Assembly: GCA_028285595.1 (NCBI GenBank)
Contig: JANQOW010000053.1
Span: forward strand, 2,079-66,078
DNA from: Hyphomicrobiales bacterium
Lineage (GTDB): Bacteria > Pseudomonadota > Alphaproteobacteria > Rhizobiales > CAJQND01
Direction of reading: 5' to 3'
Length of the DNA stretch: 64,000 nucleotides
Part shown: piece after piece, positions 1 to 64,000 of the stretch
Position numbering within the stretch: position 1 is the first letter of the stretch
How the letters are laid out: each line of letters opens with the position of its first letter
Made by a program: the position numbers and the translations under genes
The notes under the pieces: generated by a model
What the model saw: the letters and a program-made list of their open reading frames with translations, nothing else
Database searches by the model: none
Told to the model about the DNA's origin: nothing

Positions 1-2
1 GG

Positions 3-335
3 CTACAAGCCCAGATTCATGCCGGGTGGAATGGGCAGTCCGGCCGTGGCTTCCTTCATCTTCTCAGCCACCGCCGCATCCATGGCTTTGCGCGCCTCGC
101 CGTGGGCGGCGATAATCAGGTCTTCCAGGACCTCTTTGTCATCTTCAGCAAACATGGACGGGTCGATCTCCAGCCCGCGCATTTCCCCCTTGCCGTTCAA
201 GGTCACGACGACCAGGCCGCCACCGGCTTTGCCCTCCACCAGGGTTTCCTCCAGCGCCGCCTGGGCATCCTGCATCTTGGACTGCATTTCCTGGGCCTGC
301 TTCATCAGCTTGCCAATATCGCCAAGGCCTTTCAT
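3..335 (-). CDS. ybaB: Nucleoid-associated protein YbaB/EbfC
   Basis: 110-aa ORF of typical YbaB size with the N-terminus MKGLGDIGKLMKQAQEMQSKMQ. It lies immediately downstream of dnaX, the conserved bacterial arrangement. Confidence 0.9.
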   Translation of the reverse strand: MKGLGDIGKLMKQAQEMQSKMQDAQAALEETLVEGKAGGGLVVVTLNGKGEMRGLEIDPSMFAEDDKEVLEDLIIAAHGEARKAMDAAVAEKMKEATAGLPIPPGMNLGL

Positions 336-344
336 CTGAGCTCC

Positions 345-2102
345 TTAAAGTTCGGTATCTGGATCATCGAGATTTTCCGCATCCAACGGCATATCGGAAA
401 GATCTCTCACATTTACAATCTTTGCCCCCGGGAAAGTCTCCAGCACGGCCTGAACCGACGGCGTTTCCTGTGCCTCGCGCAACAGGGTTTGCTCGCGAGC
501 ATCGCGTTGATGGGCAATTGTGGCCTCGCCCGCCTCATCGCTCACCGAAACCACCCAACGTGCGCCGGTCCACTGCTCGAGGCGGCGCATCAGTGCGTTG
601 GGAAGTCCGCGCGGTGCGTCGGGCTCCAGGGCAATCTCCAAACGGCCGGGCGCAAACCGCACCGGACGCACGTGGGTTTCAAGTTCGTGCTTCAGCTTAA
701 CGTCGCGCCGCTCACCCACCAGAGCCACCACATCGGCAAAACTTGAAAGCTCGGCAGAAGCGGGCGGAGGCCCCTCCGGGTTGGGGCCAGCGCCTGGGCC
801 CGGATCCGGCACCGGCGCGAGTTGCTGGGTGGCGCGCGCTTCAGTCATCGGTTCTGGCGGAGGCGGGGCCTGCTGTGGTGCGGGCGCGGCACCCGCCGGC
901 GCCCCCGATTGGGCCATGGTCTTTTTCACGGCGGCTTCCGGCGTTGGCAGATCCGCCACATAGGCCATGCGGATCAGCACCATTTCCGCCGCAGCTATGG
1001 GATTGGCCGCCACATTCACTTCAGGAATGCCCTTCAGCAGCATTTGCCAGGCCCGGGTGAGGATGGGCATGGAGAGGTTGTCGGCAAACGATTTGCCCTT
1101 ATCGCGCTCAGCCTGGGAATGCGCTGCATCGTTCAGCGCGTCCGGCACGATCTTTAGCCGTGTGACCCAGTGCACCAATTCGGCCAGATCACTCAAAACC
1201 GTCGCCGGATCAGCGCCCAGATCGTTCTGCTCTTTCATTTCCGCCAGCGCACCGGCAGCATCACCTTTCATCAGGCATTCGAACAGATCGATGATCCGCG
1301 CCCGGTCCACAAGGCCCAGCATCTCGCGAAGCTGGTCGGCCTTCACCTCAGCGCCGCCAAACGCAATCGCCTGATCCAGCAAGGACAGCCCATCGCGGAC
1401 GGATCCCTCTGAAGCCCGGGCGATCAAGGCCAGAGCTTCTTCTTCGGCCTTGGCATTTTCCTTTTCGGCAATCTTGCCGAAATGCTCCACCAACAGATCC
1501 GCGTCCAGCCGGCGCAGATCAAAGCGCTGACAGCGGGACAGAACCGTGACCGGGACTTTACGAATTTCTGTGGTGGCAAAAATGAATTTTACATGCTCCG
1601 GCGGCTCTTCCAGGGTCTTCAACAGCGCGTTGAAGGCCTGGCGCGAGAGCATGTGCACCTCATCGATAATGTAGATTTTGTAGCGGGCCGAGACCGGCTT
1701 ATAGCGCACGCTTTCAATGATCTCACGCACATCCTCAATCCCGGTGCGTGAGGCCGCGTCCATCTCAATCACATCCACATGATGAGATTCCAGGATGGCC
1801 TGACAGTGCAGCCCAAGCTCGGGCATCTCTATGCTGGGGCCGGCATCTTCAGCCCCCTCACGGGCATAGTTGAGCGCGCGGGCAATCAGGCGCGCTGTGG
1901 TGGTCTTACCGATCCCGCGCACGCCGGTCAGCATATAGGCTTGGGCAATCCTGTCGGTTTTGAAGGCATTGGAGAGGGTCTGAACCACCGGGTCCTGACC
2001 GATCAGGTCTTCAAAGGTTTGGGGGCGGTATTTGCGGGCCAGCACCCGGTAGGCGCCCGGCGCCTCGGCGTGCTGGGAGTTATCGCTGCTGTCGGAGGAC
2101 AA
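345..2102 (-). CDS. dnaX: DNA polymerase III subunit gamma/tau
   Basis: Clamp-loader motifs are present: YRVLARKYRPQTFEDLIGQ, Walker A GVRGIGKTTTAR, DEVHML and the sensor motif VLSRCQRF. The ORF-track start (2348) runs through an SRP RNA. There is no ATG between it and the conserved N-terminus, so the likely start is the in-frame TTG at 2102 (MSSDSSDNSQHAEAPGAYRVLARKYRP). The exact start is uncertain. Confidence 0.9.
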   Translation of the reverse strand: MSSDSSDNSQHAEAPGAYRVLARKYRPQTFEDLIGQDPVVQTLSNAFKTDRIAQAYMLTGVRGIGKTTTARLIARALNYAREGAEDAGPSIEMPELGLHCQAILESHHVDVIEMDAASRTGIEDVREIIESVRYKPVSARYKIYIIDEVHMLSRQAFNALLKTLEEPPEHVKFIFATTEIRKVPVTVLSRCQRFDLRRLDADLLVEHFGKIAEKENAKAEEEALALIARASEGSVRDGLSLLDQAIAFGGAEVKADQLREMLGLVDRARIIDLFECLMKGDAAGALAEMKEQNDLGADPATVLSDLAELVHWVTRLKIVPDALNDAAHSQAERDKGKSFADNLSMPILTRAWQMLLKGIPEVNVAANPIAAAEMVLIRMAYVADLPTPEAAVKKTMAQSGAPAGAAPAPQQAPPPPEPMTEARATQQLAPVPDPGPGAGPNPEGPPPASAELSSFADVVALVGERRDVKLKHELETHVRPVRFAPGRLEIALEPDAPRGLPNALMRRLEQWTGARWVVSVSDEAGEATIAHQRDAREQTLLREAQETPSVQAVLETFPGAKIVNVRDLSDMPLDAENLDDPDTEL

Positions 2103-2199
2103 TCGCCTAAGCCCTGAGGTCCCTGCCGGCCCCGGCCTTTGGCCCGGGCCGCTGTTTGCTCTGCCTGCTTCTTGGTGGCCCCGGCAGAGTTCTGCGTGA

Positions 2200-2300
2200 G
2201 GTGGGAGATTGGACAGGCAACCCGCGCCGAGCTCGTTAGGGCTGCTTCCTTCCGGATCTGACCCGATTGGCGAGAGACACGCCTGCCGCCAACCTCCCAA
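2200..2300 (-). ncRNA. ffs: Signal recognition particle RNA (small/4.5S type)
   Basis: The minus strand reads GGGAGGUUGGCGGCAGGC...GGUCAGAUCCGGAAGGAAGCAGCCCUAACGAGC...GCCUGUCCAAUCUCCCACC. It contains the universally conserved domain IV motif GGUCAG-UCCGGAAGGAAGCAGCC. The 5' GGGAGGUUGG pairs with the 3' CCAAUCUCCC. The location upstream of dnaX is the usual ffs position. Confidence 0.85.
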
Positions 2301-2424
2301 CAGCACTATATCAGATATGGCGCGCAAAAGAGCAAGTGTTTCGCGCAAGAGAAGTTACCATTGCGCACAATCAGCCCACGTGCCACGGTGACGCCCCTTC
2401 GGAACGAAACTCAAGTCCTACCTC

Positions 2425-3366
2425 ATGAGCACCAGCAAATTTGGCCAAAAGGTCATCACGTTCAATGGCGGAGTGATCGACCGCGTCGCCCCCCAACGCG
2501 CCGAGCCCGGCTATATAGAGGGCCTGGCGGCCTCAGACGCGGCCCGCACGATCTGTTTTGCCAACGACCGCGCTTTGATCGATGTTGAAGCAAACCCGCC
2601 CCGGGCCTGGCGGACGGTCAACGGCGCTATTGAGCGCAAAGAGCCGGTAAAGCGCATGCTATTGGGCCTGGAGCCGTCCGGCGACCCGCTGTTTGCCCAG
2701 TTCGTTGAGCATGATGAGGACGGCCGGCCCGCGGGCGATGTGCCCTCATCGGTGAAAGCCATCGATTTACGCAGCCTCGCCTCCCAGGACCTGGTGAGCG
2801 TGGAGGAGTTCGGCATGCTGGCCTACGCCCGTTCCATGCTGAACTGGCACGCCACCCACCAATTCTGTGCCTATTGCGGCGGGAAGACCCATATGGTCGA
2901 GGGCGGCGACCGGCGCAAATGCGAAGACTGCGGGCGCGAGCACTTCCCGCGCACCGATCCGGTGGTGATTATCGTTGTGTATCAGGGCGATCGCTGCCTT
3001 CTGGGGCGCAGCAAGAACTTTGTGGAGGGCATGTATTCGGCCCTTGCCGGGTTCATGGAGCCGGGCGAGACCCTGGAAGACGCAGCCCGGCGCGAGGTGC
3101 TTGAGGAAGCCGGCATTCATGTGGGCAAGGTAAGCTATGTCATGAGCCAGCCCTGGCCCTTTGTCTCATCGCTGATGATGGGCCTGTTGGGCGAGGCGTT
3201 GGATGACAAGATCGATATCGACCCCCATGAATTGGAAGATGCGCGCTGGTTCAGCCGCGATGAAGCGCAAAGCTTGCTGGACGGCACCCATCCGGACGGG
3301 CTGAAGGCCCCGAACCCCTTCGCCATCGCCCACCATCTGCTGCTGGCCTACTTGCAGAAGACGTGA
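2425..3366 (+). CDS. nudC: NAD+ diphosphatase (NADH pyrophosphatase), Nudix family
   Basis: Zinc ribbon CAYCGG...CEDCG, Nudix box GFMEPGETLEDAARREVLEEAGI and the NudC-specific SQPWPF motif are all present. Confidence 0.85.
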   Translation: MSTSKFGQKVITFNGGVIDRVAPQRAEPGYIEGLAASDAARTICFANDRALIDVEANPPRAWRTVNGAIERKEPVKRMLLGLEPSGDPLFAQFVEHDEDGRPAGDVPSSVKAIDLRSLASQDLVSVEEFGMLAYARSMLNWHATHQFCAYCGGKTHMVEGGDRRKCEDCGREHFPRTDPVVIIVVYQGDRCLLGRSKNFVEGMYSALAGFMEPGETLEDAARREVLEEAGIHVGKVSYVMSQPWPFVSSLMMGLLGEALDDKIDIDPHELEDARWFSRDEAQSLLDGTHPDGLKAPNPFAIAHHLLLAYLQKT

Positions 3367-3383
3367 GGGCGACCACAAACACT

Positions 3384-3472
3384 CGTCATCCCGGAATTTT
3401 GCACAAGCAAAATATCCGGGACCCAGAAGCAGCAGGGTGAGATCTGGCGCCTCTGGGTTCGCGGGAATGACG
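3384..3472. repeat. Structured intergenic element with nested inverted repeats (REP/MITE-like, or a bidirectional terminator)
   Basis: Outer arms are CGTCATCCCG (3384-3393) and CGGGAATGACG (3462-3472). Inner pairs are CCCGGAATTTT/AAAATATCCGGG and ACCCAGA (3421-3427)/TCTGGGT (3452-3458). It lies between the convergent genes nudC and pheA. Confidence 0.4.
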
Positions 3473-3492
3473 GGAAAGATCGTTCGCGAGGA

Positions 3493-4368
3493 CTAAACCC
3501 CGCCGTTCCGCTTCGCAGAATGCTCAATCCTGTAAGGGTGCGACTTATACACCCCTAGAATCTTCAGCTCCGCGGAGAAGAACGAGAGCTCTTCAAGCGC
3601 AAACTTCACGCCCCGATCATCTGGATGGCCTTCAATGTCGGCGTAAAACTGGGTGGCGAAGAACTCACCCTCAAGCTGATAGGATTCCAGCTTGGTCATG
3701 TTGACACCGTTGGTGGCAAACCCGCCCATGGCCTTATAGAGCGCGGCCGGCACGTTGCGCACTCTGAAGATGAACGTGGTCATCACCGGCGCGTCTTCCG
3801 GTTCCGCATCGTCCGGCGTGGTGGATAAGGTCACGAACCGGGTGGTGTTATGGTCCTCATCCTCAATATCTGCGCGCAGGGTCTTCAGCCCGTAAATTTC
3901 AGCGGCAAGTCCGGTCGCAATCACAGCTCGTGTGGGGTCCGGGTTTTCGGCGAGTTCCTTCGCCGCGCCGGCCGTGTCCACGGCCACAACCGCTTCCAGT
4001 CCCAGCTCGCGGATAATATCCCGGCACTGGCCAAGGGCGTGCACATGGCTGTGCACCGTCTTAATGGTCTCCAGGCTCGCCTCTTCGCAGGCCAGAAGCT
4101 GGTGGTGGATGCGCTGGAAATGCTCCGCAATGATGTATGTATTGGAGCCCGGCAGCAGATGGTGGATATCGGCCACGCGCCCGGCCACGGAATTCTCAAT
4201 GGGGATCATCGCCAAGTCCGCATCACCCGCTTTCAAGGTGGCAAAAGCATCCTCAAACGTGCGGCAGGCCACGTGCTCCCAATCAGGATAGCATTCGGTG
4301 CAGGCAATATGGGAATTGGCACCCAACTCGCCCTGAAATACGATTTTCTTGGCCGGTGCAGCGTTCAC
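3493..4368 (-). CDS. pheA: Prephenate dehydratase
   Basis: 291 aa. An N-terminal PDT domain (KIVFQGELGANSH) is followed by a C-terminal ACT regulatory domain (FIFRVRNVPAALYKAMGGFA). Confidence 0.9.
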   Translation of the reverse strand: MNAAPAKKIVFQGELGANSHIACTECYPDWEHVACRTFEDAFATLKAGDADLAMIPIENSVAGRVADIHHLLPGSNTYIIAEHFQRIHHQLLACEEASLETIKTVHSHVHALGQCRDIIRELGLEAVVAVDTAGAAKELAENPDPTRAVIATGLAAEIYGLKTLRADIEDEDHNTTRFVTLSTTPDDAEPEDAPVMTTFIFRVRNVPAALYKAMGGFATNGVNMTKLESYQLEGEFFATQFYADIEGHPDDRGVKFALEELSFFSAELKILGVYKSHPYRIEHSAKRNGGV

Positions 4369-4404
4369 AGCAGTGTCTTTCCTTTGTCGAGCGAGGCGGG
4401 CGCC

Positions 4405-5166
4405 TCATTGGGGTGAGGCCGCACTAGGTGCCAGAAGCGCGCGGGCGCGGTCAAGGTCGGCTGGTGTGTCCACCCCGAAAGGCACGGTGTCCACCAGAGC
4501 GACGGCGATTTTCATCCCATTGTCCAGCGCTCTGAGCTGTTCGAGCTTCTCGGTGTTCTCACGCGCGGACACCGGGAGGGACACAAACCGCTCCAATGCC
4601 TCGCGCCTGTACGCGTATATGCCGATATGATGCAGGTGCGGGCCGTCCCAATGCTCAGGCAAAACACGCACAAAGTCTTCCGCCAGGCTCACCGGCGCAT
4701 CCCCCTCAAACCGGGCAAGTGCCTTCACCACATTGGGGTTCCCCAGCTCTTCAGCATCATCAATGTGTGCCGCAAGGGTGGAAATATCCGCCTCCGTCTG
4801 CCGAAGCGCGCTTAAACAGGTGCGGATCGCTTCGGGGTCAATCGTGGGCAGATCGCCCTGCAGATTGACCACATAACGGTACACACCGCCCGGGTCCACG
4901 ATGTTGAGGGCCGCAGCGATCCGGTCAGACCCGGACGGCAGTGCCGGATCGGTCATGACCACTTCACCGTTGGCCATTTCCACCGCTTCAACCACTTCCG
5001 CGTCACAGGCCGCCACAACAACAGGGCCCACCTCAGCCGCTTCCCCGCGGCGCACGACGTGCACAATCATCGCGGTTCCGCCGATATCGGCCAGCGGTTT
5101 GTCCGGCAGCCGGGTGGAGGCCATGCGCGAAGGGATCAGCACAACTGTCTCGTCAAACACGCTCAT
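4405..5166 (-). CDS. kdsB: 3-deoxy-manno-octulosonate cytidylyltransferase
   Basis: 253 aa with the N-terminal motif LIPSRMASTRLPDKPLADIGG typical of CMP-KDO synthetase. Confidence 0.9.
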   Translation of the reverse strand: MSVFDETVVLIPSRMASTRLPDKPLADIGGTAMIVHVVRRGEAAEVGPVVVAACDAEVVEAVEMANGEVVMTDPALPSGSDRIAAALNIVDPGGVYRYVVNLQGDLPTIDPEAIRTCLSALRQTEADISTLAAHIDDAEELGNPNVVKALARFEGDAPVSLAEDFVRVLPEHWDGPHLHHIGIYAYRREALERFVSLPVSARENTEKLEQLRALDNGMKIAVALVDTVPFGVDTPADLDRARALLAPSAASPQ

Positions 5167-5354
5167 TTGAAAAAATCGGTCCGGGAGGCCATGGTTGGGA
5201 TAGTCAAAAAGACGCAGGCAAACTGCGCCAGCGCCGCTTATAAATGTTGCAAGGCGGCCATGAAAGCACTAGTTTTCGCCGAAATTTCCTGCGGGGGCCG
5301 TCCGATGTATTGGGGAGGGCGAGGCCTCGCGGCTTCCAGAGGGTGAACAGCGCG

Positions 5355-5906
5355 ATGATGGACAGCTTTGAGTTCAACAAGATTGCTGGGGCAATTCTGT
5401 TCAGTTTGCTCATTATATTGGGCTTAAGGGCCCTTGGCGAAACGGTGTTTCACGTGGCCGCACCGGAAAAACCCGGTTATGTGGTTGAGGTTGCAGAAGA
5501 GGGCACAAGTGCGGCACCGCAAGAGGTTGCCGAGGCAACCCCGCTGGCCCAACTGCTGGCCGCTGCAAACGTGGAAAAGGGCCAAAGAGGCTTTAGAAAG
5601 TGCTCAGCCTGCCACAAGGTGGATCAAGGCGCCGCGGGCGGCGTTGGCCCGAACCTTTATGGCATCGTGGGCAAGGCCAAGGGCGCGGTGGAAGGATTTG
5701 CCTACTCGAAAGCTCTGCTCGAAGCGGCCGAATCCAAAGGTCCCTGGACATACGAATCGCTAAACGAGTTCCTGATCAAACCGAAAGATTACATCCCGGG
5801 AACGAAAATGGCCTTTGCGGGTTTGAAGAAAGAGACCGACCGCGCCGACATGCTGGCCTATCTGAAGTCGATTTCGCCTGACGCTCCGGACTTTCCAACC
5901 GAATGA
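5355..5906 (+). CDS. Membrane-anchored class I cytochrome c (CycM-like)
   Basis: Heme-binding motif CSACH, a distal Met in GTKMAF, and an N-terminal TM helix AGAILFSLLIILGL. The ORF-track start at 5244 is probably an over-extension; MMDSFEF at 5355 is the likely start. Confidence 0.85.
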   Translation: MMDSFEFNKIAGAILFSLLIILGLRALGETVFHVAAPEKPGYVVEVAEEGTSAAPQEVAEATPLAQLLAAANVEKGQRGFRKCSACHKVDQGAAGGVGPNLYGIVGKAKGAVEGFAYSKALLEAAESKGPWTYESLNEFLIKPKDYIPGTKMAFAGLKKETDRADMLAYLKSISPDAPDFPTE

Positions 5907-5952
5907 TGCAAGTCCCATGGGCTGGCTGATCAAGCCAAGATGACAAAGATTT

Positions 5953-5986
5953 AACACCGGTGGACCTTCCGCCGGTGTTTTCATTT
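5953..5986 (+). terminator. Rho-independent terminator of the cytochrome c gene
   Basis: Stem AACACCGGTGG / CCGCCGGTGTT (one G-U pair), 5-nt loop, followed by TTTCATTT. Confidence 0.7.
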
Positions 5987-6036
5987 GTGGCATTAAGCGT
6001 ATCTAAGACGAAGCGTAAGCGAAGGATATCCGCCCC

Positions 6037-7902
6037 ATGGGACGTTACAGCCCCCGCACATCCGCCTCTACCCTGGCCGTCGCCGCCTTGCTCCTGGCCG
6101 GCGCATTGACCCCTTGGGCCCAGGCCAATGACAAAGTCTGGCGCCACGGCGCATCGCTCATCGACGGGGTGAAATACCCCAAAGACTTCAAACATTTCGA
6201 TTACGTCAATCCAACCGCACCAAAAGGCGGCTCGGTGCGGTTCGGCGCCACCGGCACCTTCGACACGCTGAACCCGATCCTGCCGAAAGGCAATCAGGCC
6301 ACCGGGTTGCGATTCACGTATGAGACCCTCATGACCCCGTCATTCGACGAGGTGAGCACCGAATATGGCCTATTGGCCGAAGCGCTGTCTTACCCGGAAG
6401 ACTATTCGTCGGTGACCTACCGGTTACGCAAAGAAGCCAGGTGGCACGATGGCAAGCCGATCACGCCTGAGGACGTGATCTGGTCGTTCAACACGATCAA
6501 AGAAATCGATGTACAACGCGCCTTCTACTACAAGCACGTGAAAACCGCTGAGAAGACCGGCGATCACGAAGTGACCTTCACCTTCGACCAAACCGGCAAC
6601 CGCGAATTGCCTCAGATCGTCGGGCAGCTCCTGGTTCTTCCCAAGCATTGGTGGGAAGGTACCGACGCCACCGGCAAGAAGCGCGATATCCGCGCCTCCA
6701 CGCTGGAGCCCCCGCTCGGCTCCGGTCCCTACCGGGTTTCCCGGGTCGACCCCGGCCGCTCCATCGCCTTCGAGCTGGTTAAGGATTATTGGGGCCGCGA
6801 TCTCAATGTGAATGTGGGCAAATACAATATTGCGGAGATCCGGTACGAGTACTTCCGCGACAACACCGCCCAGTTTGAGGCGTTCAAATCAGGTTCGCTT
6901 GATTGGCGCTCGGAGAATACCGCGCGCGTGTGGGCGACCCAGTACGAATTTCCGGCTGTGAAGAACAAACAGGTGGTTCGCAACACCTATGAGAACTCGT
7001 TCCGGACCAGCGGGGTTATGGTGGGCTTCATCCCAAATATGCGCCGGGAGAAGTTCCAGGATGTGCGCTTGCGGCAGGTCCTGGACCTTGCGTTTAACTT
7101 TGAAGAGATGAACCGCTCCATATTCTATGGCCAGTATGAGCGCATCGACAGCTATTTCTACGGCAGCAGCCTGGCGTCCGAAGGTTTGCCGGAAGGGCGG
7201 GAATTGGAAATTCTAAAAAGTTTGAAGAACCCGATCCCTGAAGAGGTTTTCACCACGGAGTTCAAGAATCCCACCGGCGCCAACCGCTCCGACGAGCGCA
7301 AGAACCGCCGTGCCGCCCTGCGCCTGCTCAAAGAAGCGGGTTATGAGATCAAAGACGGATTGGCAATTGATCCCAAAACCGGCCAACCGCTGACCATTGA
7401 GCTGTTGTTGAACGGTCCCACGTTTGAGGGCATCGCCCTGCGCTACCTCAACAGTTTGAAGCGCGTTGGCATCACCCTGAAACTCCGCGTGGTGGACAGC
7501 TCTCAGTTTATCGAGCGGGTCCGTAACCGCGAGTTTGACATGATGTATGCCGGCTGGGGCCAGTCGCTGTCTCTGGGCAACGAGCAGCTTGACTATTTCG
7601 GCTCCGATGCCGCCGACAAGCCCACCTCACGCAATTATGGCGGCATCAAAAATCCCGCCATCGATGAGCTGATTCAGCTCATCCTTAAAGCCAAGGACCG
7701 CAAGGAACTGGTGGCCATCAGCAAGGCGTATGACCGGGTTCTGTTGTGGAACCGCTATCTGATCCCCGGGTGGACCTTGCGGGCCTCGCGGATCGCCCGC
7801 TGGGACAAGTACGCCCACCCCGACCCGCTGCCGGAGTACGCCGTGGGGTTCCCAACGATCTGGTGGTACGACGAAGCCAAGGCGGCAAAGATCAAACAAT
7901 GA
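6037..7902 (+). CDS. yejA: ABC transporter substrate-binding protein, family 5 (YejA-like)
   Basis: 621 aa with a signal peptide (LAVAALLLAGALTPWAQA). Family-5 SBP features, with size and context upstream of yejB/E/F. Confidence 0.8.
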   Translation: MGRYSPRTSASTLAVAALLLAGALTPWAQANDKVWRHGASLIDGVKYPKDFKHFDYVNPTAPKGGSVRFGATGTFDTLNPILPKGNQATGLRFTYETLMTPSFDEVSTEYGLLAEALSYPEDYSSVTYRLRKEARWHDGKPITPEDVIWSFNTIKEIDVQRAFYYKHVKTAEKTGDHEVTFTFDQTGNRELPQIVGQLLVLPKHWWEGTDATGKKRDIRASTLEPPLGSGPYRVSRVDPGRSIAFELVKDYWGRDLNVNVGKYNIAEIRYEYFRDNTAQFEAFKSGSLDWRSENTARVWATQYEFPAVKNKQVVRNTYENSFRTSGVMVGFIPNMRREKFQDVRLRQVLDLAFNFEEMNRSIFYGQYERIDSYFYGSSLASEGLPEGRELEILKSLKNPIPEEVFTTEFKNPTGANRSDERKNRRAALRLLKEAGYEIKDGLAIDPKTGQPLTIELLLNGPTFEGIALRYLNSLKRVGITLKLRVVDSSQFIERVRNREFDMMYAGWGQSLSLGNEQLDYFGSDAADKPTSRNYGGIKNPAIDELIQLILKAKDRKELVAISKAYDRVLLWNRYLIPGWTLRASRIARWDKYAHPDPLPEYAVGFPTIWWYDEAKAAKIKQ

Positions 7903-9725
7903 TCAAACGGTCCCTGATAGGCGCGCTCGCCGCGCTCGCTCTCCTCGCAGCCCCCGCCGCGCAGGCCGAGCCCAGCCACGGCCTCTCGGCTTTCGGAGAT
8001 CTGAAATACCCTGCCGGGTTCACGCATTTTGACTATGTGAACCCGGACGCGCCCAAGGGCGGGCGCCTGTCCATGATCGGCACCTCTGCGCGGATCACGT
8101 TCAACAGCTTCAACTATTACATCCTGAAGGGCGATGCCGCCCAAGGTCTGCCCTTCCTGTTCGACACACTGATGGTGCGTGCCTGGGACGAGCCTGATGC
8201 GGTTTACGGTCTGGTGGCCGAAACCGCCGATGTGGCCGATGACGGCCTGTCGGTCACCTTTGCTCTGCGCAAAGAGGCGCGCTTTGCAGATGGAACGCCG
8301 GTGACGGCAGAGGATGTGGCCAACTCACTCACCCTGCTGAAAGAGAAGGGCGATCCGCGCATCGCTCTCCAGCTCACCAAGATCACCAAAGCAGAGGTTT
8401 TAGGCCCGCATGAGGTGCGTTTCGTCTTCGCCGAAGCCACGCGGGATCTGCCTTTGGTGGCAGCCACCAGCATCCCGGTGTTCTCCAAGGCCTATTACAC
8501 CGAGAACGATTTCGCCAAGACCACCCTGGAGCCCCCCTTGGGTTCAGGCCCTTACAAGATCACCGACTTCAAGCAGGGCCGCTACGTGACCTTTACCCGC
8601 CGGGACGATTACTGGGCCAGGGATCTGCCGGTGAACAAGGGCCAGTTCAATTTCGATGAACTGAGATACGAGTATTTCCGCGATCGCACGGCGCAGTTTG
8701 AAGCCTTGAAAGCCGGCGCTTTCGATCTGCGCGAAGAATTCACCTCCAAGGTCTGGGCCACTCAGTATGACATCCCGCCGGTGAATAAAGGCTGGCTGAA
8801 AACCGAAACCCTGCCCGATGAGCGCCCATCCGGTGCACAAGGCTATTTCATCAATATGCGCCGGGCCAAGTTTGCCGATCCGCGGGTGCGTGAAGCCATC
8901 GGGCTCGCGTTTGATTTTGAGTGGACCAACCGCAACCAGTTCTACGAGCTCTATAAGCGCACCCACTCCTTCTTCGAAAACTCTGCCATGAAGGCCGATG
9001 GCCCCCCGTCCGCTGCAGAGCTGAAGCTGCTGGAGCCCTTAAAGGATCAACTGCGCCCGGAAGTCTTTGAAGATCCCTTCATACCGCCGGTGTCCAACGG
9101 ATCTGGCCAAGACCGCAAACTGCTGCGCAAGGCCTCGCGGTTGCTGAAGGAGGCCGGCTGGGAGGTGAAGGACGGCAAACGGGTCAACGCCAACGGTGAG
9201 GTTCTGCAGATTGAGTTCCTCTCCTTCTCTCCCACCTTTGAGCGGATCGTGGGTCCCTATATCAAGAACCTGCGCATCCTCGGGATCGACGGCAAAATGC
9301 GCCTGGTGGATCCGGCCCAATATGAAAGCCGGCGCAAGTCGTTTGATTTCGACATCACCACCAGCCGTTTCATTGTGCGGCAGACGCCGGGGATCGAACT
9401 GGAAAACTATTTCGGCTCGGCCTCAGCAAAGATCAACGGCAGCTTGAACCTTTCGGGTATTTCCAGCCCGGCCATCGATGCTTTGGTGAACAAGGCGGTT
9501 AAGGCCAAGTCCCGCGATGAGCTCAACACAGCCGCTCGGGCTTTGGACCGGGTGCTCAGAGCAGAACATTTCTGGGTGCCCCACTGGTACAAGGCCTCTC
9601 ACAACATTGCCTATTGGGACAAGTTTTCCAGGCCCGAAACGAAGCCGCGTTTTAGCCGCGGCATTATCACCACTTGGTGGTACGATGAGGCCAAAGCGGC
9701 CAAGCTGAAAGCCGCCAGGAACTGA
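7899..9725 (+). CDS. yejA: ABC transporter substrate-binding protein, family 5 (second YejA-like paralogue)
   Basis: True start MIKRSLIGALAALALLAAPAAQA at 7899, in an ATGA overlap with the upstream yejA stop. It shares motifs with the first copy (FDYVNP.APKGG, LEPPLGSGPY, YEYFRD.TAQFEA). The ORF-track start at 7746 is rejected. Confidence 0.8.
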   Translation: MIKRSLIGALAALALLAAPAAQAEPSHGLSAFGDLKYPAGFTHFDYVNPDAPKGGRLSMIGTSARITFNSFNYYILKGDAAQGLPFLFDTLMVRAWDEPDAVYGLVAETADVADDGLSVTFALRKEARFADGTPVTAEDVANSLTLLKEKGDPRIALQLTKITKAEVLGPHEVRFVFAEATRDLPLVAATSIPVFSKAYYTENDFAKTTLEPPLGSGPYKITDFKQGRYVTFTRRDDYWARDLPVNKGQFNFDELRYEYFRDRTAQFEALKAGAFDLREEFTSKVWATQYDIPPVNKGWLKTETLPDERPSGAQGYFINMRRAKFADPRVREAIGLAFDFEWTNRNQFYELYKRTHSFFENSAMKADGPPSAAELKLLEPLKDQLRPEVFEDPFIPPVSNGSGQDRKLLRKASRLLKEAGWEVKDGKRVNANGEVLQIEFLSFSPTFERIVGPYIKNLRILGIDGKMRLVDPAQYESRRKSFDFDITTSRFIVRQTPGIELENYFGSASAKINGSLNLSGISSPAIDALVNKAVKAKSRDELNTAARALDRVLRAEHFWVPHWYKASHNIAYWDKFSRPETKPRFSRGIITTWWYDEAKAAKLKAARN

Positions 9726-9731
9726 TTTTAT

Positions 9732-10850
9732 ATGGGCGCCTATGTACTGAGACGTTTGCTGCTGATGATCCCGACCTTGCTCGGGATCATGTTGGTCAGC
9801 TTCGTCATCATCCAATTTGCTCCTGGCGGGCCGGTGGAGCGGGTGATTGCCCAGCTCACCGGAACGGATGTGGGTGCCACGGCCCGGGTGGGTGGCACGG
9901 CGGGGGGGGACTTGGGCGGCACCGGTCAGGCCCAGGGCCAATCGGCCGGCGATCAGGGTGGATCATCCAAATATCGCGGCGCCCAAGGCCTTGACCCGGA
10001 GTTCATTAAGCGGCTGGAGAAGCAATTCGGCTTCGACAAGCCGGCCCACGAACGCTTCTTCTTGATGCTCAAGAACTATCTCACCTTCAATTTCGGGGAG
10101 AGTTATTTCCGGGACATATCGGTCATTGATCTCATCATAGAGAAAATGCCGGTTTCCATATCCTTGGGGCTATGGATGACGCTTTTGTCCTATGGGGTTT
10201 CAATTCCTCTGGGCATTCGCAAAGCGGTGAAAGACGGCACCAGGTTCGACGTCTGGACCTCAGGGGTCATCGTGATTGGCTACGCTATTCCAGGCTTTCT
10301 GTTCGCGGTTCTGCTCATCGTGCTGTTTGCCGGCGGATCCTTCTGGGACATTTTCCCGCTTCGAGGGCTCACCTCTGATGGCTGGGAGCAAATGTCCTGG
10401 CCGGAGAAAATCGCAGACTATTTCTGGCACCTGGTTCTGCCTATTGTCTCCATGGCCATCGGCGCCTTTGCCACCTCAACCCTGCTCACCAAGAACTCCT
10501 TCCTGGATGAGATCCGCAAGCAATACGTTGTGACTGCCCGCTCCAAGGGCCTGTCTGAACGCCGCGTGCTCTACGGCCATGTGTTCCGCAATGCCATGCT
10601 GATCATCATTGCCGGCTTTCCCGGCGCCTTCATCGGTGCCTTCTTTGCCGGCTCATTCCTGATCGAAACCATATTCTCGCTGGATGGCCTGGGACTGCTC
10701 GGCTTTGAATCCATCGTGAACCGGGACTACCCGGTGGTCTTCGCCACGCTTTACATCTTCTCGATCATGGGCCTGATCGTCGGCCTGATTTCCGATCTCA
10801 CCTACACCTGGATCGATCCGAGGATCGATTTCGAAACCCGGGAGGTGTAG
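9732..10850 (+). CDS. yejB: ABC transporter permease YejB
   Basis: 372 aa, a multi-TM BPD_transp_1-type permease. A Gly-rich periplasmic insert and operon position match YejB. Confidence 0.85.
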   Translation: MGAYVLRRLLLMIPTLLGIMLVSFVIIQFAPGGPVERVIAQLTGTDVGATARVGGTAGGDLGGTGQAQGQSAGDQGGSSKYRGAQGLDPEFIKRLEKQFGFDKPAHERFFLMLKNYLTFNFGESYFRDISVIDLIIEKMPVSISLGLWMTLLSYGVSIPLGIRKAVKDGTRFDVWTSGVIVIGYAIPGFLFAVLLIVLFAGGSFWDIFPLRGLTSDGWEQMSWPEKIADYFWHLVLPIVSMAIGAFATSTLLTKNSFLDEIRKQYVVTARSKGLSERRVLYGHVFRNAMLIIIAGFPGAFIGAFFAGSFLIETIFSLDGLGLLGFESIVNRDYPVVFATLYIFSIMGLIVGLISDLTYTWIDPRIDFETREV

Positions 10851-10856
10851 GCCGCT

Positions 10857-12070
10857 ATGGACAAAAAGACCGACGAGACGATTGCCCCGACTGGAGGCCT
10901 CACCGCCGGCGCTGCAGCGCCTCTCCACGCCCAGCACGATGCGGGAGGCTGGCTCTCGCCCATCAACCAGCGCCGCTGGAACAATTTCAAAGCCAACAAG
11001 CGGGGCTATTGGTCATTGTGGATCTTTCTGATCCTGTTCTTCGTCTCCCTTTTCGCTGAGTTCATCGCGAACGACAAACCGCTCCTCATCAAGTATGACG
11101 GCGGCTACTACATGCCAGTGTTCAACACGTACGCGGAGACCACCTTCGGCGGCGAGTTTGAAACCGAAGCCGACTATCGCGACCCCTATGTGACCGAGCT
11201 CATCGCAGAGAAGGACGGCTGGATCGTCTGGGCGCCCATCCGCTATTCCTACAACACCGTGAACCTGGATTTCCCCGGCTACAAGATCGTCGATGGTGAA
11301 CGCAAAAAGGCCGGCTTCCCTGCGCCACCCACATGGCAGATTTCCGGCGACATCTGCCCCGGCACGGACGAACAAACCCAACGCTTCTGTCAGTTGAGCA
11401 ATTGGAACTGGCTGGGCACAGATGACCAGGGCCGCGATGTGGTGGCCCGGCTGATCTACGGCTTCCGCATTTCAGTGATGTTCGGTCTAATCCTGACCCT
11501 CATTTCGTCGGTGATCGGCGTGGCGGCCGGCGCGATCCAAGGCTATTTCGGCGGCTGGACCGACCTGATCTTCCAGCGGGTGATCGAGATCTGGACCTCT
11601 GTGCCCTCGCTCTATCTGCTGATCATCATTGCCGCGGTGATCGAGCCCAATTTCTGGATTCTGCTCGGCATCTTGCTTCTGTTCTCCTGGGTGGCCTTGG
11701 TGGGTGTGGTGCGCGCGGAGTTCCTGCGCGGGCGCAACTTTGAATATGTCAATGCGGCCCGCGCCCTCGGTGTCTCCAACCGCGTCATCATGTTCAAGCA
11801 CTTGTTGCCCAATGCCATGGTGGCCACCCTCACGTTCATGCCGTTCATCCTGAACGGTTCCATCACCACGCTCACATCGCTCGATTTCTTGGGCTTCGGC
11901 CTGCCGCCCGGTTCCCCCTCGCTCGGCGAGCTGCTGTCACAGGGCAAGAACAACCTCCAAGCCCCGTGGCTCGGTATCTCCGGCTTTATGGTGATCGCCA
12001 CAATGCTCTCGCTGCTCATCTTCGTAGGTGAAGCCGTGCGCGATGCGCTGGATCCCAGAAAGACCTTCGT

Positions 12071-12074
<4 letters not shown>
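10857..12074 (+). CDS. yejE: ABC transporter permease YejE
   Basis: 405-aa multi-TM permease with a large periplasmic loop after TM1. It overlaps the yejF start (ATGA). Confidence 0.85.
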
Positions 12075-13699
<1,625 letters not shown>

Positions 13700-13708
13700 G
13701 TTTTGCAC

Positions 13709-14653
13709 ATGGCCGTTCTTTTCGTTCTGAACCGATACAATGCGTCCGACTGGGCCGACATGATGCGCGAACGCGCGCCCGATCTGGACATTCGCTTGTG
13801 GCCGGACGATGTGGGCAACCCCGAGGACATCCGGTTCATCGTCGCCTGGAACCCGCCTGAGGGCGAGCTGGCCAAGTTTCCCAATCTGGAGGTCATCTTC
13901 TCCATGGGGGCGGGCGTGGATCACCTGATGAAGGATCCCGCTCTGCCCAAGGTGCCCGTGGTGCGGGTTGTGGCTGGAGACCTCACCAAGCGCATGACCG
14001 AATATGTGGTGATGAACGTGCTGCTGCACCACCGCCGCGTTGCCCTCTATGACAGCCAGCAGAAGGCGCGCGCATGGACCGAGCGCAGTCAGCCCGCAGC
14101 CAATGAGGTCAGGGTCGGCATCATGGGCTTCGGCGTGTTGGGTCAGGATTGCGGCATTCTCCTGCGCGATCTTGGGTTCCATGTGGCCGGTTGGAGCAAT
14201 GGCCGCAAGCACGTTGAGGGCATCGAAAGCTTCGCCGGCGGTGCGGAGCTCGACGCTTTTCTCGGCCGCACCGACATCTTGGTCTCGCTGCTGCCTCACA
14301 CGCCGGATACGGACCGCATGCTGAACGCGTCTCTCTTTGCCAAGCTGCCTCAGGATGGCGCGCTGGAGGGACCGTTCCTGATCAATGCCGGCCGGGGCAA
14401 AGTTCAATGCGATGCAGACATCCTGGCCGCCCTGAATGACGGCACGCTCAAGGGCGCCTCGCTGGATGTGTTTGAAGAAGAGCCCTTGCCTGCAGACAGT
14501 CCACTCTGGGCCCACCCCCAACTGGTGCTCACTCCCCATGTGGCGGCAGAGTCCTCGCCGGTCGCGATTAACGACTACATCCTCGATCAACTTCGCGGCT
14601 ATGAACTTGGCGAACCCTTGTCTAATGTGGTGAATGCCGAGCGCGGCTACTGA
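13709..14653 (+). CDS. D-isomer-specific 2-hydroxyacid dehydrogenase (glyoxylate/hydroxypyruvate reductase A-like)
   Basis: NAD-binding segment GIMGFGVLGQ and the catalytic-domain segment LTPHVAAES. The ORF-track start at 13703 is TTG; the ATG at 13709 is preferred. Confidence 0.8.
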   Translation: MAVLFVLNRYNASDWADMMRERAPDLDIRLWPDDVGNPEDIRFIVAWNPPEGELAKFPNLEVIFSMGAGVDHLMKDPALPKVPVVRVVAGDLTKRMTEYVVMNVLLHHRRVALYDSQQKARAWTERSQPAANEVRVGIMGFGVLGQDCGILLRDLGFHVAGWSNGRKHVEGIESFAGGAELDAFLGRTDILVSLLPHTPDTDRMLNASLFAKLPQDGALEGPFLINAGRGKVQCDADILAALNDGTLKGASLDVFEEEPLPADSPLWAHPQLVLTPHVAAESSPVAINDYILDQLRGYELGEPLSNVVNAERGY

Positions 14654-14690
14654 GCAACGCCGTCTACGCCAAAAGAGATCTTTAAGCGCC

Positions 14691-15713
14691 ATGTCGCAAA
14701 ATCCCGTCTTCGTCGAAGCCACCCGTGGTGGCTTTGTTGAAAGCCAGCATCGCGGGGCGTTTGCCGTGGTGGGCCCGGGCGGCGACTTGGTCGCCTCCTT
14801 AGGCGACATTGAGCGCCCGGTCTTTCCCCGCTCTGCCATCAAAGCGTTCCAGGCCCTGCCCGTTGTTGAGAGCGGTGCAGCTGACAAATTTGGCTTCACC
14901 CCTGAGGAGATCGCCCTTTGCTGCGCCTCTCACGGCGGCGAGCCCCGCCACACGGAAACAGCTCAGCGCATGCTCGAGAAGGTGGGGCTCAGCGCAGATC
15001 ATCTGGAGTGCGGCGGCCACTGGCCCACCCACCAGCACACCACCAACCGGATGCTGTCGAGAGATCAACGTTTCGACCAGCTTCACAACAACTGCTCGGG
15101 CAAACATGCCGGCATGATTGCGCTTGCCGTGCAGTTGGGTGTCGAGCCGGCCGGATACATTTCAGTGGGCCATGCCGTGCAGCAAGCGGTCAAGAACACC
15201 ATTGAGACCATGTGTGAGACAGACCTCAGCACAGCCCCCATGGGCATTGACGGCTGTTCCGTGCCCACCTGGGCGTTCCCTCTGCGCAACATGGCCCTTG
15301 GCTTTGCAAAGCTGGCAGATGGACCGGAGCTTTCTGAAACCTCACGTGCCGCTGCAGACCGAATCGTCGAGGCCGTCCGCGAGCACCCGTTCATGGTGGC
15401 CGGAACCGCACGGGTCTGCACGCTGCTGATGGAGAACGTTCCCCGGGCCTTCGTGAAAGTGGGGGCGGAAGGGGTTTATTGCGCCGCCATTCCCCATGCC
15501 GGACTTGGCGTCGCGCTAAAGTGCGACAGCGGCTCCTCCGAGGCGGCGGAAATCTCCATTGCCAGCGTGCTCTGCGCCCTGCCGGTTTGGACGAACGCAG
15601 AGCGCGAGGCGCTCTTAGGGTTCACGTCACGGCCCCTGCGCAACCGCCGCAACACCGAAGTGGGCACCCTGCGCCGGGCCCCGGCGTTGGCCGATCTCTC
15701 CATTGAAATCTGA
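14691..15713 (+). CDS. Asparaginase II family protein (PF06089-like)
   Basis: About 340 aa. The N-terminus VEATRGGFVESQHRG and the CSGKHAGM motif are typical of the thermolabile rhizobial-type asparaginase family. Start taken at ATG 14691. Confidence 0.7.
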   Translation: MSQNPVFVEATRGGFVESQHRGAFAVVGPGGDLVASLGDIERPVFPRSAIKAFQALPVVESGAADKFGFTPEEIALCCASHGGEPRHTETAQRMLEKVGLSADHLECGGHWPTHQHTTNRMLSRDQRFDQLHNNCSGKHAGMIALAVQLGVEPAGYISVGHAVQQAVKNTIETMCETDLSTAPMGIDGCSVPTWAFPLRNMALGFAKLADGPELSETSRAAADRIVEAVREHPFMVAGTARVCTLLMENVPRAFVKVGAEGVYCAAIPHAGLGVALKCDSGSSEAAEISIASVLCALPVWTNAEREALLGFTSRPLRNRRNTEVGTLRRAPALADLSIEI

Positions 15714-15789
15714 GCTGAACGCCGTTTGCGGCACGCAACTGCCGCTCTTGCGCCTTTGCAATCGGCTTTCGAGACCCTATTTTTCCCTT

Positions 15790-16419
15790 ATGGAACTGGC
15801 CCCGGCAGAAACATATGATTTCAAGCGCACCGGCGGCGGCGTGCTGCTCATCGCCTGCGGGGCTTTGGCGCGCGAGATCATTCAGCTCATAGAGCTCAAC
15901 AGTTGGCGCCATTTCGACGTCACTTGCCTGCCCGCCAAATGGCACAACACACCAGATCTCATCCCGGAAGGGGTGCGCGGCAAGATCCGCGAGGCTAAGG
16001 GCAAGTATGAGAAAATCTATGTGCTCTACGCTGACTGCGGCACAGGAGGCCTGCTTGATAAGGTCTTGGAGGAAGAAGGCGGCGTGGAGCGCATTGGCGG
16101 GCCCCACTGCTATTCCTTCTTCTCCGGCAATGCCCTGTTTGAGGCGCGGGGCGACGAGGACATGCGCGCGTTCTTCCTAACGGACTATCTGGCCCAGCAC
16201 TTTGACAAGCTGATCTGGGAAGGCTTCGGCATCGACCGGCACCCGGACATGGTGTCCTTCGTCTTCGGTAACTATGAAAAGCTGATCTATCTGGCCCAGG
16301 CCCCTACGGACGCCTTGAAGGAAAAGGCCGAGGCCGCCGCCAACAAACTGGGACTGGCTTACGAGTACCGCGAAACCGGCTATGGCGATCTGGAAACGTT
16401 TATGCGGTCGGCGGGGTAG
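15790..16419 (+). CDS. DUF1638 domain-containing protein
   Basis: About 209 aa with LIACGALAREI...LPAKWHNTPDLIP...LYADCGTGGLLD, the pattern I associate with DUF1638. ORF-track start 15703 is TTG; ATG 15790 is preferred. Confidence 0.6.
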   Translation: MELAPAETYDFKRTGGGVLLIACGALAREIIQLIELNSWRHFDVTCLPAKWHNTPDLIPEGVRGKIREAKGKYEKIYVLYADCGTGGLLDKVLEEEGGVERIGGPHCYSFFSGNALFEARGDEDMRAFFLTDYLAQHFDKLIWEGFGIDRHPDMVSFVFGNYEKLIYLAQAPTDALKEKAEAAANKLGLAYEYRETGYGDLETFMRSAG

Positions 16420-16424
16420 GTGTC

Positions 16425-17069
16425 TTATCCAGACCCCAGCGCCGCCTTGATCAGCGCTTTCGCCTCACCGGAATCCCATTCCGCCGGCCCAAGCAACCGG
16501 CCGATCTCGCGCCCTTCGCGGTCAATCAGCAAAGTCGCCGGCAAGCCGATCACGCCAAGCTTCTGCAGCGCATCGCTGGTCTGATCCACATAAAGGCCGA
16601 GAGATGAAGCCCCGACTTCCTCCAAGAATTTGGCGGACGCTGAAAGCCCTTTGCGGTCCACACTCAGAGCCACCACCTCAAACTGATCACCGCCGAATTC
16701 CTGCTGCAGCCGGTTGATCGACGGCATCTCGTGGCGGCAGGGCGCGCACCAGGTGGCCCACAGATTGAGCATCACCACCCGGCCCTTCCAATCGGACATC
16801 TTCATGGGCTGGTCTTTGCCATCCTTGAAGGGAATATCCGGAACCGCGGGCAGGTCCGCCTTCACCACAAAGTTCTTCATCTGGCCGGTGGCCAGCGCCT
16901 TGGTCACTGCGCTGGAGCTGCCCGCTGCCGGGGCGCTTGCCGTCTGCGGAGTTTCCTTTTCGCCGCCCATAAACATTGAAGCAGCCAGTGCGGCAATCAC
17001 CGCACCAATCAGAACCGGCACCAGAAGACGGTTGCGGGTGGCCTGATTTTCCTTGTCTTTTTCTGTCAT
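16425..17069 (-). CDS. tlpA: Thiol:disulfide interchange protein, TlpA/ResA-type periplasmic thioredoxin
   Basis: Redox motif WATWCAPCRHEMP and an N-terminal membrane anchor (LLVPVLIGAVIAALAAS). The start MTEKDKEN at 17069 is verified in frame; ORF-track start 17312 is rejected because it overlaps argH. Confidence 0.85.
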   Translation of the reverse strand: MTEKDKENQATRNRLLVPVLIGAVIAALAASMFMGGEKETPQTASAPAAGSSSAVTKALATGQMKNFVVKADLPAVPDIPFKDGKDQPMKMSDWKGRVVMLNLWATWCAPCRHEMPSINRLQQEFGGDQFEVVALSVDRKGLSASAKFLEEVGASSLGLYVDQTSDALQKLGVIGLPATLLIDREGREIGRLLGPAEWDSGEAKALIKAALGSG

Positions 17070-17115
17070 AGGAACGATTAGGTGTCTTTCATTGCTTTGC
17101 CCGGGATAGAGCACG

Positions 17116-18498
17116 ATGACCAACAGAATGTGGGGCGGACGCTTCTCCGCCGGCCCCGACGAAATCATGACCGAAATCAATGCCTCCATTGATTTCGACA
17201 AACGTTTTGCCGCGCAGGATATAGCAGGCTCGCTGGCCCATTGCGACATGCTGGCGGCCACCGGCATCATCTCTGAGGCCGATGCAGCAGAAATTAGGCA
17301 GGGGCTGGCCACAATCCAAACTGAAATTGATCAAGGCACGTTCACGTTTTCGCGGGCTCTGGAGGATATTCACATGAATATCGAAGCCCGGTTGGCCGAA
17401 TTGATCGGCCCGGCGGCGGGCCGCCTCCATACCGCGCGATCACGCAACGACCAGGTGGCCACCGATTTCCGGCTTTATGTGCGCGATGTGCTGGACACCT
17501 TCGATGGGCAGGTCAAGCAACTCCAGCTTGCCCTTGTGGCCAAGGCTGAAGCCCATGCGGACACCATCATGCCGGGGTTCACCCACCTGCAGTCTGCCCA
17601 GCCGGTGACGTTTGGCCACCACTGCCTGGCCTATGTGGAAATGTTTGCCCGCGACCGGGCCAGACTGGCCGATGCCCGCGGGCGCCTCAATCAATCCCCG
17701 CTGGGCGCAGCGGCCCTAGCCGGCACCTCGTTCCCCATCGACCGAGAGATGACCGCAAAAGCGCTTGGCTTCGACGGCCCGGCCCGCAACTCGCTTGATG
17801 CGGTATCAGATCGGGATTTCGTCCTGGAAACCCTGGCCGCAGCGAGCATTTGCGCCACCCATCTGTCGCGACTGGCAGAGGAACTGGTGATTTGGTGCAC
17901 CGCGCAGTTCAGGTTCGTCAAACTCTCCGACAAGTTCTCAACCGGCTCCTCCATCATGCCTCAGAAGCGCAATCCGGATGCCGCAGAGCTGGTCCGCGCC
18001 AAGGTGGGCCGCATCCTGGGGGCCCTCAACGCGTTGATTGTGGTGATGAAAGGCCTCCCGCTGACCTATTCCAAGGACATGCAGGAAGACAAAGAGCCGG
18101 CCTTCGATGCCTTTGACAGCCTGTCACTGGCCCTGGCCGCCATGACCGGAATGGTGAGCGATCTGGAACCACAGAAGGACACCATGCATGCCGCCGCCTC
18201 GTCCGGCTATTCCACCGCAACCGACCTCGCCGACTGGTTGGTGCGGGTGCTGGGTCTGCCGTTCCGCGAAGCCCATCACGTGACCGGCGCCATTGTGGCC
18301 TTGGCGGAAGAGAAGGCCTGCGGCCTGGACGCGCTGGATCTGGCGGATATGCAATCCGTGCACGCAGAGATCACAGAGGACGTATTCTCTGTTCTCAGCG
18401 TGGAAAACTCCGTGGCGTCGCGCACCTGTTTTGGCGGCACCGCGCCAGACAATGTGAGAGACCAGGTAAAATTCTGGCAAGACGCCTTAAGGGACTGA
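17116..18498 (+). CDS. argH: Argininosuccinate lyase
   Basis: 460 aa with the fumarate-lyase signature [12 protein letters not shown] and the N-terminus MWGGRFS. Confidence 0.95.
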
Positions 18499-18576
18499 CT
18501 CAGAGGCTATTTTGCGCTAGAAGATGAGTGAGTTTCGCGTGCTGGGGCGCCAACGCGCCCGTCGGGAGAGGATAAC

Positions 18577-18747
18577 GTGCGGCTGACACGGTTTGCCATA
18601 CTAGCTCTAATGCTTGCTGCCCTGGGGCTGACGGCCTGCGGGCGCGCGGGCCCACTCGAGCCGCCACCGGGCTATGAGAAGGACGAGGATGACACCACCA
18701 TCCTGGATCCGCTTATCGATCCGGATGGTCCGAAACCCTCCAACTAA
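18577..18747 (+). CDS. lptM: Small lipoprotein, LptM/YifL-like (56 aa)
   Basis: Absent from the ORF track (<60 aa, GTG start). SD GGGAGAGG precedes the GTG. Translation: MRLTRFAILALMLAALGLTA|CGRAGPLEPPPGYEKDEDD..., with lipobox LTAC followed by CG-x-x-GPL-x-PP as in E. coli LptM (CGLKGPLYFPP). 171 nt in frame to TAA at 18745-18747, directly upstream of lysA. Confidence 0.65.
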   Translation: MRLTRFAILALMLAALGLTACGRAGPLEPPPGYEKDEDDTTILDPLIDPDGPKPSN

Positions 18748-18750
18748 GCC

Positions 18751-20016
18751 ATGCATCATTTCGATTATCTGAACGGCACACTCCATGCCGAAGGCGTCAG
18801 CCTTGCTCGCATCGCAGAAGAGGTGGGCACCCCGTTCTATTGCTATTCCAGCGCCACTCTGGAGCGCCACTTCAAGGTGTTCGACGAAGCCTTTGAGGGC
18901 GTCGACCGCATGGTCTGCTACTCGCCCAAGGCCAATTCGAATTTGGCTGTGATGAAGACCCTAACCGATCTGGGCGCCGGTGCCGATGTGGTCTCAGAAG
19001 GTGAGCTGCACCGGGCACTCGCGGTGGGGATCGATCCGGCAAAAATCGTCTTTTCCGGCGTCGGCAAGACGGCCGCAGAGATGCGCTTTGCCTTGGAGAT
19101 CGGCATTGCCTGCTTCAACGTGGAATCAGAACCTGAGCTTGAGCTGCTCTCCAAAGTGGCGTCCGGTATGGGGATCGAGGCTCCCGTATCCATCCGTGTG
19201 AACCCGGACGTGGATGCCGGCACCCACGAGAAGATCACAACTGGCCTGGCGCACAACAAGTTCGGGATTTCCTACACCCGGGCCGAAGAGGTCTATGCCC
19301 GCGCCGCCGCCCTGCCAGGCATTAAGATCACCGGCGTGGACATGCATATTGGCAGTCAGATCACGGATCTGGAGCCGTTTTCCAAAGCTTACAGCCTGAT
19401 GGCCGAGCTGGTGCACACCTTGCGCGCTGCTGGCCACACCATTGACCATCTCGATCTGGGCGGCGGTCTCGGCATTCCCTATCGCGGCACCAATGACATC
19501 CCGCCTCATCCGGATGAATACGCCGCGATGGTCAAGCGCACCGTGGGCGATCTTGGCTGCAAGCTGGTGTTTGAGCCGGGCCGCATGATTTCGGGCAATG
19601 CAGGTATCCTGGTGACCAAGATCATCTATGCCAAGCCTGCCCAAGACCGTACGTTCCTGATCGCGGATGCCGCCATGAACGATCTCATCCGGCCAACGCT
19701 CTATGATGCGTTTCACGAGATTTGGCCGGTAGATCATAAGCTTAAGGACGCACCTCCCGTGACGGGCGATCTTGTGGGTCCCGTCTGCGAGAGCGGCGAT
19801 TACATCGCGCGCGACCGAGACCTCCCCGACGCCAAGGCCGGTCAGCTCCTGGCAATCCTATCTGCCGGCGCCTATGGGGCGGTGCAGGCAGGGACCTACA
19901 ATACCCGCCTTCTGGTCCCCGAGGTGATGGTCAAAAACGATCAATATGCGGTGGTCCGCCCCCGGCAAACCTATGAAGAGCTGATCGGCCTCGATAAACT
20001 CGCCGCCTGGCAGTAG
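18751..20016 (+). CDS. lysA: Diaminopimelate decarboxylase
   Basis: 421 aa with the PLP-lysine region YSPKANSN and the CESGD motif. Confidence 0.95.
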   Translation: MHHFDYLNGTLHAEGVSLARIAEEVGTPFYCYSSATLERHFKVFDEAFEGVDRMVCYSPKANSNLAVMKTLTDLGAGADVVSEGELHRALAVGIDPAKIVFSGVGKTAAEMRFALEIGIACFNVESEPELELLSKVASGMGIEAPVSIRVNPDVDAGTHEKITTGLAHNKFGISYTRAEEVYARAAALPGIKITGVDMHIGSQITDLEPFSKAYSLMAELVHTLRAAGHTIDHLDLGGGLGIPYRGTNDIPPHPDEYAAMVKRTVGDLGCKLVFEPGRMISGNAGILVTKIIYAKPAQDRTFLIADAAMNDLIRPTLYDAFHEIWPVDHKLKDAPPVTGDLVGPVCESGDYIARDRDLPDAKAGQLLAILSAGAYGAVQAGTYNTRLLVPEVMVKNDQYAVVRPRQTYEELIGLDKLAAWQ

Positions 20017-20120
20017 AAAAATCAATACGGAACAATCGCTTAACGCCGTCACGAAACAGTGAGGCAAAGCACCGCTATTCCTGTCGAATTGCTGTCAAAT
20101 CGTGCTAGTATCTTCAGGCA

Positions 20121-22700
20121 ATGAACCTGAAGCGCACACCGGTCAGCATCGACCAGAAGTTGGACGCAAAAATCTCCAGGGCCAGGCTTGTCCTGCTCTG
20201 GGAACACTTCTGGACGGCCTCCTTCCCCCTCGTCTGCGTAATTGGCGTGTTCGCTCTGGCCGCCGTCTCCGGCGCCCTGGAGCTGTTGCCGCGCGAAGTG
20301 CATTATGTCGCTCTCGGCGGCTTCCTGATCGCTGTTGGCGTTGCCTTACGCCCGCTGTTCTCATTGCGCATGCCGGATCGCGATGAAGCCCTGCGCCGCA
20401 TCGAGGCGGTCTCCGGCGTGCCGCACCAGCCGGCTACTTCCTATCGCGACACCATTGCCGGCGCCCCCAAAGACCCCGCCGCCCGAACTTTGTGGGCCGC
20501 GCACAAGGACCGCTTGGCGAAGCTCATTTCAGCGCTCAAATCCGGCTGGCCCAGATCGGCCCTCGCCGAAAAGGACCCCTTTGGCCTGCGCTATGGTCTG
20601 GTGATGGCCATTGGCGCCTTTTTCGTTTTGAATGGGGGCGACTGGTCCGACCGCGTTCAGCGCGCCGTGGTGCCGGCCAGCAAGGTCAACGTTGCCCTTT
20701 TTATGGATGCCTGGATTGCACCCCCCGCTTACACAGGTAAGGCACCTGTATTCTTGGCCCGCGGGTCTGCATCGCGCGATTCCATTGAAGATAAGGCCCC
20801 GGAAAACTTCAAGGTCGCTGCCAACAGCGAACTCGTGGTTCGCCTGAATGGCGCGTTTACCCCGGTTGCCCGGGTCGAGGCCAGCGGCAGCGGACAGCCA
20901 CCGGAAAACTCAGAGCATTCTTTCAAATCAACAAATCCGACCGCCACGCCGGATGAGACCAATCCGGGCGCCAGCGAATTGCGCCTCAGCTTGAACCGGC
21001 CACAAAATGTGTCGGTCATTGAAGACGGCAAAGTGATCGCGTCCTGGAACTTCACGCTGATCGCGGACAACAAACCCGAGGTCAAGATCTCCGGTCTGGG
21101 TCAAACAGCCGATGGCACTCTCCGTTTCGATTACGAAGCCTCCGACGATTACGGCGTGCGCGATATCACAACCACATTCAGCCTGTCATCGGAGGAGAAG
21201 GGCAAGAACAATCTGGCCATGAACCAGAAGCTCTTCCCGCCACCCAACTTCGCGGTGGATCTTCCCCGGGTGGACCCGAAAAAGACCGATGGCAAAGTGT
21301 TCCGCGACCTGAGCGCCCACCCCTGGGCCGGCATGAAGGTTGAGATGCGGGTCACGGCCAGGGATGCCGGCGGCCAGTCCAGCGACCATGAAGGCGCCCC
21401 GGAACTCATGACCCTGCCTGAGCGGGTGTTCACCGAACCTCTGGCGCGTGCAATCGTGGAGCAACGCAAGGCCCTGATCAGCAACACCGACGATGCTGCA
21501 CTGGTCTCCCGGGTTCTGGAAGGCTTCACCATCTACCCCAAAGACATGCTGACCCAGAGCGGAGTTTTCCTAGGCATTCGCCTCGCCAACCGTCTTCTGG
21601 TGCGGGCGGAGAAAGACGAACAGTTCCGCGATGTGGTGGATCTTCTCTGGGAAATCGCCCTGACCGTGGAAGACGGCAATCTGTCTGACGCAGAGCGCCA
21701 ACTGCGCAAACTGCGCCGGGAACTGGCCAAAGCTCTGTCCGAAAACGCGCCGCAGGAGCGCATTGCTGAGCTCATGAACAAAATGCGCGAAGCAATGGAC
21801 CGCTACATGCGCGAAATGGCCAAGCAGATGCAGCGCAACATGCGCGAAGGAAAGATGGAGCGGTTCCAGGGCCGCCCAGACCAAATGATCTCCAGCCGCG
21901 ATCTGCAAAAGATGATGGATCAGATCGAGAAGCTGGCGCGTTCCGGCAATCACGATGCCGCCCAGAAGCTCTTGTCGGAGCTGGAGCGCCTGATGGAGAA
22001 CATGCGCCCGGGCATGGCTCAACAGGCCCCGCAGCGCGACACTCCAACCTCCCGCGCCTTGCAGGATCTGGCTGATCTGATGCGCCGACAACAGGATCTG
22101 ATGGATCAGACCTTCCGCATGCAGGACGGCCAGCAACAACGTGGTCAGCAGCAACAGCAAGGCCGCAATGGCGAGCGCTATGAGGATCAGCAAGGCCAGT
22201 CCGGCCGCTCCCAGGGACTATCGCGCCAGCAAGGTGCGTTGGGGGACGTGTTGCGCGAGTTGATGGAGTCCTTACGCGATCGCGGCGTAAACCCACCTGG
22301 CTCCTTGGGCGAGGCTCAAGGCGAGATGCGCGGCGCAGAGGGTGCCTTGAAGGACGGTGACCGCAGCACGGCGCTCGGAAAACAGGGCGAAGCGTTGAGC
22401 AAGCTGCGCCAGGGCATGCAAAATATGGCCCAGGAAATGATGCGCCAGGGCACCGGCAATCAAGGCAATTACGGCCGCCATGAAGAAGGCCGTGAGGGCG
22501 GCGATGATTTCGACCCGCTGGGCCGGCCGGCTCCAACAACCGGCGAACAGCAGGGCCCCCGCAAAGACATGGTGCCGTCGGAAGCCGCCGTGGAGCGCGC
22601 CCGCGAAATTCTCCGTGCCTTGCGTGACCGCTATTCGGACCCGCAACGTCCGAAGATTGAGCTGGATTATCTGGAGCGCTTGCTGCGCAACATTTACTGA
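20121..22700 (+). CDS. TIGR02302/DUF4175 family membrane protein (alphaproteobacterial low-complexity protein)
   Basis: 859 aa. N-terminal TM helices are followed by a long soluble part ending in a Gln/Arg/Met-rich low-complexity coiled region (QDGQQQRGQQQQQGRNG). The position after lysA is typical in Alphaproteobacteria. Confidence 0.7.
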   Translation: MNLKRTPVSIDQKLDAKISRARLVLLWEHFWTASFPLVCVIGVFALAAVSGALELLPREVHYVALGGFLIAVGVALRPLFSLRMPDRDEALRRIEAVSGVPHQPATSYRDTIAGAPKDPAARTLWAAHKDRLAKLISALKSGWPRSALAEKDPFGLRYGLVMAIGAFFVLNGGDWSDRVQRAVVPASKVNVALFMDAWIAPPAYTGKAPVFLARGSASRDSIEDKAPENFKVAANSELVVRLNGAFTPVARVEASGSGQPPENSEHSFKSTNPTATPDETNPGASELRLSLNRPQNVSVIEDGKVIASWNFTLIADNKPEVKISGLGQTADGTLRFDYEASDDYGVRDITTTFSLSSEEKGKNNLAMNQKLFPPPNFAVDLPRVDPKKTDGKVFRDLSAHPWAGMKVEMRVTARDAGGQSSDHEGAPELMTLPERVFTEPLARAIVEQRKALISNTDDAALVSRVLEGFTIYPKDMLTQSGVFLGIRLANRLLVRAEKDEQFRDVVDLLWEIALTVEDGNLSDAERQLRKLRRELAKALSENAPQERIAELMNKMREAMDRYMREMAKQMQRNMREGKMERFQGRPDQMISSRDLQKMMDQIEKLARSGNHDAAQKLLSELERLMENMRPGMAQQAPQRDTPTSRALQDLADLMRRQQDLMDQTFRMQDGQQQRGQQQQQGRNGERYEDQQGQSGRSQGLSRQQGALGDVLRELMESLRDRGVNPPGSLGEAQGEMRGAEGALKDGDRSTALGKQGEALSKLRQGMQNMAQEMMRQGTGNQGNYGRHEEGREGGDDFDPLGRPAPTTGEQQGPRKDMVPSEAAVERAREILRALRDRYSDPQRPKIELDYLERLLRNIY

Positions 22701-22796
22701 GCCGCGCCATCCATATCTGTGCCCCCATGGCCAGCCGGATTGGTCATCTTCGCGGCACTCTCCTCTTGCCCACACTCAATGATAAACTCCACCGCC

Positions 22797-24236
22797 ATGT
22801 CCAAGGTCCTCATCGTCGTTTTTGATGCCCTCCGCCCGGAGTTTGTGCGCCCGGACCTCATGCCCAACCTGTGCGCGCTTTCAGAGCGCGGCACGCGTTT
22901 TGTGAACAGCCGCTCCACTTACCCCACCGAAACCCGTGTGAACCAAACGGCCGTGCTCACCGGTTGCATGCCGCGCAAGCATGGCATCGTGGGCAACCGC
23001 TTCCCCGAGCCGGAAATCGCGCCAGGCGAAGTCGTCAACACCGGCGCGGACGCCGAGATCGCAAAAGCATTCGCGCAAGCCCCAGGCGGCCTCATCCAGA
23101 TGCCAACGATGGGCGAACGCCTGGCTGCCGCAGACCGCACCTTTGCATCTCTCAGCGCAGGCACTCCGGGAGGGGGACGCCTGATCAACCATCGAGCCGA
23201 AGGCCATGGCACTTTCCGCCTGGCCATGCGCTGTCCTGAGGCAGCCAGGCCGGACAACGCGCTTGAAGAGATCATCAGGCGCATTGGCCCCATGCCGGAC
23301 TATATCTTGCCGGCAACAGATTGGATCACATGGGCAGTGGACGCCTATCTGGACTATGTGGCGCGCGATATCGATCCCGACGTGATGTTGCTCTGGCTGT
23401 GTGAGCCAGATGAAAGCTTCCACTTCCTGGGGATCGGGCACGAGGGGTCATGGGCAACGATCCGAACCGCCGACACCCAGTTCGGACGCATATTGGAGAC
23501 CCACGATAAGGCTCTGAAGGCCGGTGAGGTGCATATCATCGCCCTGTCGGACCACGGCCAGATATCCCTCGCAGAAGAGCCCCTGGATCTGCCGGCCCGC
23601 TTGACCGAGGCAGGGTTCGCGACAGCCAGAACTCCCGGCCCAGAGACAGATTTCACGGTGGTCGTAGGAAATGCGGGCGGCATATGGGCCAGCCCGGCTG
23701 CAAAACCCAAGGTGCCGGATTTGGTGGAGTGGCTCATGAGCCAGGACTGGTGCGGCCCGCTGTTCACAGCCGAAGGGGCGGGCGGGACACTGACCAACGC
23801 GGAGATTTGCTGCGACCACAAAAGAGCCCCCGATATCAGCCTGATCCTGCGCAGCGACGATGCTCCCAACGCCTGGCAGATTGCCGGCACCACCCGCCAT
23901 GATGCCCCCTATCCTGTGGGCGGCGGTTGCCATGGCGGTCTGAGCGCCCACGAGTTGCAGAATGTGCTGGTGCTCGCCGGGGCGCAGATTTCGGCCGGAG
24001 CACAGGCCGCAGCGCCGGCAGGCAACATAGATGTGCTCCCAACGGTTCTGCATCTGTTGGGTCTGCCCGCGGCCGATGGTCTGGATGGCAGGATCCTCGC
24101 CGAGGCGCTGATCGGCGATCACCCCGAACCTCCAAAGACCAGCAAGCACACCCTGTTGGCACCCAACGGTCAAACCCACCTGTCGGTCACCGACTACGGC
24201 CCTCAGCGCTATCTCAACAAGGCATGGGCGCCTTAG
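22797..24236 (+). CDS. Nucleotide pyrophosphatase/phosphodiesterase family protein (alkaline phosphatase superfamily)
   Basis: N-terminus VLIVVFDALRPEF and nucleophile region YPTETRVNQTAVLTGCMPRKHGIVGN. The start is ambiguous (ATG 22779 or 22797); ORF-track start 22719 is unlikely. Confidence 0.7.
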   Translation: MSKVLIVVFDALRPEFVRPDLMPNLCALSERGTRFVNSRSTYPTETRVNQTAVLTGCMPRKHGIVGNRFPEPEIAPGEVVNTGADAEIAKAFAQAPGGLIQMPTMGERLAAADRTFASLSAGTPGGGRLINHRAEGHGTFRLAMRCPEAARPDNALEEIIRRIGPMPDYILPATDWITWAVDAYLDYVARDIDPDVMLLWLCEPDESFHFLGIGHEGSWATIRTADTQFGRILETHDKALKAGEVHIIALSDHGQISLAEEPLDLPARLTEAGFATARTPGPETDFTVVVGNAGGIWASPAAKPKVPDLVEWLMSQDWCGPLFTAEGAGGTLTNAEICCDHKRAPDISLILRSDDAPNAWQIAGTTRHDAPYPVGGGCHGGLSAHELQNVLVLAGAQISAGAQAAAPAGNIDVLPTVLHLLGLPAADGLDGRILAEALIGDHPEPPKTSKHTLLAPNGQTHLSVTDYGPQRYLNKAWAP

Positions 24237-24307
24237 CAGAATTCAGGTGCGTGGGCACCGTTTTCCCCCTAACGTCAGTGCTGCATTGAGGGTATGGACT
24301 CGGCCTA

Positions 24308-25471
24308 ATGACTGACGCGTTGGACAACACCATCACAATTCTTGAACGCCTGGTGAGCTTTGACAGTATCTCCGGTAAGCCGACCCACGGCATCGTTGGC
24401 TACATTCAGGACTATCTCTCAAGCCAGGGCGTTGAAAGCACACTGAGCTACGATGACGCCGGAGAGCGCGCCAACGTGTTCGCCACAATCGGCCCTGAAA
24501 CCGACGGCGGTGTTGTGTTGAACGGCCACACGGATGTGGTCCCCGTGGCGGGGCAGAACTGGAATTCAGACCCCTTCAAACTCACCCGCGACGGCACGAG
24601 GCTGCACGGTCGCGGTTCGGTGGATATGAAAGGGTTTTTGGCCTGTGTCCTGGGCGCCGTGCCCACCTTTCAGGCGGCAGGCCTGAACAAGCCGATCCAT
24701 ATGGCCTTCTCCTATGATGAGGAAACCGGTGGCTATGGAATGCCCGTTCTCCTGGAGCACATGGCCGGCAAGGCCTTCCGTCCGGCGGTGGTCATTGTGG
24801 GTGAACCTACGGAGATGAAGATCATTACCGGCCACAAGGGCGGCTATGAGATGCGCACCGAGATCACCGGCTTTGAGGTGCATTCATGCGATCCCTCTAA
24901 GGGGGTGAATGCCATCTCCGCGGCCATGAAGCTGATCTCGAAGATAGAGGAGATCGGCGCACGCTTCGCGGCAAACCCCTATCCCGGCTCACCCTACGAC
25001 CCACCCCACACCACCTTGAACGTAGGCATTATTGAAGGCGGCGCGGCCCGCAATGCCACGGCTGGATGGTGCAATTTCGATTGGGAGTTCCGCCCGATGC
25101 CCGGCGAAAACGGCGATGAAGTGGTGGACGAGTTGAAAGCTTACGCGGAAACAGAATTGCTGCCCCCCATGAAAGCGGTGAACGGGGCCGCTGCGATCAA
25201 CATCATCACCGAAAGCCCCGTCCCACCGCTCAACGACGCCAATGCGGCAGAAGCGGCTGCCTTTGTCAGCGAGGTCACGGGGCTCAACAGCCAGGGTGTT
25301 GTCTCCTTTGGCACCGATGCGGGCTATTTCAGCGGCGCCGGTTTCTCTACCGTGGTGTTTGGCCCCGGCAGCATCACGCGCGCGCATCAACCCAATGAGT
25401 ACATAGAGACGGGCGAGCTGGCTCAAGGTCTCGATTTCATGACAAAGATCGCACAGCGCCTCTCCCGGTGA
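24308..25471 (+). CDS. M20 family deacylase (acetylornithine deacetylase ArgE-like)
   Basis: Motifs LNGHTDVVP, HGRGSVDMKG, SYDEETGG and a C-terminal HQPNEY are typical of the ArgE/DapE M20 family. The substrate is not inferable. Confidence 0.8.
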   Translation: MTDALDNTITILERLVSFDSISGKPTHGIVGYIQDYLSSQGVESTLSYDDAGERANVFATIGPETDGGVVLNGHTDVVPVAGQNWNSDPFKLTRDGTRLHGRGSVDMKGFLACVLGAVPTFQAAGLNKPIHMAFSYDEETGGYGMPVLLEHMAGKAFRPAVVIVGEPTEMKIITGHKGGYEMRTEITGFEVHSCDPSKGVNAISAAMKLISKIEEIGARFAANPYPGSPYDPPHTTLNVGIIEGGAARNATAGWCNFDWEFRPMPGENGDEVVDELKAYAETELLPPMKAVNGAAAINIITESPVPPLNDANAAEAAAFVSEVTGLNSQGVVSFGTDAGYFSGAGFSTVVFGPGSITRAHQPNEYIETGELAQGLDFMTKIAQRLSR

Positions 25472-25492
25472 GACGGCAAAGGAGCTTGCAGC

Positions 25493-26671
25493 ATGGCCTT
25501 TCAAAAAGCCTTCTCTCCAGCGGAATTCCAACGCCGGGTCACAGACGTGAAACGGCGCATGGACGAGAGTGGATTTGACCTTTTGATCTGCCAGGATCCG
25601 GCCAATATGGGCTGGCTCACCGGTTTTGACGGCTGGTCGTTCTACACTCCGCAAGCGGTCGTAGTGCACGCCGAAGAAGCCTGGCCCATCTGGTTCGGCC
25701 GCGCTCAGGATGCCAAGTCAGCCCACATCACCACCGATCTTCCCGCCCCCAACATTATCGGTTTCTCCGAACCCCTAGTGCACCACGCCACGGAGCACCC
25801 GTTTGACGAGTTGTGTGCCCTCATCATTGACCGCGGATGGGGAAACGCCCGCATCGGGGTGGACTTTGATGCGCATTACTACACCGCCAGAGCCCACCAG
25901 CACCTGGTGACCGGCCTACCCAACGCCAAGATCTCAGACAATCGCGAGCTGGTGAACTGGGCGCGCCTGGTGAAATCGCCGGCCGAACTCGCCTATATGC
26001 GCGAAGCCGGGCGCATCATCACCGACACCATGAACAATGCCCTAGCCAAACTGGCTCCGGGCGTGCGCCAGTACGAGGTGATCGCCGACGTCTATCATGA
26101 CCAGATTACCGGTTTTGAGGGCAAGTTCGGCGACTATACCAGCCTCTGCCCTCTCATTCAGGTGCGCGAAGGCACCAGCACACCTCACCTCACCTGGACC
26201 GACGAGCCCTTGCCCGACAGCGGCCTTGTGGTCATGGAACTGGGCGCCGCCCGGCGTCACTATCATGCCCCCCTCACCCGCACCGCGCATATCGGCAAGC
26301 CTCCGGACCAGATGGTGAAACTCACCGACGTGATCATCGAGGGCGGTGACCGGGCGCTCGAAGCAGCCAAACCCGGCGCCACGTGCGAAGAGGTGGAGGC
26401 TCTCTGGCAGTCGATATTGAACCGCAACGGCTTTGAGAAGCCCAGCCGCGTGGGCTATTCCATCGGCCTCAACTATCCCCCTGACTGGGGCGAGCGGACG
26501 GCAAGTTTGAGGGCCGGTGACAAGACGGTGCTTGAAGCAGGCATGTGCTTTCACTTCCAGTCAGGGGTGTGGCTGGATGATTTTGGAGCGGCCATTTCCG
26601 AGCCCTTCATCGTCACCGAGCAGGGCGGAGAACGGATCTCTGACGTGGTGCGGGAACTGGTTGTTCTCTAG
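25493..26671 (+). CDS. M24 family hydrolase (creatinase/Xaa-Pro peptidase fold; ectoine hydrolase DoeA-like)
   Basis: 392 aa with a creatinase-type N-domain plus pita-bread domain. The N-terminal segment DPANMGWLTGFDGWSFY resembles DoeA-type proteins as I recall them. SD AAAGGAG lies upstream. Confidence 0.75.
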   Translation: MAFQKAFSPAEFQRRVTDVKRRMDESGFDLLICQDPANMGWLTGFDGWSFYTPQAVVVHAEEAWPIWFGRAQDAKSAHITTDLPAPNIIGFSEPLVHHATEHPFDELCALIIDRGWGNARIGVDFDAHYYTARAHQHLVTGLPNAKISDNRELVNWARLVKSPAELAYMREAGRIITDTMNNALAKLAPGVRQYEVIADVYHDQITGFEGKFGDYTSLCPLIQVREGTSTPHLTWTDEPLPDSGLVVMELGAARRHYHAPLTRTAHIGKPPDQMVKLTDVIIEGGDRALEAAKPGATCEEVEALWQSILNRNGFEKPSRVGYSIGLNYPPDWGERTASLRAGDKTVLEAGMCFHFQSGVWLDDFGAAISEPFIVTEQGGERISDVVRELVVL

Positions 26672-26677
26672 GCCACC

Positions 26678-27892
26678 CTAGGCCACCGCGCGGGCGAGAG
26701 CACACTGCGACCACAGCTCGCTCAGAGCGTTCACCAAAGCATCAATGTCTTCGTCAGTATGCATGGGCGAAGGCGTAATGCGCAGCCGCTCGGTGCCCTT
26801 GGGCACGGTCGGATAGTTGATGGGCTGCACGTAGATCCCGGCATTTTCCAAGAGCCAGTCGGTGATCCACTTACACTTCACCGGATCGCCCACGATCACC
26901 GGAACAATGTGGCTCTCGTTGGCCATATAGGGAATGGCTTGCTCATCCAGGCGCCGGCGCAAGATGGCCACACGCTCACGCTGAGCCAGACGCTCGGTGT
27001 TTGAGGTTTTCAGATGGCGGATCGACGCCAATGCGCCCGCAGCCACAGAGGGCGGCAGCGCGGTGGTGAAAATGAAACCTGATGCAAACGAACGCACAAA
27101 ATCGCAGATGGTCTTGGACGCGGCAATGTAGCCCCCCATCACGCCGAACGCCTTGCCAAGCGTGCCTTCGATCACATCAAGGCGGTGCATCAAGCCTTCG
27201 CGTTCCGCAATCCCGCCGCCGCGCGGTCCGTAGAGGCCAACCGCATGCACTTCATCGAGATAGGTCATGGCTCCATGGGCTTCAGCCACATCGCAGAACT
27301 CGGCTATCGGCCCAATATCCCCATCCATGGAGTAGACGCTTTCAAAGGCGACGATTTTCGGGCGTTCAGGAGCGATTTCAGCAAGTTTGCGGTTCAGATC
27401 CTCAGGGTCGTTGTGCTTGAACACATGCTTTTCCGCACGCGAATGGCGGATGCCCTCAATCATCGAGGCATGGTTGCCTGCATCAGAGAGCACAACGCAA
27501 CCGGGCAGCCGCGAGGCGAGCGTTCCCAGGGAGGCCCAGTTGGATACGTAGCCTGAAGTGAATATCAGGGCGGCTTCCTTACCATGCAGGTCAGCCAATT
27601 CGGCCTCCAGCTCCACGTGGTAATGGTTGGTGCCGGAGATGTTACGGGTCCCACCCGCACCAGCACCGCAGCGCTCAATAGCCGTCTTCATGGCGCCGAT
27701 AACGTCCGGGTGTTGTCCCATGCCCAGATAGTCGTTGGAGCACCACACGGTCACTTCACAGGTGCCGCCGCCATCGTGTCGGGTGGCACGCGGAAAACTG
27801 CCGCGCACCCGCTCAAGATCAGCAAAAACCCTATAGTTTCCGTCATCCCGCAACTGATTCAGTTGGGCGGACATCTCTTTATCGTAGTTCAT
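26678..27892 (-). CDS. hemA: 5-aminolevulinate synthase
   Basis: 404 aa with the N-terminus ...[15 protein letters not shown] and the PLP-lysine motif GTLGKAFG, of the alpha-oxoamine synthase family. Confidence 0.95.
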
Positions 27893-28129
27893 CTTATCGT
27901 CACCATCGACGCCATCTTACACCTACCGGTTTACACCGAATATGACTTACGTCACACGGCCTGCCAATGGGACAAATTGTTATCCTGCTCGGTGCGTTAA
28001 GCAGAGCGGCACCGGCAATGGACAGCAACCGTACGTCAGAATGGCGGAGCACCTTGATTCTTGCCGGTCGTCTGTGCAAGCTTAAGACACAAGCTGCCGG
28101 TCGAGCAGAAAAAGCGGAGGAGGAACCCC

Positions 28130-29077
28130 ATGAAAAGATTTCTATCCATTGTTGGTGCTTGCGCACTCGGACTAGCCTTAAGCCATGCCGCATCAGCCCA
28201 GGACAACTGGTATCCTTCCAAGTTTGGCAAGGATGATCAGGCCGGGCGTTCGAATCTGATGACGCCGGACCGCACGAAAGCGGCCATGCAGTACATCAAG
28301 GAAGGCAAGGTCCTCTCGCTTGCCCGCACCTATTCTGCCAAGATGCCATTGTTCGGGCATCGGGTTTTTGCGGTGCGCGGAACGGGTGGGCTAGCCGGCG
28401 GACCGTTGGGCGACAACCAGGTCACGTGGATGGATGACACTCTGACTGCGGAAATCGGCCAGGTCGGCACGCAGTTTGATGGCCTTGGCCACATCGGCAT
28501 CGGCAACAAGTTCTACAACGGTATCGCTGCGTCGGACGTGTTCGGCACCACCGGCATGAAGAAGCTTGGCATGGAACACATCAAGCCGTTCTTCACCAAG
28601 GGTATCCTGATCGATATGGTCTTGTACAAAGGCGCGCCAATGGATGGCGGCCAGGAAATCCGCGTCGAGGACATTGAAGGCGCACTGAAAAAGCAGGGCA
28701 TGAGTGCAGACTCAATCGGCGAAGGCGATGTGGTCATGTTCCACACCGGCTGGGTGCGCCACTGGATCAAGGACAACGCGACCTACAACGGTGCTGTGCC
28801 GGGCGTCGGTATCCAAGCTGGACGCTGGCTTGCAGAGAAAGGTGTCGCGGTCGTAGGGTCAGATACGTGGCCGGTCGAAGTGGTTCCCAATCCGAACCCC
28901 AAGCAGGTCTTCCCTGTGCACCAGATCTTCATTACCCAAAACGGCATGTTCATTCATGAGAACGCGGCGACGGAGCGTCTCGCCGAAGCCAAGGTTTATG
29001 AGTTCGCCTACATCTTCAACCCGTTGGCGGTGGAAGGTGGTACCGGTTCTCCGGGCAACGCTCTGGCGGCCTACTGA
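28130..29077 (+). CDS. Secreted cyclase family protein (kynurenine formamidase-like fold)
   Basis: Signal peptide MKRFLSIVGACALGLALSHAASA after SD GGAGGAGG. The motifs GTQFDGLGH and GSDTW are typical of the putative cyclase family PF04199. ORF-track start 28061 is rejected. Confidence 0.7.
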   Translation: MKRFLSIVGACALGLALSHAASAQDNWYPSKFGKDDQAGRSNLMTPDRTKAAMQYIKEGKVLSLARTYSAKMPLFGHRVFAVRGTGGLAGGPLGDNQVTWMDDTLTAEIGQVGTQFDGLGHIGIGNKFYNGIAASDVFGTTGMKKLGMEHIKPFFTKGILIDMVLYKGAPMDGGQEIRVEDIEGALKKQGMSADSIGEGDVVMFHTGWVRHWIKDNATYNGAVPGVGIQAGRWLAEKGVAVVGSDTWPVEVVPNPNPKQVFPVHQIFITQNGMFIHENAATERLAEAKVYEFAYIFNPLAVEGGTGSPGNALAAY

Positions 29078-29094
29078 CACCGATCATAACACTT

Positions 29095-29124
29095 GTTCCG
29101 TCCGGCTTTCCGGCCGGGCGGAAC
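29095..29124. terminator. GC-rich hairpin between convergent genes
   Basis: GTTCCGTCCGGC / GCCGGGCGGAAC inverted repeat (one G-U pair). There is no clear T-tract on either side. Confidence 0.35.
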
Positions 29125-29144
29125 CCAGTTGCTCCCCGCGGCTA

Positions 29145-30305
29145 TCATTGAGCCAGCATGTCCACCAAGCGGGACATGAAAGCTTCTCCCTTGCGGAACT
29201 GATCGACAGTTATGAACTCATTGGGTTGATGCGCCTGGGCAATATCGCCTGGGCCGCACACCACAACAGAGTACCCGCGCTCCTGAAACTGGCCAGCCTC
29301 AGTGCCGTAGCTGACGACATTGGTGCCATTGTCACCAGTGAGCTGCCGGGCGAGCGCTTCTGCTGACCCGTCCTGCTCGGGAACCAGGCCGGGCACGTCG
29401 AACTCAGGCACTTTGTGAATGCCGGCTTCTGAGTTGATCGCTTTCATCTCAGCTTCCAGTTCAGCGATCTTTGCCTCAAACCGTCTGACCCAATCTTCGG
29501 CATGCTCTCCGGGCACGATCCGGAACTCAAGCTGGAAACGGCAATCCTTGGCGGTGATATTGTGCGCCGTGCCGCCAGAAATCTGGCCCACATGCAGCGT
29601 GGTGTAGGGCGGCACAAAATCAGCCGCCAGAGGGCTGGGCGCCTTGGCGGCGTTCTCGGCATTCACCTGATTGGCCCAGTCAATCAACTTGGCCGCCATC
29701 ATGATGGCGCTGACGCCAGTATGAACCAGCGAAGAATGCACCTCGAAGCCTCGAAAATGCATTTCATAACCTATGCTGCCCTTGTGCCCTGTGACCACCT
29801 TCATCATGGACGGCTCGCCCACAAGCACTGTATCGGCACGGGGCAAACCTCTAGACACCATATGGTCGATCATGGGTGGTGCGCCGGTACACCCGACCTC
29901 TTCATCATAGCTGAGGGCAATCTGAAGAGGCCGCTTGATATCGCGCTCCAAGGCGAGTGGCACGGCGGCAAGCGCCAGGGCATCAAACCCTTTCATGTCG
30001 CATGTGCCGCGCCCGTGAAGTTTGCCGTCACGCTCGATCACCTGGAACGGATCGGTGTCCCAATTCTGTCCTTCAATCGGTACGACATCTGTATGCCCGG
30101 ACAGAACCACGCCCCCATCCACCTCCGGACCCACATGAGCATAAAGGGCCGCCTTTGTCCCATCCGCGTTGGGGACGCGAATGGATGGGATGTCAAAGCT
30201 GTTAAGATAGGTCTCGACGAAATCGACCAGTTCCAGATTGGAGTCTGAGCTGACGGTAGGAAACGCAACCAGCTCGTCTAACAGTTCACGCGCAGTCAAA
30301 TTCAT
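29145..30305 (-). CDS. M20 family deacylase (second ArgE-like paralogue)
   Basis: Same motif set as 24308-25471 (LSGHTDVVP, HGRGTCDMKG, SYDEEVG, HQPNEF). Identity between the two is roughly 40-50% by eye. Confidence 0.8.
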   Translation of the reverse strand: MNLTARELLDELVAFPTVSSDSNLELVDFVETYLNSFDIPSIRVPNADGTKAALYAHVGPEVDGGVVLSGHTDVVPIEGQNWDTDPFQVIERDGKLHGRGTCDMKGFDALALAAVPLALERDIKRPLQIALSYDEEVGCTGAPPMIDHMVSRGLPRADTVLVGEPSMMKVVTGHKGSIGYEMHFRGFEVHSSLVHTGVSAIMMAAKLIDWANQVNAENAAKAPSPLAADFVPPYTTLHVGQISGGTAHNITAKDCRFQLEFRIVPGEHAEDWVRRFEAKIAELEAEMKAINSEAGIHKVPEFDVPGLVPEQDGSAEALARQLTGDNGTNVVSYGTEAGQFQERGYSVVVCGPGDIAQAHQPNEFITVDQFRKGEAFMSRLVDMLAQ

Positions 30306-30416
30306 GGATCATCTTCGTTGAAAGCCCATAGACTGCCTGTTGTAACTCCGATCACGCGATGGCTTCCAGTCTGAAAATCGTCGAGCCTTGATCTTTCCGT
30401 ATCGCGGCCTTCTCCG

Positions 30417-31580
30417 TTACTCCGGAACAATCTCACCCGGCAGAGAATTGACCGTCATGGTCTCGCCGGGCCGGAAGTGAACAACGGACCGGATCGATTT
30501 TCCAGCCTTTAGAAGATCAAAGGCGGTGTTAATCTGGCTATGGGTCATATTGTGCGTGATGTAGGGATCAACACTGAAGTCACCGCGCATCCACTCATCA
30601 ACCATTCCCGGCAACTCGCTGCGGCCCAGCACTCCGCCAAACGCAGTACCGCGCCAGACCCGCCCCGTGACCAGTTGGAACGGTCTTGTGGAGATTTCCT
30701 GGCCGGCGCCCGCAACGCCGATGACGGTGCACTCGCCCCAACCTTTGTGGCAAGCCTCAAGCGCGGAACGCATCAGCTCCACATTCCCGACCGCCTCGAA
30801 GGTGTAATCCAGACCGCCACCTGTCATCTCTACAAGCACATCCTGGATCGGCGCATCATAGTCCTTGGGATTGATGCACTCCGTGGCGCCCAATGCTTTT
30901 GCCAGCAGGAATTTTTCCGGGTTGATATCGATCCCGATAATCTTGGAGGCGCCATTCATAACGGCACCCTGAATGACCGCCATTCCCACAGCACCCAGCC
31001 CGAACACCGCCACGCTGGCACCGGCTTCCACCTTGGCCGTATTTCGCACCGCGCCCATTCCGGTGGGCACGGCGCAGCCCATAACCGATGCTTTGGCGAG
31101 CGGTGCTTCCTTGGAGATCTTGGCAACAGAGATTTCAGGCAGCACGGTGTATTCGCTGAACGTGCTGGTGCCCATATAGTGCAGGATCTGCTTGCCCTTG
31201 TAAGAGAACCGGGAGGTCCCATCCGGCATCACTCCCGCACCTTGGGTCTGCCGGATGGTTTGGCACAAATTGGTTTTGCCCGACTTAATGTAGGGGCAAT
31301 CCGGATCCTCCGGGACGTAAAGAGGGATCACATGGTCTCCGGGCACCACGGACGTGACGCCTTTGCCCACTTCCTCAACCACCCCGCATCCTTCATGGCC
31401 CAGGATGCAGGGGAACAGGCCCTCCGGGTCTTCCCCGGATAAAGTGAATACGTCGGTGTGGCAAAGACTGGTCGTTACAATTCGGACCAGAACTTCTCCC
31501 TCCTTGGGGCCTTCAAGATCGATTTCCTCGATCTCCAGTGGACGGTTCGGTTCCCAGGCAATTGCAGCACGCGTTTTCAT
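30417..31580 (-). CDS. Class III-type Zn-dependent alcohol dehydrogenase (S-(hydroxymethyl)glutathione dehydrogenase-like) with a degenerate structural-zinc lobe
   Basis: Collinear with FrmA/ADH5-type enzymes ([22 protein letters not shown]..., [26 protein letters not shown]). Catalytic Zn ligands are retained. The structural-Zn motif CGECxFCx7C is replaced by DPDCPYIx7C. Confidence 0.85.
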
Positions 31581-31609
31581 GGCGAATCTCTCCCATTTTC
31601 ATTGAATGT

Positions 31610-32257
31610 TTAGTGAAGGGTCTCCTGGCTCGCCGATCCTTCAGGATCAGCAACGGGATCGAGGACCGCCACCAGCCGCGTTTCGCCAGTGCCTTCAATC
31701 GGCGGCGAGCGGTGCAGGAGGTTGGCCCCCGACCCTTCGGGCCAGAGGGAACCGCGCAGGAGGATCGGGGATCCCGTGGGCACGGTGTAAATCCGCTGAG
31801 GCGTCCCGGTTTCGGTTGAGAAGCCGTACTGCGTGCCAGTCCCCCGATAGGTGCAGATCAGGCGCGCGGAAACAGCATCTTTATGGAACTTTCGGCAAGC
31901 ATTGCTCGCAACCACGTCCAGGCGCAGCAGCAAATGCTCAACACGCATCAACTCAGCGAAGATATGGGCCAGGGCGGCAATATCATCAATCAACAGAGCC
32001 CGCTCAGCGCAGTCCGGTGTTTTGCATATCTCGCAAATATGAGACGCCGCATCCCGCACGTTTTCAGGCCGCAGGATCAATCGGGCCGACGGCAGATGTT
32101 CCGGCGCCAGCGCATCGATCCAGCTCTGAAAGGTGCGCAACGGTTGGCGAGGCCAGATGGCGGCGGCGCAATCCACACTGTGGATCACCGACAAGCCCTC
32201 AGGCGACTGCGCGACGGCGACCGCAGCTTCGGTGTCCACCTGCCCAACGAGCGTCAT
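31610..32257 (-). CDS. DUF1826 domain-containing protein
   Basis: 215 aa. The segment [24 protein letters not shown] matches my recollection of the DUF1826 signature. ATGA overlap with the stop of the upstream GTPase. Confidence 0.55.
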
Positions 32258-33471
32258 GCGGCCGTCTCAACGCGGCGCCAAGCCGGGAAAGGGTCCGGCA
32301 AGTCTGGCAGATTGTCCATGCCGTATGCCTCATCCTCAGGCACCAGAGCTGCATCCAACCGCGCTTTCAAAGCCGGCCAGTCGATGCCGGCTCCGATGAA
32401 AACAATTTCCTGACGCCGGTCGCCCCACGGTTCCTGCCAGTGAGCGGCCATGTTGGCACGCGCACTGGGGTCATCGGGCCATCGGTCTTTGGGTACTGCG
32501 GCCCACCAGGGCCCTAACGGCTGGACAGAAGACAGAGCACCTGCGAGGGAGTATTCGAGCGCCCAGTCCGGCTGGGAGGAGATCCAGAAATGCCCCTTCG
32601 AGCGGATCACACCCGGCATCGGGCCGTTCACCAGAGCGTGAATCTTCTCTGGATGAAACGGTTGCTGTGCCCGGTAGACGTAACTGGTAACTCCATACTC
32701 CTCTGTCTCCGGCGTATGATCTGCAAAGCCATAGAGCTCTTTGACCCACATGGGGTACCCATGCGCTTTATCGAAGTCGAACAGCCCAGTATCCAGAACG
32801 CGGTCGGCCGGCACGTTCGAATGGTTGGTCTCTATGATCTCCGCATCGGCGTTCAAGCTCCGGATAATCTTGCGCGCGGCATCGACCTGATGAGGCTCGG
32901 CGTCGTCAACCTTGTTCAAGATCACCACATCGGCAAACTCAATCTGATCGGTAAGCAGGTGCACCAGCGTGCGCTCATCTTCCTCGCCCATGGTCTCGCC
33001 GCGATCCTGCAGGAAATCGTGGCTGGAAAAGTCCTTGAGCAGGTTCACCGCGTCTACCACCGTGACCATCGTGTCCAGGCGGGCAACATCCGACAGGCTC
33101 TCCCCGTTCTCATCGCGGAACTCAAAGGTCGCTGCAACGGGCAAGGGCTCTGAAATGCCTGTCGACTCGATTAGCAGGTAGTCAAAGCGCCCCTCGGCGG
33201 CCAGACGCCGAACCTCGGCCAAAAGGTCATCTCTCAGGGTGCAACAGATGCAGCCGTTGGACATCTCTACCAGGGTCTCATCGGTTCGGCTGAGTTCTGT
33301 GTCCGCCCGAACCAGATCGGCATCGATGTTCACTTCCGACATGTCGTTGACAATGACCGCAACGCGGCGCCCTTCCCGGTTATTGAGGACGCGGTTCAAA
33401 AGGGTCGTCTTACCCGCACCGAGAAATCCAGACAGAACGGTGACAGGAAGTCGTTTTTCTGACGTATTCAT
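32254..33471 (-). CDS. zigA: G3E-family (COG0523) metallochaperone GTPase, ZigA/YeiR-like
   Basis: P-loop [12 protein letters not shown], metal-binding [10 protein letters not shown] (CxCC), ESTGISEP and the NKVD motif. The long C-terminal CobW_C-type extension gives 405 aa. Confidence 0.85.
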
Positions 33472-33585
33472 TGAGGCCTCGTTGATGGATAATCTTGATT
33501 GCGCGCGTCAATTGGATCACGCATTGCATTTCCTGGCAGTTCCTCCCCGCCCGTCGGCCAGGGAGCCATGCGCTTCAATTCGGCG

Positions 33586-33609
33586 AAAATTGTTACGTTA
33601 TAACATCAC
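33586..33609 (-). promoter_or_regulatory. Candidate Zur box in the zigA promoter region
   Basis: AAAAT-TGTTACGTTATAACA-TCAC, a 7-1-7 dyad resembling the enterobacterial Zur consensus GAAATGTTATAWTATAACATTTC. It contains the perfect palindrome GTTATAAC. It lies about 120-135 nt upstream of the zigA ATG and overlaps a possible -10 (TATAAC on the minus strand). Confidence 0.5.
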
Positions 33610-33686
33610 TTTTCTCAAGTGAATTCTTGAGATAATCCCGCGCAAACCCATCATGTGGATCGGGACAACAGACACAAAGGGATAGC

Positions 33687-33717
33687 GCGCTGAACGAGGT
33701 GCTCGCCCGTTCAGCGC
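33687..33717 (-). terminator. Hairpin terminator downstream of the Fe-ADH gene
   Basis: Perfect 10-bp inverted repeat GCGCTGAACG / CGTTCAGCGC with an 11-nt loop. On the minus strand it is followed by GCTATCCCTTTGTGT. Confidence 0.55.
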
Positions 33718-33757
33718 TTGGAGACGATAGAATGTACGCCTTGCTTGGCTCTGGTGG

Positions 33758-34888
33758 TTAGAGCGCCTCGTGATAGAGCCGCTCATAGTCTTCGGCCGTC
33801 GCCTCACGCGGATTGGTGCGATGGGCGAGGTCAGCCAGCGCATGGTCAATGCATGGCGCAATCATGGCCTCTTCGACACCCATCTCCGACAGGCTCTTCG
33901 GCATACCGATCGACTGGTTCATGCGCTCAATCTCGGCGGCCAGATCTGCACCGGGTGCAAGGCCCATCGCCGTCCGCAGGCGTTCGTACTTCTCAGCCGG
34001 AGCGGACCCCTCGTTGAAGCGCAAAACGGACGGCAATAGCACGGCGTTTAGCGTGCCGTGATGCAGTCGCGGTTCAGAAAGACGGCCCAACGCATGGCTC
34101 ATCGCATGCACTGCGCCAAGTCCCTTCGGGAATGCCAGCGCACCTTCCGTGGAGGCCATCATCATTTCCCATCGCGCAGTGCGGTCAGAGCCTTCATGCA
34201 CAGCCCGCTCAAGATGCCGCCATCCACGCCACAGCCCATCAAGCGCGACACCGTCCGCCGGTGGGTTCACACTCGGCGAGAGATATCCTTCGATACAGTG
34301 GGTAATCGCATCCATGCCGGTGCCCGCTGTGATGGCGGAGGGAAGCCCAAGCGTCAGCTCAGGATCACATACGGCCGCGATCGGCACGAAACGTGGACCG
34401 CCAAAGGCAATCTTTCTTCCATCATTCAGCACAATAACAAAGCCGACGGATACCTCCGACCCGGTTCCCGATGTGGTTGGTACCGCCACAACAGGCGCAA
34501 TATCTTTCACATGGCGGTTGCCGCCGGCAAGCGGGTCGTATGTTGCCAGTTCACCGCCGCTCCCTGCCAGAAGCGCCACGCCCTTACCCAGATCCATGGC
34601 CGAACCGCCACCCAGACCCAGGACACCATCACAATCGGCGGCCTTGTAGACCTCAAGCGCTGCAACGGTTGCTTCCTCGGTCGGGTTCCCGGGGGTTTCG
34701 TCATAAACTGCCGCAGAGACAGCATCCCCCAGCACGTCTTTGACCGTATCGAGAATGCCGGCAGCCACAACGCCCTTATCGGTCGTGATCAGTGGTCGTT
34801 GCACCCCGGCACGCGAAAGCACCTTTGGCAGCATCTGCACGGCGCCAAAATCAAAATGTGTGGTTGTCAGATAAGTAAGTAACGCCAA
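33758..34888 (-). CDS. Iron-containing (group III) alcohol dehydrogenase
   Basis: 376 aa with the GGGS motif (LGLGGGSAMD) and metal-binding His cluster (AVHAMSHALG...HHG). Confidence 0.85.
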   Translation of the reverse strand: MALLTYLTTTHFDFGAVQMLPKVLSRAGVQRPLITTDKGVVAAGILDTVKDVLGDAVSAAVYDETPGNPTEEATVAALEVYKAADCDGVLGLGGGSAMDLGKGVALLAGSGGELATYDPLAGGNRHVKDIAPVVAVPTTSGTGSEVSVGFVIVLNDGRKIAFGGPRFVPIAAVCDPELTLGLPSAITAGTGMDAITHCIEGYLSPSVNPPADGVALDGLWRGWRHLERAVHEGSDRTARWEMMMASTEGALAFPKGLGAVHAMSHALGRLSEPRLHHGTLNAVLLPSVLRFNEGSAPAEKYERLRTAMGLAPGADLAAEIERMNQSIGMPKSLSEMGVEEAMIAPCIDHALADLAHRTNPREATAEDYERLYHEAL

Positions 34889-35117
34889 AGCCGCCTCCTA
34901 AAACCGTCGCACCATTGCGACACTCCGTGCTAACGCGCCACATCGCCGCCCAACGCACGGCGCCAAGTATGATCAAAGCAGCAGGACGTGGCAAGGTGTG
35001 GAACACTGCCGGGAGAGCCCGCAGCCTGCGCAGGATGTCGCATAGTTTTATCACAAGGGGTGGTGGCCGGAACGTCCGCAGCCTAAAGTGCACGGAAAAG
35101 AAGGAAGAGAGCCAGCT

Positions 35118-36356
35118 ATGTCAGAAAATCCCATCTTGTTCCGCAACGCAACACTCCTCGATGGCCGAGCGGACGAGGCCCTTTCAGATCATGATGTCCT
35201 GGTCGCGGACGGCAAGATCCAGGATGTCACCGCCTCGCGGCTCTCCACATCCGGTGCGGAGGTTGTGGATCTGGCAGGCAAGACATTGATGCCGGGCCTG
35301 ATTGACTGCCACGTCCATGTGATCGCGACCGATATCAACCTCACCGCAAACACCGAACTGCCCAACAGCCTGGTGTCTGTGCGTGCGGCAAAGCTCATGA
35401 ACGACATGTTGATGAGAGGCTTCACTACCGTGCGTGATCTGGGGGGCGCGGATATCGGCCTTAAGATGGCGGTTGAAGAAGGCAGCATCATCGGGCCGCG
35501 TCTGATCATTTGCGGCAAAGCCCTCTCTCAAACCGGCGGGCATACGGACTATCGCGGCCGTTTCCATCATCGCAGCATCGACTATTACAGCGATAGGGTT
35601 GGTGCTCTTGGCCGGGTTGTTGATGGTGTGGATGAGTTGCGCCGCGTTGCACGCGAAGAGATCATGGGCGGGGCTGAGTTCATCAAGCTCATGGCAAATG
35701 GAGGCGTTTCTTCGCCAACGGACCCAATCGCGTTCCTCGGATTCTCCCGCGATGAGATGAAGGCGGCGGTTGAGGAGGCCCATAACCATCAAACATATGT
35801 GGCCGCTCATCTCTACACCGATGAAGGCATCAGACGCGCTCTTGAGTGCGGGGTGATCTCCGTGGAGCACGGCAATCTCATTAAGCCTGACACTGCCAAG
35901 TTTCTGAAAGAGAGTGGCGCCTTCGTGGTGCCAACCAATATTGCTTATAACGCCCTGGCAAAGGTCGGCGCGGACCTTGGATTGCCGCCGGAATCGGTTG
36001 CCAAGATTGAAGATGTGCGCAGTGCCGGTCTCAAAGCCTTAGAAACGCTCGCAGATGCCGACGTAATGATGGCCTATGGCAGCGACCTTTTGGGCGGCAT
36101 GCATCCTTACCAGTCAGATGAGTTCATCCTGCGCTCTCGCTACTTGCCGGCAATGGAAGTTGTGCGGTCCGCGACGATCTACGCTGCAAAAGCCGTACGC
36201 GCTGAAGGTGAGATCGGGAGCATTGAGAAGGATGCCCACGCCGACTTGATCGTCGTGGACGGTGACCCACTCGCCGACCTCTCGCTGCTCACCGGTCAAG
36301 GAAAGCACCTACCGGTGATCATGAAAGGTGGAGCATTTGTGAAGCGCGAACTTTAG
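35118..36356 (+). CDS. Amidohydrolase family protein (metal-dependent hydrolase)
   Basis: Metal-binding motif PGLIDCHVHV, later His/Asp ligands (VAAHLY, VEHG, YGSD). ORF-track start 35088 is GTG; ATG 35118 is preferred. Confidence 0.8.
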   Translation: MSENPILFRNATLLDGRADEALSDHDVLVADGKIQDVTASRLSTSGAEVVDLAGKTLMPGLIDCHVHVIATDINLTANTELPNSLVSVRAAKLMNDMLMRGFTTVRDLGGADIGLKMAVEEGSIIGPRLIICGKALSQTGGHTDYRGRFHHRSIDYYSDRVGALGRVVDGVDELRRVAREEIMGGAEFIKLMANGGVSSPTDPIAFLGFSRDEMKAAVEEAHNHQTYVAAHLYTDEGIRRALECGVISVEHGNLIKPDTAKFLKESGAFVVPTNIAYNALAKVGADLGLPPESVAKIEDVRSAGLKALETLADADVMMAYGSDLLGGMHPYQSDEFILRSRYLPAMEVVRSATIYAAKAVRAEGEIGSIEKDAHADLIVVDGDPLADLSLLTGQGKHLPVIMKGGAFVKREL

Positions 36357-36382
36357 GAGCGCCGAGTTCGACGCTTAACCGC

Positions 36383-36754
36383 TCAGAAGCCGTCTGCTTT
36401 GTGGCCCAGAAAGACCTTGGTCACATCCTCAACCACATCCCAGGTGACGCGGCGACCGTCACGCGACAAGATACTGTCTCCAGGTCGCAGGTCGTAAATC
36501 TGACCATCAGTGTGATCGGTAAGGCGGCAGTGACCAGACAGGATCGTCATCAACTCATCACCCTGTTCAGTGCAGTCAACAACGCCTTTCGTGCAGCGCC
36601 AGATGCCAAACCGCACGGTGTGTCCCGGCCCCCCAAAGTCGAACCGTCCAGATGCGCGTGGCGTGCCTTCCTTGATTTGATAGTCCGAATCCGGGTTGTC
36701 AAACGGCCAATCGTCCAACTGGCCAACATCATCACCTGGCTTGTACATAAACAT
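36383..36754 (-). CDS. Cupin domain protein (DUF861/EutQ-like)
   Basis: About 123-aa single cupin barrel (FGIWRCTKG...DELMTILSGHCRLTD...PGDSIL). Preferred start is MFMYKPGDD at 36754, preceded by GGAG. The ATG at 36784 lacks an SD. Confidence 0.65.
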   Translation of the reverse strand: MFMYKPGDDVGQLDDWPFDNPDSDYQIKEGTPRASGRFDFGGPGHTVRFGIWRCTKGVVDCTEQGDELMTILSGHCRLTDHTDGQIYDLRPGDSILSRDGRRVTWDVVEDVTKVFLGHKADGF

Positions 36755-36961
36755 TGGGGTTCTCCAGATGCCGCTGTCGTCCATTGGGCTGGAACCGGCG
36801 ACAAAACTTTGTGTGGTTAAGCTCTTGCAGGGCCGTTAGGGTCCTCGGGAAGCGGATAACCTGAACCGACCGGTGACGCAACCTACCCAGGCGATGAGCA
36901 TCCGGCGTGACGCTTGTGCCGGTACATGTAGGCCGTTGCAATCACATTGAGGAACCGAGCG

Positions 36962-37609
36962 ATGAACCACGACCAGCAGCCCCAAGACAAATTCTCAAGA
37001 CTTCACGACGCACTCTGGGAGGCCATCGGCTCCCAGAACGCCAGGTTTCAGGAATTCCCAGTTGAGCAGCCAGAGTTCTCACCGGTTGAAGAAGGCTATT
37101 CCGACGCAAAAGTGGGCGACGATTTTCCCGTCATGAAGCACCTTGACGAGGCGCTTAAGATCGCCGGCGAGCATGGGTTCAAGAAGATCGCAGATGCCTT
37201 TGCGGAGGTCTCAGGCGAATTGCCCTGGTCGCAAAACCCTCGCTACACGGAAGCCAATGGCGGGTTGAACCTCTTGAACGGCTATGCCTATGCGAGCCTT
37301 TCTGGCCCTGAAGGGCCCATCAAGTGCATCGCACCGCGTGGAGGCTTCTACCTGATGGGCCCGGATGTGTTCTATCCAGACCATAACCACGCCCCAAGAG
37401 AGGCATATCTGGTGATGACGCCCGGGGTCGAGTGGCGTTTGGATAAGGGTGATTGGTTCCAGGTCGAGCCGGGTGATGTGATCTACCACTCCCCCTGGCA
37501 AATGCATGCCATGCGTTCAGCGGGCAACCCTGTCTTGGCCTACGCAGTTTGGCTTGAGCCCGGCAATCGCCTTGATATTCAGTGGAGCGAAGACCGCGAA
37601 AGCGCCTAG
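36962..37609 (+). CDS. Cupin protein resembling the DMSP-lyase family (DddL/DddQ-type motif)
   Basis: Cupin metal motifs YPDHNHAPREAYLV and PGDVIYHSPWQMHAMRS in a roughly 215-aa protein. ATG 36962 is preceded by GAGGAA; ORF-track start 36947 is TTG. The family call is tentative. Confidence 0.45.
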   Translation: MNHDQQPQDKFSRLHDALWEAIGSQNARFQEFPVEQPEFSPVEEGYSDAKVGDDFPVMKHLDEALKIAGEHGFKKIADAFAEVSGELPWSQNPRYTEANGGLNLLNGYAYASLSGPEGPIKCIAPRGGFYLMGPDVFYPDHNHAPREAYLVMTPGVEWRLDKGDWFQVEPGDVIYHSPWQMHAMRSAGNPVLAYAVWLEPGNRLDIQWSEDRESA

Positions 37610-37995
37610 GCCGGCGCCGCTGCACTTACATCAATCTCGATCACGAGCGCCGGATCGAACAAGGAAACGATGACGCCCGTGACGGCACAATGCATATGCT
37701 CGCCCAAATGACGGATCCGGGCCTCGCGGCTGAGCGGCAGATTATCGCGATCGGTCAGATGCATCTTGAGCCGCACAAGATTGTCGGTGGTCATGCCGAC
37801 ACCTTCCAGAAAGCCCGCCACGTTCTTCCAGGCTTGATTGATTTGTGCTGCAGGGTCCTCAAGCAGTTCACCGTCCTTGGTCACTCCAATGATGCCGGAA
37901 GAGAAGACCAGGCGCTCAGATGGGCCCACCTCAACCGCGTTATAGTAGAGCCCAATTGGAGAATAAATCTGCTCGGGATCGAATTTTCTAATCAT
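37606..37995 (-). CDS. RidA/YjgF/TdcF family (reactive enamine/imine deaminase)
   Basis: 129 aa; MIRKFDPEQIYSPIGLYYNAVEV...VFSSGIIG...IEIDV is typical of the family. The ATG at 37995 is preceded by GAGGGG, 7 nt after the upstream stop. Confidence 0.85.
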   Translation of the reverse strand: MIRKFDPEQIYSPIGLYYNAVEVGPSERLVFSSGIIGVTKDGELLEDPAAQINQAWKNVAGFLEGVGMTTDNLVRLKMHLTDRDNLPLSREARIRHLGEHMHCAVTGVIVSLFDPALVIEIDVSAAAPA

Positions 37996-38002
37996 GAGCC
38001 CC

Positions 38003-39406
38003 TCACGTCCTGACGGGTGACATGCCTTTAAGTGCCGCATTGAACTCGGCGAGGGACGACATCTCATCCAACCTAAGAACAGCCTGCAGCGTTTGTTCCA
38101 AGTTTTCGTCAGAGATGTCCAGATTCAATGAGGCCGTCTCTCTGAATTTCTCCTCAAACTGGGCGCGCACAAGATCACGACCAGGAGCGCCTGTCCACAG
38201 GCCAACGCTCGCACTGGCCCGCCGGCCATCCTTCATGACCACCTCAACCGTGTCCGGGTCCTGCGGATCAACATTGATCTCAGGTCGCCGCGGTTGTCTG
38301 GTCGACACATCGACCCTCCCCGCGAGAGCCAAAATATCCTCACGCTGAACCGCTGCGTCACTGAAATCGGCAATCCGGTTGGCACCGGTGACCAGCCCGA
38401 GCGCGACGCAATAGGCCGTGCTGAAGAGGGCCTCCGTGCGGTCTTTGGGCACACCAAAAGGCAAGATGGCGAGGTGGAAGTCCGGCAGCGATGCCGAAGC
38501 GCTCGCAACATCGTCTGCAGACTTGATACCCAACTTGCCATGAAGCTCAATCGAACAATCGACGGATCGGTGCGTATAGCCACAGGATGGATAAACCTTG
38601 GCGCCAAGACCGAACTCTACAATAGCCCAGGGATCGCCCAACTTTGCTAGGGCCCCTTCGAAATTGGCTTTCCCTCGCGGCACCAAAAGGGTTCGAAAAC
38701 TGACATCACCGTCGAGCGCGCCCGTATAAGCAGTAGCACCGGACCGCCCCAGGCTGGCCGCCACGAGCCCGGTCTTGGCCGAGAACCCTGCGTGCAGGGG
38801 TTTGGCCGATGTGCCGAACTGGCTGACATAGCCTGAGCCAAGCGATGTGGTCAGCGAAAGCGCAGCCGCCACTGCACGTGAGTCCAACCCCCAAAGCCTG
38901 CAAACCGCAGCAGTGGCGCCGAAACTGTCCAGCGTGCTCGTCGTGTGCCAGCCAAGATTGTAATGGCCCATATTGACCGCTTCACCGAGACGGAAGATCA
39001 CCTCAAGTCCGACCAGATACGCGTCCAACAGGGCCATACCCGGCACATCCTCCCCAAGCTGATGAGAGGCTGCCAAAACGGCCGGCACCAATACGGCACT
39101 TGCATGATCATTGGCTTGGAGAGTGTAGTCGTCCAGATCATAAGCATGGGCGGCCGCTCCATTCGCCATCGCGGCCCACGGCGGCGGCAGACTGTGTTCC
39201 GTGCCATACACCGGCGCCGTGCCGGCACCCCAATCCTGTGCCGCTGCTATGGCCGCCTGGGGGGCAACCGCATTCGTTCCAAGAAGCATGCATCCGATCG
39301 TATCCAAAAACGCGCACTTTGCGCGTTCGATCGCGCCTGCGGGGTGCTGCACAGAGCTCACACTCGTAACGAACTTTGCAAGCGTGTCGATCGCCACTTC
39401 AGACAT
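38003..39406 (-). CDS. MmgE/PrpD family protein (copy 1)
   Basis: 467 aa; LDTIGCMLLG, AHAYDLDD, GWHTTST and KPLHAG are family hallmarks. Start MSEVAIDTLAKF at 39406. Confidence 0.85.
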   Translation of the reverse strand: MSEVAIDTLAKFVTSVSSVQHPAGAIERAKCAFLDTIGCMLLGTNAVAPQAAIAAAQDWGAGTAPVYGTEHSLPPPWAAMANGAAAHAYDLDDYTLQANDHASAVLVPAVLAASHQLGEDVPGMALLDAYLVGLEVIFRLGEAVNMGHYNLGWHTTSTLDSFGATAAVCRLWGLDSRAVAAALSLTTSLGSGYVSQFGTSAKPLHAGFSAKTGLVAASLGRSGATAYTGALDGDVSFRTLLVPRGKANFEGALAKLGDPWAIVEFGLGAKVYPSCGYTHRSVDCSIELHGKLGIKSADDVASASASLPDFHLAILPFGVPKDRTEALFSTAYCVALGLVTGANRIADFSDAAVQREDILALAGRVDVSTRQPRRPEINVDPQDPDTVEVVMKDGRRASASVGLWTGAPGRDLVRAQFEEKFRETASLNLDISDENLEQTLQAVLRLDEMSSLAEFNAALKGMSPVRT

Positions 39407-39420
39407 AACGGCTCTGCACC

Positions 39421-41460
39421 TCACAAAACACGGCAAAGCCGGTTGGCTTCAAGCAGTGCGGCGTGGATGTTGCGCTGGGCAACAGCATCGCCAATGCGGT
39501 AGAGCTGGTACGACCCTTCCGTATTCTCGCCCTCCGGCTGCGGTTCCAACTGCACGAGCGCTTCAACATCGAGATCACCGAGGTTTCTGGATCCTGCAGA
39601 CAGGTCGTGAAACGGCCCATCGGCGGGAACAGTGCAGGTTTCAACGATAACTTGATCGAACCGCCGTTCCACAATGGTTCGCGAAAAGTCGTTCCACAAG
39701 CTGGCAACCAGCAAATTGCCGTCGCGTCGAACCCCCTTAAGGCGGTGGTTGGGCGTTAAGGTCGCGCCGTTATTGTAGAGGTTCCGCAGGTAGACCGGGA
39801 TGTTCTGGCCACCAATGTTCAGTCCCACTTGCAGATCGGGGGTCACAATCTCAACGTTCGCCCCGTTGGAGGCAAGCCAGTCGGCGGTTGCAACGGCTCC
39901 ATGGTTGCCGGTCTCATCATAGACAAGGACATTTTCACCAGGGCCCGTCTCGCCGGACAAAACCTCCCAGGTTGAGACGGTGAGCTCTCCACCGCCATTC
40001 TCCAATTGAGCATCCGGCACACCTCCGGTGGCAACCACCACCACATCGGTCTGCTCATCCAGCGCTTCAGGCCCTTCCACATAGCGGTTCAGGTGGACCG
40101 CTACGCCCAACACCTCCAGTTCTTGCGCCAACCAGTCGGCAATGCCGATCATATCCTTCCGCCAACCGGCCCGCGCAGCCAGCACAATCTGCCCACCCAG
40201 CCTGGCACCTGCCTCATAGAGGGTGACCTTGTGCCCTCTCAACGCGGCCACCCGGGCAGCTTCCATGCCACCTGGTCCCCCGCCGATAACAACCACCTTC
40301 TTTTGCGCATCGGCCTTCGCAATCTCATGAGGCAACCAACCGTCCCGGCCGGTTGAGACATTGTGGACGCAAAGCGTCTCTCCACCGGCGTAAATACGGT
40401 CGATGCAGTAACCAGCCCCGACGCAGGGCCGAATGCGGGCTTCCTCGCCGCGCATCAATTTGGACACAAGGTGGGGGTCGGCCATATGAGGTCGCGTGAG
40501 GCCCGCCATATCCACGTACCCCTCGGCTATGGCCCAATCTGCCGTGGCCGGATCAGACAGACGTGCGGCTTGGAACACAGGCAAAGCGCTCGCCTCTTTA
40601 ACTCTGCGGGCCAGTTCCACATATGGAGCGGCCTTGTAGGCCATGCCTGGGAACGTCTCGGCAAGCCCGTGGAGCGAACCGCCGTAGGCGCCGTTGATGT
40701 TGAGAAAATCCATTGAGCCGTGTGCACCGATCATCCGAGCAAGTTCGACCCCCTCCTCTGACGGCATGCCGTTCTCATTGGTTTCATCAGCCGCGAAACG
40801 GACGCCGACAATAAAGTCGTCACCAACGCGCGCGCGAACCGCCTCCATGACCTCAATCAGAAACCGCGCCCTGTTCTCCAATTCGCCCCCGTAATCATCC
40901 GTTCGCGCATTTGACAGGGGAGAGAGATATTGCCCCAAGAGATGAGTGGTCGCCAAAATCTCGCATCCATCCAAGCCGCCCTCACGACACCTCAACGCGG
41001 CTTCGGCAAAATCCTTGACGATGCGGGCGATGTCGTGTGTCGACATTTCGCGGGGCACGGAGTGATGAGCCGGGTCGCGGATAACGCTTGGCCCGATGGT
41101 TGGGAGCCAGTCTCCCGCAGCCCACCCGGTGCGCCGGCCCATGTGTGTGATCTGGCACATGAGACCTGCGCCATGTTGGTGGACCCGCTGGGCGAATTCA
41201 CGGAAGACCGGGATAATGCTGTCATCGCCCACATAGATTTGGCCGTAGATGGATCCGGAATCCCTGCTGATGTTGGATGACCCACCAAACATGGTCAGTC
41301 CGATGCCACCCTTTGCCTTCTCCTCATGGTAGGCCTGATAGCGCTCACCAGGTTTGCCGGCCTCCGCATAGCCGGGCGCATGCGCAGTTGAGACCACGCG
41401 GTTCTTAAAGGTGCGCCCGCGGATTGTGATTGGAGACAACAGGTTTTTGTAAGCGCTCAT
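39421..41460 (-). CDS. FMN (OYE-like TIM barrel) plus FAD/NAD(P)-binding two-domain oxidoreductase, N-methylproline demethylase (StcD)-like
   Basis: 679 aa. An N-terminal OYE barrel (FKNRVVSTAH, ERYQAYHEEKAKGGIGLTM, DDYGG) is followed by the Cys cluster RPCVGAGYC...LCVHN. The second domain carries VVVIGGGPGGMEAARVAALRGHKVTLYE. Confidence 0.8.
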   Translation of the reverse strand: MSAYKNLLSPITIRGRTFKNRVVSTAHAPGYAEAGKPGERYQAYHEEKAKGGIGLTMFGGSSNISRDSGSIYGQIYVGDDSIIPVFREFAQRVHQHGAGLMCQITHMGRRTGWAAGDWLPTIGPSVIRDPAHHSVPREMSTHDIARIVKDFAEAALRCREGGLDGCEILATTHLLGQYLSPLSNARTDDYGGELENRARFLIEVMEAVRARVGDDFIVGVRFAADETNENGMPSEEGVELARMIGAHGSMDFLNINGAYGGSLHGLAETFPGMAYKAAPYVELARRVKEASALPVFQAARLSDPATADWAIAEGYVDMAGLTRPHMADPHLVSKLMRGEEARIRPCVGAGYCIDRIYAGGETLCVHNVSTGRDGWLPHEIAKADAQKKVVVIGGGPGGMEAARVAALRGHKVTLYEAGARLGGQIVLAARAGWRKDMIGIADWLAQELEVLGVAVHLNRYVEGPEALDEQTDVVVVATGGVPDAQLENGGGELTVSTWEVLSGETGPGENVLVYDETGNHGAVATADWLASNGANVEIVTPDLQVGLNIGGQNIPVYLRNLYNNGATLTPNHRLKGVRRDGNLLVASLWNDFSRTIVERRFDQVIVETCTVPADGPFHDLSAGSRNLGDLDVEALVQLEPQPEGENTEGSYQLYRIGDAVAQRNIHAALLEANRLCRVL

Positions 41461-42749
41461 TTAGATCTCCCAGCATTGCTCCACACATCGCGGGCGCGAA
41501 AAACAACATCCGCAAAAGGCAAAAACCAGGGACTTCCCCGATGCCACCATCGATTGGGAAACCCTGTCTTAGTGAACGCCGTCTCTCCGTCGCGGTCCCC
41601 GGCCATCAACAGGGCTGCTTTGTGGCCCAGATAGGGTGCCATGGCATTGCCGCTGCCGGAGTAACCCATGGCATGCCAAACGCCATCTTCTTTGCCGACA
41701 TGGGGCAGGAAGTCGAAGGTGAACCCGGTTCTGCCGCGCCAACTATGAGAGAATCCGACGCCTTTCAGTTCGGGAAAGATCTGCGTCATCAACCCTCGCA
41801 GCTCAGATTGTGCAATAGACTCAGGGGCATTGAACAGAGCCGCACGCCCACCGAACACAAGCCGTGTCCCATCTGGTGATGCCCGGTAATAGCAATGTCG
41901 TTCCCGGCTCTCCGCCACCATGCGCCCTCCTGGCAGGAGATCTTTGATCCGGTTCTCGCCGAGAGGCTCGGTGACAACAATGAAGCTCGGGATCGGAACA
42001 ATGCGCCGCTTCAGTGTCGAAAGGTGAGATGGGGTATAGCCGTTTGTGGCCACCAACACCTCGCCGGCGCGGACCCTTCCGCGGGGCGTATCGATGACAA
42101 CTCCCGCATCTGCCTGCTGCACACTTGTGACCGGCGTGTGCCCTTGGACCAGTGCGCCGGCGCGCTGGGCAGCGTTCAGAATACCTTGCACCCATTTGGC
42201 CGGATTCAGTCCACCATGCCTTGGAAAAACGATGCCGCCCGAATAGAGATCGCTGTTGACCTCGTCGCGCTGACGGGATTTCGGCACCATCTCCGCTTCA
42301 AGCGGGATCAACGATTGTAGGCGCTCAAGCCCCCGTGCCGAACTCTCATATTCCGATGGATGCCAGAGGCCGCGAAATCTTCCGGTCTCCGCGAAATCAC
42401 AGTCAATCTCTTCTTCGGCGATGAGGTCCTTGACGAAGTTGGTGGCGTTCAGATGTGCTTCTGTCAGCAGATCAAGGGCCGTCGCCTTACCGAACCGTGC
42501 CTCCATGTCGTCGATAGACATGCGATGCCCCCCACCGATCATCCCGCCATTGCGGGAACTTGCACCGATGCCAGGCGCTTCGGCGTCGAGAACCAGAACC
42601 GCTTTACCTTTCTTTGCCAATGTCCGCGCAGCGGAGAGGCCCGTCAGGCCGGCCCCAACGATCACAAAGTCAATGTCCTGCGGCAACGGGGCCTCTTTGG
42701 GCGACGTTGGCTCCCCTGCATCGTCCCACCAGTAGGGTTCAAATTTCAT
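41457..42749 (-). CDS. FAD-dependent oxidoreductase (DAO family; amine/amino-acid oxidase or dehydrogenase type)
   Basis: 430 aa with the dinucleotide fold DFVIVGAGLTGLSAARTLAKKGKAVLVLD. ATGA overlap with the downstream gene. Start MKFEPYWWDD at 42749 is verified in frame. Confidence 0.85.
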   Translation of the reverse strand: MKFEPYWWDDAGEPTSPKEAPLPQDIDFVIVGAGLTGLSAARTLAKKGKAVLVLDAEAPGIGASSRNGGMIGGGHRMSIDDMEARFGKATALDLLTEAHLNATNFVKDLIAEEEIDCDFAETGRFRGLWHPSEYESSARGLERLQSLIPLEAEMVPKSRQRDEVNSDLYSGGIVFPRHGGLNPAKWVQGILNAAQRAGALVQGHTPVTSVQQADAGVVIDTPRGRVRAGEVLVATNGYTPSHLSTLKRRIVPIPSFIVVTEPLGENRIKDLLPGGRMVAESRERHCYYRASPDGTRLVFGGRAALFNAPESIAQSELRGLMTQIFPELKGVGFSHSWRGRTGFTFDFLPHVGKEDGVWHAMGYSGSGNAMAPYLGHKAALLMAGDRDGETAFTKTGFPNRWWHRGSPWFLPFADVVFRARDVWSNAGRSK

Positions 42750-44262
42750 CGTTGCCGATTTCACGTGAGCGGCGCTCCACAAATGCGTTCAAAGCTTCCG
42801 CGCGATCTGCTTCCAGGTTTGGTGCTTCGTAGGCCGCCAACATTTCCTTCCACTTGGCGTTGGCGCGGATAGCGGTATCGGGCGAACCATCAGCCTCCCA
42901 GAACTCATAGGGTCTCCAGTCTGACAGAATGGGAGCGTGAAAGGCCGTCTGATACCGGGCCATTGTGTGCGAAGACCCCAGGAAATGCCCGCCGGGGCCA
43001 ACTTCTTCAATGGCGGCAATCGCTTCCTCTGCATCGCTGAAGTCAATACGGCCACTGAGAGCCCCCATCATCCCGATCATTTCCGCATCAATGATCGTCT
43101 TTTCAAAACCTGTGGTAAGGCCGGCCTCCATCCAACCGTGCGCATGATAGACGCAATGCGCCCCGCACAGCACACCAGCCCACAAGGAGAACATTGTTTC
43201 ATATGCGCCCTGGGCGTCCGGGGCATTGGAGCTGGAGCCCAGCATGAGGCGTTGGGGAAGCTTATAGCGGCGGGCCATCTGACCGTTCGACAATGTACCG
43301 GTGACGGTTTCCGGCACACCCATGGCCGGGGCGCCGGACTTCATGTCGATCGGGGTGGTCAACACACCATAAAAGCAAGGAGCACCGGCGCGCACCATCT
43401 GAAGAAAGGCAATGACACCAATGGCCTCGGCATTACATTGGATGAGACTTCCAGATAGCGTTATCGGCGACATCGCTCCGGCAAAGGCGACGGGCGAAAT
43501 GACGTTCGCCTGGCCGTTCGCAGCCATTTCCATCGCACCTTCCAGCAGCGGTTCATCTACAACCAAGGGGGAGTTCACGGAGATACTGGCATGCAGTCGG
43601 GGCTCGGCTGCGAGTTCATCACGGGTTATGCCGTGGGCAAGTGCGGTCATCTCCAGACTATCGCGCACACGCGTTTCGCCGATCGCATAGACACGGGTCA
43701 CCTTGTCGGACAGCGTCTGCCACGAGCGCATGCTTGTCAGATGACGGGTGTTGACGGGAGTGTCGATCGGCTCGACCGGATGGCCGGAATGGAAGGCACA
43801 CGTTGGGATCATTTGGTTGAGTTTGACCAGATCCTCGAAGTCCTTTTGCGTTCCGGGGCGGCGGCCGCGATCCATGTCCAGCACGTTCGGCGCAGAAGAC
43901 GCTGAACCGAAGTGAATATCGCCGCACCCAAAGTGGAGATCGTGAGCACGATTGCGCGCCCGCATGGTGAATTCTGACGGCGCCAAAGCCAGGAAGTGTT
44001 CCACCACTTCTGGCGGAAAACGGGCGATGCCCGTCTCCCGATCAACCGCGCAGCCATTGGCCTCCAGGATAGGCCAGCTCCTCTCCGCCATAAACTTCAG
44101 CCCAATGCGCTCAAGAACCTGAAGCGAGAGTGCGTGAACTCTTTCTTCTTCTTCTGCGGTAAGCAAGTCGATCGGCGCATAGGGCCGCTGAATGGGCTTG
44201 AACGTCGGCGCCTCCGCAGGGGCTACCTCTTTGGTTCTGCGCCCTTGCCGTCGGGCAGACAT
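42739..44262 (-). CDS. MttB (trimethylamine methyltransferase) superfamily protein, non-pyrrolysine type (copy 1)
   Basis: About 507-aa uninterrupted ORF with an Arg/Lys-rich N-terminus, then LTAEEEERVHALSLQVLERIGLKF, and the C-terminus GPGGHFLGSSHTMARY. ATG 44262 is preceded by GGAGG. Confidence 0.85.
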   Translation of the reverse strand: MSARRQGRRTKEVAPAEAPTFKPIQRPYAPIDLLTAEEEERVHALSLQVLERIGLKFMAERSWPILEANGCAVDRETGIARFPPEVVEHFLALAPSEFTMRARNRAHDLHFGCGDIHFGSASSAPNVLDMDRGRRPGTQKDFEDLVKLNQMIPTCAFHSGHPVEPIDTPVNTRHLTSMRSWQTLSDKVTRVYAIGETRVRDSLEMTALAHGITRDELAAEPRLHASISVNSPLVVDEPLLEGAMEMAANGQANVISPVAFAGAMSPITLSGSLIQCNAEAIGVIAFLQMVRAGAPCFYGVLTTPIDMKSGAPAMGVPETVTGTLSNGQMARRYKLPQRLMLGSSSNAPDAQGAYETMFSLWAGVLCGAHCVYHAHGWMEAGLTTGFEKTIIDAEMIGMMGALSGRIDFSDAEEAIAAIEEVGPGGHFLGSSHTMARYQTAFHAPILSDWRPYEFWEADGSPDTAIRANAKWKEMLAAYEAPNLEADRAEALNAFVERRSREIGNDEI

Positions 44263-44325
44263 GAGAGACCTCCAAGCATGTAATCGCTGAACACTAGGCC
44301 TTTCAGTCCATGCTATCACCTGATA

Positions 44326-45279
44326 TTGTATAATTTCAGATATAACAGTTTCGCATACCTTGCTGTGAGATTTGCCGACTTACAAACGTTTATCGATGTC
44401 ATAGAGCATGGCGGCATGACCCAGGCGGCCGCCATTAACGGCGTCTCACAACCAGGGATCAGCAGGTCAATACGAGATCTTGAGACGCGTATGCGCGCGA
44501 CGTTGTTGCGCCGCACCGGGCGCGGCGTGGAGTTGACCCCTGCTGGTATGGAGTTTCTCGCCTTTGCAAAATCCAGCCTAAGCGCGCTCGAAGACGCCAA
44601 ATCAAGGATAATGGAGGTTTCCGGCAACATTCCCGAGAGGTTGCACATTGCCATTCCGGACCGGCTTGGGTCTGTGGTGTACCCGGTCCTCTATCGCCAA
44701 TTCATGCTGGAGCTTCCCGAAGTTGCGGTTGCCGCCACAGAGACCCTAACGGCGGATATGATTGACGGCATTAACGCAGGGCGCGTGGACTTGTCAGTCT
44801 CCTATCTGCCGACGATCCCTGGGGCCTACGGTGGCGAACCCGCCTTTCGCGAGAGCCTCTATTTGGTGGAGAGAAAGACCAAAACGGTCAGCAAGGACGT
44901 CACCGTCTCCCTTGCCGATGTCGCTAAGCAACCTTTTCTTCTGAACCACCAGGGCAGCGCCTACCATCGCCTCATAGATGCCGCGTTCTCAGCAGCCGGG
45001 CACAAGCTGATCGTCGCCAGAGAGTTTGAAACAGCAGAGAGCTTGCTTGCATTTGCATGCGAAGGTGAAGGCGTGACGATCCTTCCTTACAGCAACTTTC
45101 GCACGGAGGCGCAGCGCGGCGACGTTATAGGGCGGCTCATAACTGACCCGGGGATTGAGCGAAATGTCTACGTTCACGCCGGGCGACACTTGGACAACCG
45201 CACCGCAAACCTCGCCCGCGGCATCATTCTGCGCTGTCTCAATGAGATCGCCGAAAGCGTCCGCTGGTCGCCCATGTAA
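44326..45279 (+). CDS. LysR family transcriptional regulator (divergent from the MttB operon)
   Basis: HTH LQTFIDVIEHGGMTQAAAINGVSQPGISRSIRDLE plus a LysR substrate-binding domain. The start is uncertain: 44326 is TTG, and an in-frame GTG at 44365 gives a more typical N-terminus. Confidence 0.85.
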   Translation: MYNFRYNSFAYLAVRFADLQTFIDVIEHGGMTQAAAINGVSQPGISRSIRDLETRMRATLLRRTGRGVELTPAGMEFLAFAKSSLSALEDAKSRIMEVSGNIPERLHIAIPDRLGSVVYPVLYRQFMLELPEVAVAATETLTADMIDGINAGRVDLSVSYLPTIPGAYGGEPAFRESLYLVERKTKTVSKDVTVSLADVAKQPFLLNHQGSAYHRLIDAAFSAAGHKLIVAREFETAESLLAFACEGEGVTILPYSNFRTEAQRGDVIGRLITDPGIERNVYVHAGRHLDNRTANLARGIILRCLNEIAESVRWSPM

Positions 45280-45376
45280 ACCGCGCTGACGGAGCTGAAT
45301 GGACAGTGATGTCTTGACTTGGCGCCTCCGTCAACGGACATAGCTTTTCGACAGTCCTTTCAGAAAGACACAAAAC

Positions 45377-46384
45377 ATGGCTCGCAACACGCAGGTTGTC
45401 CTTAGAAACAGGCCGGGCACCCGGCTCGCCGAGACCGATGTTGAATTGGTTGAGCGCGATATACCGGAACTTGGAGAAAATGAGTTTCTTGTTGAGAGCA
45501 AATATGTGTCGATCGACTTTGCCATGCGGGGCTGGATGGCAGCGGGCCGGTCCTATGTCCCCACCCTTGATCTCGGCGCGGTGGTGCGCGGCTGTTCGGC
45601 AGGAACCGTTATCTCATCGCATAACGAGAGCTTTCCTGAGGGCGCTCAGGTTTGCGGCATGCTCGGCGTTCAAAGCCATGCCATCAGTGACGGAACAGGT
45701 GTCTACACAGTTAACCCGGAGCAAGCTTCGTTAAAACGTTGGGCGGGCGGCCTAGGGCCGACCACTGCCCTAACCGCCTATCTCGGGCTTCTCCATGCGG
45801 GCCGACCAGAACAGGACGACACCGTATTCGTCTCCGGGGCCACCGGGGCCGTTGGCTCATTGGTCGGGCAAATGGCAAAGCTCAAGAAATGCCGTGCAGT
45901 GGGCACGGCCGGCAACGCGGCCAAATGTGATTTTGTTGTGAGCGAGTACGGATTCGATGCGTGCGTCGATTACACAGCAGACACTCTTGCAGATCAGATT
46001 GCGGAGGCGTGCCCGGACCGCATTGACGTGCTTTTTGAAAATGTGGGCGGTGCCCTGTTTGATACCAGCCTGTTGCAGATGAACACGTTCGGGAGAGTTG
46101 TCCTGTGCGGCTTCACATCGGACCGCACCGCGCCGGAGCCTTATGGAGTGAAGAACCTCCGCGCGGTGCTGATGGAGCGGCTCACCATGTTGGGGTTCAT
46201 CTTGTTTGAGTATGCCGACGGGTATCAAACCGCGGCGGATGATATCGGGGCCTGGTTTGCTGACGGAAAACTGACATTGCAAGGGGATGAAGAAGTGTAT
46301 CCGGGGGGCTTGCCGGCGTTCGCCTCCGCACTGAACCGGGTGCTGGATGGACAAAACACCGGGAAGGTCATTTTGGAGATTTAG
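45377..46384 (+). CDS. NADP-dependent oxidoreductase, medium-chain dehydrogenase/reductase family (YncB/CurA/alkenal reductase-like)
   Basis: 335 aa with the cofactor motif VSGATGAVGSLVGQMAK and no catalytic Zn ligands. Confidence 0.8.
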   Translation: MARNTQVVLRNRPGTRLAETDVELVERDIPELGENEFLVESKYVSIDFAMRGWMAAGRSYVPTLDLGAVVRGCSAGTVISSHNESFPEGAQVCGMLGVQSHAISDGTGVYTVNPEQASLKRWAGGLGPTTALTAYLGLLHAGRPEQDDTVFVSGATGAVGSLVGQMAKLKKCRAVGTAGNAAKCDFVVSEYGFDACVDYTADTLADQIAEACPDRIDVLFENVGGALFDTSLLQMNTFGRVVLCGFTSDRTAPEPYGVKNLRAVLMERLTMLGFILFEYADGYQTAADDIGAWFADGKLTLQGDEEVYPGGLPAFASALNRVLDGQNTGKVILEI

Positions 46385-47298
46385 GACTCTCGCAGCCACC
46401 TGGCCCGGTCGCTGTTCTCAACAAAAGCCTGTTTGATCAGGGCGATGGTGTGACGCACCAATGGGTTTGCCGCAGTGGAGCTGCCAGCAACCGATATGCC
46501 GCGGGTAATGGTAGGCTCAATGATCTTGCGAGCGACGAGTTCGCCATTTTCGACCTCTTCCCAAAGATTGCTGTAAGGCAGAATGGTGAGCCCTTCCCCT
46601 TGAGCGGCAAAAGACACATGGGCATGGATCGTTTCCAGCTCGCGCGCCACAATTGGCTCGTGGCCGGCCTTGCGCATGCTGTCTTCGATCAGCCCTCTAT
46701 AGTGTGCGGGCCTTGACTGCAGCAAAAGAGGATAGGAGGCGACCTCTGCCATCGTCATTGCGGTCGCGTCTGTGCCCAAAAGGGCGCTTGAGCCGAAAGC
46801 GTAGAGTTCTTCATGGCCCAGTTCCTCTGAGGCTAGGTTGGGCGGCTCAGGCGGCGTGTAAAACACACCCACATCCATCTCACGGGCCGCAAGCATGTCT
46901 TGGGTCTGGATGTTCAGGTTTTCAAAGACATGGATCGACGCGTTGGGAAACGCGTTTGAAAAACTCGTGACCAGCGGAGCCATGATCAGACGTCCGACCC
47001 GCATCGGTATGGACACATTTAATGCACCGACCTCGGTGCCACGGAGTTGTTCGGCGCACTCCAGCAACTGATCGTACTCCAAGATCACTGAAGATGCCTG
47101 CTGCAGAAACACCTCTCCGGCCTTGGAAGGCTTTACGCCCCGCCCTGTTCGCTCAAACAGCTTGACCCCATGCGTCTCCTCAAGGTCCCGCACGATCCGG
47201 CTGAGAGATGCTTGGGCAACACCCAAACGAGACGCGGCCAGCGAAATGGATCCCGCCTGCTCAACGGCCAACAACATCTGCAGGTGCCTGATCTTCAT
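46381..47298 (-). CDS. LysR family transcriptional regulator (divergent from the second MttB gene)
   Basis: HTH MKIRHLQMLLAVEQAGSISLAASRLGVAQASLSRIVRDLE. The C-terminal region (TILPYSN...RW) is paralogous to the regulator at 44326-45279. Confidence 0.9.
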   Translation of the reverse strand: MKIRHLQMLLAVEQAGSISLAASRLGVAQASLSRIVRDLEETHGVKLFERTGRGVKPSKAGEVFLQQASSVILEYDQLLECAEQLRGTEVGALNVSIPMRVGRLIMAPLVTSFSNAFPNASIHVFENLNIQTQDMLAAREMDVGVFYTPPEPPNLASEELGHEELYAFGSSALLGTDATAMTMAEVASYPLLLQSRPAHYRGLIEDSMRKAGHEPIVARELETIHAHVSFAAQGEGLTILPYSNLWEEVENGELVARKIIEPTITRGISVAGSSTAANPLVRHTIALIKQAFVENSDRARWLRES

Positions 47299-47439
47299 GT
47301 TGCCTCATCATGCTCAACCGGCCTGATATTACAATAATGTTATAGCTGATGCTCTGTTTTTGTGGCTTGTTCAAACCCTGCCGGCGCTATTCGATGGTCG
47401 TGGGAATTTCGGCCTACATGCCCCTTTAAGAGGAGTGGA

Positions 47440-48981
47440 ATGGGACCTGCGATCCGATCTAAACGCACCCGGCGCCGGCGCGACGCTCTTGCAGACCGTG
47501 AGCACAGCGCTCCGGTGGAAATGCCGTCAAGGCACGGTCTTCCGCCGGCTGAAGTTCTGACCGCAGAGCAAATCGAAGATGTTCATGCTTACTCAACGCG
47601 CCTTCTTGAGGAGGTGGGCATTGAGTTTATGCTCCCAGCCGCCTGGGATATCCTGGAAGCGAACGGTGCAAAGGTCGATCGCGACAGCGGCATGGTCAAA
47701 ATGGATCGTGGGCTGGTTGAGCACTGGGTCTCTAAGGCTCCGAGCACGTTTGACTTAAAGGCGCGCGAGAGCTCTCGCGATATCAGCTTTGGCGGAAAAG
47801 AGATTGCCTATGGTTCGGTCGCCAGCGCGCCGAATGCCTTGGATGCGGAACGCAGACGCACCGTAGGCAGTCAGTCCAGTTTCCGTGACTTGCTCAAGTT
47901 AAGCCACACCCTCAGCACCTGTTCCTTCTTCTCAGGTTATCCCGTCGAGCCGATAGACCTTCCGGTAAACACGCGCCATCTGGATTGCTACGCTGATCTC
48001 CTCACGCTGACGGACAAGCCGTTCAGGATTTATGCAATCGGTGAGACCCGGGTGACAGACGCGCTCGATATGGTTTGCCTTGGCCACGGGATCAACCGCG
48101 ACGAACTAAGAGAAGCACCGCGCCTCATCACAAACCTCAACGTAAACTCGCCTCTACGCGTTGATGCACCTTTGCTCGAGGGCGCAATGGAGATGGCCAG
48201 AAACGGTCAGATCGTCGTCGTCACGCCAGTGGCGTTTTCCGGAGCCATGACACCGATCACTCTGTCCGGAACCCTGATTCAGTTTAATGCAGAGTGCCTT
48301 GCCACGATCGCGTTCCTCCAGATGGTCCGTGCCGGTGCGCCGGTTATGTATGGCACGGTGTTCGCGAACGTGGACATGAAGTCCGGCGCACCGATCCTCG
48401 GGTCCGCTGAAATGAGCACAGGCATGATCGCCACCGGCCAACTCGCGCGGCGCTATGGCATTCCCATGCGGGGCTTTCTTGGATCATCCTCCAAGGCGCC
48501 TGATGCTCAAGCTGCCTATGAGACAATGATCTGCTTGTGGGCCAACGTCTTGGCTGGCGTGCACTGCGTGTTCCACGCTCACGGCCTTTTGGATACCGGC
48601 TTGATTGCCTCGTACGAAAAAGCCGTCCTGGATTCTGACCTGATTGGAATGATGCAGGTTGTCTCTCCAACCGTTGACTTTTCAGATCTCGACGAAGCGT
48701 TCGATGCCATTAAGACCGTCGGTCCCGGCGGACACTTCCTGGGAGCAGACCACACCATGGCGCGGTACAAGACGGCGTTCCACACTCCGCTCCTTTCCGA
48801 TTGGCGGGCATACGAGTTTTGGGAAAGCGACGGCGCAAAAGACACCGCCGTTCGAGCGACCGAAAAGTGGAAGGAGTTGCTTGATAGCTATGTGCCGCCG
48901 GATCTTCCCGCCGGCCGAGCTGAGGCCCTTGAGGAATTCGTCATCCGGCGCAAGCAGGAAATCGGAGACATGGACATATAA
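47440..48981 (+). CDS. MttB superfamily protein, non-pyrrolysine type (copy 2)
   Basis: Collinear with copy 1, roughly 60% identity by eye, sharing blocks such as YAIGETRV, PLLEGAMEMA, FLQMVRAGAP, DMKSGAP and GPGGHFLG. ATG 47440 is preceded by AAGAGGAG; ORF-track start 47362 is rejected. Confidence 0.85.
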   Translation: MGPAIRSKRTRRRRDALADREHSAPVEMPSRHGLPPAEVLTAEQIEDVHAYSTRLLEEVGIEFMLPAAWDILEANGAKVDRDSGMVKMDRGLVEHWVSKAPSTFDLKARESSRDISFGGKEIAYGSVASAPNALDAERRRTVGSQSSFRDLLKLSHTLSTCSFFSGYPVEPIDLPVNTRHLDCYADLLTLTDKPFRIYAIGETRVTDALDMVCLGHGINRDELREAPRLITNLNVNSPLRVDAPLLEGAMEMARNGQIVVVTPVAFSGAMTPITLSGTLIQFNAECLATIAFLQMVRAGAPVMYGTVFANVDMKSGAPILGSAEMSTGMIATGQLARRYGIPMRGFLGSSSKAPDAQAAYETMICLWANVLAGVHCVFHAHGLLDTGLIASYEKAVLDSDLIGMMQVVSPTVDFSDLDEAFDAIKTVGPGGHFLGADHTMARYKTAFHTPLLSDWRAYEFWESDGAKDTAVRATEKWKELLDSYVPPDLPAGRAEALEEFVIRRKQEIGDMDI

Positions 48982-48982
48982 G

Positions 48983-50386
48983 ATGGCATTGGCCTTGGAC
49001 GCAGAACCGATTGGCCAGACGGCAATCCGCACATTGGCGGCGTTTATCGCCAATGCACCGCGCAGGTACGGACCGGTGGCGCGTGAGCGGTCGCGGTTTG
49101 CCATTCTGGATACGGTCGGATGTATGATTTTCGGTCAATCGAGCCCGGAAGCTCAAGCTGCGTTCGCATCGGTTTCCGGTTGGGGGACAGGTCCTGCAAT
49201 GGTGGTTGGCAAAGACGTTGGATTGCCGCCACCTTGGGCTGCTTTCGTGAACGCCACCGCGGCACATGCGCTTGACTATGATGATTGGGACGATCCATCC
49301 CTGGTCCACACCAGCGCGGTGTTGCTACCTGCCATACTCGCCGTTGCAACGGAGCGGGAAGCAGATGGCGCAGACGTTTTAGACGCACATATTGTTGGCG
49401 TTGAGACGCTGCTGCGGATCGGAGAGGCCGTTAACCCAAGCCACTACTGGAACGGATGGCACGCAACATCAACGATCGGTGCCATTGGCGCAGCGGCTGC
49501 CGTGTCACGGATGTTGGCGCTTGATGAAGATCAGACAGCAAATGCCCTGTCCATCGCAACCAGCATGGCCGGTGGCTATGTCAGCCAATTTGGCACCATG
49601 ACAAAGCCCATGCATGCAGGTTTTGCCGCCAAAGCAGGAGTTTTCGCCGCTGCTTTGGCCAAAGCAGGCACCAGTGCCCAAGAAGCCGCGCTCGATGGCC
49701 CGGTGAGCTTCAGAAGCACAACCGCCAACGTGGATCAGGAGGCATTTTTCACAGCTTTCGGAAAGCTGGGAACACCGTGGGCGATCGAAGAGTATGGGAT
49801 GCACATCAAGCTTTACCCCTCTTGCGGCGGCACGCACCGGGTTATCGAAGCCGCGCTCATGCTAAGAAAAGACAACCAAATCGATCCCAGCCGGATTCGG
49901 GATATCGAAGTGAATGTGCCTGAGTTCCTCATCGAGCTTCTCCCCTACAAAGTCCCGAACACCCGCCCGGAAGCACTCTTCAGTTTGCCTTATTGCGCAG
50001 CGGCAGCATTGATGTGGGGAAAAGTGGGGATCGACGAGTTCAGCGATGACGCAATCAACGATGGCACCGTCCGCGCTATATCAGCCCGGGTTCGCCTAAC
50101 AACACGCGCGTTCAACTATCAGACCCACCTCTTTGTGAAGGGCAATTTCGACGTCGTCACTGTTACCACCGAAGACGGACGCACGTTCAGCGCCTCGATC
50201 GACATTCCGTACGGCGCACCGCCGAGATTTGCAGATCAAGAGACCGTTGAGCGGAAATTCATGGATTGCGCGCGCCGGGGTCTGCCGGAAGATCAAGCCA
50301 CACAGATCATGGAGTTGCTGCGCGCACCTGCAGCCCAGTGGGCTCCCTCAGATCTCTGTAACCGCATGACACCTCTTCAAAGCTAA
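48983..50386 (+). CDS. MmgE/PrpD family protein (copy 2)
   Basis: 467 aa. The ATG lies 1 nt after the mttB-2 stop (TAA G ATG), in frame with ORF-track 48659. It shares LDTVGCM, AHALDYDD, GWHATST and KPMHAG with copy 1. Confidence 0.85.
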   Translation: MALALDAEPIGQTAIRTLAAFIANAPRRYGPVARERSRFAILDTVGCMIFGQSSPEAQAAFASVSGWGTGPAMVVGKDVGLPPPWAAFVNATAAHALDYDDWDDPSLVHTSAVLLPAILAVATEREADGADVLDAHIVGVETLLRIGEAVNPSHYWNGWHATSTIGAIGAAAAVSRMLALDEDQTANALSIATSMAGGYVSQFGTMTKPMHAGFAAKAGVFAAALAKAGTSAQEAALDGPVSFRSTTANVDQEAFFTAFGKLGTPWAIEEYGMHIKLYPSCGGTHRVIEAALMLRKDNQIDPSRIRDIEVNVPEFLIELLPYKVPNTRPEALFSLPYCAAAALMWGKVGIDEFSDDAINDGTVRAISARVRLTTRAFNYQTHLFVKGNFDVVTVTTEDGRTFSASIDIPYGAPPRFADQETVERKFMDCARRGLPEDQATQIMELLRAPAAQWAPSDLCNRMTPLQS

Positions 50387-50420
50387 GCCAGAACTCCAGA
50401 ATGAATGAAAGGGAGAATTT

Positions 50421-52070
50421 ATGACAAAGAAACCTGAGAAAACCGCACAAGTAGGCGACAAAATTGTCTTCGGCTCCATGCCAGATGCCGACAAAGAGTT
50501 TGTGGTCGATGCCCTGAAAAAAGGAGCCACGCGCCGCCAAGTGATGGGTTGGTTGATGGCCATGGGCGCAACCATTGGTGCAGCCGGCTCCATCGTAACA
50601 AGCGCGACCGAAGCCATCGCCGCCACGCCCAAGAAAGGCGGCAAGATTCGTATGGCGTGGGACCAACATGGACCGGGCGACACCCTGGATCCGGCCGGTT
50701 ACCTCAACACATTGGACTATTGCCGCGGACGCATGATGTACAACAGTCTCGTGCGCTTCAATGATGACCTGACGGTGCGCGGCGAGTTGGCCACTTCGTT
50801 TGAAGCCAGTCCCGATGCCAAAACCTGGACGTTCAAGATCCGCAAGGATGTGGAATGGCATGATGGCAGCAAGCTAACGGCAGACGATGTTGTCTACTCC
50901 ATGATGCGCCATGTGGGAGAAGATTCAAAATCGGCCGTCAAGGTTCTCTCCTCTCCAGTGAAAGAGTGGAAGAAAATCGACGAAGAAACCGTACAGGCAA
51001 CGTGCCACCAGGGCTTTGCAGAATTGCCGGTTGTGCTGGCCACATTCCACTTCAAGGTCATCAAAGACGGCACGACCGATTTCACAAATCCGACCGGCAC
51101 CGGCCCGTTCAAACTCAAGGAGTTCAAGCCTGGCATTCGGGCGGTGCATGTGCGCAATGACAATTACTGGAACGACGAGGCCGGACCATATGTGGACGAG
51201 ATCGAGTCATTCGGCGTTACAGATTCGGTTGCGCGTGTGAACGCACTCCTGTCTGGGGATCTGAACATGATGGGCAATCTCGATCCCAAGGCTATTGCCC
51301 AGGTGGAGCAGACCGATGGCGTAGAAGTCTTCGAGGTGCCCTCGGGTCGGTATCCCTCGATCACTTGCATGGTGGATCGCGAGCCCGGCAACAATCCAGA
51401 CTTCGTCCTTGGTTTGAAACACCTCCAGCGGCGGGACCGTGTTCTCAAAGTCGTCCAAAAGGGCAAGGGCAGCATCGGCAACGACCAGCCCATCGGCGAG
51501 CCCTATGGTGCAGGCTATTGCAAGGACCAGGTGATCAGGCCGTACGATCCTGAGAAGGCCAAGTTTCACCTCAAAAAGTCCGGCATTACGAGCGCTGAGG
51601 TGAATGTCGCAGAGATCTATCCGGGTATGACCGATATCTGCCTCATGCTGCAGCGCGAGTGCGCCAAGGTTGGGTTCGAACTCAAGATCAAGAAAGTCCC
51701 GAATGACGGGTACTGGGGTGCGGTCTGGATGAAGACGCCCATGAACGTGGTGGCTTGGAACATGCGTCCAAGTGCAACCATCATGATGGGTTTGGCGTAC
51801 AAATCCGACGCCAAATGGAACGAAACCGGATGGAAGAACGAGCGGTTCGACCAACTCCACACCATGGCGGTGGCAGAACTTGATGAGAGCAAGAAGTACG
51901 AGATGCTGTGCGAGATGCAGAAACTGATCTCCGATTATTCGGGCTCTCTTGTCCCCACAACCGCCAGCTACGTGGACGGCATCTCATCCAAAGTTAAGGG
52001 CATGCCCCGCGTGTCTCTTGCCGCCCTGGGTGGAATGGAGTGGCCGGAGTTTGTCTGGCTTGACTCATAA
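50421..52070 (+). CDS. ABC transporter substrate-binding protein, family 5, with a Tat-type signal
   Basis: 549 aa. Twin-arginine motif GATRRQVMGWLMAMGATIGAAG...AIA after a long n-region. SD AAAGGGAG. No permease or ATPase gene is adjacent. Confidence 0.85.
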   Translation: MTKKPEKTAQVGDKIVFGSMPDADKEFVVDALKKGATRRQVMGWLMAMGATIGAAGSIVTSATEAIAATPKKGGKIRMAWDQHGPGDTLDPAGYLNTLDYCRGRMMYNSLVRFNDDLTVRGELATSFEASPDAKTWTFKIRKDVEWHDGSKLTADDVVYSMMRHVGEDSKSAVKVLSSPVKEWKKIDEETVQATCHQGFAELPVVLATFHFKVIKDGTTDFTNPTGTGPFKLKEFKPGIRAVHVRNDNYWNDEAGPYVDEIESFGVTDSVARVNALLSGDLNMMGNLDPKAIAQVEQTDGVEVFEVPSGRYPSITCMVDREPGNNPDFVLGLKHLQRRDRVLKVVQKGKGSIGNDQPIGEPYGAGYCKDQVIRPYDPEKAKFHLKKSGITSAEVNVAEIYPGMTDICLMLQRECAKVGFELKIKKVPNDGYWGAVWMKTPMNVVAWNMRPSATIMMGLAYKSDAKWNETGWKNERFDQLHTMAVAELDESKKYEMLCEMQKLISDYSGSLVPTTASYVDGISSKVKGMPRVSLAALGGMEWPEFVWLDS

Positions 52071-52080
52071 ACCAAGCAAA

Positions 52081-52125
52081 AGCCGCCGCATGGTTTCGGA
52101 CATCGTTTCCAGCCGTGCGGCGGCT
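52081..52125. terminator. Hairpin between convergent genes
   Basis: AGCCGCCGCATGG / CCGTGCGGCGGCT (13-bp stem, one G-U pair) with a 19-nt loop and no obvious U-tract. Confidence 0.35.
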
Positions 52126-52171
52126 CACAGAACACGCCCGCCCTACCGCGGCAGTCGACCAGAATAAACGC

Positions 52172-53371
52172 TCAAAGGGCACCTTGACTTCGCAGCTCTG
52201 CGATATCGGCCGAGGTGTATCCTAAATCTGCCAGCACCTCTTCGGTATGTTCACCAAGTTCCGGTGGCGCTGCGCGAATTTCCGGTCCATCCGTGTCGGA
52301 CATGAACGCCGCCACCGCGGGCTTGTAAACGCCGTCTTTTGCATGCGTGCTGGAGAACTGGCCAATAGCTGACCGGCTGGCAATCTGATCGCTCTCCAAC
52401 GCCTCATTAAGGGTACGGACCCGTGCCGCGGGGAGACCCGCCTCAATCAAGATCAATTCCCACTCATCGGCCGACTTGGTTTTCAGGATCTCGATCAGCA
52501 CCTCTTCATCTTGCTTACGGCGGGCAACCATATCCGGTGTTCGCAGGCTCTCCACCTCTTTGGCCAGATCTGATCGGCCAAGCGCCGTCCAAAGCTTGGC
52601 GTATTGGGCGGGTGTGGCAGCGCCAATCATCAAAATCGCGTCTGCCGTTTCATATCCCCCATAGCCGGCAAAGGGTATGCGTGCATATTTCGTGCGGCCA
52701 GGGGTTCTGCCCGTTGTGTTTGTATTAAAGACACCAGAAGACATCATCATCAGGGCCGCATCCAACATGGCCACATCCAGGTGCTGTCCTTCGCCCGTGC
52801 GCTCACGTCGCAATAGCGCAGACGATATTGCGAACGCTGCCTGTGCACCTGTGCCATAGTCCAGCACAGGCGGACCGACCAGAACAGCATCTCCGTCGGC
52901 AGGGCCGGTTTGCAACATCATTCCGGAGTAAGCCTGGATTGTGTTGTCGAACGCGGCATGCGCCCGTTTTGGCCCGGTCTGCCCAAACCCGGTCAGCGAG
53001 CAGTAAATGATGTCGGGCTTTAGTGCTTTGATATCCTCGTATCCGAGCCCCAAGGCGGCAAGTTTTCCAGAGCGGAAGTTCTCAACAATCACGTCCGCAG
53101 TTACAGCCAGTTTCTTGAAAACCTGTCGCCCGGCCTCAGACTTCAGGTTCAACGTGATGGCGCGTTTGTTCGCCCCCTGGGACTGGAAATGAGAACCCAT
53201 CATTGCCGCGTTCAGGTCCCCCACGGCACCGATCTCGCGGTTCATGTCAAAGGCATCTTCATGCTCGATCTTAATCACATCCGCCCCCAAAACAGCCAAC
53301 TGGTAGGTGGAAAACGGTCCGGCCAGCACATGCGTTAGATCAAGAACCCGAATACCTTCAAATGCCTGCAT
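52172..53371 (-). CDS. CoA-transferase family III (CaiB/BaiF)
   Basis: 399 aa; the N-terminus FEGIRVLDLTHVLAGPFSTYQLAVLGADVIKIE is the family hallmark. Confidence 0.85.
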   Translation of the reverse strand: MQAFEGIRVLDLTHVLAGPFSTYQLAVLGADVIKIEHEDAFDMNREIGAVGDLNAAMMGSHFQSQGANKRAITLNLKSEAGRQVFKKLAVTADVIVENFRSGKLAALGLGYEDIKALKPDIIYCSLTGFGQTGPKRAHAAFDNTIQAYSGMMLQTGPADGDAVLVGPPVLDYGTGAQAAFAISSALLRRERTGEGQHLDVAMLDAALMMMSSGVFNTNTTGRTPGRTKYARIPFAGYGGYETADAILMIGAATPAQYAKLWTALGRSDLAKEVESLRTPDMVARRKQDEEVLIEILKTKSADEWELILIEAGLPAARVRTLNEALESDQIASRSAIGQFSSTHAKDGVYKPAVAAFMSDTDGPEIRAAPPELGEHTEEVLADLGYTSADIAELRSQGAL

Positions 53372-53588
53372 GTGACCCTAATCTCCCTTGCTGTTCGGCG
53401 CACCTGAACCATAAGACGGACGTGATCCGGTTACCACCTTACTGTGATCGTGTACACTTGCTCATCACGCCACAAGTCGCGCCGCGGAATAAACATACCT
53501 GGGCTGGACGGATGGGCTTGGAGGGCTGAGCGCAAAATCACCGAAGCCGACTAGAAGAAACCGGACGATCGTGGTCTAAAGAGAGCGC

Positions 53589-54767
53589 ATGCACGACATA
53601 CAAAACCAGGCTCCGCCGCGTGGCGCATTAGCTGCACTGGGTGGTGGCTACTTCACACTGGCCGTTGCGTCCTTGTCTGTGGTGGGCCTGCTTGGTCACA
53701 TGTCCGACGGGCTGGGGGTGAGCAAATCCGACATTGCTTATCTCGTGACGGCGTTCGCACTCACCTACGCGCTCGCCGCACCCACACTTCAGATACTGGT
53801 TGGCGACTTGGATCGGCGCACACTGATTCTCGTTGGGTTGTGCACGATCGCAGCAGGTGCAGTTACAAATGCTGCTGCGTGGACGTATGAGATCGCGCTA
53901 GCTGGCCGCTGCATCATGGCCATCGGCGCCTCGGTCGTTGGACCGATGGCGTCGGCGGCCGGAGCTGCGCTTGTCGCTGCCGAACGCCGCGGGGCTGCGC
54001 TTGGAACCGTCTTCGCAGGCTTTACGATTGCCACGGTCACCGGAGTACCTCTTACAGCCTTTTCCGGCGACATGATCGGCTGGCGTGCAACGATGGTGTT
54101 GATCGCAGGGCTAGCGCTCACCATTGCGCTGGCAGTGGCGGCAACCGTTCCCAGCGGAAGCCGAGGCACAAGATCGGACTTTCACTCCGTGGCCAACGCA
54201 TTGACCGGCAAAAGAACCGGCTTGGCGCTCGTGGTCACACTCTTTCAGATGGCCGGGCAGTTTGTGACGTTCGCCGTAATTGCGGCTTACATGGTCGACC
54301 GGTTCGCTCTAACGGAAAGTTCCGTTCCACTCATCCTGTTCTTGTTTGGTGTTGGCGGTATCGTTGGGAACGTGATTGCCACACGCTTGGTTGACGCCAT
54401 GGGACCTGAGCGGTTGATACAGAACAGCCTCTTGATCACAGCGGCGATCCTGCTGATGCTCCAATTTGCGCCGGCTAATGCTGTTGTTGGAGTATCACTG
54501 ATGTTCGGCTGGTCGATTGCCGGAATGCTGATTTACGCACCGCAGCAGGCACGTTTGGTGGCGCTTGCGCCAGAATCGGGGAACCTGCTCCTCGCCCTGA
54601 ACGCGTCGATGCTTTATGCGGGCATGGCAGGTGGGGCGCTGTTGTCAGGTATACTCTACCAAGCCACCGGGGCCGAATACCTTGCGCTGGGGTCCTCTCT
54701 CCTCATGCTCATGGGAACCGGGGCGTTCTTGCTTTCCCGTCGTTTTGCGGAACAGCGTGTGCGGTGA
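53589..54767 (+). CDS. MFS transporter
   Basis: 392 aa, roughly 12 predicted hydrophobic helices, typical MFS_1 size. Confidence 0.8.
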   Translation: MHDIQNQAPPRGALAALGGGYFTLAVASLSVVGLLGHMSDGLGVSKSDIAYLVTAFALTYALAAPTLQILVGDLDRRTLILVGLCTIAAGAVTNAAAWTYEIALAGRCIMAIGASVVGPMASAAGAALVAAERRGAALGTVFAGFTIATVTGVPLTAFSGDMIGWRATMVLIAGLALTIALAVAATVPSGSRGTRSDFHSVANALTGKRTGLALVVTLFQMAGQFVTFAVIAAYMVDRFALTESSVPLILFLFGVGGIVGNVIATRLVDAMGPERLIQNSLLITAAILLMLQFAPANAVVGVSLMFGWSIAGMLIYAPQQARLVALAPESGNLLLALNASMLYAGMAGGALLSGILYQATGAEYLALGSSLLMLMGTGAFLLSRRFAEQRVR

Positions 54768-54805
54768 CAACGCTTCTCCATCCAGGGAATTACAGTAGGA
54801 AACCG

Positions 54806-55846
54806 ATGACCAACACATCCGCTATCGAGCTGCAGGCGCATCTGCATCATCAGTACTTTCTCGGGTTGCAGCTTATGGTCGCTGTCGAAGAAGGCCGTGA
54901 GGTAATCGGAGACTGGATGTTTCGCCTGTTTCGCCGACAACATGAAGAGAAGTTCCTCTCCAGCTTTCAAAAGCTTGGTCTCAGCGATTTACCCGACGCG
55001 GTTGCTTGCGCAAAATACCATGCTCTGTCCAATGGTGTGGGTGGTGTGCGGGTCGAATACATGGAAGAGACTGAGCAGAAAGCGTGGGTCCGCTTTCGAT
55101 ATCCCAGATGGATGTATGACGGGCCAGCGATCTGCGGCGTCCCCGTTGAAGCAAGCCGAGGTTTCCTGAAGGGCTGGTATGCGCAGAACGGGGTTTCACT
55201 GCAAAATCCGCGGTTGGGATTTGTTTGTGTGTCGGAAGATATGACCGGGCAGTTTGGGCTCTGCGGTTATTTTAAAGAGTTCGACCACGCCCTTACGCCG
55301 GATGAACGGTTGCAGTTTGCGCCCCACGAGAGACCACCCCCGTTCGACCCCGCAAACCAGCCCGAACCTCCAATCGAACAGTGGACTGACGCGCGCCTGG
55401 CAAAGGCCAATCGCAACTATGCCATGGAGTATTGCCGCAATGGCATTCCGGAACTCATCGGCGTGGTAGGGCCCGAGCGCGCATTGGAGATCAGCAAGCG
55501 GGCGGCTCGCCTCACCGGATTGCAGCACTATCAAAAAATGGCACAGAGCGTTGAGTGCGTGGATGGAGATGCATCCGACGCCGCAAGGTTTTTGGCCATT
55601 GCGTTTGAGGGAATGGGCGATGAGGCCGAACTTGACTTCGGCGCCGACGGGTTAAGCGCAACAGTAAACCAGCGCGGGCTTCGCATTGTGCGTGGGATGA
55701 CGGGCGAGGAGCGTCACATCGTGCTGGCCTCATGGATCGAACTTTGGCGCGGGGCCGTGAGCTCACAAAGATCGTTCATTGATGTCGCCGTCGAACATCT
55801 TGAAGATGCGCTCATCTGGCGCTTATCGCCAAGCAGTCCCGTTTAG
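54806..55846 (+). CDS. Hypothetical protein (no family recognised)
   Basis: A 346-aa ORF from ATG 54806, preceded by AGGA. An alternative GTG at 54764 would overlap the MFS stop as GTGA. Residue composition looks like a real coding region in this GC-rich genome. No motif I can assign. Confidence 0.55.
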   Translation: MTNTSAIELQAHLHHQYFLGLQLMVAVEEGREVIGDWMFRLFRRQHEEKFLSSFQKLGLSDLPDAVACAKYHALSNGVGGVRVEYMEETEQKAWVRFRYPRWMYDGPAICGVPVEASRGFLKGWYAQNGVSLQNPRLGFVCVSEDMTGQFGLCGYFKEFDHALTPDERLQFAPHERPPPFDPANQPEPPIEQWTDARLAKANRNYAMEYCRNGIPELIGVVGPERALEISKRAARLTGLQHYQKMAQSVECVDGDASDAARFLAIAFEGMGDEAELDFGADGLSATVNQRGLRIVRGMTGEERHIVLASWIELWRGAVSSQRSFIDVAVEHLEDALIWRLSPSSPV

Positions 55847-55871
55847 TTTGCTGAGGAACAAAGCCCAGGGA

Positions 55872-56528
55872 TTACGCCGCAGCCTCGCTGGCGATCTGTT
55901 GAAGCACATGGGTGTAATTCTCAACGCCCTGTGCGCCGCTTATGAGGAATCGCTTTTCAAAGATCATCGCCGGAACGCCCTGAATGCCGCGTGACACCCA
56001 AAACTGTTCCGCCTCTCTCACCGGTTGTGCATACCGCTCTTCTTCCAAAACCCGCACCGCTTCTTTCCGGTCAAGACCAATATCGCCGGCACTCGCGGCC
56101 AAAACCTTCGGGTCGTTCAGATCGCGCCGGTGAGTGAAGAAGGCAGCGAAGAGGGCCAATTTCGCCTCGTGGGCAAGAGATAGGGTCCCCGCCCAATGAA
56201 TCAGTTGATGCGCGCGGAAGGTGTTCACCATCCGCATGTCGTCGGCATAGTTGAATGCAAATCCAAGCTCGGCCCCAAGCGCTGTCAGATTGGCCCGAGC
56301 TCTCTTGCTGCCCTCCGGTGTGGTCCCGTACTTTTCCGCCAGATGTTCCCTCAGGTTCTCGCCCTCCTGAGCCATTTGCGGGTTAAGTTCAAACGGATGC
56401 CAGTGGACATCGAGCGCAAGGGAGACTTCACGCGATGCGGCAGCCAGCTGATAATACCCAATCGCGCACCAGGGGCACACAACGTCAGAAACAATATCGA
56501 CACGGACGGCGCTCGGATTTGTGCTCAT
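55872..56528 (-). CDS. DsbA family oxidoreductase (FrnE / 2-hydroxychromene-2-carboxylate isomerase-like)
   Basis: N-terminus VDIVSDVVCPWCAIGY (CPWC redox motif) with no signal peptide. Start ATG 56528 is verified. Confidence 0.8.
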   Translation of the reverse strand: MSTNPSAVRVDIVSDVVCPWCAIGYYQLAAASREVSLALDVHWHPFELNPQMAQEGENLREHLAEKYGTTPEGSKRARANLTALGAELGFAFNYADDMRMVNTFRAHQLIHWAGTLSLAHEAKLALFAAFFTHRRDLNDPKVLAASAGDIGLDRKEAVRVLEEERYAQPVREAEQFWVSRGIQGVPAMIFEKRFLISGAQGVENYTHVLQQIASEAAA

Positions 56529-56717
56529 GTAAACAATCCTCGTTCTCGCCCTGTTTCGTTTACACCGATCCACCTAAAGTGGGTGGCCGAGATACACAGG
56601 ACCGTTGTCTTAGGAGCATAACTTGGTGTTTAGGGTACCAATGTCAATCAGTTTACTTTTTGTAACCTACCATCACCCGTGCGGCGAAAACATTAGGATT
56701 GAAACGGAAGCAAACCA

Positions 56718-57599
56718 GTGAACGATAATCTGCTGAGAGTGAAGCCGTCCCCGATACCCCCAATCAGTCCGGTGCCGGAATATCTCGTGGACGAGGCGTT
56801 GGCCGCCGTCTACGACGACACAAAATCGGTCCTGCAAGTGCCGTGGATGGGTGTTGTCACCATGGCCTTTGCTCATTATCGGACCTTCTATGAGACCTTG
56901 TGGACAGGGCTGCGAGAGCTGGCCGGCAGCAGAGAGTTCATCACTGCCTGCAGCACTTTAAGGCAAGCGGCTGAGCAAGAGGCCGGCGGACTTGGTGCCG
57001 GCCAGCTTTCTGAGAAACTGGGCGCTCACGGATTTGCTGACCGCGAACTCTCCGAGATCCGCGAGCAGATCGAAATTTTCTCCCATGGCAACATGCCCTA
57101 TCTGCTCATCGCCACAGCCGCCCGTTTGCTATTGGAGGGGCACGAGCTCTCCGCCGAGAGCAAAGTCACCCCGCTCAGACAACACCACGGGCCATCGACC
57201 CAAAGCCGACTGACATTGATAGAAGCACATCATGCGGATGCGCCCACGCGGGCTGTCTATGAGGAGGTCAAGGCCACGCTCGGGCTTCCCTTCGTCAATA
57301 CGGATTACCGCGCCTTGGCGCGCTGGCCGAGTTATTTCGCAATGGCCTGGAGCGATCTTCGCCCGAAAATCGCAACGGCCAGATATCGTACCGCTCTCGA
57401 CAACGTTCACAACGTTGCCACCAGCCTCATGCAGGAGACGCCAAATCCCGGACAGCTTACCCCGGAGAAACTGCGCGCTGCCGCCGCACAGGACGGCGAC
57501 CTTGATGAAATTGTCAGCGTCGTTCAGTTGTTCCAATGGCTGCTGCCGGGCCTCGTGGTGAACGTTGCCTACTTCCGCGCGCAACTCCGCCAGAGCTGA
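56718..57599 (+). CDS. DehI-like (halocarboxylic acid dehalogenase group I fold) protein, tentative
   Basis: 293 aa with a GTG start. An internal duplication is offset about 150 aa: AVYDDTKSVLQVPWMGVVTMAFAHYRTFYETLWTGLRE versus AVYEEVKATLGLPFVNTDYRALARWPSYFAMAWSDLRP. This matches the two-repeat architecture of the DehI family as I recall it. Confidence 0.45.
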   Translation: MNDNLLRVKPSPIPPISPVPEYLVDEALAAVYDDTKSVLQVPWMGVVTMAFAHYRTFYETLWTGLRELAGSREFITACSTLRQAAEQEAGGLGAGQLSEKLGAHGFADRELSEIREQIEIFSHGNMPYLLIATAARLLLEGHELSAESKVTPLRQHHGPSTQSRLTLIEAHHADAPTRAVYEEVKATLGLPFVNTDYRALARWPSYFAMAWSDLRPKIATARYRTALDNVHNVATSLMQETPNPGQLTPEKLRAAAAQDGDLDEIVSVVQLFQWLLPGLVVNVAYFRAQLRQS

Positions 57600-57655
57600 C
57601 ATCACGCTCACCACACCCAATCCAGCTCAGTCCCTCGCTTGCAGCTTTCGCTGAC

Positions 57656-59254
57656 CTACGTAAACGCCATATGCCTCACAACCGGCAGGTGACCATCTTT
57701 TTGGAGATCTGCAATCTTACTTTGCAGCGCCTTGTCCTCTTCGGAAACGCGATCGTGATGGCGTAGATGATCGGTCCATGATGCCTCGAGCCATGTTTCC
57801 ACGAAGCGCTGCCCATTCTCCACATCGCGCACCAATGTCCAGCGAAATGCACCGTTACGCTTGCGCGCCAAGCGAAGCTGCTTCATGAGCTCAAGAAACG
57901 AAGACTGTTTGTCCGCCGCAACGCTGTACTCCACTTGGATCATGATCGGCCCGCCAAACTCCTCTGCCTCAGCATCCAGAATTGGTTGAGGCCAATGCAT
58001 GGAAGGGGCAAGGTCAAGAGCCTCACCAAGATTGAGCCTCGCTCGCCACACAAGTGGGATCAGGAGAACGGCGCCCGTTGCCGCAATGAGCAGACTTGAG
58101 CTGATGCCGTAGAGCTCAGCCACCTGGCCCCAGATGAGGCTACCGGCAGACATGGCCCCGAAAAAGACAGTCAGGAAAAAGGAAAGACCGCGTGCTCTGA
58201 CCCAGTCCGGCAGAGCGGTTTGAGCCGAGACGTGAAGGCTTGACAGCACAGCGATCCACGAGAGGCCTGCGAGTGCAGACGCGCCAACCGCGAGCACTTG
58301 GTTGTCCACCAGGGCAAAGATGGCCAGCACGACGGCCGTACCGAGCGTGCCGCCAACCACTGTTCTATCTGCACCCAAGCGCTTCTTGAGGGTGGGCAAG
58401 ACCAATGCTCCCAGTACGGCACCGGCACCAACGGATCCGAGCAATATGCCATAAAGCGTTGGTCCGCCGGACAGAGTTTGCCGGGCGACAAGCGGCAGGA
58501 GCGCCCAATAAGCGCTTGCAAACAGAAAGAACGCAGCGGCCCGGATAAGAGTTGAGCGCATTGGCCCGCTGTTCGAAACATAGCGCCATCCGGCCACGAT
58601 AGCATTGCCAACACGCTCGGATGGAAGGGTCCGCTCTGGCGCTGCCGGCGGTTTCCACCAGAGCAACGCAGCAATAATCACGGCGAAACTTAGGGCGTTC
58701 AGTGCAAACGGTGCCCAGACCCCAATCGCAACGATGAGGGAGCCAGCCAACGCCGGTCCGATTGCACGGCTCACATTGATCCCTGCCGAATTGAGCGAGA
58801 TGGCCGCAGAAAGGTCTGATCGCGGCACCAGAGAAGGCACGATCGCTTGCCACGCCGGCGCCATGAACGCAGCCGCGCTCCCCAACAAGAATGTGAAGCC
58901 GATCAGCAATGCCGGCGTCATCAGGTCTAGTGAGACCAGTATCGCCAGGGACCCAGCGGCAGATGCCGCGAACAGGTTGATACAGATGAGCAGACGGCGT
59001 CTGTCGAGGATGTCTGCGAGCGCGCCGGCGAGCAAGGCAAACAGAAAGACCGGAAGCGTCGTCGCGGCTTGAACACCTGCCACGGCAACCGGAGAGCTAG
59101 ACAGTTCGGTCATCAGCCAGCCGGCGCCCACATCATGCATCCACGTGCCCACGTTTGAGATCACTGTGGCGACCCAGAGGACAGCAAAGGCACGGTGCCC
59201 GAACGGAGACCAGGGCGATGGTTTTGCAGGCACAGTCTGACCGGCTGCCGTCAT
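57656..59254 (-). CDS. MFS transporter (MFS_3/EntS-like) with a C-terminal soluble ~110-aa extension
   Basis: N-terminus FGHRAFAVLWVATVISNVGTWMHDVGAGWLM and roughly 12 helices. The soluble tail (IMIQVEYSV...FVETWLEASWTDHLRHH) resembles an ABM/dimeric alpha-beta barrel domain. ATG 59254 is verified; ORF-track start 59464 is rejected. Confidence 0.8.
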   Translation of the reverse strand: MTAAGQTVPAKPSPWSPFGHRAFAVLWVATVISNVGTWMHDVGAGWLMTELSSSPVAVAGVQAATTLPVFLFALLAGALADILDRRRLLICINLFAASAAGSLAILVSLDLMTPALLIGFTFLLGSAAAFMAPAWQAIVPSLVPRSDLSAAISLNSAGINVSRAIGPALAGSLIVAIGVWAPFALNALSFAVIIAALLWWKPPAAPERTLPSERVGNAIVAGWRYVSNSGPMRSTLIRAAAFFLFASAYWALLPLVARQTLSGGPTLYGILLGSVGAGAVLGALVLPTLKKRLGADRTVVGGTLGTAVVLAIFALVDNQVLAVGASALAGLSWIAVLSSLHVSAQTALPDWVRARGLSFFLTVFFGAMSAGSLIWGQVAELYGISSSLLIAATGAVLLIPLVWRARLNLGEALDLAPSMHWPQPILDAEAEEFGGPIMIQVEYSVAADKQSSFLELMKQLRLARKRNGAFRWTLVRDVENGQRFVETWLEASWTDHLRHHDRVSEEDKALQSKIADLQKDGHLPVVRHMAFT

Positions 59255-59255
59255 A

Positions 59256-60104
59256 CTACTGCTCCAAGCTCGACACGGGTTGGACCCGCGATGTGAGTGT
59301 GACGCGCAACCCGGGCACGAGCGTGCCGTCAGGATTGGGGAACTCCCCCCAGACCGTAATGCCGCCAGCTCTCTCTTCGATACGTGCGCTTTCATAAAGG
59401 GCCCGTCCGGCTTGAGGATAGATTTCGCCGGACGGCAGACGAAGACCGAGCTCGATTCTATCAAACAGCTCAGTTATGGACTTAACACCGGCAACCTGAA
59501 GCGCGCGCTGACGGTCCGCATAGCTCACGGTGTAGGACACCAGCACCGGATCAAGCGTGTTCATCTCCATCAGAACAGTGCCCCCCTCGGCTTCAACATA
59601 TGCACCTTGTGAAACGCGCACAGGTCCAACCGTTCCGGTTATGGGGGATCGTACCTGTGTTCTGGCTAAAGCGAGTTCCGCCTTTTTTAGGTTCGCCCAT
59701 GCACGGTCTCTTGCGGCCCTAGCGATTGCTGCCCCGAGCTGGAGATCGCGGGCCGCAGCCTTGGTTGCTGCACCTGTGCTCGCAAGCCGTTGCCGTCTCT
59801 CGGCACTCTCCTCAGCTTGCGCTTGGCGCGCCTCTGCTTCGCTCAGCGCTGCCTTGGCGATGGCAAGCTCGATCTCCGCGTCGGTGTCCTCTAGCGAAGC
59901 CAAAAGCTCCCCTGCCCGGACGCGTTGCCCCGGCTTAACATGGATGCGCTGGACGACACCATCAATTTGATTGGCAACCTGCACCGTCTGGCGCGGCGCA
60001 ATCACGCCATCGAAGGTGAATTCGGCAGCAGCCGCGGCCATGCTGAAGACTGCAAATGCAAGGATCGAGAGCGCGGCGCCGCCTATGGTTCGACGAAGTT
60101 TCAT
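59256..60104 (-). CDS. Periplasmic adaptor (HlyD/membrane fusion protein family), short form
   Basis: Signal/anchor sequence, a lipoyl-like hairpin (VQRIHVKPGQRVRAGELLASLED), a short coiled coil and a beta-barrel domain. Its stop lies 1 nt before the MFS start. Confidence 0.75.
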   Translation of the reverse strand: MKLRRTIGGAALSILAFAVFSMAAAAAEFTFDGVIAPRQTVQVANQIDGVVQRIHVKPGQRVRAGELLASLEDTDAEIELAIAKAALSEAEARQAQAEESAERRQRLASTGAATKAAARDLQLGAAIARAARDRAWANLKKAELALARTQVRSPITGTVGPVRVSQGAYVEAEGGTVLMEMNTLDPVLVSYTVSYADRQRALQVAGVKSITELFDRIELGLRLPSGEIYPQAGRALYESARIEERAGGITVWGEFPNPDGTLVPGLRVTLTSRVQPVSSLEQ

Positions 60105-61837
60105 TCTGCGGCGATCGCGTTGTCCCGGCCACCCGGCACACCAGGAGCCCCAAACACAGGCACCGGTGACCAGTCCGGCAGCTCCGGCAATGCCGCGGGC
60201 GCATGAGCTGCAAAAGCTCCTTTTGCGTGGACGATATGTCCGCCGCTTAAAGTCAAATCGGCGGAGATATCGGCAATCTCATCCTCCGCGACTGTGAAAT
60301 AGTCACGGTCAAGCACGGCTATATCTGCAAATTGTCCTGGCTTGATCTGCCCCTTAAGCCCGGCTTCGCGACTGAACCACGCACCAGCAGCGGTCCAGTG
60401 ATGAAGCGCTTCCTCCCGGCTTAACCGATTTTCACTTCCCCAGATCACGTCGCCTCCACGGCCCTTACCCGAAACCGCCCAATGGATCGCCAGCCAGGGG
60501 TTATAAGAAGACACCCGTGTAGCATCTGTCCCAGCGGCCAACGGTACACCCGAGGCGATCATCTTGCGCACAGGCATAACCTCACGCAGCGCGGCTTCAC
60601 CATACCGATCGCGATAGGCCGTCGCTTGGAAAGCGATGCGGTTCTGGTAGGAAATGCCTCCACCCAGCCGAGCGACCCAGTCCATAGTGCTTTCCGAGAT
60701 GGTCTCACCATGGTCGAAGATCCAGTTGAGATCTTCAAGCCCCTTATCGCGGCCCACCTCCTCCAATACGGTCAGAAGGCGATGTGCGCTCTCCTCATAA
60801 GTACAGTGGAAGCGGATTGGCCAACGGTTATCCAACAGGAACTCCAAAACGGGGCGCAGGTCATCTTCCATGCGCTTGGGCAACTCCGGCCGAGGGTATG
60901 AAAAGTCCTCAAAGTCATAGGCCGAGGCCACCAGCATCTCGCCGGCACCAACACATTTAAGATAGTGATTGCCTTCATCGGGTTTCACAATGTCATTCCA
61001 GCGCTTGAAATCGTCGAGCTCGAGGAGCGGACGCTGCGCAAAGAGCTGGTAGCCGATCCGCACGGTCTGCTCGCCGCGCTTGTTCAGCTCCGTGATAACG
61101 CCATAGTCATCCGGATAGTTCAGGAAGCCGCCTGCACAATCAAGCGCCGACGTCAGACCTAGACCGTTCAGCGCGCGGAAATAATGCTTGGTGGAGAGGA
61201 TCTGCTGCTCCATGTCCAGCTTGGGCGCCATATCGAGCAGCGCGTAGAGCGGTTGAGCATTCGGTCGCGCCATGGCCAGACCGGTAGGATTGCCCTGGTC
61301 ATCGCGCTCCAGGCGACCTGAAACAAACGGTTCGTAGAAATGCTTGTCGATCCCAAGCGCCCGCAACGCAGCTTTGTTCAGCCAAGCCCGATCATAGAGA
61401 TGCAGCACGTAGACCGGCACCTCCGGGGAAACGGCGTTTATCTCATCAAGCGTCGGCAAGCGCTTCTCCGCAAACTGGTCTGCCGACCAGCCGCCCACCA
61501 CCCGGATCCACTGGCCTGCGGGGGTCCGTTGAGCCTGGGCCTTCAGCATAGCCAATCCGTCCGCCAGCGAGGGCACATGGTCCCAGCGCAATTCCATGGC
61601 GAAGTTGTTGCCCTGGCGGATGATGTGGGTGTGACTGTCGATCAAGCCTGGAATGACGCGCTGGCCCGCCAGATCTATCGTCTTTGCGCCCGAGCCAGCC
61701 TTGTCCATAACCTCCCGATCTGTGCCAACGGCCTCAACCAACCCGTCCCGGATGGCAATGGCTTGTGCATGTGGAGAGTCCGGGTCCATGGTGCTGATGC
61801 GTCCATTGTACAAAATGAGATCCGGGTCGTCGCTCAT
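60101..61837 (-). CDS. Amidohydrolase_3 (YtcJ-like) family metal-dependent hydrolase
   Basis: 578 aa with ILYNGRISTMD...VIPGLIDSHTHI and a C-terminal AGTDA. ATGA overlap with the adaptor gene. Confidence 0.8.
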   Translation of the reverse strand: MSDDPDLILYNGRISTMDPDSPHAQAIAIRDGLVEAVGTDREVMDKAGSGAKTIDLAGQRVIPGLIDSHTHIIRQGNNFAMELRWDHVPSLADGLAMLKAQAQRTPAGQWIRVVGGWSADQFAEKRLPTLDEINAVSPEVPVYVLHLYDRAWLNKAALRALGIDKHFYEPFVSGRLERDDQGNPTGLAMARPNAQPLYALLDMAPKLDMEQQILSTKHYFRALNGLGLTSALDCAGGFLNYPDDYGVITELNKRGEQTVRIGYQLFAQRPLLELDDFKRWNDIVKPDEGNHYLKCVGAGEMLVASAYDFEDFSYPRPELPKRMEDDLRPVLEFLLDNRWPIRFHCTYEESAHRLLTVLEEVGRDKGLEDLNWIFDHGETISESTMDWVARLGGGISYQNRIAFQATAYRDRYGEAALREVMPVRKMIASGVPLAAGTDATRVSSYNPWLAIHWAVSGKGRGGDVIWGSENRLSREEALHHWTAAGAWFSREAGLKGQIKPGQFADIAVLDRDYFTVAEDEIADISADLTLSGGHIVHAKGAFAAHAPAALPELPDWSPVPVFGAPGVPGGRDNAIAAE

Positions 61838-61923
61838 GGTCGGGCTCCCGCTGGGTGTGTGAGAATTGGATGCGGAGGGCCAACCGGTGCGCTTGCGGCA
61901 CGCCGGCTGGCGTCGGTCGGGTT

Positions 61924-62604
61924 TTATGCGGCCTTTGCGGGCTCAAGCATCGGACCATGTTCGATGCGCTCAGGCGCTTTATGGACCATGGTGTAGGCGT
62001 AATCGACGCCCATGCCATAGGCGCCGGAGTGTTCGCGAACGATATCCATGACCGCATCATAGGTGTCGCGACGCGCCCAATCGCGCTGCCATTCCAAGAG
62101 CACTTGTTGCCACGTCACCGGCACCACGCCAGCTTGGATCATCCGTTGCATGGCAAAGTCATGCGCCTCAACGGAAGTTCCACCGGAAGCATCGGCCACC
62201 ATATAGATCTCATAGCCCCCACCCAGCATGGCGGAGAAGGCGAATGAGTTGTTGCACACTTCGGTCCAAAGACCGGACACGATGATTTTCTTGCGTCCGT
62301 TCTGGGCCAAGGCATCGCGCACCTTCTGGTCGTCCCACGAGTTCATGGACGTGCGCTCCAGAATAGGGGCTTCCGGAAACACCGAGAGCAATTCAGGGTA
62401 GGTGTGGCCGGAGAAGCTCTCGGTCTCCACGGTGGTAATTGTTGTCGGGATGTTGAAGACCTGGGCAGACTTTGCCAGAGCCACAGTATTGTTCTTCAGG
62501 GTTTGTCGGTCGATCGACTGAACACCAAAAGCCATTTGCGGCTGGTGGTCGATAAAGATCAGTTGGCAGTTCTCAGGGGTCAGCAGCTCGAGTTTCTCGC
62601 TCAT
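61924..62604 (-). CDS. Isochorismatase family cysteine hydrolase (YcaC-like)
   Basis: N-terminus LIFIDHQPQMAF and the nucleophile region GLWTEVC. ATG 62604 is preceded by GGAG. Confidence 0.85.
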   Translation of the reverse strand: MSEKLELLTPENCQLIFIDHQPQMAFGVQSIDRQTLKNNTVALAKSAQVFNIPTTITTVETESFSGHTYPELLSVFPEAPILERTSMNSWDDQKVRDALAQNGRKKIIVSGLWTEVCNNSFAFSAMLGGGYEIYMVADASGGTSVEAHDFAMQRMIQAGVVPVTWQQVLLEWQRDWARRDTYDAVMDIVREHSGAYGMGVDYAYTMVHKAPERIEHGPMLEPAKAA

Positions 62605-62729
62605 ATTTATCTCCAATCGAGGTCTTAGAGGCCAAAACGGCCAGGCAGAATGCGTTTGTCGTGATACCCAGCTAGGTGTGATCCAGCCTCCGGATCCACA
62701 AACGATTAGTTCTTGTTCTGAGGCTTAGG

Positions 62730-63671
62730 TCAGCTAAGGCTTAAGAAGTCCGGAAGCGCACTTTCGGCGATCTCGGCTTCTTGCTTGATCCACTCAAGGA
62801 ACGCTTCGATGGCCGGTGTTTCTTCGGCACCCGCCTCGCACACCGCATAGTAATTGAGATCCAAATCGAAGCTCGGACCAAACGGGCAGATCAACCGTCC
62901 AGCCTGTAGATCGTTTGCAGCCAAACCCACGCGGCCAAGCAGAACACCTGATCCGCCAACCGCAGCATCTATTGCCTGATCGCTATAGGAACTGAAACGA
63001 GTGCCACGATTAGCACCGGCAGGATCCAGACCGGCGCTGGCAAACCAGTCCGCCCAAGAGGGGATGTTTTGAAACCACGTCGTCAGGCTTTCATCGTGGA
63101 TGAGTGGAGCCCGCTGAATGTCCTCAGTAGAGCGCAACGCCAAGCGGTCCGCCAGCCCGGGGCTGACCATCGGAACAAGCCGTTCGGAGTTAAGCCAAAC
63201 CGCGTGGAGATTGCGGTCTGGCTGATTGCCGAATCTCAAGGCGATGTGCGGTCCCGTCGCGCTGAGCGTTTCAATGTCGAAACTGGCATCGATTTGAACA
63301 GCAATGTCTGGATACACATCATGAAACCGGGACAGTCTCGGCGCCAGGCACTTGGTGGCCAAAGGACCGCTGCACGTGATGGACAATGTTTCGCTCTCCG
63401 GGGCACGCACGGCTTCCACCGCCACGCGCATCTTCATGAAGGCTTCCGTTAAGCCGCTCTGAAGCCGGCGCCCCTCTCGCGTGAGCGCAACTGATCTTGC
63501 CCCCCGATTGAAGAGGGGCACTCTGAGATCATCTTCAAGCGCCCTGATCTGCTGGCTGACGGCAGCCGGGGTTACGGCCAACTCGTCTGCGGCAGACTTG
63601 AACGATGCGTGGCGGGCTGCGGCCTCAAAAGCGCGCAGCGCATTTAGCGGGGGAAGACGGCGGAGCGGCAT
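62730..63671 (-). CDS. LysR family transcriptional regulator (GcvA-like)
   Basis: HTH LPPLNALRAFEAAARHASFKSAADELAVTPAAVSQQIRALE. Confidence 0.9.
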   Translation of the reverse strand: MPLRRLPPLNALRAFEAAARHASFKSAADELAVTPAAVSQQIRALEDDLRVPLFNRGARSVALTREGRRLQSGLTEAFMKMRVAVEAVRAPESETLSITCSGPLATKCLAPRLSRFHDVYPDIAVQIDASFDIETLSATGPHIALRFGNQPDRNLHAVWLNSERLVPMVSPGLADRLALRSTEDIQRAPLIHDESLTTWFQNIPSWADWFASAGLDPAGANRGTRFSSYSDQAIDAAVGGSGVLLGRVGLAANDLQAGRLICPFGPSFDLDLNYYAVCEAGAEETPAIEAFLEWIKQEAEIAESALPDFLSLS

Positions 63672-63751
63672 GGCGCTTTCTTCTACTACTCAATGTGTTG
63701 CGCGTCGGGGCAGCGAGGTAGCACCACCCCGCGCACAACATGTTTGCTCGG

Positions 63752-64000
63752 TTAATAGGGCAGATCGAAAAGCAGGAACTCGGTGCTGTCCTGTGTTGAA
63801 AAGGTCAGCTCACCGGGCTCGCTAAAGGACAGGGCATCTCCTGCAATAAGGGTTTCCTCACCCACATTGAGCGATCCGGAGATCACCTGAACCCAGACCC
63901 CGCGCCCGTCCGCCACTTGATGGCGAACCAGCGCATCACCTGACAGGGCAGACGCATAGAGTTCCACATCCTGGTGAATTGTCACCGATCCATCACGGCC
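63752..64000 (-). CDS. Pirin family protein, C-terminal part (truncated by the window edge)
   Basis: The C-terminal cupin HQDVELYASAL...RGVWVQVISGSLNV...GDALSF...EFLLFDLPY is typical of pirin/YhhW. The reading frame continues to the window end. Confidence 0.75.
   Translation of the reverse strand, partial: GRDGSVTIHQDVELYASALSGDALVRHQVADGRGVWVQVISGSLNVGEETLIAGDALSFSEPGELTFSTQDSTEFLLFDLPY

What the first reader, a model, noticed from the sequence alone, without database searches (positions are those of the whole stretch)
30417..33609. Candidate Zur-controlled unit: Zur box, zigA-like GTPase, DUF1826, then a Zn-dependent ADH on the same strand
Seen in sequence: a Zur-like dyad (TGTTACG-T-TATAACA with A/T flanks, 33586-33609) sits in the 286-bp region upstream of a COG0523 GTPase carrying the CxCC motif. 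The region is insulated from the upstream Fe-ADH gene by a perfect 10-bp-stem hairpin (33687-33717). The GTPase stop overlaps the DUF1826 start (ATGA at 32254-32257). The ADH gene follows only 29 nt after DUF1826, with its own SD (GGGAGAG). Established knowledge: COG0523 proteins (ZigA, YeiR, ZNG1) are Zur-regulated zinc metallochaperones, and their clients are mostly unknown in bacteria. Inference: the co-directional zinc enzyme immediately downstream may be a co-transcribed client, or a low-zinc isoform belonging to the same zinc-limitation response.
Basis: partly seen in the sequence, partly recalled or inferred. Interest (0 to 1): 0.6.

Follow-up and report, generated by a model that had tools for sequence, protein, structure and literature searches.

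The report
Zur-controlled operon with low-zinc formaldehyde dehydrogenase
A zinc-starvation switch (Zur operator) heads an operon for a zinc chaperone, a protein of unknown function and a formaldehyde-detoxifying enzyme that has lost its structural zinc site, which is probably a zinc-saving back-up enzyme and a practical test case for what the chaperone serves.

Summary
A strong Zur operator lies at 33591-33610 (25.8 bits; best of 30 shuffles 16.9). It is the only strong site in the 64 kb and sits one mismatch from an EMSA-validated Paracoccus denitrificans Zur site. It abuts a -35-like TTGAGA upstream of zigA, DUF1826 and a class III ADH, which have a 4-nt overlap and a 29-nt gap with no terminator.

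The main new result concerns the ADH. It keeps its catalytic zinc ligands but has lost two of the four structural-zinc cysteines (D-C-I-C instead of C-C-C-C). This variant forms a tight alphaproteobacterial clade: all 120 best homologues and 79 of 80 genome loci carry it. DUF1826 lies directly upstream in 53 of 72 loci. A Zur box heads the co-directional gene string in 44 of 80 loci, often as zur-znuCBA-zigA-DUF1826-ADH. All 120 canonical homologues examined are C-C-C-C, and seven canonical loci have no box and no zinc genes.

Best reading: a Zur-repressed, reduced-zinc isoform of glutathione-dependent formaldehyde dehydrogenase, possibly also a ZigA client. DUF1826 is predicted to have an Fe(II)/2-oxoglutarate oxygenase fold. 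Everything here is computational. Coexistence with a canonical paralogue was not tested.

The parts
33687..33717 (-). Hairpin after the Fe-ADH gene (perfect 10-bp stem, extendable to 12). It is the probable terminator or insulator separating the upstream gene from the Zur-controlled unit.
   Evidence: Sequence. RNA fold of 33670-33760: -30 kcal/mol, z = -2.9, 1 of 200 shuffles as stable. The T-tract is weak, so the simple terminator scan does not call it.
33613..33618 (-). -35-like hexamer TTGAGA, immediately 5' of the Zur box
   Evidence: Promoter scan: TTGAGA, 18-nt spacer, AACAAT. The same TTGAnA-abutting-the-box arrangement recurs in many related loci, for example L005, L015, L016, L032, L033 and L049.
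33591..33610 (.). Zur operator: 20-bp palindrome AGTGATGTTA|TAACGTAACA (minus-strand reading), with consensus TGTTATGTTATAACATAACA. It covers the spacer and the -10-like AACAAT (33589-33594). Its centre lies 129 nt upstream of the zigA ATG.
   Evidence: PWM score 25.8 bits; shuffles reach at most 16.9; it is the only strong site in the window. It lies 1-2 mismatches from EMSA-validated P. denitrificans Zur sites. The same PWM recovers the exact validated aztA and pden1338 site sequences in P. versutus.
32254..33471 (-). zigA: COG0523 subfamily-1 zinc metallochaperone GTPase (405 aa, CxCC motif, CobW_C domain)
   Evidence: Pfam cobW 188 bits and CobW_C 77 bits. NCBIfam NF038288 ZigA equivalog 600.1 bits against a cut-off of 600.
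31610..32257 (-). DUF1826 protein (215 aa). Its start overlaps the zigA stop (ATGA). It is predicted to have an Fe(II)/2-oxoglutarate oxygenase-like double-stranded beta-helix fold with a conserved H125-x-D127...H182 triad.
   Evidence: Pfam PF08856 172.7 bits. Conserved columns. AF2 model pLDDT 87.7. The Foldseek PDB top 50 hits are nearly all 2OG oxygenases, probability about 1.0, TM 0.3-0.5.
31588..31594 (-). Shine-Dalgarno GGGAGAG of the ADH gene, inside the 29-nt DUF1826-ADH spacer
   Evidence: Sequence. No promoter-like or terminator-like site lies in or near the spacer. The equivalent spacer is 13-33 nt (mode 25) in all but four of the 58 loci where DUF1826 precedes the ADH.
30417..31580 (-). 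Variant class III ADH / S-(hydroxymethyl)glutathione dehydrogenase (387 aa). Catalytic zinc ligands C40, H62 and C169 are kept. The structural-zinc positions read D92, C95, I98, C106 instead of Cys4. The clade also carries specific prolines P93 and P96 and a conserved C-terminal tail, TMxVNxLPGxIVP.
   Evidence: TIGR02818 635.8 bits against a cut-off of 543.95. Alignment to E. coli FrmA and human ADH5. Clade signature.
29145..30305 (-). ArgE-like M20 deacylase, 111 nt downstream on the same strand. It could be read through but is not a conserved member of the unit.
   Evidence: NCBIfam PRK07522 481.7 bits. No terminator-like structure in the gap. No homologue in any of the 80 related loci.

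Best explanation
This is a Zur-repressed operon, zigA-DUF1826-adhC*. When zinc is sufficient, Zn-loaded Zur sits on the 20-bp palindrome (33591-33610) that covers the spacer and -10 region of the promoter and blocks transcription. When zinc is scarce, Zur leaves and the three genes are transcribed together. The last gene encodes a reduced-zinc isoform of glutathione-dependent formaldehyde dehydrogenase (also a GSNO reductase). It keeps the catalytic zinc site but cannot form the canonical Cys4 structural site, so it should need about one zinc per subunit instead of two. Two clade-specific prolines and a conserved C-terminal tail probably stabilise the zinc-less lobe. This lets the cell keep detoxifying formaldehyde while lowering its zinc demand. 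ZigA may supply the one zinc that is still needed. What is shown: gene identities, the altered ligands, the operator match, and the conservation of linkage and operators. What is inferred: Zur binding here, co-transcription, zinc stoichiometry, the stabilising role of the prolines and tail, and metallation by ZigA.
For: Operator. The site scores 25.8 bits, against at most 16.9 in shuffles, and is unique in the 64 kb. It lies 1-2 mismatches from EMSA-validated P. denitrificans Zur sites, whose COG0523 operon pden1338-1340 is induced 9-13-fold in low zinc. The -35 TTGAGA abuts the box, an arrangement repeated across loci.

Operon. There is a 4-nt overlap, then a 29-nt gap, with no terminator or promoter between the genes.

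ADH. The TIGR02818 equivalog cut-off is met. The structural site reads D-C-I-C where human ADH5 has C97/C100/C103/C111. All 120 best homologues and 79 of 80 genome loci carry the same change, and one locus has D-D-I-C. All 120 canonical relatives examined are C-C-C-C.

Linkage. DUF1826 lies directly upstream in 53 of 72 loci. ZigA and/or DUF1826 lie upstream in 49 of 60. A Zur box of at least 18 bits heads the co-directional string in 44 of 80 loci, and 22 more are cut by contig ends. A recurrent layout is [box]-zur-znuC-znuB-znuA-zigA-DUF1826-ADH.

Independent architectures also place a box upstream of the variant ADH. Gluconobacter has box-folE-hisI-zigA-ADH-carbonate dehydratase. Skermanella has box-ADH-zigA-DUF1826. 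P. versutus and Sagittula have a box about 40-50 nt upstream of a stand-alone ADH inside zinc islands.

Controls. Seven canonical loci show LysR-ADH, in two of them followed by fghA or an esterase gene. None has a box of 16 bits or more, ZigA or DUF1826.
Against: There is no experimental evidence for this locus. The catalytic zinc is retained, so the enzyme is not zinc-free. D92, C95 and C106 remain conserved, so a residual three-ligand metal site or a disulfide cannot be excluded; in archaeal ADHs a carboxylate can replace the first Cys of the structural site (my own knowledge, not tested). I could not show that genomes carrying the variant also carry a canonical four-Cys paralogue; only genus-level overlap was seen for Leisingera and Hoeflea. 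Eleven of 80 loci show no box upstream. The PWM was trained on these same loci, although it agrees with the independent EMSA motif. The AF2 model of the ADH has low confidence (pLDDT below 50) in the lobe at residues 95-106, which is uninformative about its fold.
Confidence: 0.7

Rival explanations
1. The ADH is mainly a ZigA client. Under zinc limitation ZigA, perhaps with DUF1826 as an adaptor, uses GTP to load zinc into the catalytic site of the co-expressed ADH, and the operon is a chaperone-client module. This is compatible with the zinc-sparing reading and may be true in addition to it.
For: The ADH keeps all its catalytic zinc ligands, so it still needs zinc when zinc is scarce. It is operon-linked to ZigA in 32 of 60 loci and in different gene orders: ZigA-DUF1826-ADH, ZigA-ADH and ADH-ZigA-DUF1826. 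The Gluconobacter operon groups ZigA with four zinc enzymes: FolE, HisI, the ADH and a carbonate dehydratase.
Against: The variant ADH often occurs with a Zur box but without an adjacent ZigA: 17 DUF1826-ADH loci, 11 ADH-alone loci, plus P. versutus and Sagittula. Co-regulation alone explains the linkage. No interaction data exist.
Confidence: 0.35
2. The ADH is there because of DUF1826, not because of zinc. On this reading DUF1826 is an Fe(II)/2-oxoglutarate-dependent oxidative demethylase whose by-product is formaldehyde, and the tightly coupled glutathione-dependent formaldehyde dehydrogenase removes it.
For: The DUF1826 model resembles 2OG oxygenases, including the demethylases FTO and ALKBH2, and has a conserved HxD...H triad and an invariant R194. 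DUF1826 is the commonest immediate upstream neighbour of the ADH (53 of 72 loci), at a near-constant 25-nt spacing.
Against: The fold match is generic (TM 0.3-0.5), and the best hits are hydroxylases and oxidases, not demethylases. There is no sequence-level match to any 2OG family. In Pseudomonas and Francisella, DUF1826 is described as part of the Zur/zinc response, and no ADH is mentioned with it. The ADH occurs with its own Zur box and no adjacent DUF1826. This idea does not explain the loss of the zinc ligands.
Confidence: 0.15
3. The altered lobe is not about saving zinc. Either the remaining Asp-Cys-Cys still binds a metal, or the loss of the oxidation-labile Cys4 site adapts a GSNO reductase / formaldehyde dehydrogenase to oxidative or nitrosative stress. 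On this reading Zur control is incidental co-regulation.
For: D92, C95 and C106 stay conserved in the variant clade. Carboxylate-containing structural zinc sites exist in other medium-chain dehydrogenases (my own knowledge).
Against: Ile at the third ligand position is invariant and cannot ligate a metal. The clade's consistent placement behind Zur boxes in several independent architectures points to zinc supply as the selective context.
Confidence: 0.15
4. The Zur box controls only zigA (and DUF1826), and the ADH is an unrelated neighbour with its own promoter.
For: No transcript data exist. A 29-nt gap does not strictly prove co-transcription.
Against: Conserved tight spacing in 53 loci, no promoter-like or terminator-like site at the junction, and Zur boxes directly upstream of the ADH where it stands alone.
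Confidence: 0.05

Closest known systems
Zur-regulated zigA-DUF1826 pairs (P. aeruginosa PA5535/PA5534; the P. denitrificans pden1338-1340 operon; Haas et al. 2009, Fig. 4)
   Same: The pairing is the same: a COG0523 subfamily-1 GTPase followed by DUF1826, behind a Zur box. The operator is nearly the same sequence as the EMSA-validated P. denitrificans sites, and that operon is induced 9-13-fold in low zinc.
   Different: Those papers do not report a class III ADH with these pairs. Assigning pden1339 to DUF1826 rests on synteny with P. versutus pTAV3 and was not read directly.
Zinc-sparing 'C-minus' paralogues of the Zur regulon (ribosomal proteins L31B/L36B/S14B, DksA2)
   Same: Zinc-ligand cysteines are lost relative to the standard form, and the gene is placed under a Zur operator.
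   Different: Only the structural site is degraded (two of four Cys). The catalytic zinc remains, so this is a reduced-quota form, not a zinc-free one. Coexistence with a four-Cys paralogue in the same genome was not shown.
Canonical class III ADH / glutathione-dependent formaldehyde dehydrogenase (E. coli FrmA, human ADH5, Paracoccus FlhA)
   Same: About 63-67% identical. It meets the TIGR02818 equivalog cut-off and keeps the catalytic ligands, the Arg115 equivalent and the coenzyme-domain motifs.
   Different: The lobe reads D-C-I-C instead of C-C-C-C, with prolines flanking it and an 18-residue conserved C-terminal tail. The genomic context is zinc homeostasis, not LysR/FrmR with fghA.
ADH switching or repression in zinc-starved bacteria (the A. 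baumannii Zn-type to Fe-type ADH swap; S. aureus ZinS sRNA repressing adh)
   Same: The logic is the same: zinc-dependent ADHs are large zinc consumers and are targeted by zinc-sparing responses.
   Different: Those cases replace or shut off the zinc enzyme. Here a same-family isoform with a trimmed zinc requirement is induced.
Chaperone-client pairs of COG0523 proteins (B. subtilis ZagA-FolE, eukaryotic ZNG1-METAP1, A. baumannii MigC-MurD)
   Same: A ZigA-type GTPase is co-expressed with a zinc enzyme that must be metallated when zinc is scarce.
   Different: No interaction or metallation evidence exists here. The candidate client is encoded in the same operon, which is unusual and convenient for testing.

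Membership tests
Alphaproteobacterial Zur operator / Zur regulon | Palindromic operator matching the experimentally defined motif | tested here: met
   GTTACGTTATAACAT against the EMSA-validated GTTACGATATAACAT and GTAACGTAATAACAT. PWM 25.8 bits; shuffles at most 16.9.
Alphaproteobacterial Zur operator / Zur regulon | Operator overlaps the promoter of the regulated operon | tested here: met
   -35 TTGAGA abuts the box, and the -10-like AACAAT lies inside or at the edge of it. The same layout occurs in many related loci. These are consensus matches only, with no transcription start mapped.
Alphaproteobacterial Zur operator / Zur regulon | Sites conserved upstream of orthologous operons in other genomes, and upstream of known Zur targets (znuA, zur, aztA) | tested here: met
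   44 of 80 loci have a box of at least 18 bits heading the gene string. Boxes lie upstream of zur-znuCBA and aztA. Seven control loci have none.
Alphaproteobacterial Zur operator / Zur regulon | Zur binding and zinc-repressed transcription | not testable with these tools
   Needs EMSA or footprinting, and RNA measurements with and without TPEN and in a zur mutant.
ZigA / COG0523 subfamily 1 | G3E GTPase domain with Walker A and a CxCC metal motif, a CobW_C domain, and the equivalog score | tested here: met
   GAGKTT and GCICC in the sequence. PF02492 and PF07683. NF038288 600.1 bits against a cut-off of 600, which only just passes.
ZigA / COG0523 subfamily 1 | Zinc binding and zinc-modulated GTPase activity | not testable with these tools
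   Biochemistry is required.
DUF1826 (PF08856) | Match to the family model above the gathering score | tested here: met
   172.7 bits against 22, covering 2-202 of 202 model positions.
Fe(II)/2-oxoglutarate oxygenase superfamily (for DUF1826) | Double-stranded beta-helix fold with an HxD/E...H metal triad and a basic residue for 2OG | tested here: inconclusive
   AF2 model pLDDT 87.7. The Foldseek top hits are nearly all 2OG oxygenases, but TM is only 0.3-0.5. H125, D127, H182 and R194 are conserved.
Class III ADH / S-(hydroxymethyl)glutathione dehydrogenase (TIGR02818) | Equivalog-level sequence match and catalytic zinc ligands (Cys, His, Cys) | tested here: met
   635.8 bits against 543.95. 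C40, H62 and C169 are invariant.
Class III ADH / S-(hydroxymethyl)glutathione dehydrogenase (TIGR02818) | Cys4 structural zinc site (human C97, C100, C103, C111) | tested here: not met
   D92, C95, I98, C106 in the window protein. The same holds in 120 of 120 close homologues and 79 of 80 loci. All 120 canonical relatives examined have four Cys.
Zinc-sparing paralogues of the Zur regulon | Loss of zinc ligands together with a Zur operator | tested here: met
   See the rows above. The loss is partial and affects the structural site only.
Zinc-sparing paralogues of the Zur regulon | A zinc-replete paralogue of the same enzyme in the same genome | not tested
   The window holds only one class III ADH. 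Only genus-level overlap was seen, for Leisingera and Hoeflea.

The most novel reading that the evidence does not exclude
zigA-DUF1826-adhC* is a dedicated three-part module, not just three co-regulated genes. DUF1826 would be an Fe(II)/2-oxoglutarate oxygenase active during zinc starvation, for example an oxidative demethylase or hydroxylase acting on a zinc-related substrate or protein and releasing formaldehyde. The structurally zinc-less ADH would be both the sink for that formaldehyde and an operon-encoded client that ZigA metallates at its one remaining zinc site. That would give DUF1826 its first function and bacterial ZigA its first operon-encoded client.
Probability: 0.15. Interest if true: 0.8.

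Novelty: new variant of a known kind. Interest (0 to 1): 0.58.

Why it matters
The clients of bacterial COG0523/ZigA chaperones are largely unknown. Here a conserved, easily assayed NAD-linked enzyme sits in the same Zur-controlled operon as ZigA in dozens of alphaproteobacterial genomes, so chaperone-client transfer can be tested directly.

The ADH itself extends the zinc-sparing 'cysteine-minus paralogue' principle. That principle is known for ribosomal proteins and DksA. This case concerns a central detoxification enzyme whose Cys4 structural site was conserved in every canonical homologue examined here. The clade looks like a natural experiment in stabilising the ADH lobe without zinc, through two prolines and a C-terminal tail.

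Many hosts are marine Rhodobacterales and Hyphomicrobiales (including Roseibium, Roseovarius, Tritonibacter and Sagittula). By my own knowledge, not tested here, such bacteria oxidise methylated compounds to formaldehyde in zinc-poor seawater, so the variant may matter ecologically.

The predicted 2OG-oxygenase fold of DUF1826 gives a starting point for a protein that is part of Zur regulons across Proteobacteria but has no known function.

Tried and rejected
1. The axis is 5 bp away, and the motif's 5-bp periodicity explains the apparent dyad.
2. I looked for a riboswitch or other RNA element in the roughly 110-nt leader and across 29000-35200. Rfam gave nothing relevant; the only match (E = 0.33) is a chance hit inside DUF1826.
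3. No intrinsic terminator or separate promoter was found between DUF1826 and the ADH, or between the ADH and the ArgE-like gene.
4. The ArgE-like gene, the cyclase gene and the Fe-ADH gene were considered as members of the unit. No homologue of the ArgE-like or cyclase proteins was detected in the 80 related loci. Fe-ADH homologues recur only loosely.
5. I tried to show that variant and canonical ADHs coexist in one genome by searching with a canonical Roseivivax sequence. The hits came from a widely transferred clade and gave only genus-level overlap, so the question stays open.
6. I tried to identify the source organism through the identical DUF1826 protein. This returned only a 1.7-kb read-assembly contig.
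7. My first GC3-based gene caller mis-called the Fe-ADH strand and was replaced by a codon-usage model. The second caller still misses some DUF1826 genes, so the linkage counts use tblastn instead.
9. The AF2 model of the ADH gave low confidence exactly in the lobe (residues 95-106) and in 288-314. It therefore says nothing reliable about how the zinc-less lobe folds. The C-terminal tail is modelled with pLDDT of about 80-88.
10. Literature searches found no paper describing a Zur-linked class III ADH that lacks structural-zinc ligands. The library does not cover all journals.
Full report
1. What is in the sequence

On the minus strand the region holds, in order:
- an Fe-type ADH gene (33758-34888; NCBIfam 4-hydroxybutyrate dehydrogenase);
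- a 286-bp intergenic region;
- a COG0523 GTPase gene (32254-33471);
- a DUF1826 gene (31610-32257);
- a class III ADH gene (30417-31580);
- an ArgE-like M20 deacylase gene (29145-30305).

The GTPase has Walker A GAGKTT, the GCICC (CxCC) motif and a CobW_C domain. It just reaches the NCBIfam ZigA equivalog cut-off (600.1 against 600). The zigA stop overlaps the DUF1826 start (ATGA, 32254-32257). The ADH starts 29 nt after DUF1826, behind GGGAGAG (31588-31594). A perfect 10-bp stem (33687-33717) follows the Fe-ADH gene. The folded region is more stable than all but 1 of 200 shuffles (z = -2.9).

2. The operator

Related loci (section 4) share a 20-bp palindrome, TGTTATGTTA|TAACATAACA. I built a symmetrised weight matrix (PWM) from them.
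- The window site 33591-33610 scores 25.8 bits.
- The best score in 30 shuffles of the 64-kb window was 16.9 bits.
- Nothing else in the window exceeds 11 bits.

The motif has a 5-bp internal period, which creates the secondary symmetry.

On the plus strand the site reads GTTACGTTATAACAT. Neupane et al. (PMC5387054, Table 7) defined the P. denitrificans Zur motif and showed zinc-dependent Zur binding by EMSA. Their sites include GTTACGATATAACAT (znuA), GTAACGTAATAACAT (the COG0523 gene pden1338) and GTAATGTAATAACAT (aztA). The window site therefore differs by one or two bases from validated operators. My matrix also recovers the identical pden1338-type and aztA-type sequences in the P. versutus plasmid pTAV3, upstream of the ZigA-like GTPase gene (followed by DUF1826) and of aztA.

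A -35-like TTGAGA (33613-33618) abuts the box, and a -10-like AACAAT lies at its distal edge. The same '-35 TTGAnA then box' layout recurs in many related loci. This fits repression by promoter occlusion. Rfam finds no RNA element in the leader.

3. The ADH is not a standard class III enzyme

It passes the equivalog model for S-(hydroxymethyl)glutathione dehydrogenase (635.8 against 543.95 bits). It keeps the catalytic zinc ligands C40, H62 and C169 and the Arg115 equivalent.

Aligned to E. coli FrmA and to solved human ADH5 structures, the four structural-zinc cysteines (human C97, C100, C103, C111) read D92, C95, I98, C106. This is not an accident of one sequence.
- All 120 best database homologues (82-93% identical, nearly all 386-388 residues) carry PEDP[ND]CP[YF]I.
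- 79 of 80 genome loci have D-C-I-C, and one has D-D-I-C.
- All 120 homologues of a canonical alphaproteobacterial enzyme have C-C-C-C.

In the plasmid collection, identity to the window protein drops from 80-85% (10 records) straight to 69% or less (more than 1,700 records), so the variant is a discrete clade.

Positions that separate the two clades include G-to-P and K-to-P on either side of the surviving Cys95. There is also a conserved 18-residue C-terminal tail, TMxVNxLPGxIVP, which canonical enzymes lack. I infer that these compensate for the missing zinc tether. This is not shown. The AF2 model is confident overall (pLDDT 81) but falls below 50 in residues 95-106, so it does not settle the lobe's conformation.

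4. Comparative genomics links the variant ADH to the zinc-limitation response

One scan of 185,579 species genomes returned 80 loci with the variant, at 91-96% identity. They come from Rhodobacterales, Hyphomicrobiales and Rhodospirillales, and many are MAGs.
- DUF1826 lies directly upstream in 53 of 72 loci that have enough upstream sequence. The spacer is almost always 13-33 nt, with a mode of 25.
- Of 60 loci with at least 2.2 kb upstream, 29 are zigA-DUF1826-ADH, 17 DUF1826-ADH, 3 zigA-ADH and 11 ADH alone.
- A Zur box of at least 18 bits heads the co-directional gene string containing the ADH in 44 of 80 loci. In 22 more the contig ends first. Eleven have none.
- The 0.93 Mb of loci hold 63 boxes of at least 20 bits.

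A frequent layout is [box]-zur-znuC-znuB-znuA-zigA-DUF1826-ADH. The Fur-family and ZnuA identities were confirmed with Pfam.

Annotated plasmids give independent arrangements.
- Gluconobacter albidus: box (28.7 bits)-folE-hisI-zigA-ADH-carbonate dehydratase, next to a divergent DUF1826 and a Fur-family gene.
- Skermanella: box (28.8 bits)-ADH-zigA-DUF1826.
- P. versutus and Sagittula stellata: a box (23.6 and 18.5 bits) about 40-50 nt upstream of a stand-alone ADH. These sit inside islands with znu/azt transporters, DUF1007 and DUF1826, plus ZigA-like GTPase genes in P. versutus.

The feature shared by most of these arrangements is the Zur box, not any one neighbour.

As controls I used seven loci of canonical four-Cys enzymes (about 74 kb). 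They have a LysR gene, and two of them have fghA or an esterase gene after the ADH. They have no box of 16 bits or more and no ZigA, DUF1826 or Znu genes.

5. What is already known

The zigA-DUF1826 pair under Zur is established knowledge.
- P. aeruginosa PA5535/PA5534.
- Haas et al. 2009, Fig. 4.
- Zur-regulated DUF1826 in Francisella.
- The P. denitrificans operon pden1338-1340, induced 9-13-fold in zinc-depleted medium. By synteny with P. versutus it is zigA-DUF1826-DUF6525, which is an inference.

Zinc-dependent ADHs are also known targets of zinc-sparing responses. S. aureus ZinS represses adh, and A. baumannii swaps a Zn-type for an Fe-type ADH.

I found no paper describing a Zur-linked class III ADH that lacks structural-zinc ligands. 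Haas et al. do not mention alcohol dehydrogenase in their main text. The searchable library is incomplete, so this is absence of evidence only.

6. DUF1826

An alignment of 120 homologues shows invariant or near-invariant H125, D127, H182 and R194, plus Cys30, 75, 121 and 135. The AF2 model is confident (pLDDT 87.7). Its best PDB matches are almost exclusively Fe(II)/2-oxoglutarate oxygenases: auxin dioxygenase, BesD-like hydroxylase, HrmJ, PolD, Ofd2, prolyl hydroxylase, FTO and ALKBH2. Probability is about 1.0 but TM is only 0.3-0.5.

Sequence profiles find no relative in Pfam or the PDB. The HxD...H pattern fits the facial triad, so a 2OG-oxygenase-like function is a reasonable but unproven lead. 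Some members of that superfamily release formaldehyde. A functional tie to the adjacent formaldehyde dehydrogenase is therefore conceivable. The stand-alone Zur-boxed ADHs argue that it is not the main reason for the linkage.

7. Mechanism and verdict

The best-supported model is a Zur-repressed operon whose last gene is a reduced-zinc isoform of glutathione-dependent formaldehyde dehydrogenase.
- Shown: the gene identities, the ligand substitutions and their clade-wide conservation, the operator match to a validated motif, and the cross-genome conservation of operators and linkage against negative controls.
- Inferred: Zur binding at this site, co-transcription, one-zinc stoichiometry, compensation by the prolines and tail, and any role of ZigA in loading the catalytic zinc.
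- Not tested: whether the same genomes keep a canonical paralogue.

The zigA-DUF1826-Zur core is already known. The structurally zinc-less class III ADH as a regular member of alphaproteobacterial Zur-box clusters is a new variant of a known kind, and a practical entry point to the open question of what ZigA serves.

Noticed in passing
window 24308-25471 (+) and 29145-30305 (-): There appear to be two ArgE-like M20 (zinc-dependent) deacylase genes within 6 kb; only the second was confirmed with Pfam and NCBIfam, and the first was judged from its N-terminal sequence. The second lies 111 nt downstream of the variant ADH on the same strand, with no terminator-like structure between them. It could therefore be read through from the Zur-controlled promoter, but it has no counterpart in the 80 related loci.
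   Followed up: partly
window 33758-34888 (-); loci L025, L038, L042 (52-55% identical), and L014, L019, L029, L073: An Fe-type ADH gene (4-hydroxybutyrate dehydrogenase model) sits just upstream of the Zur unit. Fe-ADH family genes recur next to the variant ADH, or divergently from Zur boxes, in several related loci. This recalls the Zn-type to Fe-type ADH swap reported in A. baumannii. It could still be coincidence.
   Followed up: partly
window 31610-32257 (-): DUF1826, which has no assigned function, is predicted to have an Fe(II)/2-oxoglutarate oxygenase-like fold with conserved H125-x-D127...H182, R194 and four conserved cysteines. One paper's description of it as related to succinylglutamate desuccinylase is not supported by the model.
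   Followed up: yes
window 30417-30473 (-), the C-terminal 18 residues of the ADH: A conserved tail, TMxVNxLPGxIVP, is present in all variant-clade enzymes and absent from canonical class III ADHs. AF2 models it with pLDDT of about 80-88. Its role is unknown; it may stabilise the lobe or act as a docking site.
   Followed up: partly
related loci, for example L010, L025, L040, L069, L073 (family f7); L036, L062, L063, L068 (family f11); L016, L018, L034 (DUF1007 + NicO-like): Other recurrent companions appear in the Zur-box clusters. One is a 125-aa DsrE-like protein between the box and zigA or DUF1826. Another is a 71-aa protein with no Pfam match that sits directly upstream of a second, divergent COG0523 paralogue in several loci. 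Also present are DUF1007 plus a NicO-like membrane protein, Tat-signal MBL-fold and cyclase-family proteins, a 161-aa family with no Pfam match, and an extra FolE (type IA) copy that keeps its zinc ligands.
   Followed up: partly
L001-L080: The variant ADH is 91-96% identical across genomes assigned to different orders, whereas the adjacent ZigA is 69-86% and DUF1826 46-70% identical. The variant is also found on conjugative plasmids of Gluconobacter and Sagittula. This suggests very strong constraint on the ADH, horizontal spread, or both.
   Followed up: no
window 45607-45626 and 44319-44343: There is a weak unrelated near-palindrome, CGTTATCTCATCGCATAACG (10 bits on the Zur matrix), and an AT-rich patch between the divergent genes at 42739-44319 and 44326-45279. 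These are probably operators of other regulators, not Zur sites.
   Followed up: no
window 26678-27892 (-); L005 12159-13373: A PLP-dependent class I/II aminotransferase-family gene, which I take to be a 5-aminolevulinate synthase-like gene (my reading; Pfam identifies only Aminotran_1_2), lies about 2.5 kb downstream of the ADH in the window. An 82%-identical homologue lies about 4 kb downstream of the ADH in L005 (an Aestuariivirgaceae MAG). This hints at local synteny and at the window's phylogenetic neighbourhood.
   Followed up: no

What the first reader, a model, noticed from the sequence alone, without database searches (positions are those of the whole stretch)
31263..31310. Class-III-type ADH has lost two of the four structural-zinc cysteines while keeping the catalytic site
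Seen in sequence: the minus strand of 31263-31310 translates to [16 protein letters not shown]. Established knowledge: in FrmA/ADH5-type enzymes this lobe reads (Q/E)-C-G-E-C-x-F-C-x7-C, and its four Cys (equivalents of Cys97, 100, 103 and 111 of horse liver ADH) bind the structural Zn. Here the alignment gives Cys97 to Asp, Cys100 retained, Cys103 to Ile and Cys111 retained. The flanks align without gaps (HVIPLY... and ...[20 protein letters not shown]). The catalytic ligands are intact: C in LCHTD, H in GHEG, C in MGCAVPTG. Inference: this enzyme probably binds one Zn per subunit instead of two. Given its position behind a zigA-like gene, it could be a zinc-sparing paralogue, analogous to the C-minus ribosomal proteins, DksA2 and FolE2. 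I am not aware of a zinc-sparing ADH having been described.
Basis: partly seen in the sequence, partly recalled or inferred. Interest (0 to 1): 0.65.

Follow-up and report, generated by a model that had tools for sequence, protein, structure and literature searches.

The report
Low-zinc formaldehyde dehydrogenase isozyme
This gene encodes a glutathione-dependent formaldehyde dehydrogenase that has lost its structural zinc site and sits in the cell's zinc-starvation (Zur/ZigA) operon, which probably lets many alphaproteobacteria run this enzyme on half the usual zinc.

Summary
Window 30417-31580 (-) encodes a 387-aa class III ADH (TIGR02818, 636 bits) whose lobe reads [16 protein letters not shown]. 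Structural-zinc Cys97 and Cys103 (horse numbering) are Asp92 and Ile98; Cys95, Cys106 and the catalytic Cys40/His62/Cys169 are kept.

This is a discrete, monophyletic subfamily. 195 distinct sequences (81-93% identical to each other, at most 70% to canonical enzymes) all carry Asp92 and Ile98 plus an 18-residue C-terminal tail. All 233 canonical relatives examined have four Cys.

The gene is third in an operon: Zur box, zigA, DUF1826, ADH. The only strong Zur-box match in the 64 kb overlaps the zigA promoter. In 80 related genomic loci, ZigA and/or DUF1826 lies directly upstream in 63, and Zur boxes are about 45-fold enriched upstream. FghA is never nearby. When the variant stands alone it has its own Zur box 35-50 bp upstream. 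Seventeen canonical loci have no zinc genes and no Zur boxes; nine have fghA. One Gluconobacter plasmid carries both forms in separate operons.

The zinc-sparing reading is well supported by comparative genomics. Metal stoichiometry, regulation and ZigA dependence are untested. I found no prior description.

The parts
33592..33609 (-). Zur box (GTTACGTTATAACAT on the + strand, overlapped by its inverted partner)
   Evidence: It scores 22.7 bits with a weight matrix built from the five P. denitrificans Zur sites of PMC5387054 Table 7, whose own scores are 22.2-24.8. It matches the pden4140 site at 14/15 positions. It is the only strong match in the 64-kb window on either strand.
33589..33618 (-). 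Sigma-70-like promoter (TTGAGA, 18-nt spacer, AACAAT) whose spacer and -10 element are covered by the Zur box
   Evidence: Consensus scan, (9/12 matches). The geometry is that of a classical repressor site. This is a consensus match only, not shown to be functional.
32254..33471 (-). zigA, a COG0523 zinc metallochaperone GTPase and first gene of the operon
   Evidence: NF038288 ZigA scores 600.1 bits (cut-off 600); Pfam cobW plus CobW_C. The GCICC metal-binding motif is visible in the translation.
31610..32257 (-). DUF1826 gene; its start overlaps the zigA stop by 4 nt
   Evidence: PF08856, E = 1.2e-50. A homologue lies directly upstream of the variant ADH in 57/80 related loci.
30417..31580 (-). 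Variant class III ADH / S-(hydroxymethyl)glutathione dehydrogenase, starting 29 nt after DUF1826
   Evidence: TIGR02818 scores 635.8 bits. The AF2 model has pLDDT 86.6 and matches human GSNOR 3QJ5 with TM 0.91-0.95.
31263..31310 (-). Degenerate structural-zinc lobe, E91-C106 (D92 = codon 31305-31307, C95 = 31296-31298, I98 = 31287-31289, C106 = 31263-31265)
   Evidence: The consensus in 195 sequences is P-E-D-P-[NDE]-C-P-[YF]-I-[KRQ]-S-G-K-T-N-L-C.
31074..31463 (-). Span containing the intact catalytic zinc ligands C40 (31461-31463), H62/E63 (31392-31397) and C169 (31074-31076)
   Evidence: These residues are invariant in variant and canonical sequences.
30420..30473 (-). Clade-specific C-terminal tail, residues 370-387 (T374, M375, L380, P381, G382 conserved)
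   Evidence: It is absent from all canonical sequences. It is conserved in the clade. AF2 pLDDT is 81-89. Its function is unknown.
29145..30305 (-). ArgE-like M20 deacylase 111 nt downstream; operon membership uncertain
   Evidence: NF005710 scores 481.7 bits. No terminator-like site lies between it and the ADH. It is absent from all 80 related loci, so it is not part of the conserved unit.

Best explanation
The gene encodes a low-zinc-quota isozyme of glutathione-dependent formaldehyde dehydrogenase/GSNO reductase that belongs to the Zur (zinc-starvation) regulon. When zinc is sufficient, Zn-Zur sits on the box that overlaps the zigA promoter and keeps zigA-DUF1826-adh silent. When zinc runs short, the operon is derepressed. 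The enzyme keeps the catalytic Cys-His-Cys zinc site and the glutathione-binding residues, so it performs the same reaction. Its structural Cys4 zinc site has been replaced by a metal-free lobe: Cys to Asp92, Cys to Ile98, new prolines at 93 and 96, and possibly the new C-terminal tail. It would therefore need one Zn per subunit instead of two. The co-expressed ZigA GTPase probably supplies that one zinc. Shown here: the sequence facts, the clade structure, the synteny and the Zur-box association. Inferred: repression by Zur, one Zn per subunit, unchanged substrate, and metallation by ZigA.
For: Lobe and catalytic site. D92 and I98 are invariant in 195 distinct sequences, and the clade is 81-93% self-identical but only 58-68% identical to canonical enzymes. 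PLSDB hits are bimodal, with 10 records at 80-85% identity and the rest at 70% or below. The clade is monophyletic and nested among canonical bacterial class III ADHs. All 233 canonical sequences have four Cys. The window has a single 22.7-bit Zur box overlapping a promoter-like site upstream of zigA. The genes are tightly packed (4-nt overlap, 29-nt gap). In 80 GTDB loci, DUF1826 is directly upstream in 57, ZigA in 38, either in 63, and FghA in 0; other zinc genes (zur, znuABC, aztABCD, DUF1007, folE, hisI) appear in 29. Zur-matrix hits occur at 0.173/kb in the 3.5 kb upstream, 0.062/kb downstream and 0.004/kb in shuffled sequence. Where the ADH is monocistronic (P. versutus pTAV3, Sagittula, Skermanella), a Zur box lies 35-50 bp before its start codon. 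In Gluconobacter the operon is Zur box, folE, hisI, zigA, ADH, carbonate dehydratase. In 17 canonical loci there is no ZigA or DUF1826 and no Zur hit in 176.5 kb; 9 have FghA, and others have GFA, xoxF or hxlAB. Both paralogues sit on G. sphaericus pSJF2-a. By the gapless alignment, window T42, D51, E53, Q107, R110 and K279 correspond to the human ADH5 glutathione-contact residues Thr46, Asp55, Glu57, Gln111, Arg114 and Lys283 (residue list from memory of the 1MC5 work). One search lists T42, D51, E53 and R110 as invariant across variant and canonical sequences; one search shows Q107 and R110 at 100% in the variant clade.
Against: There is no metal, expression or activity data. Asp92, Cys95 and Cys106 are conserved, so a weaker Cys2-Asp(+Glu91/water) site cannot be excluded. 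A carboxylate at the first ligand position is compatible with zinc binding in archaeal ADHs (Sulfolobus Glu98, from memory), and several of the 150 diverse representatives have E/K/Q/R/G plus three Cys. About 12 of 80 variant loci show no ZigA, DUF1826 or Zur box nearby. Only about half of the loci with enough upstream sequence give a hit with the Paracoccus-derived matrix. A canonical copy in this window's own genome could not be sought; there is none, and no fghA, in the 64 kb. The saving is only half, because the enzyme still needs catalytic zinc. The lobe has lower AF2 confidence (pLDDT 69-75), which says nothing either way about metal.
Confidence: 0.7

Rival explanations
1. The enzyme is a chaperone client, not a zinc saver. 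The lobe still binds a metal through Asp92, Cys95, Cys106 and a fourth ligand. The enzyme is in the Zur operon because it is a priority client that ZigA (with DUF1826) metallates when zinc is scarce, so the zinc quota per subunit is unchanged.
For: C95 and C106 are 99.5% conserved, and D92 and E91 are invariant. The catalytic zinc site is intact. The gene is tightly linked to ZigA and DUF1826 in variable gene orders. Other genes in the Gluconobacter Zur operon (type IA FolE with CEHH, HisI, gamma-CA) also keep their metal ligands.
Against: The second substitution is always the hydrophobic, non-ligand Ile. Two new prolines suggest a rigid, metal-free loop. Single natural variants lose C95 (to Asp, locus L009) or C106 (to Ser). 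62.5% of all positions are at least 98% conserved in this young clade, so retention of the two Cys is weak evidence. A three-ligand site would be far weaker than Cys4 and would be empty precisely under zinc starvation.
Confidence: 0.15
2. The enzyme is a neofunctionalised dehydrogenase. The clade has taken on a different substrate or role, for example one linked to the unknown chemistry of DUF1826, and is not a back-up for AdhC.
For: FghA is never adjacent (0/80). Clade-specific changes flank the catalytic ligands (T36, S38, S165, A170, P172) and the Rossmann motif (A197, V198, M200), and there is a new C-terminal tail. DUF1826 is the most constant neighbour (57/80).
Against: The protein scores well above the TIGR02818 equivalog cut-off. 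The window residues that align with the human glutathione- and formaldehyde-adduct-contact residues are all present, and one search lists T42, D51, E53 and R110 as invariant across variant and canonical sequences. The fold is that of GSNOR. DUF1826 accompanies COG0523 genes in many genomes that lack this ADH (PMC2770081, PMC5387054).
Confidence: 0.12
3. The gene is a passenger or a product of drift. The lobe degenerated neutrally and the gene merely happens to lie near zinc genes, with no zinc-dependent regulation.
For: About 15% of loci have no detectable zinc context. All regulatory evidence is in silico.
Against: The new lobe sequence is invariant across 195 sequences from several alphaproteobacterial orders. 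A Zur box lies directly in front of monocistronic copies. The contrast with canonical loci is strong (Fisher p about 6e-10; the loci are not independent).
Confidence: 0.03

Closest known systems
Canonical class III ADH / S-(hydroxymethyl)glutathione dehydrogenase / GSNOR (E. coli FrmA, Cereibacter AdhI, human ADH5)
   Same: Same fold (TM 0.91-0.95 to 3QJ5), 58-68% identity, and the same catalytic Cys/His/Cys(Glu) site. The window residues aligned to the human glutathione contacts are present. It scores above the equivalog cut-off.
   Different: Two of the four structural-zinc Cys are replaced (Asp92, Ile98). There is an 18-aa C-terminal tail, and about 15 clade-specific substitutions. It lies in Zur/ZigA operons rather than next to fghA, gfa, frmR or a LysR regulator.
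DksA2 (Zur-regulated paralogue of DksA lacking the Cys4 zinc finger; Pseudomonas)
   Same: It is a paralogue in a Zur/COG0523 cluster in which a structural Cys4 zinc site has lost Cys residues while function is retained (established knowledge; listed among Zur-regulated paralogues in PMC2770081).
   Different: DksA2 becomes completely zinc-free. This ADH would still need its catalytic zinc, so the saving is partial. It belongs to a different protein family, and no experiments exist for it.
C-minus ribosomal proteins (L31B/RpmE2, L36B/RpmJ2, S14B) of Zur regulons
   Same: Loss of structural zinc-ribbon cysteines in a Zur-repressed duplicate; the classical zinc-sparing logic (PMC6103462, PMC5007448).
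   Different: These are non-enzymatic proteins that become wholly zinc-free, and they also act to mobilise zinc from the replaced proteins.
ADH isozyme switching under zinc deficiency (S. cerevisiae Zap1: ADH1/ADH3 down, ADH4 up; proposed for S. pyogenes AdcR)
   Same: Replacement of an abundant two-zinc MDR alcohol dehydrogenase by a cheaper isozyme when zinc is scarce (PMC2535606, PMC4288194).
   Different: There the substitute belongs to a different family (iron-type ADH). Here the substitute is the same family and reaction with only the structural site removed. The regulators also differ (Zap1/AdcR versus Zur).
MDR dehydrogenases that naturally lack the structural zinc (mammalian sorbitol dehydrogenase, Thermoanaerobacter/Clostridium secondary ADHs); Sulfolobus ADH with Glu as first structural ligand
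   Same: They show that the MDR fold can be stable with a metal-free lobe, and that the first ligand position tolerates a carboxylate (from memory; first-ligand variation is also seen).
   Different: They are different subfamilies and substrates, and the loss is not known to be a regulated low-zinc alternative to a zinc-containing twin.

Membership tests
Class III ADH / S-(hydroxymethyl)glutathione dehydrogenase (TIGR02818 equivalog) | Profile score above the curated cut-off over the full length | tested here: met
   635.8 bits against a cut-off of 543.95, covering residues 2-369 of 387.
Class III ADH / S-(hydroxymethyl)glutathione dehydrogenase (TIGR02818 equivalog) | Catalytic zinc ligands Cys46, His67 and Cys174 (plus Glu68), horse numbering | tested here: met
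   C40, H62, E63 and C169 are invariant.
Class III ADH / S-(hydroxymethyl)glutathione dehydrogenase (TIGR02818 equivalog) | Glutathione-binding residues (Arg115, Asp57 and others; human Thr46, Asp55, Glu57, Gln111, Arg114, Lys283) | tested here: met
   Window T42, D51, E53, Q107, R110 and K279 align with them without gaps. One search lists T42, D51, E53 and R110 as invariant; one search shows Q107 and R110 at 100% in the variant clade. The residue list is from memory.
Class III ADH / S-(hydroxymethyl)glutathione dehydrogenase (TIGR02818 equivalog) | Structural zinc site Cys97/100/103/111 | tested here: not met
   The window has D92, C95, I98 and C106. 233/233 canonical sequences have four Cys. 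All solved class III structures listed are canonical-type enzymes.
Class III ADH / S-(hydroxymethyl)glutathione dehydrogenase (TIGR02818 equivalog) | NAD-dependent oxidation of S-(hydroxymethyl)glutathione / reduction of GSNO | not testable with these tools
   Requires an enzyme assay.
Zur regulon member | Zur box in the promoter of the transcription unit | tested here: met
   A 22.7-bit match at 33592-33606 overlaps the promoter-like site and is the only one in 64 kb. The same applies in relatives, including boxes 35-50 bp before monocistronic copies.
Zur regulon member | Zur binding and derepression under zinc limitation | not testable with these tools
   Requires EMSA or ChIP and RNA measurements. 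In P. denitrificans the homologous COG0523-hypothetical operon (pden1338-1340) is induced 8-13-fold, and Zur binding to promoter DNA was examined by EMSA (PMC5387054).
Zur-regulated zinc-sparing paralogue (DksA2 / C-minus ribosomal protein type) | Loss of zinc-ligand residues relative to the housekeeping form | tested here: met
   Two of four structural ligands are replaced, invariantly. The catalytic site is kept, so any sparing is partial.
Zur-regulated zinc-sparing paralogue (DksA2 / C-minus ribosomal protein type) | A zinc-containing canonical paralogue in the same genome | tested here: inconclusive
   Shown on G. sphaericus pSJF2-a: the variant in the Zur operon plus a 4-Cys copy (61% identity) in hxlB-hxlA-adhC 10 kb away. 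G. albidus also has two places. The window's own genome could not be searched; the 64 kb holds no second copy.
Zur-regulated zinc-sparing paralogue (DksA2 / C-minus ribosomal protein type) | Lower zinc content of the protein | not testable with these tools
   Requires ICP-MS or a crystal structure.
ZigA-type COG0523 metallochaperone (neighbouring gene) | NF038288 score at or above cut-off, G3E GTPase domain, CxCC motif | tested here: met
   600.1 bits against a cut-off of 600 (borderline); cobW plus CobW_C; GCICC is present in the translation.

The most novel reading that the evidence does not exclude
The variant ADH is more than a cheaper isozyme. It is a dedicated physiological client of ZigA. 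The conserved zigA-DUF1826-adh module would be a self-contained metallation system in which ZigA, perhaps with DUF1826 as adaptor, loads the single catalytic zinc, and the clade-specific C-terminal tail and remodelled lobe form the docking surface. This would give bacteria a defined COG0523 chaperone-client pair, comparable to ZNG1-METAP1 in eukaryotes.
Probability: 0.25. Interest if true: 0.8.

Novelty: new member of a known kind. Interest (0 to 1): 0.6.

Why it matters
Zur-controlled replacement of zinc proteins by low-zinc duplicates is a central bacterial answer to zinc scarcity. The known list is short: ribosomal proteins, DksA2, FolE2, PyrC2, HisI, CA, HemB and a few tRNA synthetases. 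It contains no medium-chain dehydrogenase.

This case would add a widespread enzyme found in hundreds of marine and soil alphaproteobacterial species, often on plasmids or chromids. It would also illustrate an intermediate strategy: drop the structural zinc and keep the catalytic one.

Current annotation pipelines give it the same name as the canonical enzyme, so the distinction is invisible in databases.

The enzyme still needs one zinc and is almost always encoded beside ZigA and DUF1826. That makes it a concrete, assayable candidate client for a bacterial COG0523 metallochaperone, whose targets are still largely unknown. It also gives a handle on the uncharacterised DUF1826 family.

Tried and rejected
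(1) Canonical copy in the same genome. The exact-sequence look-up of the window protein found nothing. Species names in the three protein searches did not overlap usefully between variant and canonical lists; the third query, recalled from memory as Paracoccus FlhA, turned out to be 99% Cereibacter AdhI. Only the Gluconobacter plasmids gave a direct answer.

(2) Independent degenerate-lobe lineages. The exhaustive representative search returned 150 representatives, 115 of them with four Cys. The few odd ones are fragments, frameshifted copies of this clade (P0484), or unrelated oddities. No second solid lineage was found, but 50% clustering merges the variant with canonical enzymes, so this test is weak.

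(3) AF2 geometry of the lobe and tail. Only pLDDT and secondary structure are returned and no coordinates are accessible. I could not measure side-chain distances or see where the tail packs.

(4) DUF1826 function. There is no NCBIfam or PHROG match. A profile search of PDB sequences found nothing below E = 0.7. The single-sequence AF2 model is unusable (pLDDT 40.8).

(5) M20 gene as part of the unit: rejected, because it is absent from all 80 related loci.

(6) Window as a known plasmid: only 73-77% matches to isolated genes.

(7) Literature. I found no paper linking Zur or COG0523 with a class III ADH lacking structural cysteines. The 2018 review sentence about 'zinc-free paralogues ... alcohol dehydrogenase' (PMC6103462) names no such enzyme; its table lists adhA and adhP, not this family.
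Full report
OBSERVATION

The minus strand of 31263-31310 translates to [16 protein letters not shown]. It lies in a 387-codon ORF at 30417-31580 (-). The protein scores 635.8 bits against the NCBIfam equivalog TIGR02818, S-(hydroxymethyl)glutathione dehydrogenase/class III ADH (cut-off 543.95), and has the two Pfam MDR domains.

phmmer against all PDB sequences gives human ADH5/GSNOR and plant GSNORs as best hits (E about 1e-153). The alignment is gapless over residues 2-368. In it, window D92, C95, I98 and C106 face the four structural-zinc cysteines (horse-liver numbering 97, 100, 103, 111). C40, H62/E63 and C169 face the catalytic ligands.

By the same alignment, window T42, D51, E53, Q107, R110 and K279 correspond to the human glutathione contacts Thr46, Asp55, Glu57, Gln111, Arg114 and Lys283 (that residue list is from memory). 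One search lists T42, D51, E53 and R110 as invariant across variant and canonical sequences. One search shows Q107 and R110 at 100% in the variant clade.

An AlphaFold2 model built from 126 homologues has mean pLDDT 86.6; the lobe is at 69-75 and the C-terminal tail at 81-89. The model superposes on GSNOR structures with TM 0.91-0.95.

A DISCRETE SUBFAMILY

- All 120 best database hits (82-93% identity) carry P-E-D-P-x-C-P-[YF]-I-x-S-G-K-T-N-L-C, apart from a few single-residue variants and one unmatched sequence.
- All 80 loci retrieved from one-genome-per-species GTDB contigs carry it where the lobe could be read (79 of 80).
- Among 195 distinct sequences, D92 and I98 are 100% conserved. C95 and C106 are each 99.5% conserved, with one Asp and one Ser exception. 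P93 (99%) and P96 (96%) are also highly conserved in the clade.
- Two sets of canonical relatives (113 and 120 sequences) have four Cys without exception.
- tblastn against 72,556 plasmids is bimodal. Ten records are 80-85% identical over the full 387 residues. Everything else is 70% or below and stops at residue 369-371.
- Besides D92 and I98, the clade differs from canonical enzymes at T36 and S38 (next to Cys40), T138 and S165 (both replacing Cys), A170 and P172 (flanking Cys169), A197, V198 and M200 (Rossmann motif), W330, H347 and L357. It also has an 18-residue C-terminal tail with conserved T374, M375, L380, P381 and G382.
- A neighbour-joining tree places the clade as monophyletic and nested among canonical bacterial class III enzymes. 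This implies one duplication followed by remodelling and spread.
- Members occur in Hyphomicrobiales, Rhodobacterales, Rhodospirillales and Acetobacteraceae, and repeatedly on large plasmids.

GENOMIC CONTEXT IN THE WINDOW

On the minus strand the order is as follows:
- an Fe-type ADH (33758-34888);
- a 286-bp intergenic region;
- zigA (32254-33471; NF038288 scores 600.1 against a cut-off of 600);
- DUF1826 (31610-32257; a 4-nt overlap with zigA);
- the ADH (29-nt gap);
- after 111 nt, an ArgE-like M20 gene.

I built a weight matrix from the five Zur sites that Neupane et al. report for Paracoccus denitrificans (PMC5387054, Table 7). Scanning the whole window on both strands gave a single strong site, GTTACGTTATAACAT at 33592-33606. 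It scores 22.7 bits against 22.2-24.8 for the training sites and is identical to the pden4140 site at 14/15 positions. It overlaps the spacer and -10 element of the only promoter-like match on that strand (TTGAGA, 18 nt, AACAAT). No terminator-like site lies between zigA and the ADH. The window holds no second class III ADH, no fghA and no zur or znu genes.

CONTEXT IN RELATIVES

Variant loci (80 GTDB loci):
- A DUF1826 homologue lies directly upstream of the ADH in 57, a ZigA homologue in 38, and one or both in 63.
- 29 also contain zur, znuABC, aztABCD, DUF1007, folE or hisI homologues. None contains fghA within about 8 kb.
- Zur-matrix hits of at least 17 bits occur at 0.173/kb in the 3.5 kb upstream of the ADH, 0.062/kb downstream and 0.004/kb in shuffled sequence.
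- 31 of 57 loci with at least 2.5 kb of upstream sequence have at least one hit. The hits sit where a promoter for zigA, DUF1826 or the ADH would be.

Annotated plasmids give a clear picture:
- In Paracoccus versutus pTAV3 the gene lies in a zinc island (DUF1826, two COG0523 genes, DUF1007, aztABCD).
- In Sagittula stellata it lies next to zur-znuABC.
- In Skermanella the order is ADH-zigA-DUF1826, beside aztD.
- In these three the ADH has its own Zur box 35-50 bp before the start codon.
- In Gluconobacter albidus and G. sphaericus the operon is Zur box, folE, hisI, zigA, ADH, carbonate dehydratase, with DUF1826 and a Fur-family regulator divergent.

Controls (17 loci around canonical 4-Cys enzymes, from 4 plasmids and 13 places for three proteins):
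- None contains ZigA or DUF1826, and there is no Zur hit in 176.5 kb.
- Nine have fghA. The rest sit with gfa, cytochrome c and xoxF, or LysR regulators.
- These loci are not independent, so the Fisher p of 6e-10 is only indicative.

G. sphaericus pSJF2-a also carries a canonical 4-Cys copy (370 aa, 61% identical) 10 kb from the variant, in an hxlB-hxlA-adhC formaldehyde operon. The two forms are thus true paralogues with separate regulation on one replicon.

INTERPRETATION

The most economical reading is that this is a Zur-repressed, low-zinc isozyme of glutathione-dependent formaldehyde dehydrogenase. It keeps the chemistry: the catalytic site, the glutathione contacts and an equivalog-level score. 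It replaces the structural Cys4 zinc with a metal-free, proline-stiffened lobe containing an invariant hydrophobic Ile where a ligand used to be. That would halve the zinc cost per subunit.

The enzyme still needs one zinc and is co-transcribed with ZigA. It is therefore also a plausible client of that chaperone. The two ideas are compatible, and I fold ZigA delivery into the main hypothesis as an inferred step. The absence of fghA suggests the variant relies on the housekeeping locus for the second step of the pathway. This fits a back-up role.

CAVEATS

- Nothing here measures metal content. An Asp/Cys/Cys site (plus Glu91 or water) could bind zinc weakly. Archaeal ADHs use a carboxylate at the first position, and several diverse representatives vary that position while keeping three Cys.
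- The two remaining Cys are conserved, but so are 62.5% of all positions in this young clade.
- About 12 of 80 loci show no zinc context.
- The Zur matrix comes from one genus.
- A canonical copy in this window's genome could not be checked.
- The M20 gene downstream is not conserved with the unit.

COMPARISON WITH WHAT IS KNOWN

The logic is that of the C-minus ribosomal proteins and DksA2. Zinc-dependent switching between ADH isozymes is known in yeast (Zap1: ADH1/3 to ADH4) and proposed for S. pyogenes (PMC2535606, PMC4288194), but there the substitute is an iron-type ADH. MDR enzymes without structural zinc exist (sorbitol dehydrogenase, TbADH) but not as regulated twins.

Haas et al. (PMC2770081) list Zur-linked paralogues without any ADH. 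The P. denitrificans zinc transcriptome paper mentions no dehydrogenase. Targeted full-text searches found no description of this subfamily. Source annotations name it identically to canonical AdhC.

I therefore rate it a new member of a known kind. The twist is that only the structural zinc of a two-zinc enzyme is dispensed with.

VERDICT

- Observation: confirmed.
- Interpretation: supported by strong comparative-genomic evidence; biochemical proof is outstanding.
- Confidence in the main explanation: 0.7.
- Interest: 0.6.
- Most novel reading not excluded: a defined ZigA(-DUF1826)-ADH chaperone-client module, with probability about 0.25.

Noticed in passing
window 31610-32257 (-); alignment A2: DUF1826 is the most constant neighbour of the variant ADH (57/80 loci). 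Its invariant residues include W35, R37, D92, F124, R132, C135, Y137, G141, T161, H182, R183 and D200. The pattern F-H-x-D ... H-R-S-P-P resembles a His/Asp/His metal triad. It has no sequence relative in the PDB, and its function is unknown.
   Followed up: partly
window 30420-30473 (-), ADH residues 370-387: The variant has a clade-specific 18-residue C-terminal tail (T374, M375, L380, P381, G382 conserved; AF2 pLDDT 81-89) that is absent from every canonical class III ADH. It might brace the zinc-free lobe or serve as a docking site.
   Followed up: partly
window 33758-34888 (-); also L025, L038, L042: An iron-type ADH (4-hydroxybutyrate dehydrogenase, NF058672, 520.7 bits) ends 152 bp upstream of the Zur box. 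Homologues at 52-55% identity lie next to the variant ADH in three other loci that lack ZigA or DUF1826 directly upstream.
   Followed up: no
window 29145-30305 (-) and 24308-25471 (+): The window has two ArgE-like M20 deacylase genes (44% identical). One lies 111 nt downstream of the ADH with no terminator-like site between them. M20 enzymes are themselves zinc/cobalt enzymes, so this copy might be co-transcribed from the Zur promoter in this organism. It is not conserved in relatives.
   Followed up: partly
L083 3616-7742 and L089 27147-31273 (Gluconobacter plasmids): A Zur-box operon, folE-hisI-zigA-ADH-gamma-type carbonate dehydratase. The FolE is the zinc-dependent type IA (CEHH motif kept), and HisI and the CA also keep metal-ligand-like residues. 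These Zur-regulated duplicates are therefore not simply ligand-free.
   Followed up: partly
L009 (ADH at 8001-9161) and one database sequence: Rare natural variants lose a third cysteine of the lobe: PEDPNDPYIK has C95 replaced by Asp, and ...KTNLSQSIR has C106 replaced by Ser. This suggests the two remaining Cys are not strictly essential.
   Followed up: no
L038, L042, L044, L050, L078, L079 and others: About 12 of the 80 variant loci have no ZigA, DUF1826 or detectable Zur box near the ADH. In some lineages the variant may be regulated differently or may have become the only copy.
   Followed up: partly
ADH residues 297-315 (window about 30636-30692): AF2 gives pLDDT below 50 for a stretch ([12 protein letters not shown]...) that is almost invariant in all class III ADHs. 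This is probably an artefact of modelling a monomer, since these would be dimer-interface strands.
   Followed up: no
L081 (P. versutus pTAV3) and L082 (Sagittula plasmid): A GlxA/AraC-family regulator is transcribed divergently from the monocistronic variant ADH, with the Zur box in the shared intergenic region. Similar regulators also occur near some canonical adhC loci (L088, L098, L101, L102).
   Followed up: no

Follow-up and report, generated by a model that had tools for sequence, protein, structure and literature searches.

Aerobic use of glycine betaine through MtgB-MtgC-MtgD has been described for R. pomeroyi and P. inhibens (PMC12478193; bioRxiv 10.64898/2025.12.19.695462). These two carry further PF06253 paralogs that are known, though uncharacterized; in roseobacters MttB paralogs share MtgC and MtgD aerobically, and DUF1638 has been linked to corrinoid reactivation (PMC12478193). 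In MtgB, R312 and H348 bind the acidic group and are shared by enzymes that act on acidic quaternary amines, while Y97 and F356 form the glycine-betaine cation-pi pair, belong to the smallest set described as needed to use glycine betaine, and raise Km several-hundred-fold when mutated to Y97A or F356L (PMC13080624). The Hpb pathway, which joins a racemase, a first demethylase, a flavin demethylase and a LysR regulator (PMC3950512), provides an architectural precedent for the operon described here. MmgE/PrpD enzymes characterized so far all act on 2/3-substituted succinates, and their dicarboxylate-binding and His/Tyr acid-base residues have been described family-wide (PMC12290011). Aerobic MttB-type demethylation is thus already known, but for the pairing of MttB with PrpD we found no description in the literature. 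The preliminary description of this DNA treated the characterized non-pyrrolysine MttB proteins as enzymes of anaerobes, a view now out of date, and with aerobic demethylation of this type published in 2025 the "hybrid" route proposed there is less surprising than was then held.

The window, the whole 64,000-nucleotide stretch that was analyzed, contains five open reading frames on the minus strand between 37606 and 44262, confirmed at their original coordinates (Table 1). Re-reading of the coordinates and junctions bore out five coupled genes with a divergent LysR gene. An overlap of 11 nt (ATGAAATTTGA) takes in the MttB1 stop and the DAO ATG, DAO and flavoprotein genes have an ATGA in common, and gaps of 14 nt and 7 nt separate the flavoprotein stop from the PrpD1 ATG and the PrpD1 stop from the Rid-like ATG, respectively. 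The stop codon of the convergent cupin gene overlaps that of the Rid-like gene. The start codon of LysR1 is uncertain, the real start probably lying a few codons further in. Profile searches with Pfam confirmed the original family assignments of all five proteins, except for the label RidA. With somewhat more confidence than doubt, we read the locus from sequence comparison as an operon under LysR control for breaking down an amine that bears a carboxylate, is quaternary or poly-N-methylated, and is not glycine betaine. Most likely, marine bacteria would use it to demethylate a betaine-like nitrogen compound with MttB as a B12-type methyltransferase, a flavin demethylase and a PrpD partner.

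Table 1. Coordinates of the operon, the paralogous module and adjoining genes in the window.
Feature	Position	Strand	Length and profile matches
MttB1, non-pyrrolysine MttB-superfamily methyltransferase, operon gene 1	42739..44262	-	507 aa; PF06253 552 bits
DAO-family FAD amine oxidase/dehydrogenase, accessory	41457..42749	-	430 aa; PF01266 200 bits
DgcA/StcD/HpbA-type FMN + FAD flavoprotein, core	39421..41460	-	679 aa; Oxidored_FMN 184 bits
PrpD1, MmgE/PrpD family, IDS-epimerase / B. subtilis 'IRG1' subgroup, core	38003..39406	-	467 aa; PF03972 + PF19305
Rid/YjgF-superfamily protein, lineage-specific accessory	37606..37995	-	129 aa; PF01042 46 bits
LysR1, divergent LysR-type regulator	44326..45279	+	HTH_1 + LysR_substrate
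DddQ-like cupin, convergent with operon	36947..37609	+	PF16867 131 bits
MDR-family enone (CurA-like) reductase, between modules	45377..46384	+	ADH_N_2 + ADH_zinc_N
LysR2, regulator of paralogous module	46381..47298	-	Pfam
MttB2, paralogous non-Pyl MttB	47437..48981	+	514 aa from ATG; PF06253 556 bits
PrpD2, paralogous PrpD-like protein	48983..50386	+	Pfam
SBP_bac_5 solute-binding protein (Dpp/opine/nickel-chelate type), downstream of PrpD2	50421..52070	+	PF00496 219 bits
Family III CoA-transferase, convergent with module 2	52172..53371	-	PF02515 342 bits

A core consisting of LysR, MttB, the DgcA/StcD-type flavoprotein and the PrpD-like protein recurs in no fewer than 10 independent genomes or contigs, spread over Rhodobacterales, Hyphomicrobiales, Rhodospirillales and Sneathiellales, plus one gammaproteobacterial MAG, with unrelated flanking genes. 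Among informative loci whose PrpD is at least 57% identical to PrpD1, 14 of 15 have the flavoprotein gene immediately upstream of PrpD and 10 of 11 contain MttB. Of 12 informative loci, 8 (about two-thirds) have the DAO gene and 2 a Rid-like gene, with homologs following PrpD only in L004 and L005. Nine loci carrying the cluster have a divergent LysR ortholog, 39-71% identical. Because the order MttB-(DAO)-flavoprotein-PrpD recurs with a divergent LysR gene in many contigs that are unrelated and differ in their flanking genes, it is more than chance. The combination noted earlier is therefore conserved in related genomes, as a four-gene core; the five genes do not hold together as a unit, given the patchy occurrence of DAO and Rid-like genes. 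Of the partners of MttB, the PrpD-fold protein accompanies it most consistently. Close MttB orthologs do occur without PrpD, in L125 (DHDPS-MttB-DAO-flavoprotein only) and standing alone in L003 and L126, and in L012 a 61%-identical PrpD lies on its own beside SecA. More distant PrpD relatives have heterogeneous gene contexts. Those contexts, the lack of a corrinoid partner encoded nearby, and a role for the MttB1 clade that is assigned by sequence comparison would all suit a reading in which methylated amines are not involved, either because the MttB paralog has another activity or because the genes are co-located without a common pathway. We judge this highly improbable in view of the translational coupling, the co-inheritance seen again and again in different orders, the linkage of two independent N-demethylation families, and the conservation of residues for binding a quaternary amine's acidic group.

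MttB1 proved to be of the non-pyrrolysine type, as first described: its reading frame has no in-frame stops, and where Methanosarcina MttB has pyrrolysine the alignment shows a Ser. It shares 34% identity with D. hafniense MtgB and 36% with S. meliloti 4YYC. Equivalents of MtgB R312 and H348 are kept in 23 of the 23 clade members examined, whereas Y97 is replaced by Ser or Ala and F356 by Gly or Ala (Ser and Gly in MttB1 itself), a motif defined on the MtgB of PMC13080624 that may not carry over to aerobic proteobacterial MtgB. The carboxylate-binding Arg/His pair is thus common to the clade and MtgB, while the aromatic pair that MtgB has for glycine betaine is missing from the clade. Since no gene for a corrinoid protein, MtgD or RamA lies within any of the clusters whose gene contexts were inspected, B12 dependence of MttB1 is assumed by homology; a DUF1638 gene is present in the window.

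The flavoprotein combines Oxidored_FMN with a C-terminal FAD/NAD (pyridine-nucleotide) fold by Pfam. Along its full length it shares 50.6% identity with the product of an Azospirillum gene whose identity as DgcA was set by its context, gbcAB-gbdR-dgcA-dgcB-etfAB, and has the motif CVGAGYC...C in common with DgcA; it is 46% identical to a protein annotated as N-methylproline demethylase. Together with synteny, these matches support the earlier proposal of an StcD-like N-demethylase coupled to a non-Pyl MttB, here under a LysR regulator. Unlike DgcA, the operon flavoprotein is without DgcB and ETF partners. The best NCBIfam match of the DAO protein is the L-pipecolate oxidase AmaA, scoring 160 bits where the cut-off is 600, while sarcosine-oxidase models match it weakly; it is 61.5% identical to the product of a Ti-plasmid gene adjoining a polyamine-type ABC transporter, an aldehyde dehydrogenase and an aminotransferase. 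The Rid-like protein has weak PDB matches (1e-5). An arginine defines imine-deaminating RidA, and because the Arg105 position aligns with Ala/Val here, the fifth protein, previously labeled RidA, is a member of the Rid/YjgF superfamily (PF01042) other than canonical RidA.

With DgcA as the best context-identified relative of the flavoprotein, a glycine-betaine route can be drawn in which MttB1 would be MtgB-type, the flavoprotein DgcA-type, the DAO protein an oxidase of sarcosine to glycine, and PrpD incidental. The number of demethylating enzymes, three, would equal that of the methyl groups, and MtgB paralogs do serve glycine betaine aerobically. The clusters of L002 and L125, whose MttB orthologs are 71-72% identical, adjoin GbdR-like, soxBDAG and DMGDH genes, and the soxBDAG and DMGDH neighbors point towards glycine-betaine-type intermediates. 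Even so this route is unlikely, because both aromatic residues whose mutation costs MtgB its affinity are replaced throughout the MttB clade, identity of MttB1 to MtgB is so low, and the DAO protein, weak against sarcosine-oxidase models, is absent from a third of clusters. The route also has no role for the conserved PrpD partner. Transporters point the same way: no betaine-type transporter (ProX/OpuAC, BCCT) is associated with the clusters, which have SBP_bac_5 proteins of opine/chelate/dipeptide type instead.

PrpD1 matches MmgE_PrpD_N and MmgE_PrpD_C at 171 and 87 bits by Pfam. Its PDB matches are 7bra (5e-51), the iminodisuccinate (IDS) epimerase 2hp0 (2e-42) and CAD (1e-29), and it is most closely related to B. 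subtilis 'IRG1' and IDS epimerase. A check for an ordinary 2-methylcitrate dehydratase placed PrpD1 clearly outside: that identity is ruled out by scores of 24-37 bits against NCBIfam PrpD equivalogs with cut-offs of 458-950. Invariant residues are H87, D90, H101, H148/Y149, H154, K202 and K270, of which H87, D90, H101, Y149, H154, K202 and K270 correspond to the family's dicarboxylate-binding and His/Tyr acid-base residues; KxxPSC is present as in IDS epimerase. Because the dicarboxylate-binding residues are intact in PrpD1 and PrpD2 and all characterized MmgE/PrpD enzymes bind 2/3-substituted succinates, the substrate or an intermediate probably has an aspartate-like (2-ammonio-succinate) skeleton, which by analogy would fit the family's range better than a (hydroxy)proline betaine. 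We know of no natural betaine of the aspartate type.

A cyclic betaine (proline, hydroxyproline or pipecolate) is accordingly a doubtful substrate. MttB would there replace the Rieske demethylase, the flavoprotein would act as StcD/HpbA, DAO on (hydroxy)proline or pipecolate, Rid or DHDPS on the cyclic imine, and PrpD as a non-homologous substitute for the 2-epimerase HpbD. Proline-betaine demethylation has a precedent in MtpB (cited in PMC12478193 and PMC13080624), and the Hpb pathway follows the same logic of racemase, two demethylases and LysR (PMC3950512). The N-methylproline demethylase annotation, AmaA as best DAO model, an enolase-superfamily gene beside the L127 cluster, and a gene of the DHDPS family immediately upstream of MttB in L125 also favor it. 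We take DHDPS to be the family of the pyrroline-4-hydroxy-2-carboxylate deaminase of the hydroxyproline pathway. Proline-type betaines, however, are monocarboxylates, and characterized MmgE/PrpD enzymes all need a 1,4-dicarboxylate; the AmaA score falls well below its cut-off, the Rid-like protein is without the RidA arginine, and the clusters are without a betaine-type transporter. Of the hybrid betaine route first proposed, then, the conserved unit of MttB, N-demethylating flavoprotein and LysR stands, while the five-gene unit and the RidA label need correcting and a (hydroxy)proline skeleton fits less well than an aspartate-like one.

For the favored catabolism of an acidic methylated amine, MttB1 would pass one N-methyl group to a corrinoid protein of MtgC/MtgD type, encoded elsewhere, and thence to tetrahydrofolate, a step suggested by its family and residues. 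The flavoprotein would then remove the next N-methyl oxidatively as formaldehyde, as its 46-50% identity to DgcA/StcD-type enzymes suggests. In some lineages only, DAO would oxidize the secondary or primary amine that is left, giving an imine that hydrolyzes to the oxo-acid, possibly with help from the Rid-like protein. PrpD1 would most likely be an epimerase, using the family's C2 deprotonation/enolate chemistry (compare iminodisuccinate epimerase and methylsuccinate isomerase) and supplying the stereoisomer accepted by the demethylases, the role that HpbD has in proline-betaine catabolism; its reaction could instead be elimination or decarboxylation.

Only 3 kb from the operon, in the same window, lies a paralogous LysR2-MttB2-PrpD2 module, the strongest internal evidence for MttB-PrpD coupling. 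MttB copies had been mentioned in the plural earlier and a second MttB does exist, but its module had gone unreported. MttB2 is 58% identical to MttB1 and keeps the Arg/His pair, with Ala for Y97 and Gly for F356; PrpD2 and LysR2 are 43% and 31% identical to their counterparts, and the PrpD2 ATG begins 1 nt past the MttB2 stop. Modules of this type occur also in L018, L020 and L127, with a flavoprotein in L018 and L127. The SBP_bac_5 protein, whose best PDB matches are DppA, AapF and AgaA, has a gene of its type beside the cluster in L013, L018, L020 and L127. With this protein, the enone reductase and the CoA-transferase, module 2 would handle a related compound.

The neighboring genes bear on a further scheme, in which PrpD as dehydratase or lyase would yield an alpha,beta-unsaturated acid, the flavoprotein would be an enoate reductase, and MttB would demethylate the product, as in a conversion of carnitine to crotonobetaine and gamma-butyrobetaine; CoA-transferase, cupin and enone reductase would take part in this chemistry too. 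Among proteins of solved structure, the flavoprotein is closest to 2,4-dienoyl-CoA and 2-naphthoyl-CoA reductases, CaiB/DddD-like family III CoA-transferases, DddQ-like cupins and the CurA-like reductase recur near clusters, and sediment contigs (L095, L104, L105, L110) carry PrpD-PrpD-flavoprotein triads without MttB. We nevertheless hold the scheme to be improbable, as the flavoprotein is far closer to DgcA/StcD types, full length and with shared motifs, than to FadH, the triad flavoproteins are just 32-34% identical to it, and PrpD1 is nearer to the epimerase than to the dehydratase PrpD. The enone reductase scores 289 bits against the CurA cut-off of 440 (NCBIfam) and accompanies module 2, in the same position in L020 (87% identical) and L127 (45%). 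A family III CoA-transferase follows the cupin in L018, and a two-domain DddD-like CoA-transferase lies beside the LysR gene in L014. The cupin, distant from solved DddQ (1e-12), is a possible accessory gene, with PF16867 members near clusters in L004, L010 and L018 (within the operon) and after MttB in L002 and L021.

Related loci were drawn from MttB homologs and look-ups of their gene context, from a genome scan with a PrpD alignment, and from a metagenome scan, and the window proteins were mapped onto all 127 of them. Among loci with a PrpD sharing 57% identity or more with PrpD1, the MmgE/PrpD protein of the five-gene operon (module 1), the two-domain flavoprotein gene lies directly upstream of PrpD in 14 of the 15 with enough upstream sequence, MttB is found in 10 of 11 informative loci, and nine loci have a divergent LysR ortholog. 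In the same set, 8 of 12 informative loci have a DAO gene separating MttB from the flavoprotein, and L004 and L005 are the only ones with a Rid-like gene after PrpD. The carriers, mostly uncultured, are MAGs of Rhodobacterales, Hyphomicrobiales, Rhodospirillales and Sneathiellales plus one gammaproteobacterial MAG; their clusters are flanked by unrelated genes, and recombinase and integrase genes adjoin one module. Because of these counts, the spread of carriers and the unrelated flanks, we take LysR, MttB, flavoprotein and PrpD as the unit under selection, with DAO a frequent accessory gene and Rid a lineage-specific one. The co-occurrence suggested in the preliminary description thus holds for the core and in part for DAO, but not for Rid.

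Exceptions occur. Locus L125, from a Hyphomicrobiales MAG, reads DHDPS-MttB-DAO-flavoprotein, lacks PrpD and adjoins soxBDAG; the DHDPS family includes pyrroline-hydroxy-carboxylate deaminases. Loci L003 and L126 have MttB without the other cluster genes, and in L012 a 61%-identical PrpD adjoins SecA. PrpD relatives at 40-50% identity without MttB sit in mixed contexts (MFS plus TPP enzyme, SDR, housekeeping genes). A search of annotated plasmids for close orthologs returned at best 42% identity for MttB and 37% for PrpD, and no curated annotation could be transferred from them. That the genes share no amine pathway at all is scarcely credible to us. In one lineage arrangement (L124 and L048), MttB and DAO are separated by a Flavodoxin_2/FMN-reductase gene, and PrpD is followed by a type-2 GTP cyclohydrolase I gene (folE2), a gene of folate synthesis.

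Features of the window and of related loci, with positions in the respective sequence
Locus	Feature	Position	Strand	Remarks
Window	MttB1	42739-44262	minus	PF06253
Window	DAO-family flavoprotein	41457-42749	minus	Pfam
Window	FMN/FAD flavoprotein, 679 aa	39421-41460	minus	Pfam
Window	MmgE/PrpD protein (PrpD1)	38003-39406	minus	Pfam
Window	Rid/YjgF protein	37606-37995	minus	Pfam
Window	PF16867 "DMSP lyase" cupin	36947-37609	plus	131 bits; HxHxxxExY motif in translation
Window	CurA/LTB4-dehydrogenase-type enone reductase	45377-46384	plus	beside module-2 LysR
Window	LysR2	46381-47298	minus	
Window	MttB2	47437-48981	plus	
Window	PrpD2	48983-50386	plus	ATG 1 nt past MttB2 stop
Window	SBP_bac_5 binding protein	50421-52070		downstream of PrpD2
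Window	family III CoA-transferase	52172-53371	minus	
Window	Opp/Dpp-type ABC transporter	6037-13699	plus	two SBP_bac_5 genes, two permeases, fused double ATPase
Window	DUF1638	15703-16419	plus	after asparaginase II gene
Window	CobW/COG0523 metallochaperone	32254-33471	minus	
Window	DehI family (haloacid dehalogenase)	56718-57599	plus	
L004	PF16867 cupin	5303-5965		
L018	PF16867 cupin	11414-12052		
L002	PF16867 cupin	11573-12148		also in L021
L018	family III CoA-transferase	12307-13398		
L014	family III CoA-transferase	1480-3948		822 aa, two-domain
L020	enone reductase	1042-2046		
L127	enone reductase	3829-4836		
L125	DHDPS family	7057-7989		directly upstream of MttB
L124	Flavodoxin_2/FMN-reductase; folE2	9549-10313; 15500-16603		
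L048	Flavodoxin_2/FMN-reductase; folE2	5890-6654; 11835-12944		
L014	two tandem PrpD-family genes	10001-12951		
L001	second operon	2120-8824		same in L007

The five minus-strand reading frames of module 1 were found where the preliminary description had placed them, and Pfam backs each of its family assignments. The sequence shows the junctions it described: successive genes overlap first by 11 nt (ATGAAATTTGA) and then by ATGA, and are then separated by 14 nt and 7 nt. It also shows the divergent LysR gene. Scans for promoters and terminators gave no signal exceeding shuffled background. The neighborhood also holds a CobW/COG0523 metallochaperone gene and a DehI-family gene.

A paralogous module (46381-52070) lies 3 kb from module 1, with LysR2 divergent from MttB2-PrpD2 and then an SBP_bac_5 gene; compared with module 1, its MttB is 58% identical, its PrpD 43% and its LysR 31%. 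Its relatives, in L020, L127 and L018, take three forms. L127 carries SBP5-enone reductase-LysR, divergent from MttB2-flavoprotein-PrpD2, and L018 has a Dpp-type ABC transporter, LysR and MttB2-flavoprotein-PrpD2-cupin-CoA-transferase. Because module 2 and its relatives repeat it, the MttB-PrpD pairing has survived a duplication, and no other internal evidence speaks as strongly for joint action of the two proteins. No permease genes adjoin the SBP5 gene of module 2, and therefore the Opp/Dpp-type transporter elsewhere in the window could be its partner.

MttB1 matches the MTTB TIM-barrel profile PF06253 over its full length (552 bits, profile positions 4-500 of 500) and the structures 4YYC, 2QNE/9YCE and 7XCL. 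It is 34% identical to D. hafniense MtgB, the glycine betaine member of the superfamily, and 36% to S. meliloti 4YYC; MttB1 and MttB2 are both about 34-35% identical to structurally defined MtgB. As had been claimed, MttB1 is uninterrupted, with no internal stop across 507 sense codons. A pyrrolysine-type trimethylamine methyltransferase was rejected, since Ser aligns with Pyl334 of Methanosarcina MttB, and its score of 292 bits with the corresponding equivalog model, TIGR02369, is below the cut-off of 525.

In MtgB, the trimethylammonium group makes cation-pi contacts with Y97 and F356, and the carboxylate is bound by R312 and H348; all members with acidic quaternary amines as substrates conserve R312, and glycine betaine use probably requires at least these four residues (PMC13080624, 2026). 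Equivalents of the Arg and His are kept in MttB1, MttB2 and 21 relatives, the one exception being a Gln at the His position of relative P0111, while in all of these Y97 is replaced by Ser or Ala and F356 by Gly or Ala. Because the Arg/His pair is conserved while small residues replace the aromatic pair, the clade seems to comprise methyltransferases that take an acidic quaternary amine and have a pocket larger than that of MtgB. Judged by the glycine betaine motif as defined on D. hafniense MtgB and close homologs, rather than on aerobic R. pomeroyi MtgB1/2, MttB1 and MttB2 fall outside the motif, lacking the aromatic pair although Arg and His are conserved. The non-Pyl enzymes MtpB, MtcB, MtyB and MthB of Eubacterium limosum, which act on acidic quaternary amines, similarly keep the R312 equivalent without the aromatic pair. 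Those enzymes serve strict anaerobes, have cognate corrinoid proteins co-encoded, and yield demethylated products that are not degraded further, whereas the product of MttB1 would be passed to oxidative demethylation.

The premise that non-Pyl MttB enzymes act in anaerobes only is outdated. In Ruegeria pomeroyi and Phaeobacter inhibens, MtgB works under oxic conditions with MtgC and MtgD, whose genes lie at other places in the genome, and additional PF06253 paralogs there are explicitly described as uncharacterized (PMC12478193; bioRxiv 10.64898/2025.12.19.695462). MttB1 resembles that system in being a PF06253 non-Pyl enzyme of an aerobic marine proteobacterium whose corrinoid and pterin modules would likewise be encoded elsewhere; unlike MtgB, it is encoded in one operon together with a PrpD-fold protein and a DgcA/StcD-type flavoprotein, partners not described in combination for MtgB. 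No gene for a corrinoid protein or a methyl-corrinoid:THF methyltransferase was found in the window cluster or the related loci examined, and no B12-binding gene was seen among the larger window ORFs scanned; roseobacters share MtgC/MtgD from elsewhere in the genome (PMC12478193). The window does encode a DUF1638 protein; this family has been linked to the reductive step that reactivates the corrinoid protein of aerobic MtgBCD (PMC12478193). The related clusters were searched for a neighboring DUF1638 or corrinoid-related gene, without success.

The 679-aa flavoprotein combines an OYE-like FMN barrel with an FAD/NAD(P) domain, and among solved structures its relatives are FadH, 2-naphthoyl-CoA reductase and trimethylamine dehydrogenase. 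A reading of the operon in terms of a dehydratase and an enoate reductase is very improbable. Closer than any solved relative are an Azospirillum gene, 50.6% identical end to end, and a Paracoccus gene at 49.6% that adjoins ETF, proC and an FAD oxidase; identity to a gene annotated as N-methylproline demethylase is 46%. The Azospirillum relative is identified as DgcA because it is embedded in gbcA-gbcB-gbdR-[relative]-dgcB-etfAB-proVW. The window protein is nearly identical to this DgcA through the FMN barrel, and both have a CVGAGYC...C motif, so that the CxxAxxC Fe-S motif is a clade trait and not an oddity of the window protein. By architecture and full-length similarity, the flavoprotein groups with the N-demethylating flavoproteins DgcA, StcD and HpbA, and because of these identities and the shared Cys motif the earlier label "StcD-like demethylase" seems fair.

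Genes for the Fe-S subunit DgcB and for ETF, present in the Azospirillum reference locus, occur neither in the window nor in any orthologous locus, and membership in the DgcAB dimethylglycine demethylases was rejected accordingly. Compared with the GbcAB-DgcAB-SoxBDAG system, as on an Azospirillum oryzae plasmid (L042), the window also lacks GbcAB; MttB would perform the first step, and the PrpD-like gene is extra. A route from glycine betaine to glycine would accommodate the similarity to DgcA and the sox/DMGDH neighbors in L002 and L125, but the MtgB motif is missing from the MttB clade and PrpD would be left unexplained, and we consider such a route decidedly unlikely.

PrpD1 has both MmgE/PrpD domains (PF03972, 171 bits; PF19305, 87 bits). 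It is not a 2-methylcitrate dehydratase PrpD, scoring 37 bits against 950 for NF042438, 27 against 575 for NF006943 and 24 against 458 for TIGR02330. Its best solved relatives are B. subtilis "IRG1" (5e-51), which we take to be YxeQ of the S-(2-succino)cysteine operon, then iminodisuccinate (IDS) epimerase (2e-42 by phmmer), with which it shares the KxxPSC and GWHxTS motifs despite the distance, and then the cis-aconitate decarboxylases (CAD/IRG1; 1e-29). Work by Chen and colleagues in 2019 is said to define eight active-site residues of human CAD, including Thr97 and His277. In an alignment with human CAD, PrpD1 keeps D93, H103, H159, K207 and K272 but has Tyr for Thr97 and Cys (KVYPSC) for His277; with these two positions changed, and CAD only the third-best structural relative, a decarboxylase assignment was rejected.

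Every characterized MmgE/PrpD member, whether dehydratase, decarboxylase, IDS epimerase or methylsuccinate isomerase, acts on a 2/3-substituted succinate by C2 (de)protonation, with conserved His/Glu/His/His/Lys/Lys ligands and a His/Tyr pair (PMC12290011, 2025). In PrpD1, PrpD2 and two orthologs, H87, D90, H101, H148/Y149, H154, K202 and K270 are invariant; the PrpD1 residues fall on the same motifs when it is aligned with IDS epimerase and B. subtilis IRG1, and their match to methylsuccinate isomerase numbering is by motif and position rather than by direct alignment. PrpD1 thus carries the features of its family: both domains, the dicarboxylate-coordinating residues, of the form His/Asp(Glu)/His/His/Lys/Lys and shared with IDS epimerase (PDB 2HP0) and (S)-(R)-methylsuccinate isomerase (PMC12290011), and the His/Tyr acid-base pair. 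Because the family residues are invariant, and given its nearest relatives, PrpD1 is probably catalytically active, probably binds a 1,4-dicarboxylate, and appears closest to an epimerase. Its partners, MttB and a demethylase, differ from those of the known enzymes, which cluster with a C-N lyase or an itaconate CoA-transferase, and the cluster would add a sixth activity context to a sparsely characterized family.

Dicarboxylate binding by PrpD1, extrapolated from the behavior of the whole family, makes an aspartate-like compound (a 2-N-substituted succinate) a likelier substrate or intermediate than proline-type betaines. The preliminary description had proposed a hybrid betaine route in which MttB replaces a Rieske oxygenase and PrpD serves as epimerase or dehydratase; for its form as a cyclic-betaine model, the family preference for dicarboxylates runs against proline-type substrates (PMC12290011), and we regard that model as unlikely.

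From operon structure, core-gene conservation, family membership and residue patterns, we infer a scheme in which MttB1 would pass a methyl group from an acidic quaternary amine to a shared corrinoid/THF system, the DgcA/StcD-type flavoprotein would take off the next methyl as formaldehyde, DAO, where present, would oxidize the remaining amine, and PrpD would epimerize a 2-substituted dicarboxylate so that both stereoisomers enter the pathway. We put this general scheme at somewhat better than an even chance; the aspartate-like skeleton and the epimerase role of PrpD, taken jointly, are about half as probable. The scheme would mirror the design of proline-betaine catabolism, with its HpbD racemase, HpbB1C1 Rieske demethylase, StcD-type HpbA flavin demethylase and LysR regulator HpbR (PMC3950512): both would combine a LysR gene and a first demethylase with a homologous flavin enzyme that removes the next methyl and an enzyme that inverts stereochemistry. 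The first demethylase here is a B12-type MttB instead of a Rieske oxygenase, and the putative epimerase has an MmgE/PrpD instead of an enolase-superfamily fold. Homarine catabolism was rejected as a model, its homABCDER operon encoding other families (a TgnAB-like flavin pair, a peptidase and an aldehyde dehydrogenase).

In the literature open to searching, nothing relevant pairs MttB or "trimethylamine methyltransferase" with PrpD or MmgE. Aerobic MttB-type demethylation and flavin demethylases are already known; what is new is a defined, conserved context for one orphan MttB clade and an unprecedented PrpD-fold partner. Marine Alphaproteobacteria, including roseobacters, have up to seven MttB paralogs, of which the glycine betaine enzyme alone has an assigned substrate, and the functions of the others bear on marine nitrogen, one-carbon and vitamin B12 cycling. 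The cluster context, with a regulator, a next demethylase and an enzyme handling stereochemistry or dicarboxylates, makes the substrate of this clade directly testable, and a new betaine would point to an overlooked plankton metabolite.

The best models for DAO, pipecolate oxidase AmaA and an aminophosphonate oxidoreductase, both score far under cut-off, and a 61%-identical homolog on a Ti plasmid lies among polyamine-type transport, aldehyde dehydrogenase and aminotransferase genes, without MttB. The assignment of the last operon gene as RidA does not hold up: canonical models match weakly (TIGR00004, 31 bits against 106; NF008490, 23 against 222), and Arg105, the Arg of the "PAR" motif, which in RidA binds the 2-imino-acid carboxylate, aligns with Ala/Val. 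A role as imine deaminase is doubtful.

The stop codon of the PF16867 cupin overlaps that of Rid (CCTAGG, 37606-37609). The cupin is distantly related to DddQ structures (1e-12, 51 bits), and such cupins lie beside or inside clusters in the window, L004, L018, L002/L021 and L010, in several arrangements. The native substrate of the cupin may be linked to this pathway rather than being DMSP, and the cluster may explain DddQ-like cupins, which have poor activity on DMSP. Family III CoA-transferases accompany modules in the window, L018 and L014, the last with a DddD-like architecture and adjoining a LysR gene; the enone reductase is next to the module-2 LysR in the window, L020 and L127; and SBP_bac_5 transporters recur near clusters. 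Together these genes suggest chemistry on an onium-carboxylate or dicarboxylate skeleton, without pinpointing which. In its broadest form, the proposal would make LysR-MttB-(DgcA-like)-PrpD modules a route for a still unrecognized class of marine compounds, betaines or N-methylated amino acids built on a succinate (aspartate-like) skeleton, couple B12 demethylation obligatorily to a new PrpD-fold epimerase or lyase activity, and have DddQ-like cupins and DddD/CaiB-like CoA-transferases act on the same compounds and not on DMSP; this we offer as speculation, with rather low confidence.

Other arrangements of these families were seen. A Sneathiellales MAG (L014) has two tandem PrpD-family genes downstream of MttB-DAO-flavoprotein. 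Four sediment and soil metagenome contigs (L095, L104, L105 and L110) carry tandem PrpD-PrpD genes followed by a two-domain OYE/FAD flavoprotein, 32-34% identical to that of the window, without MttB, which suggests a wider functional link of PrpD-fold proteins with this flavoprotein family. Beside the orthologous cluster of L001, and likewise in L007, a second operon encodes an MlrC-like peptidase, a distant MttB paralog (28% identical), an SRPBCC protein, an Amdase-family protein of the racemase/decarboxylase type and a DMGDH-like demethylase, and is thus another case of an MttB paralog paired with an isomerase-type enzyme and an oxidative demethylase.
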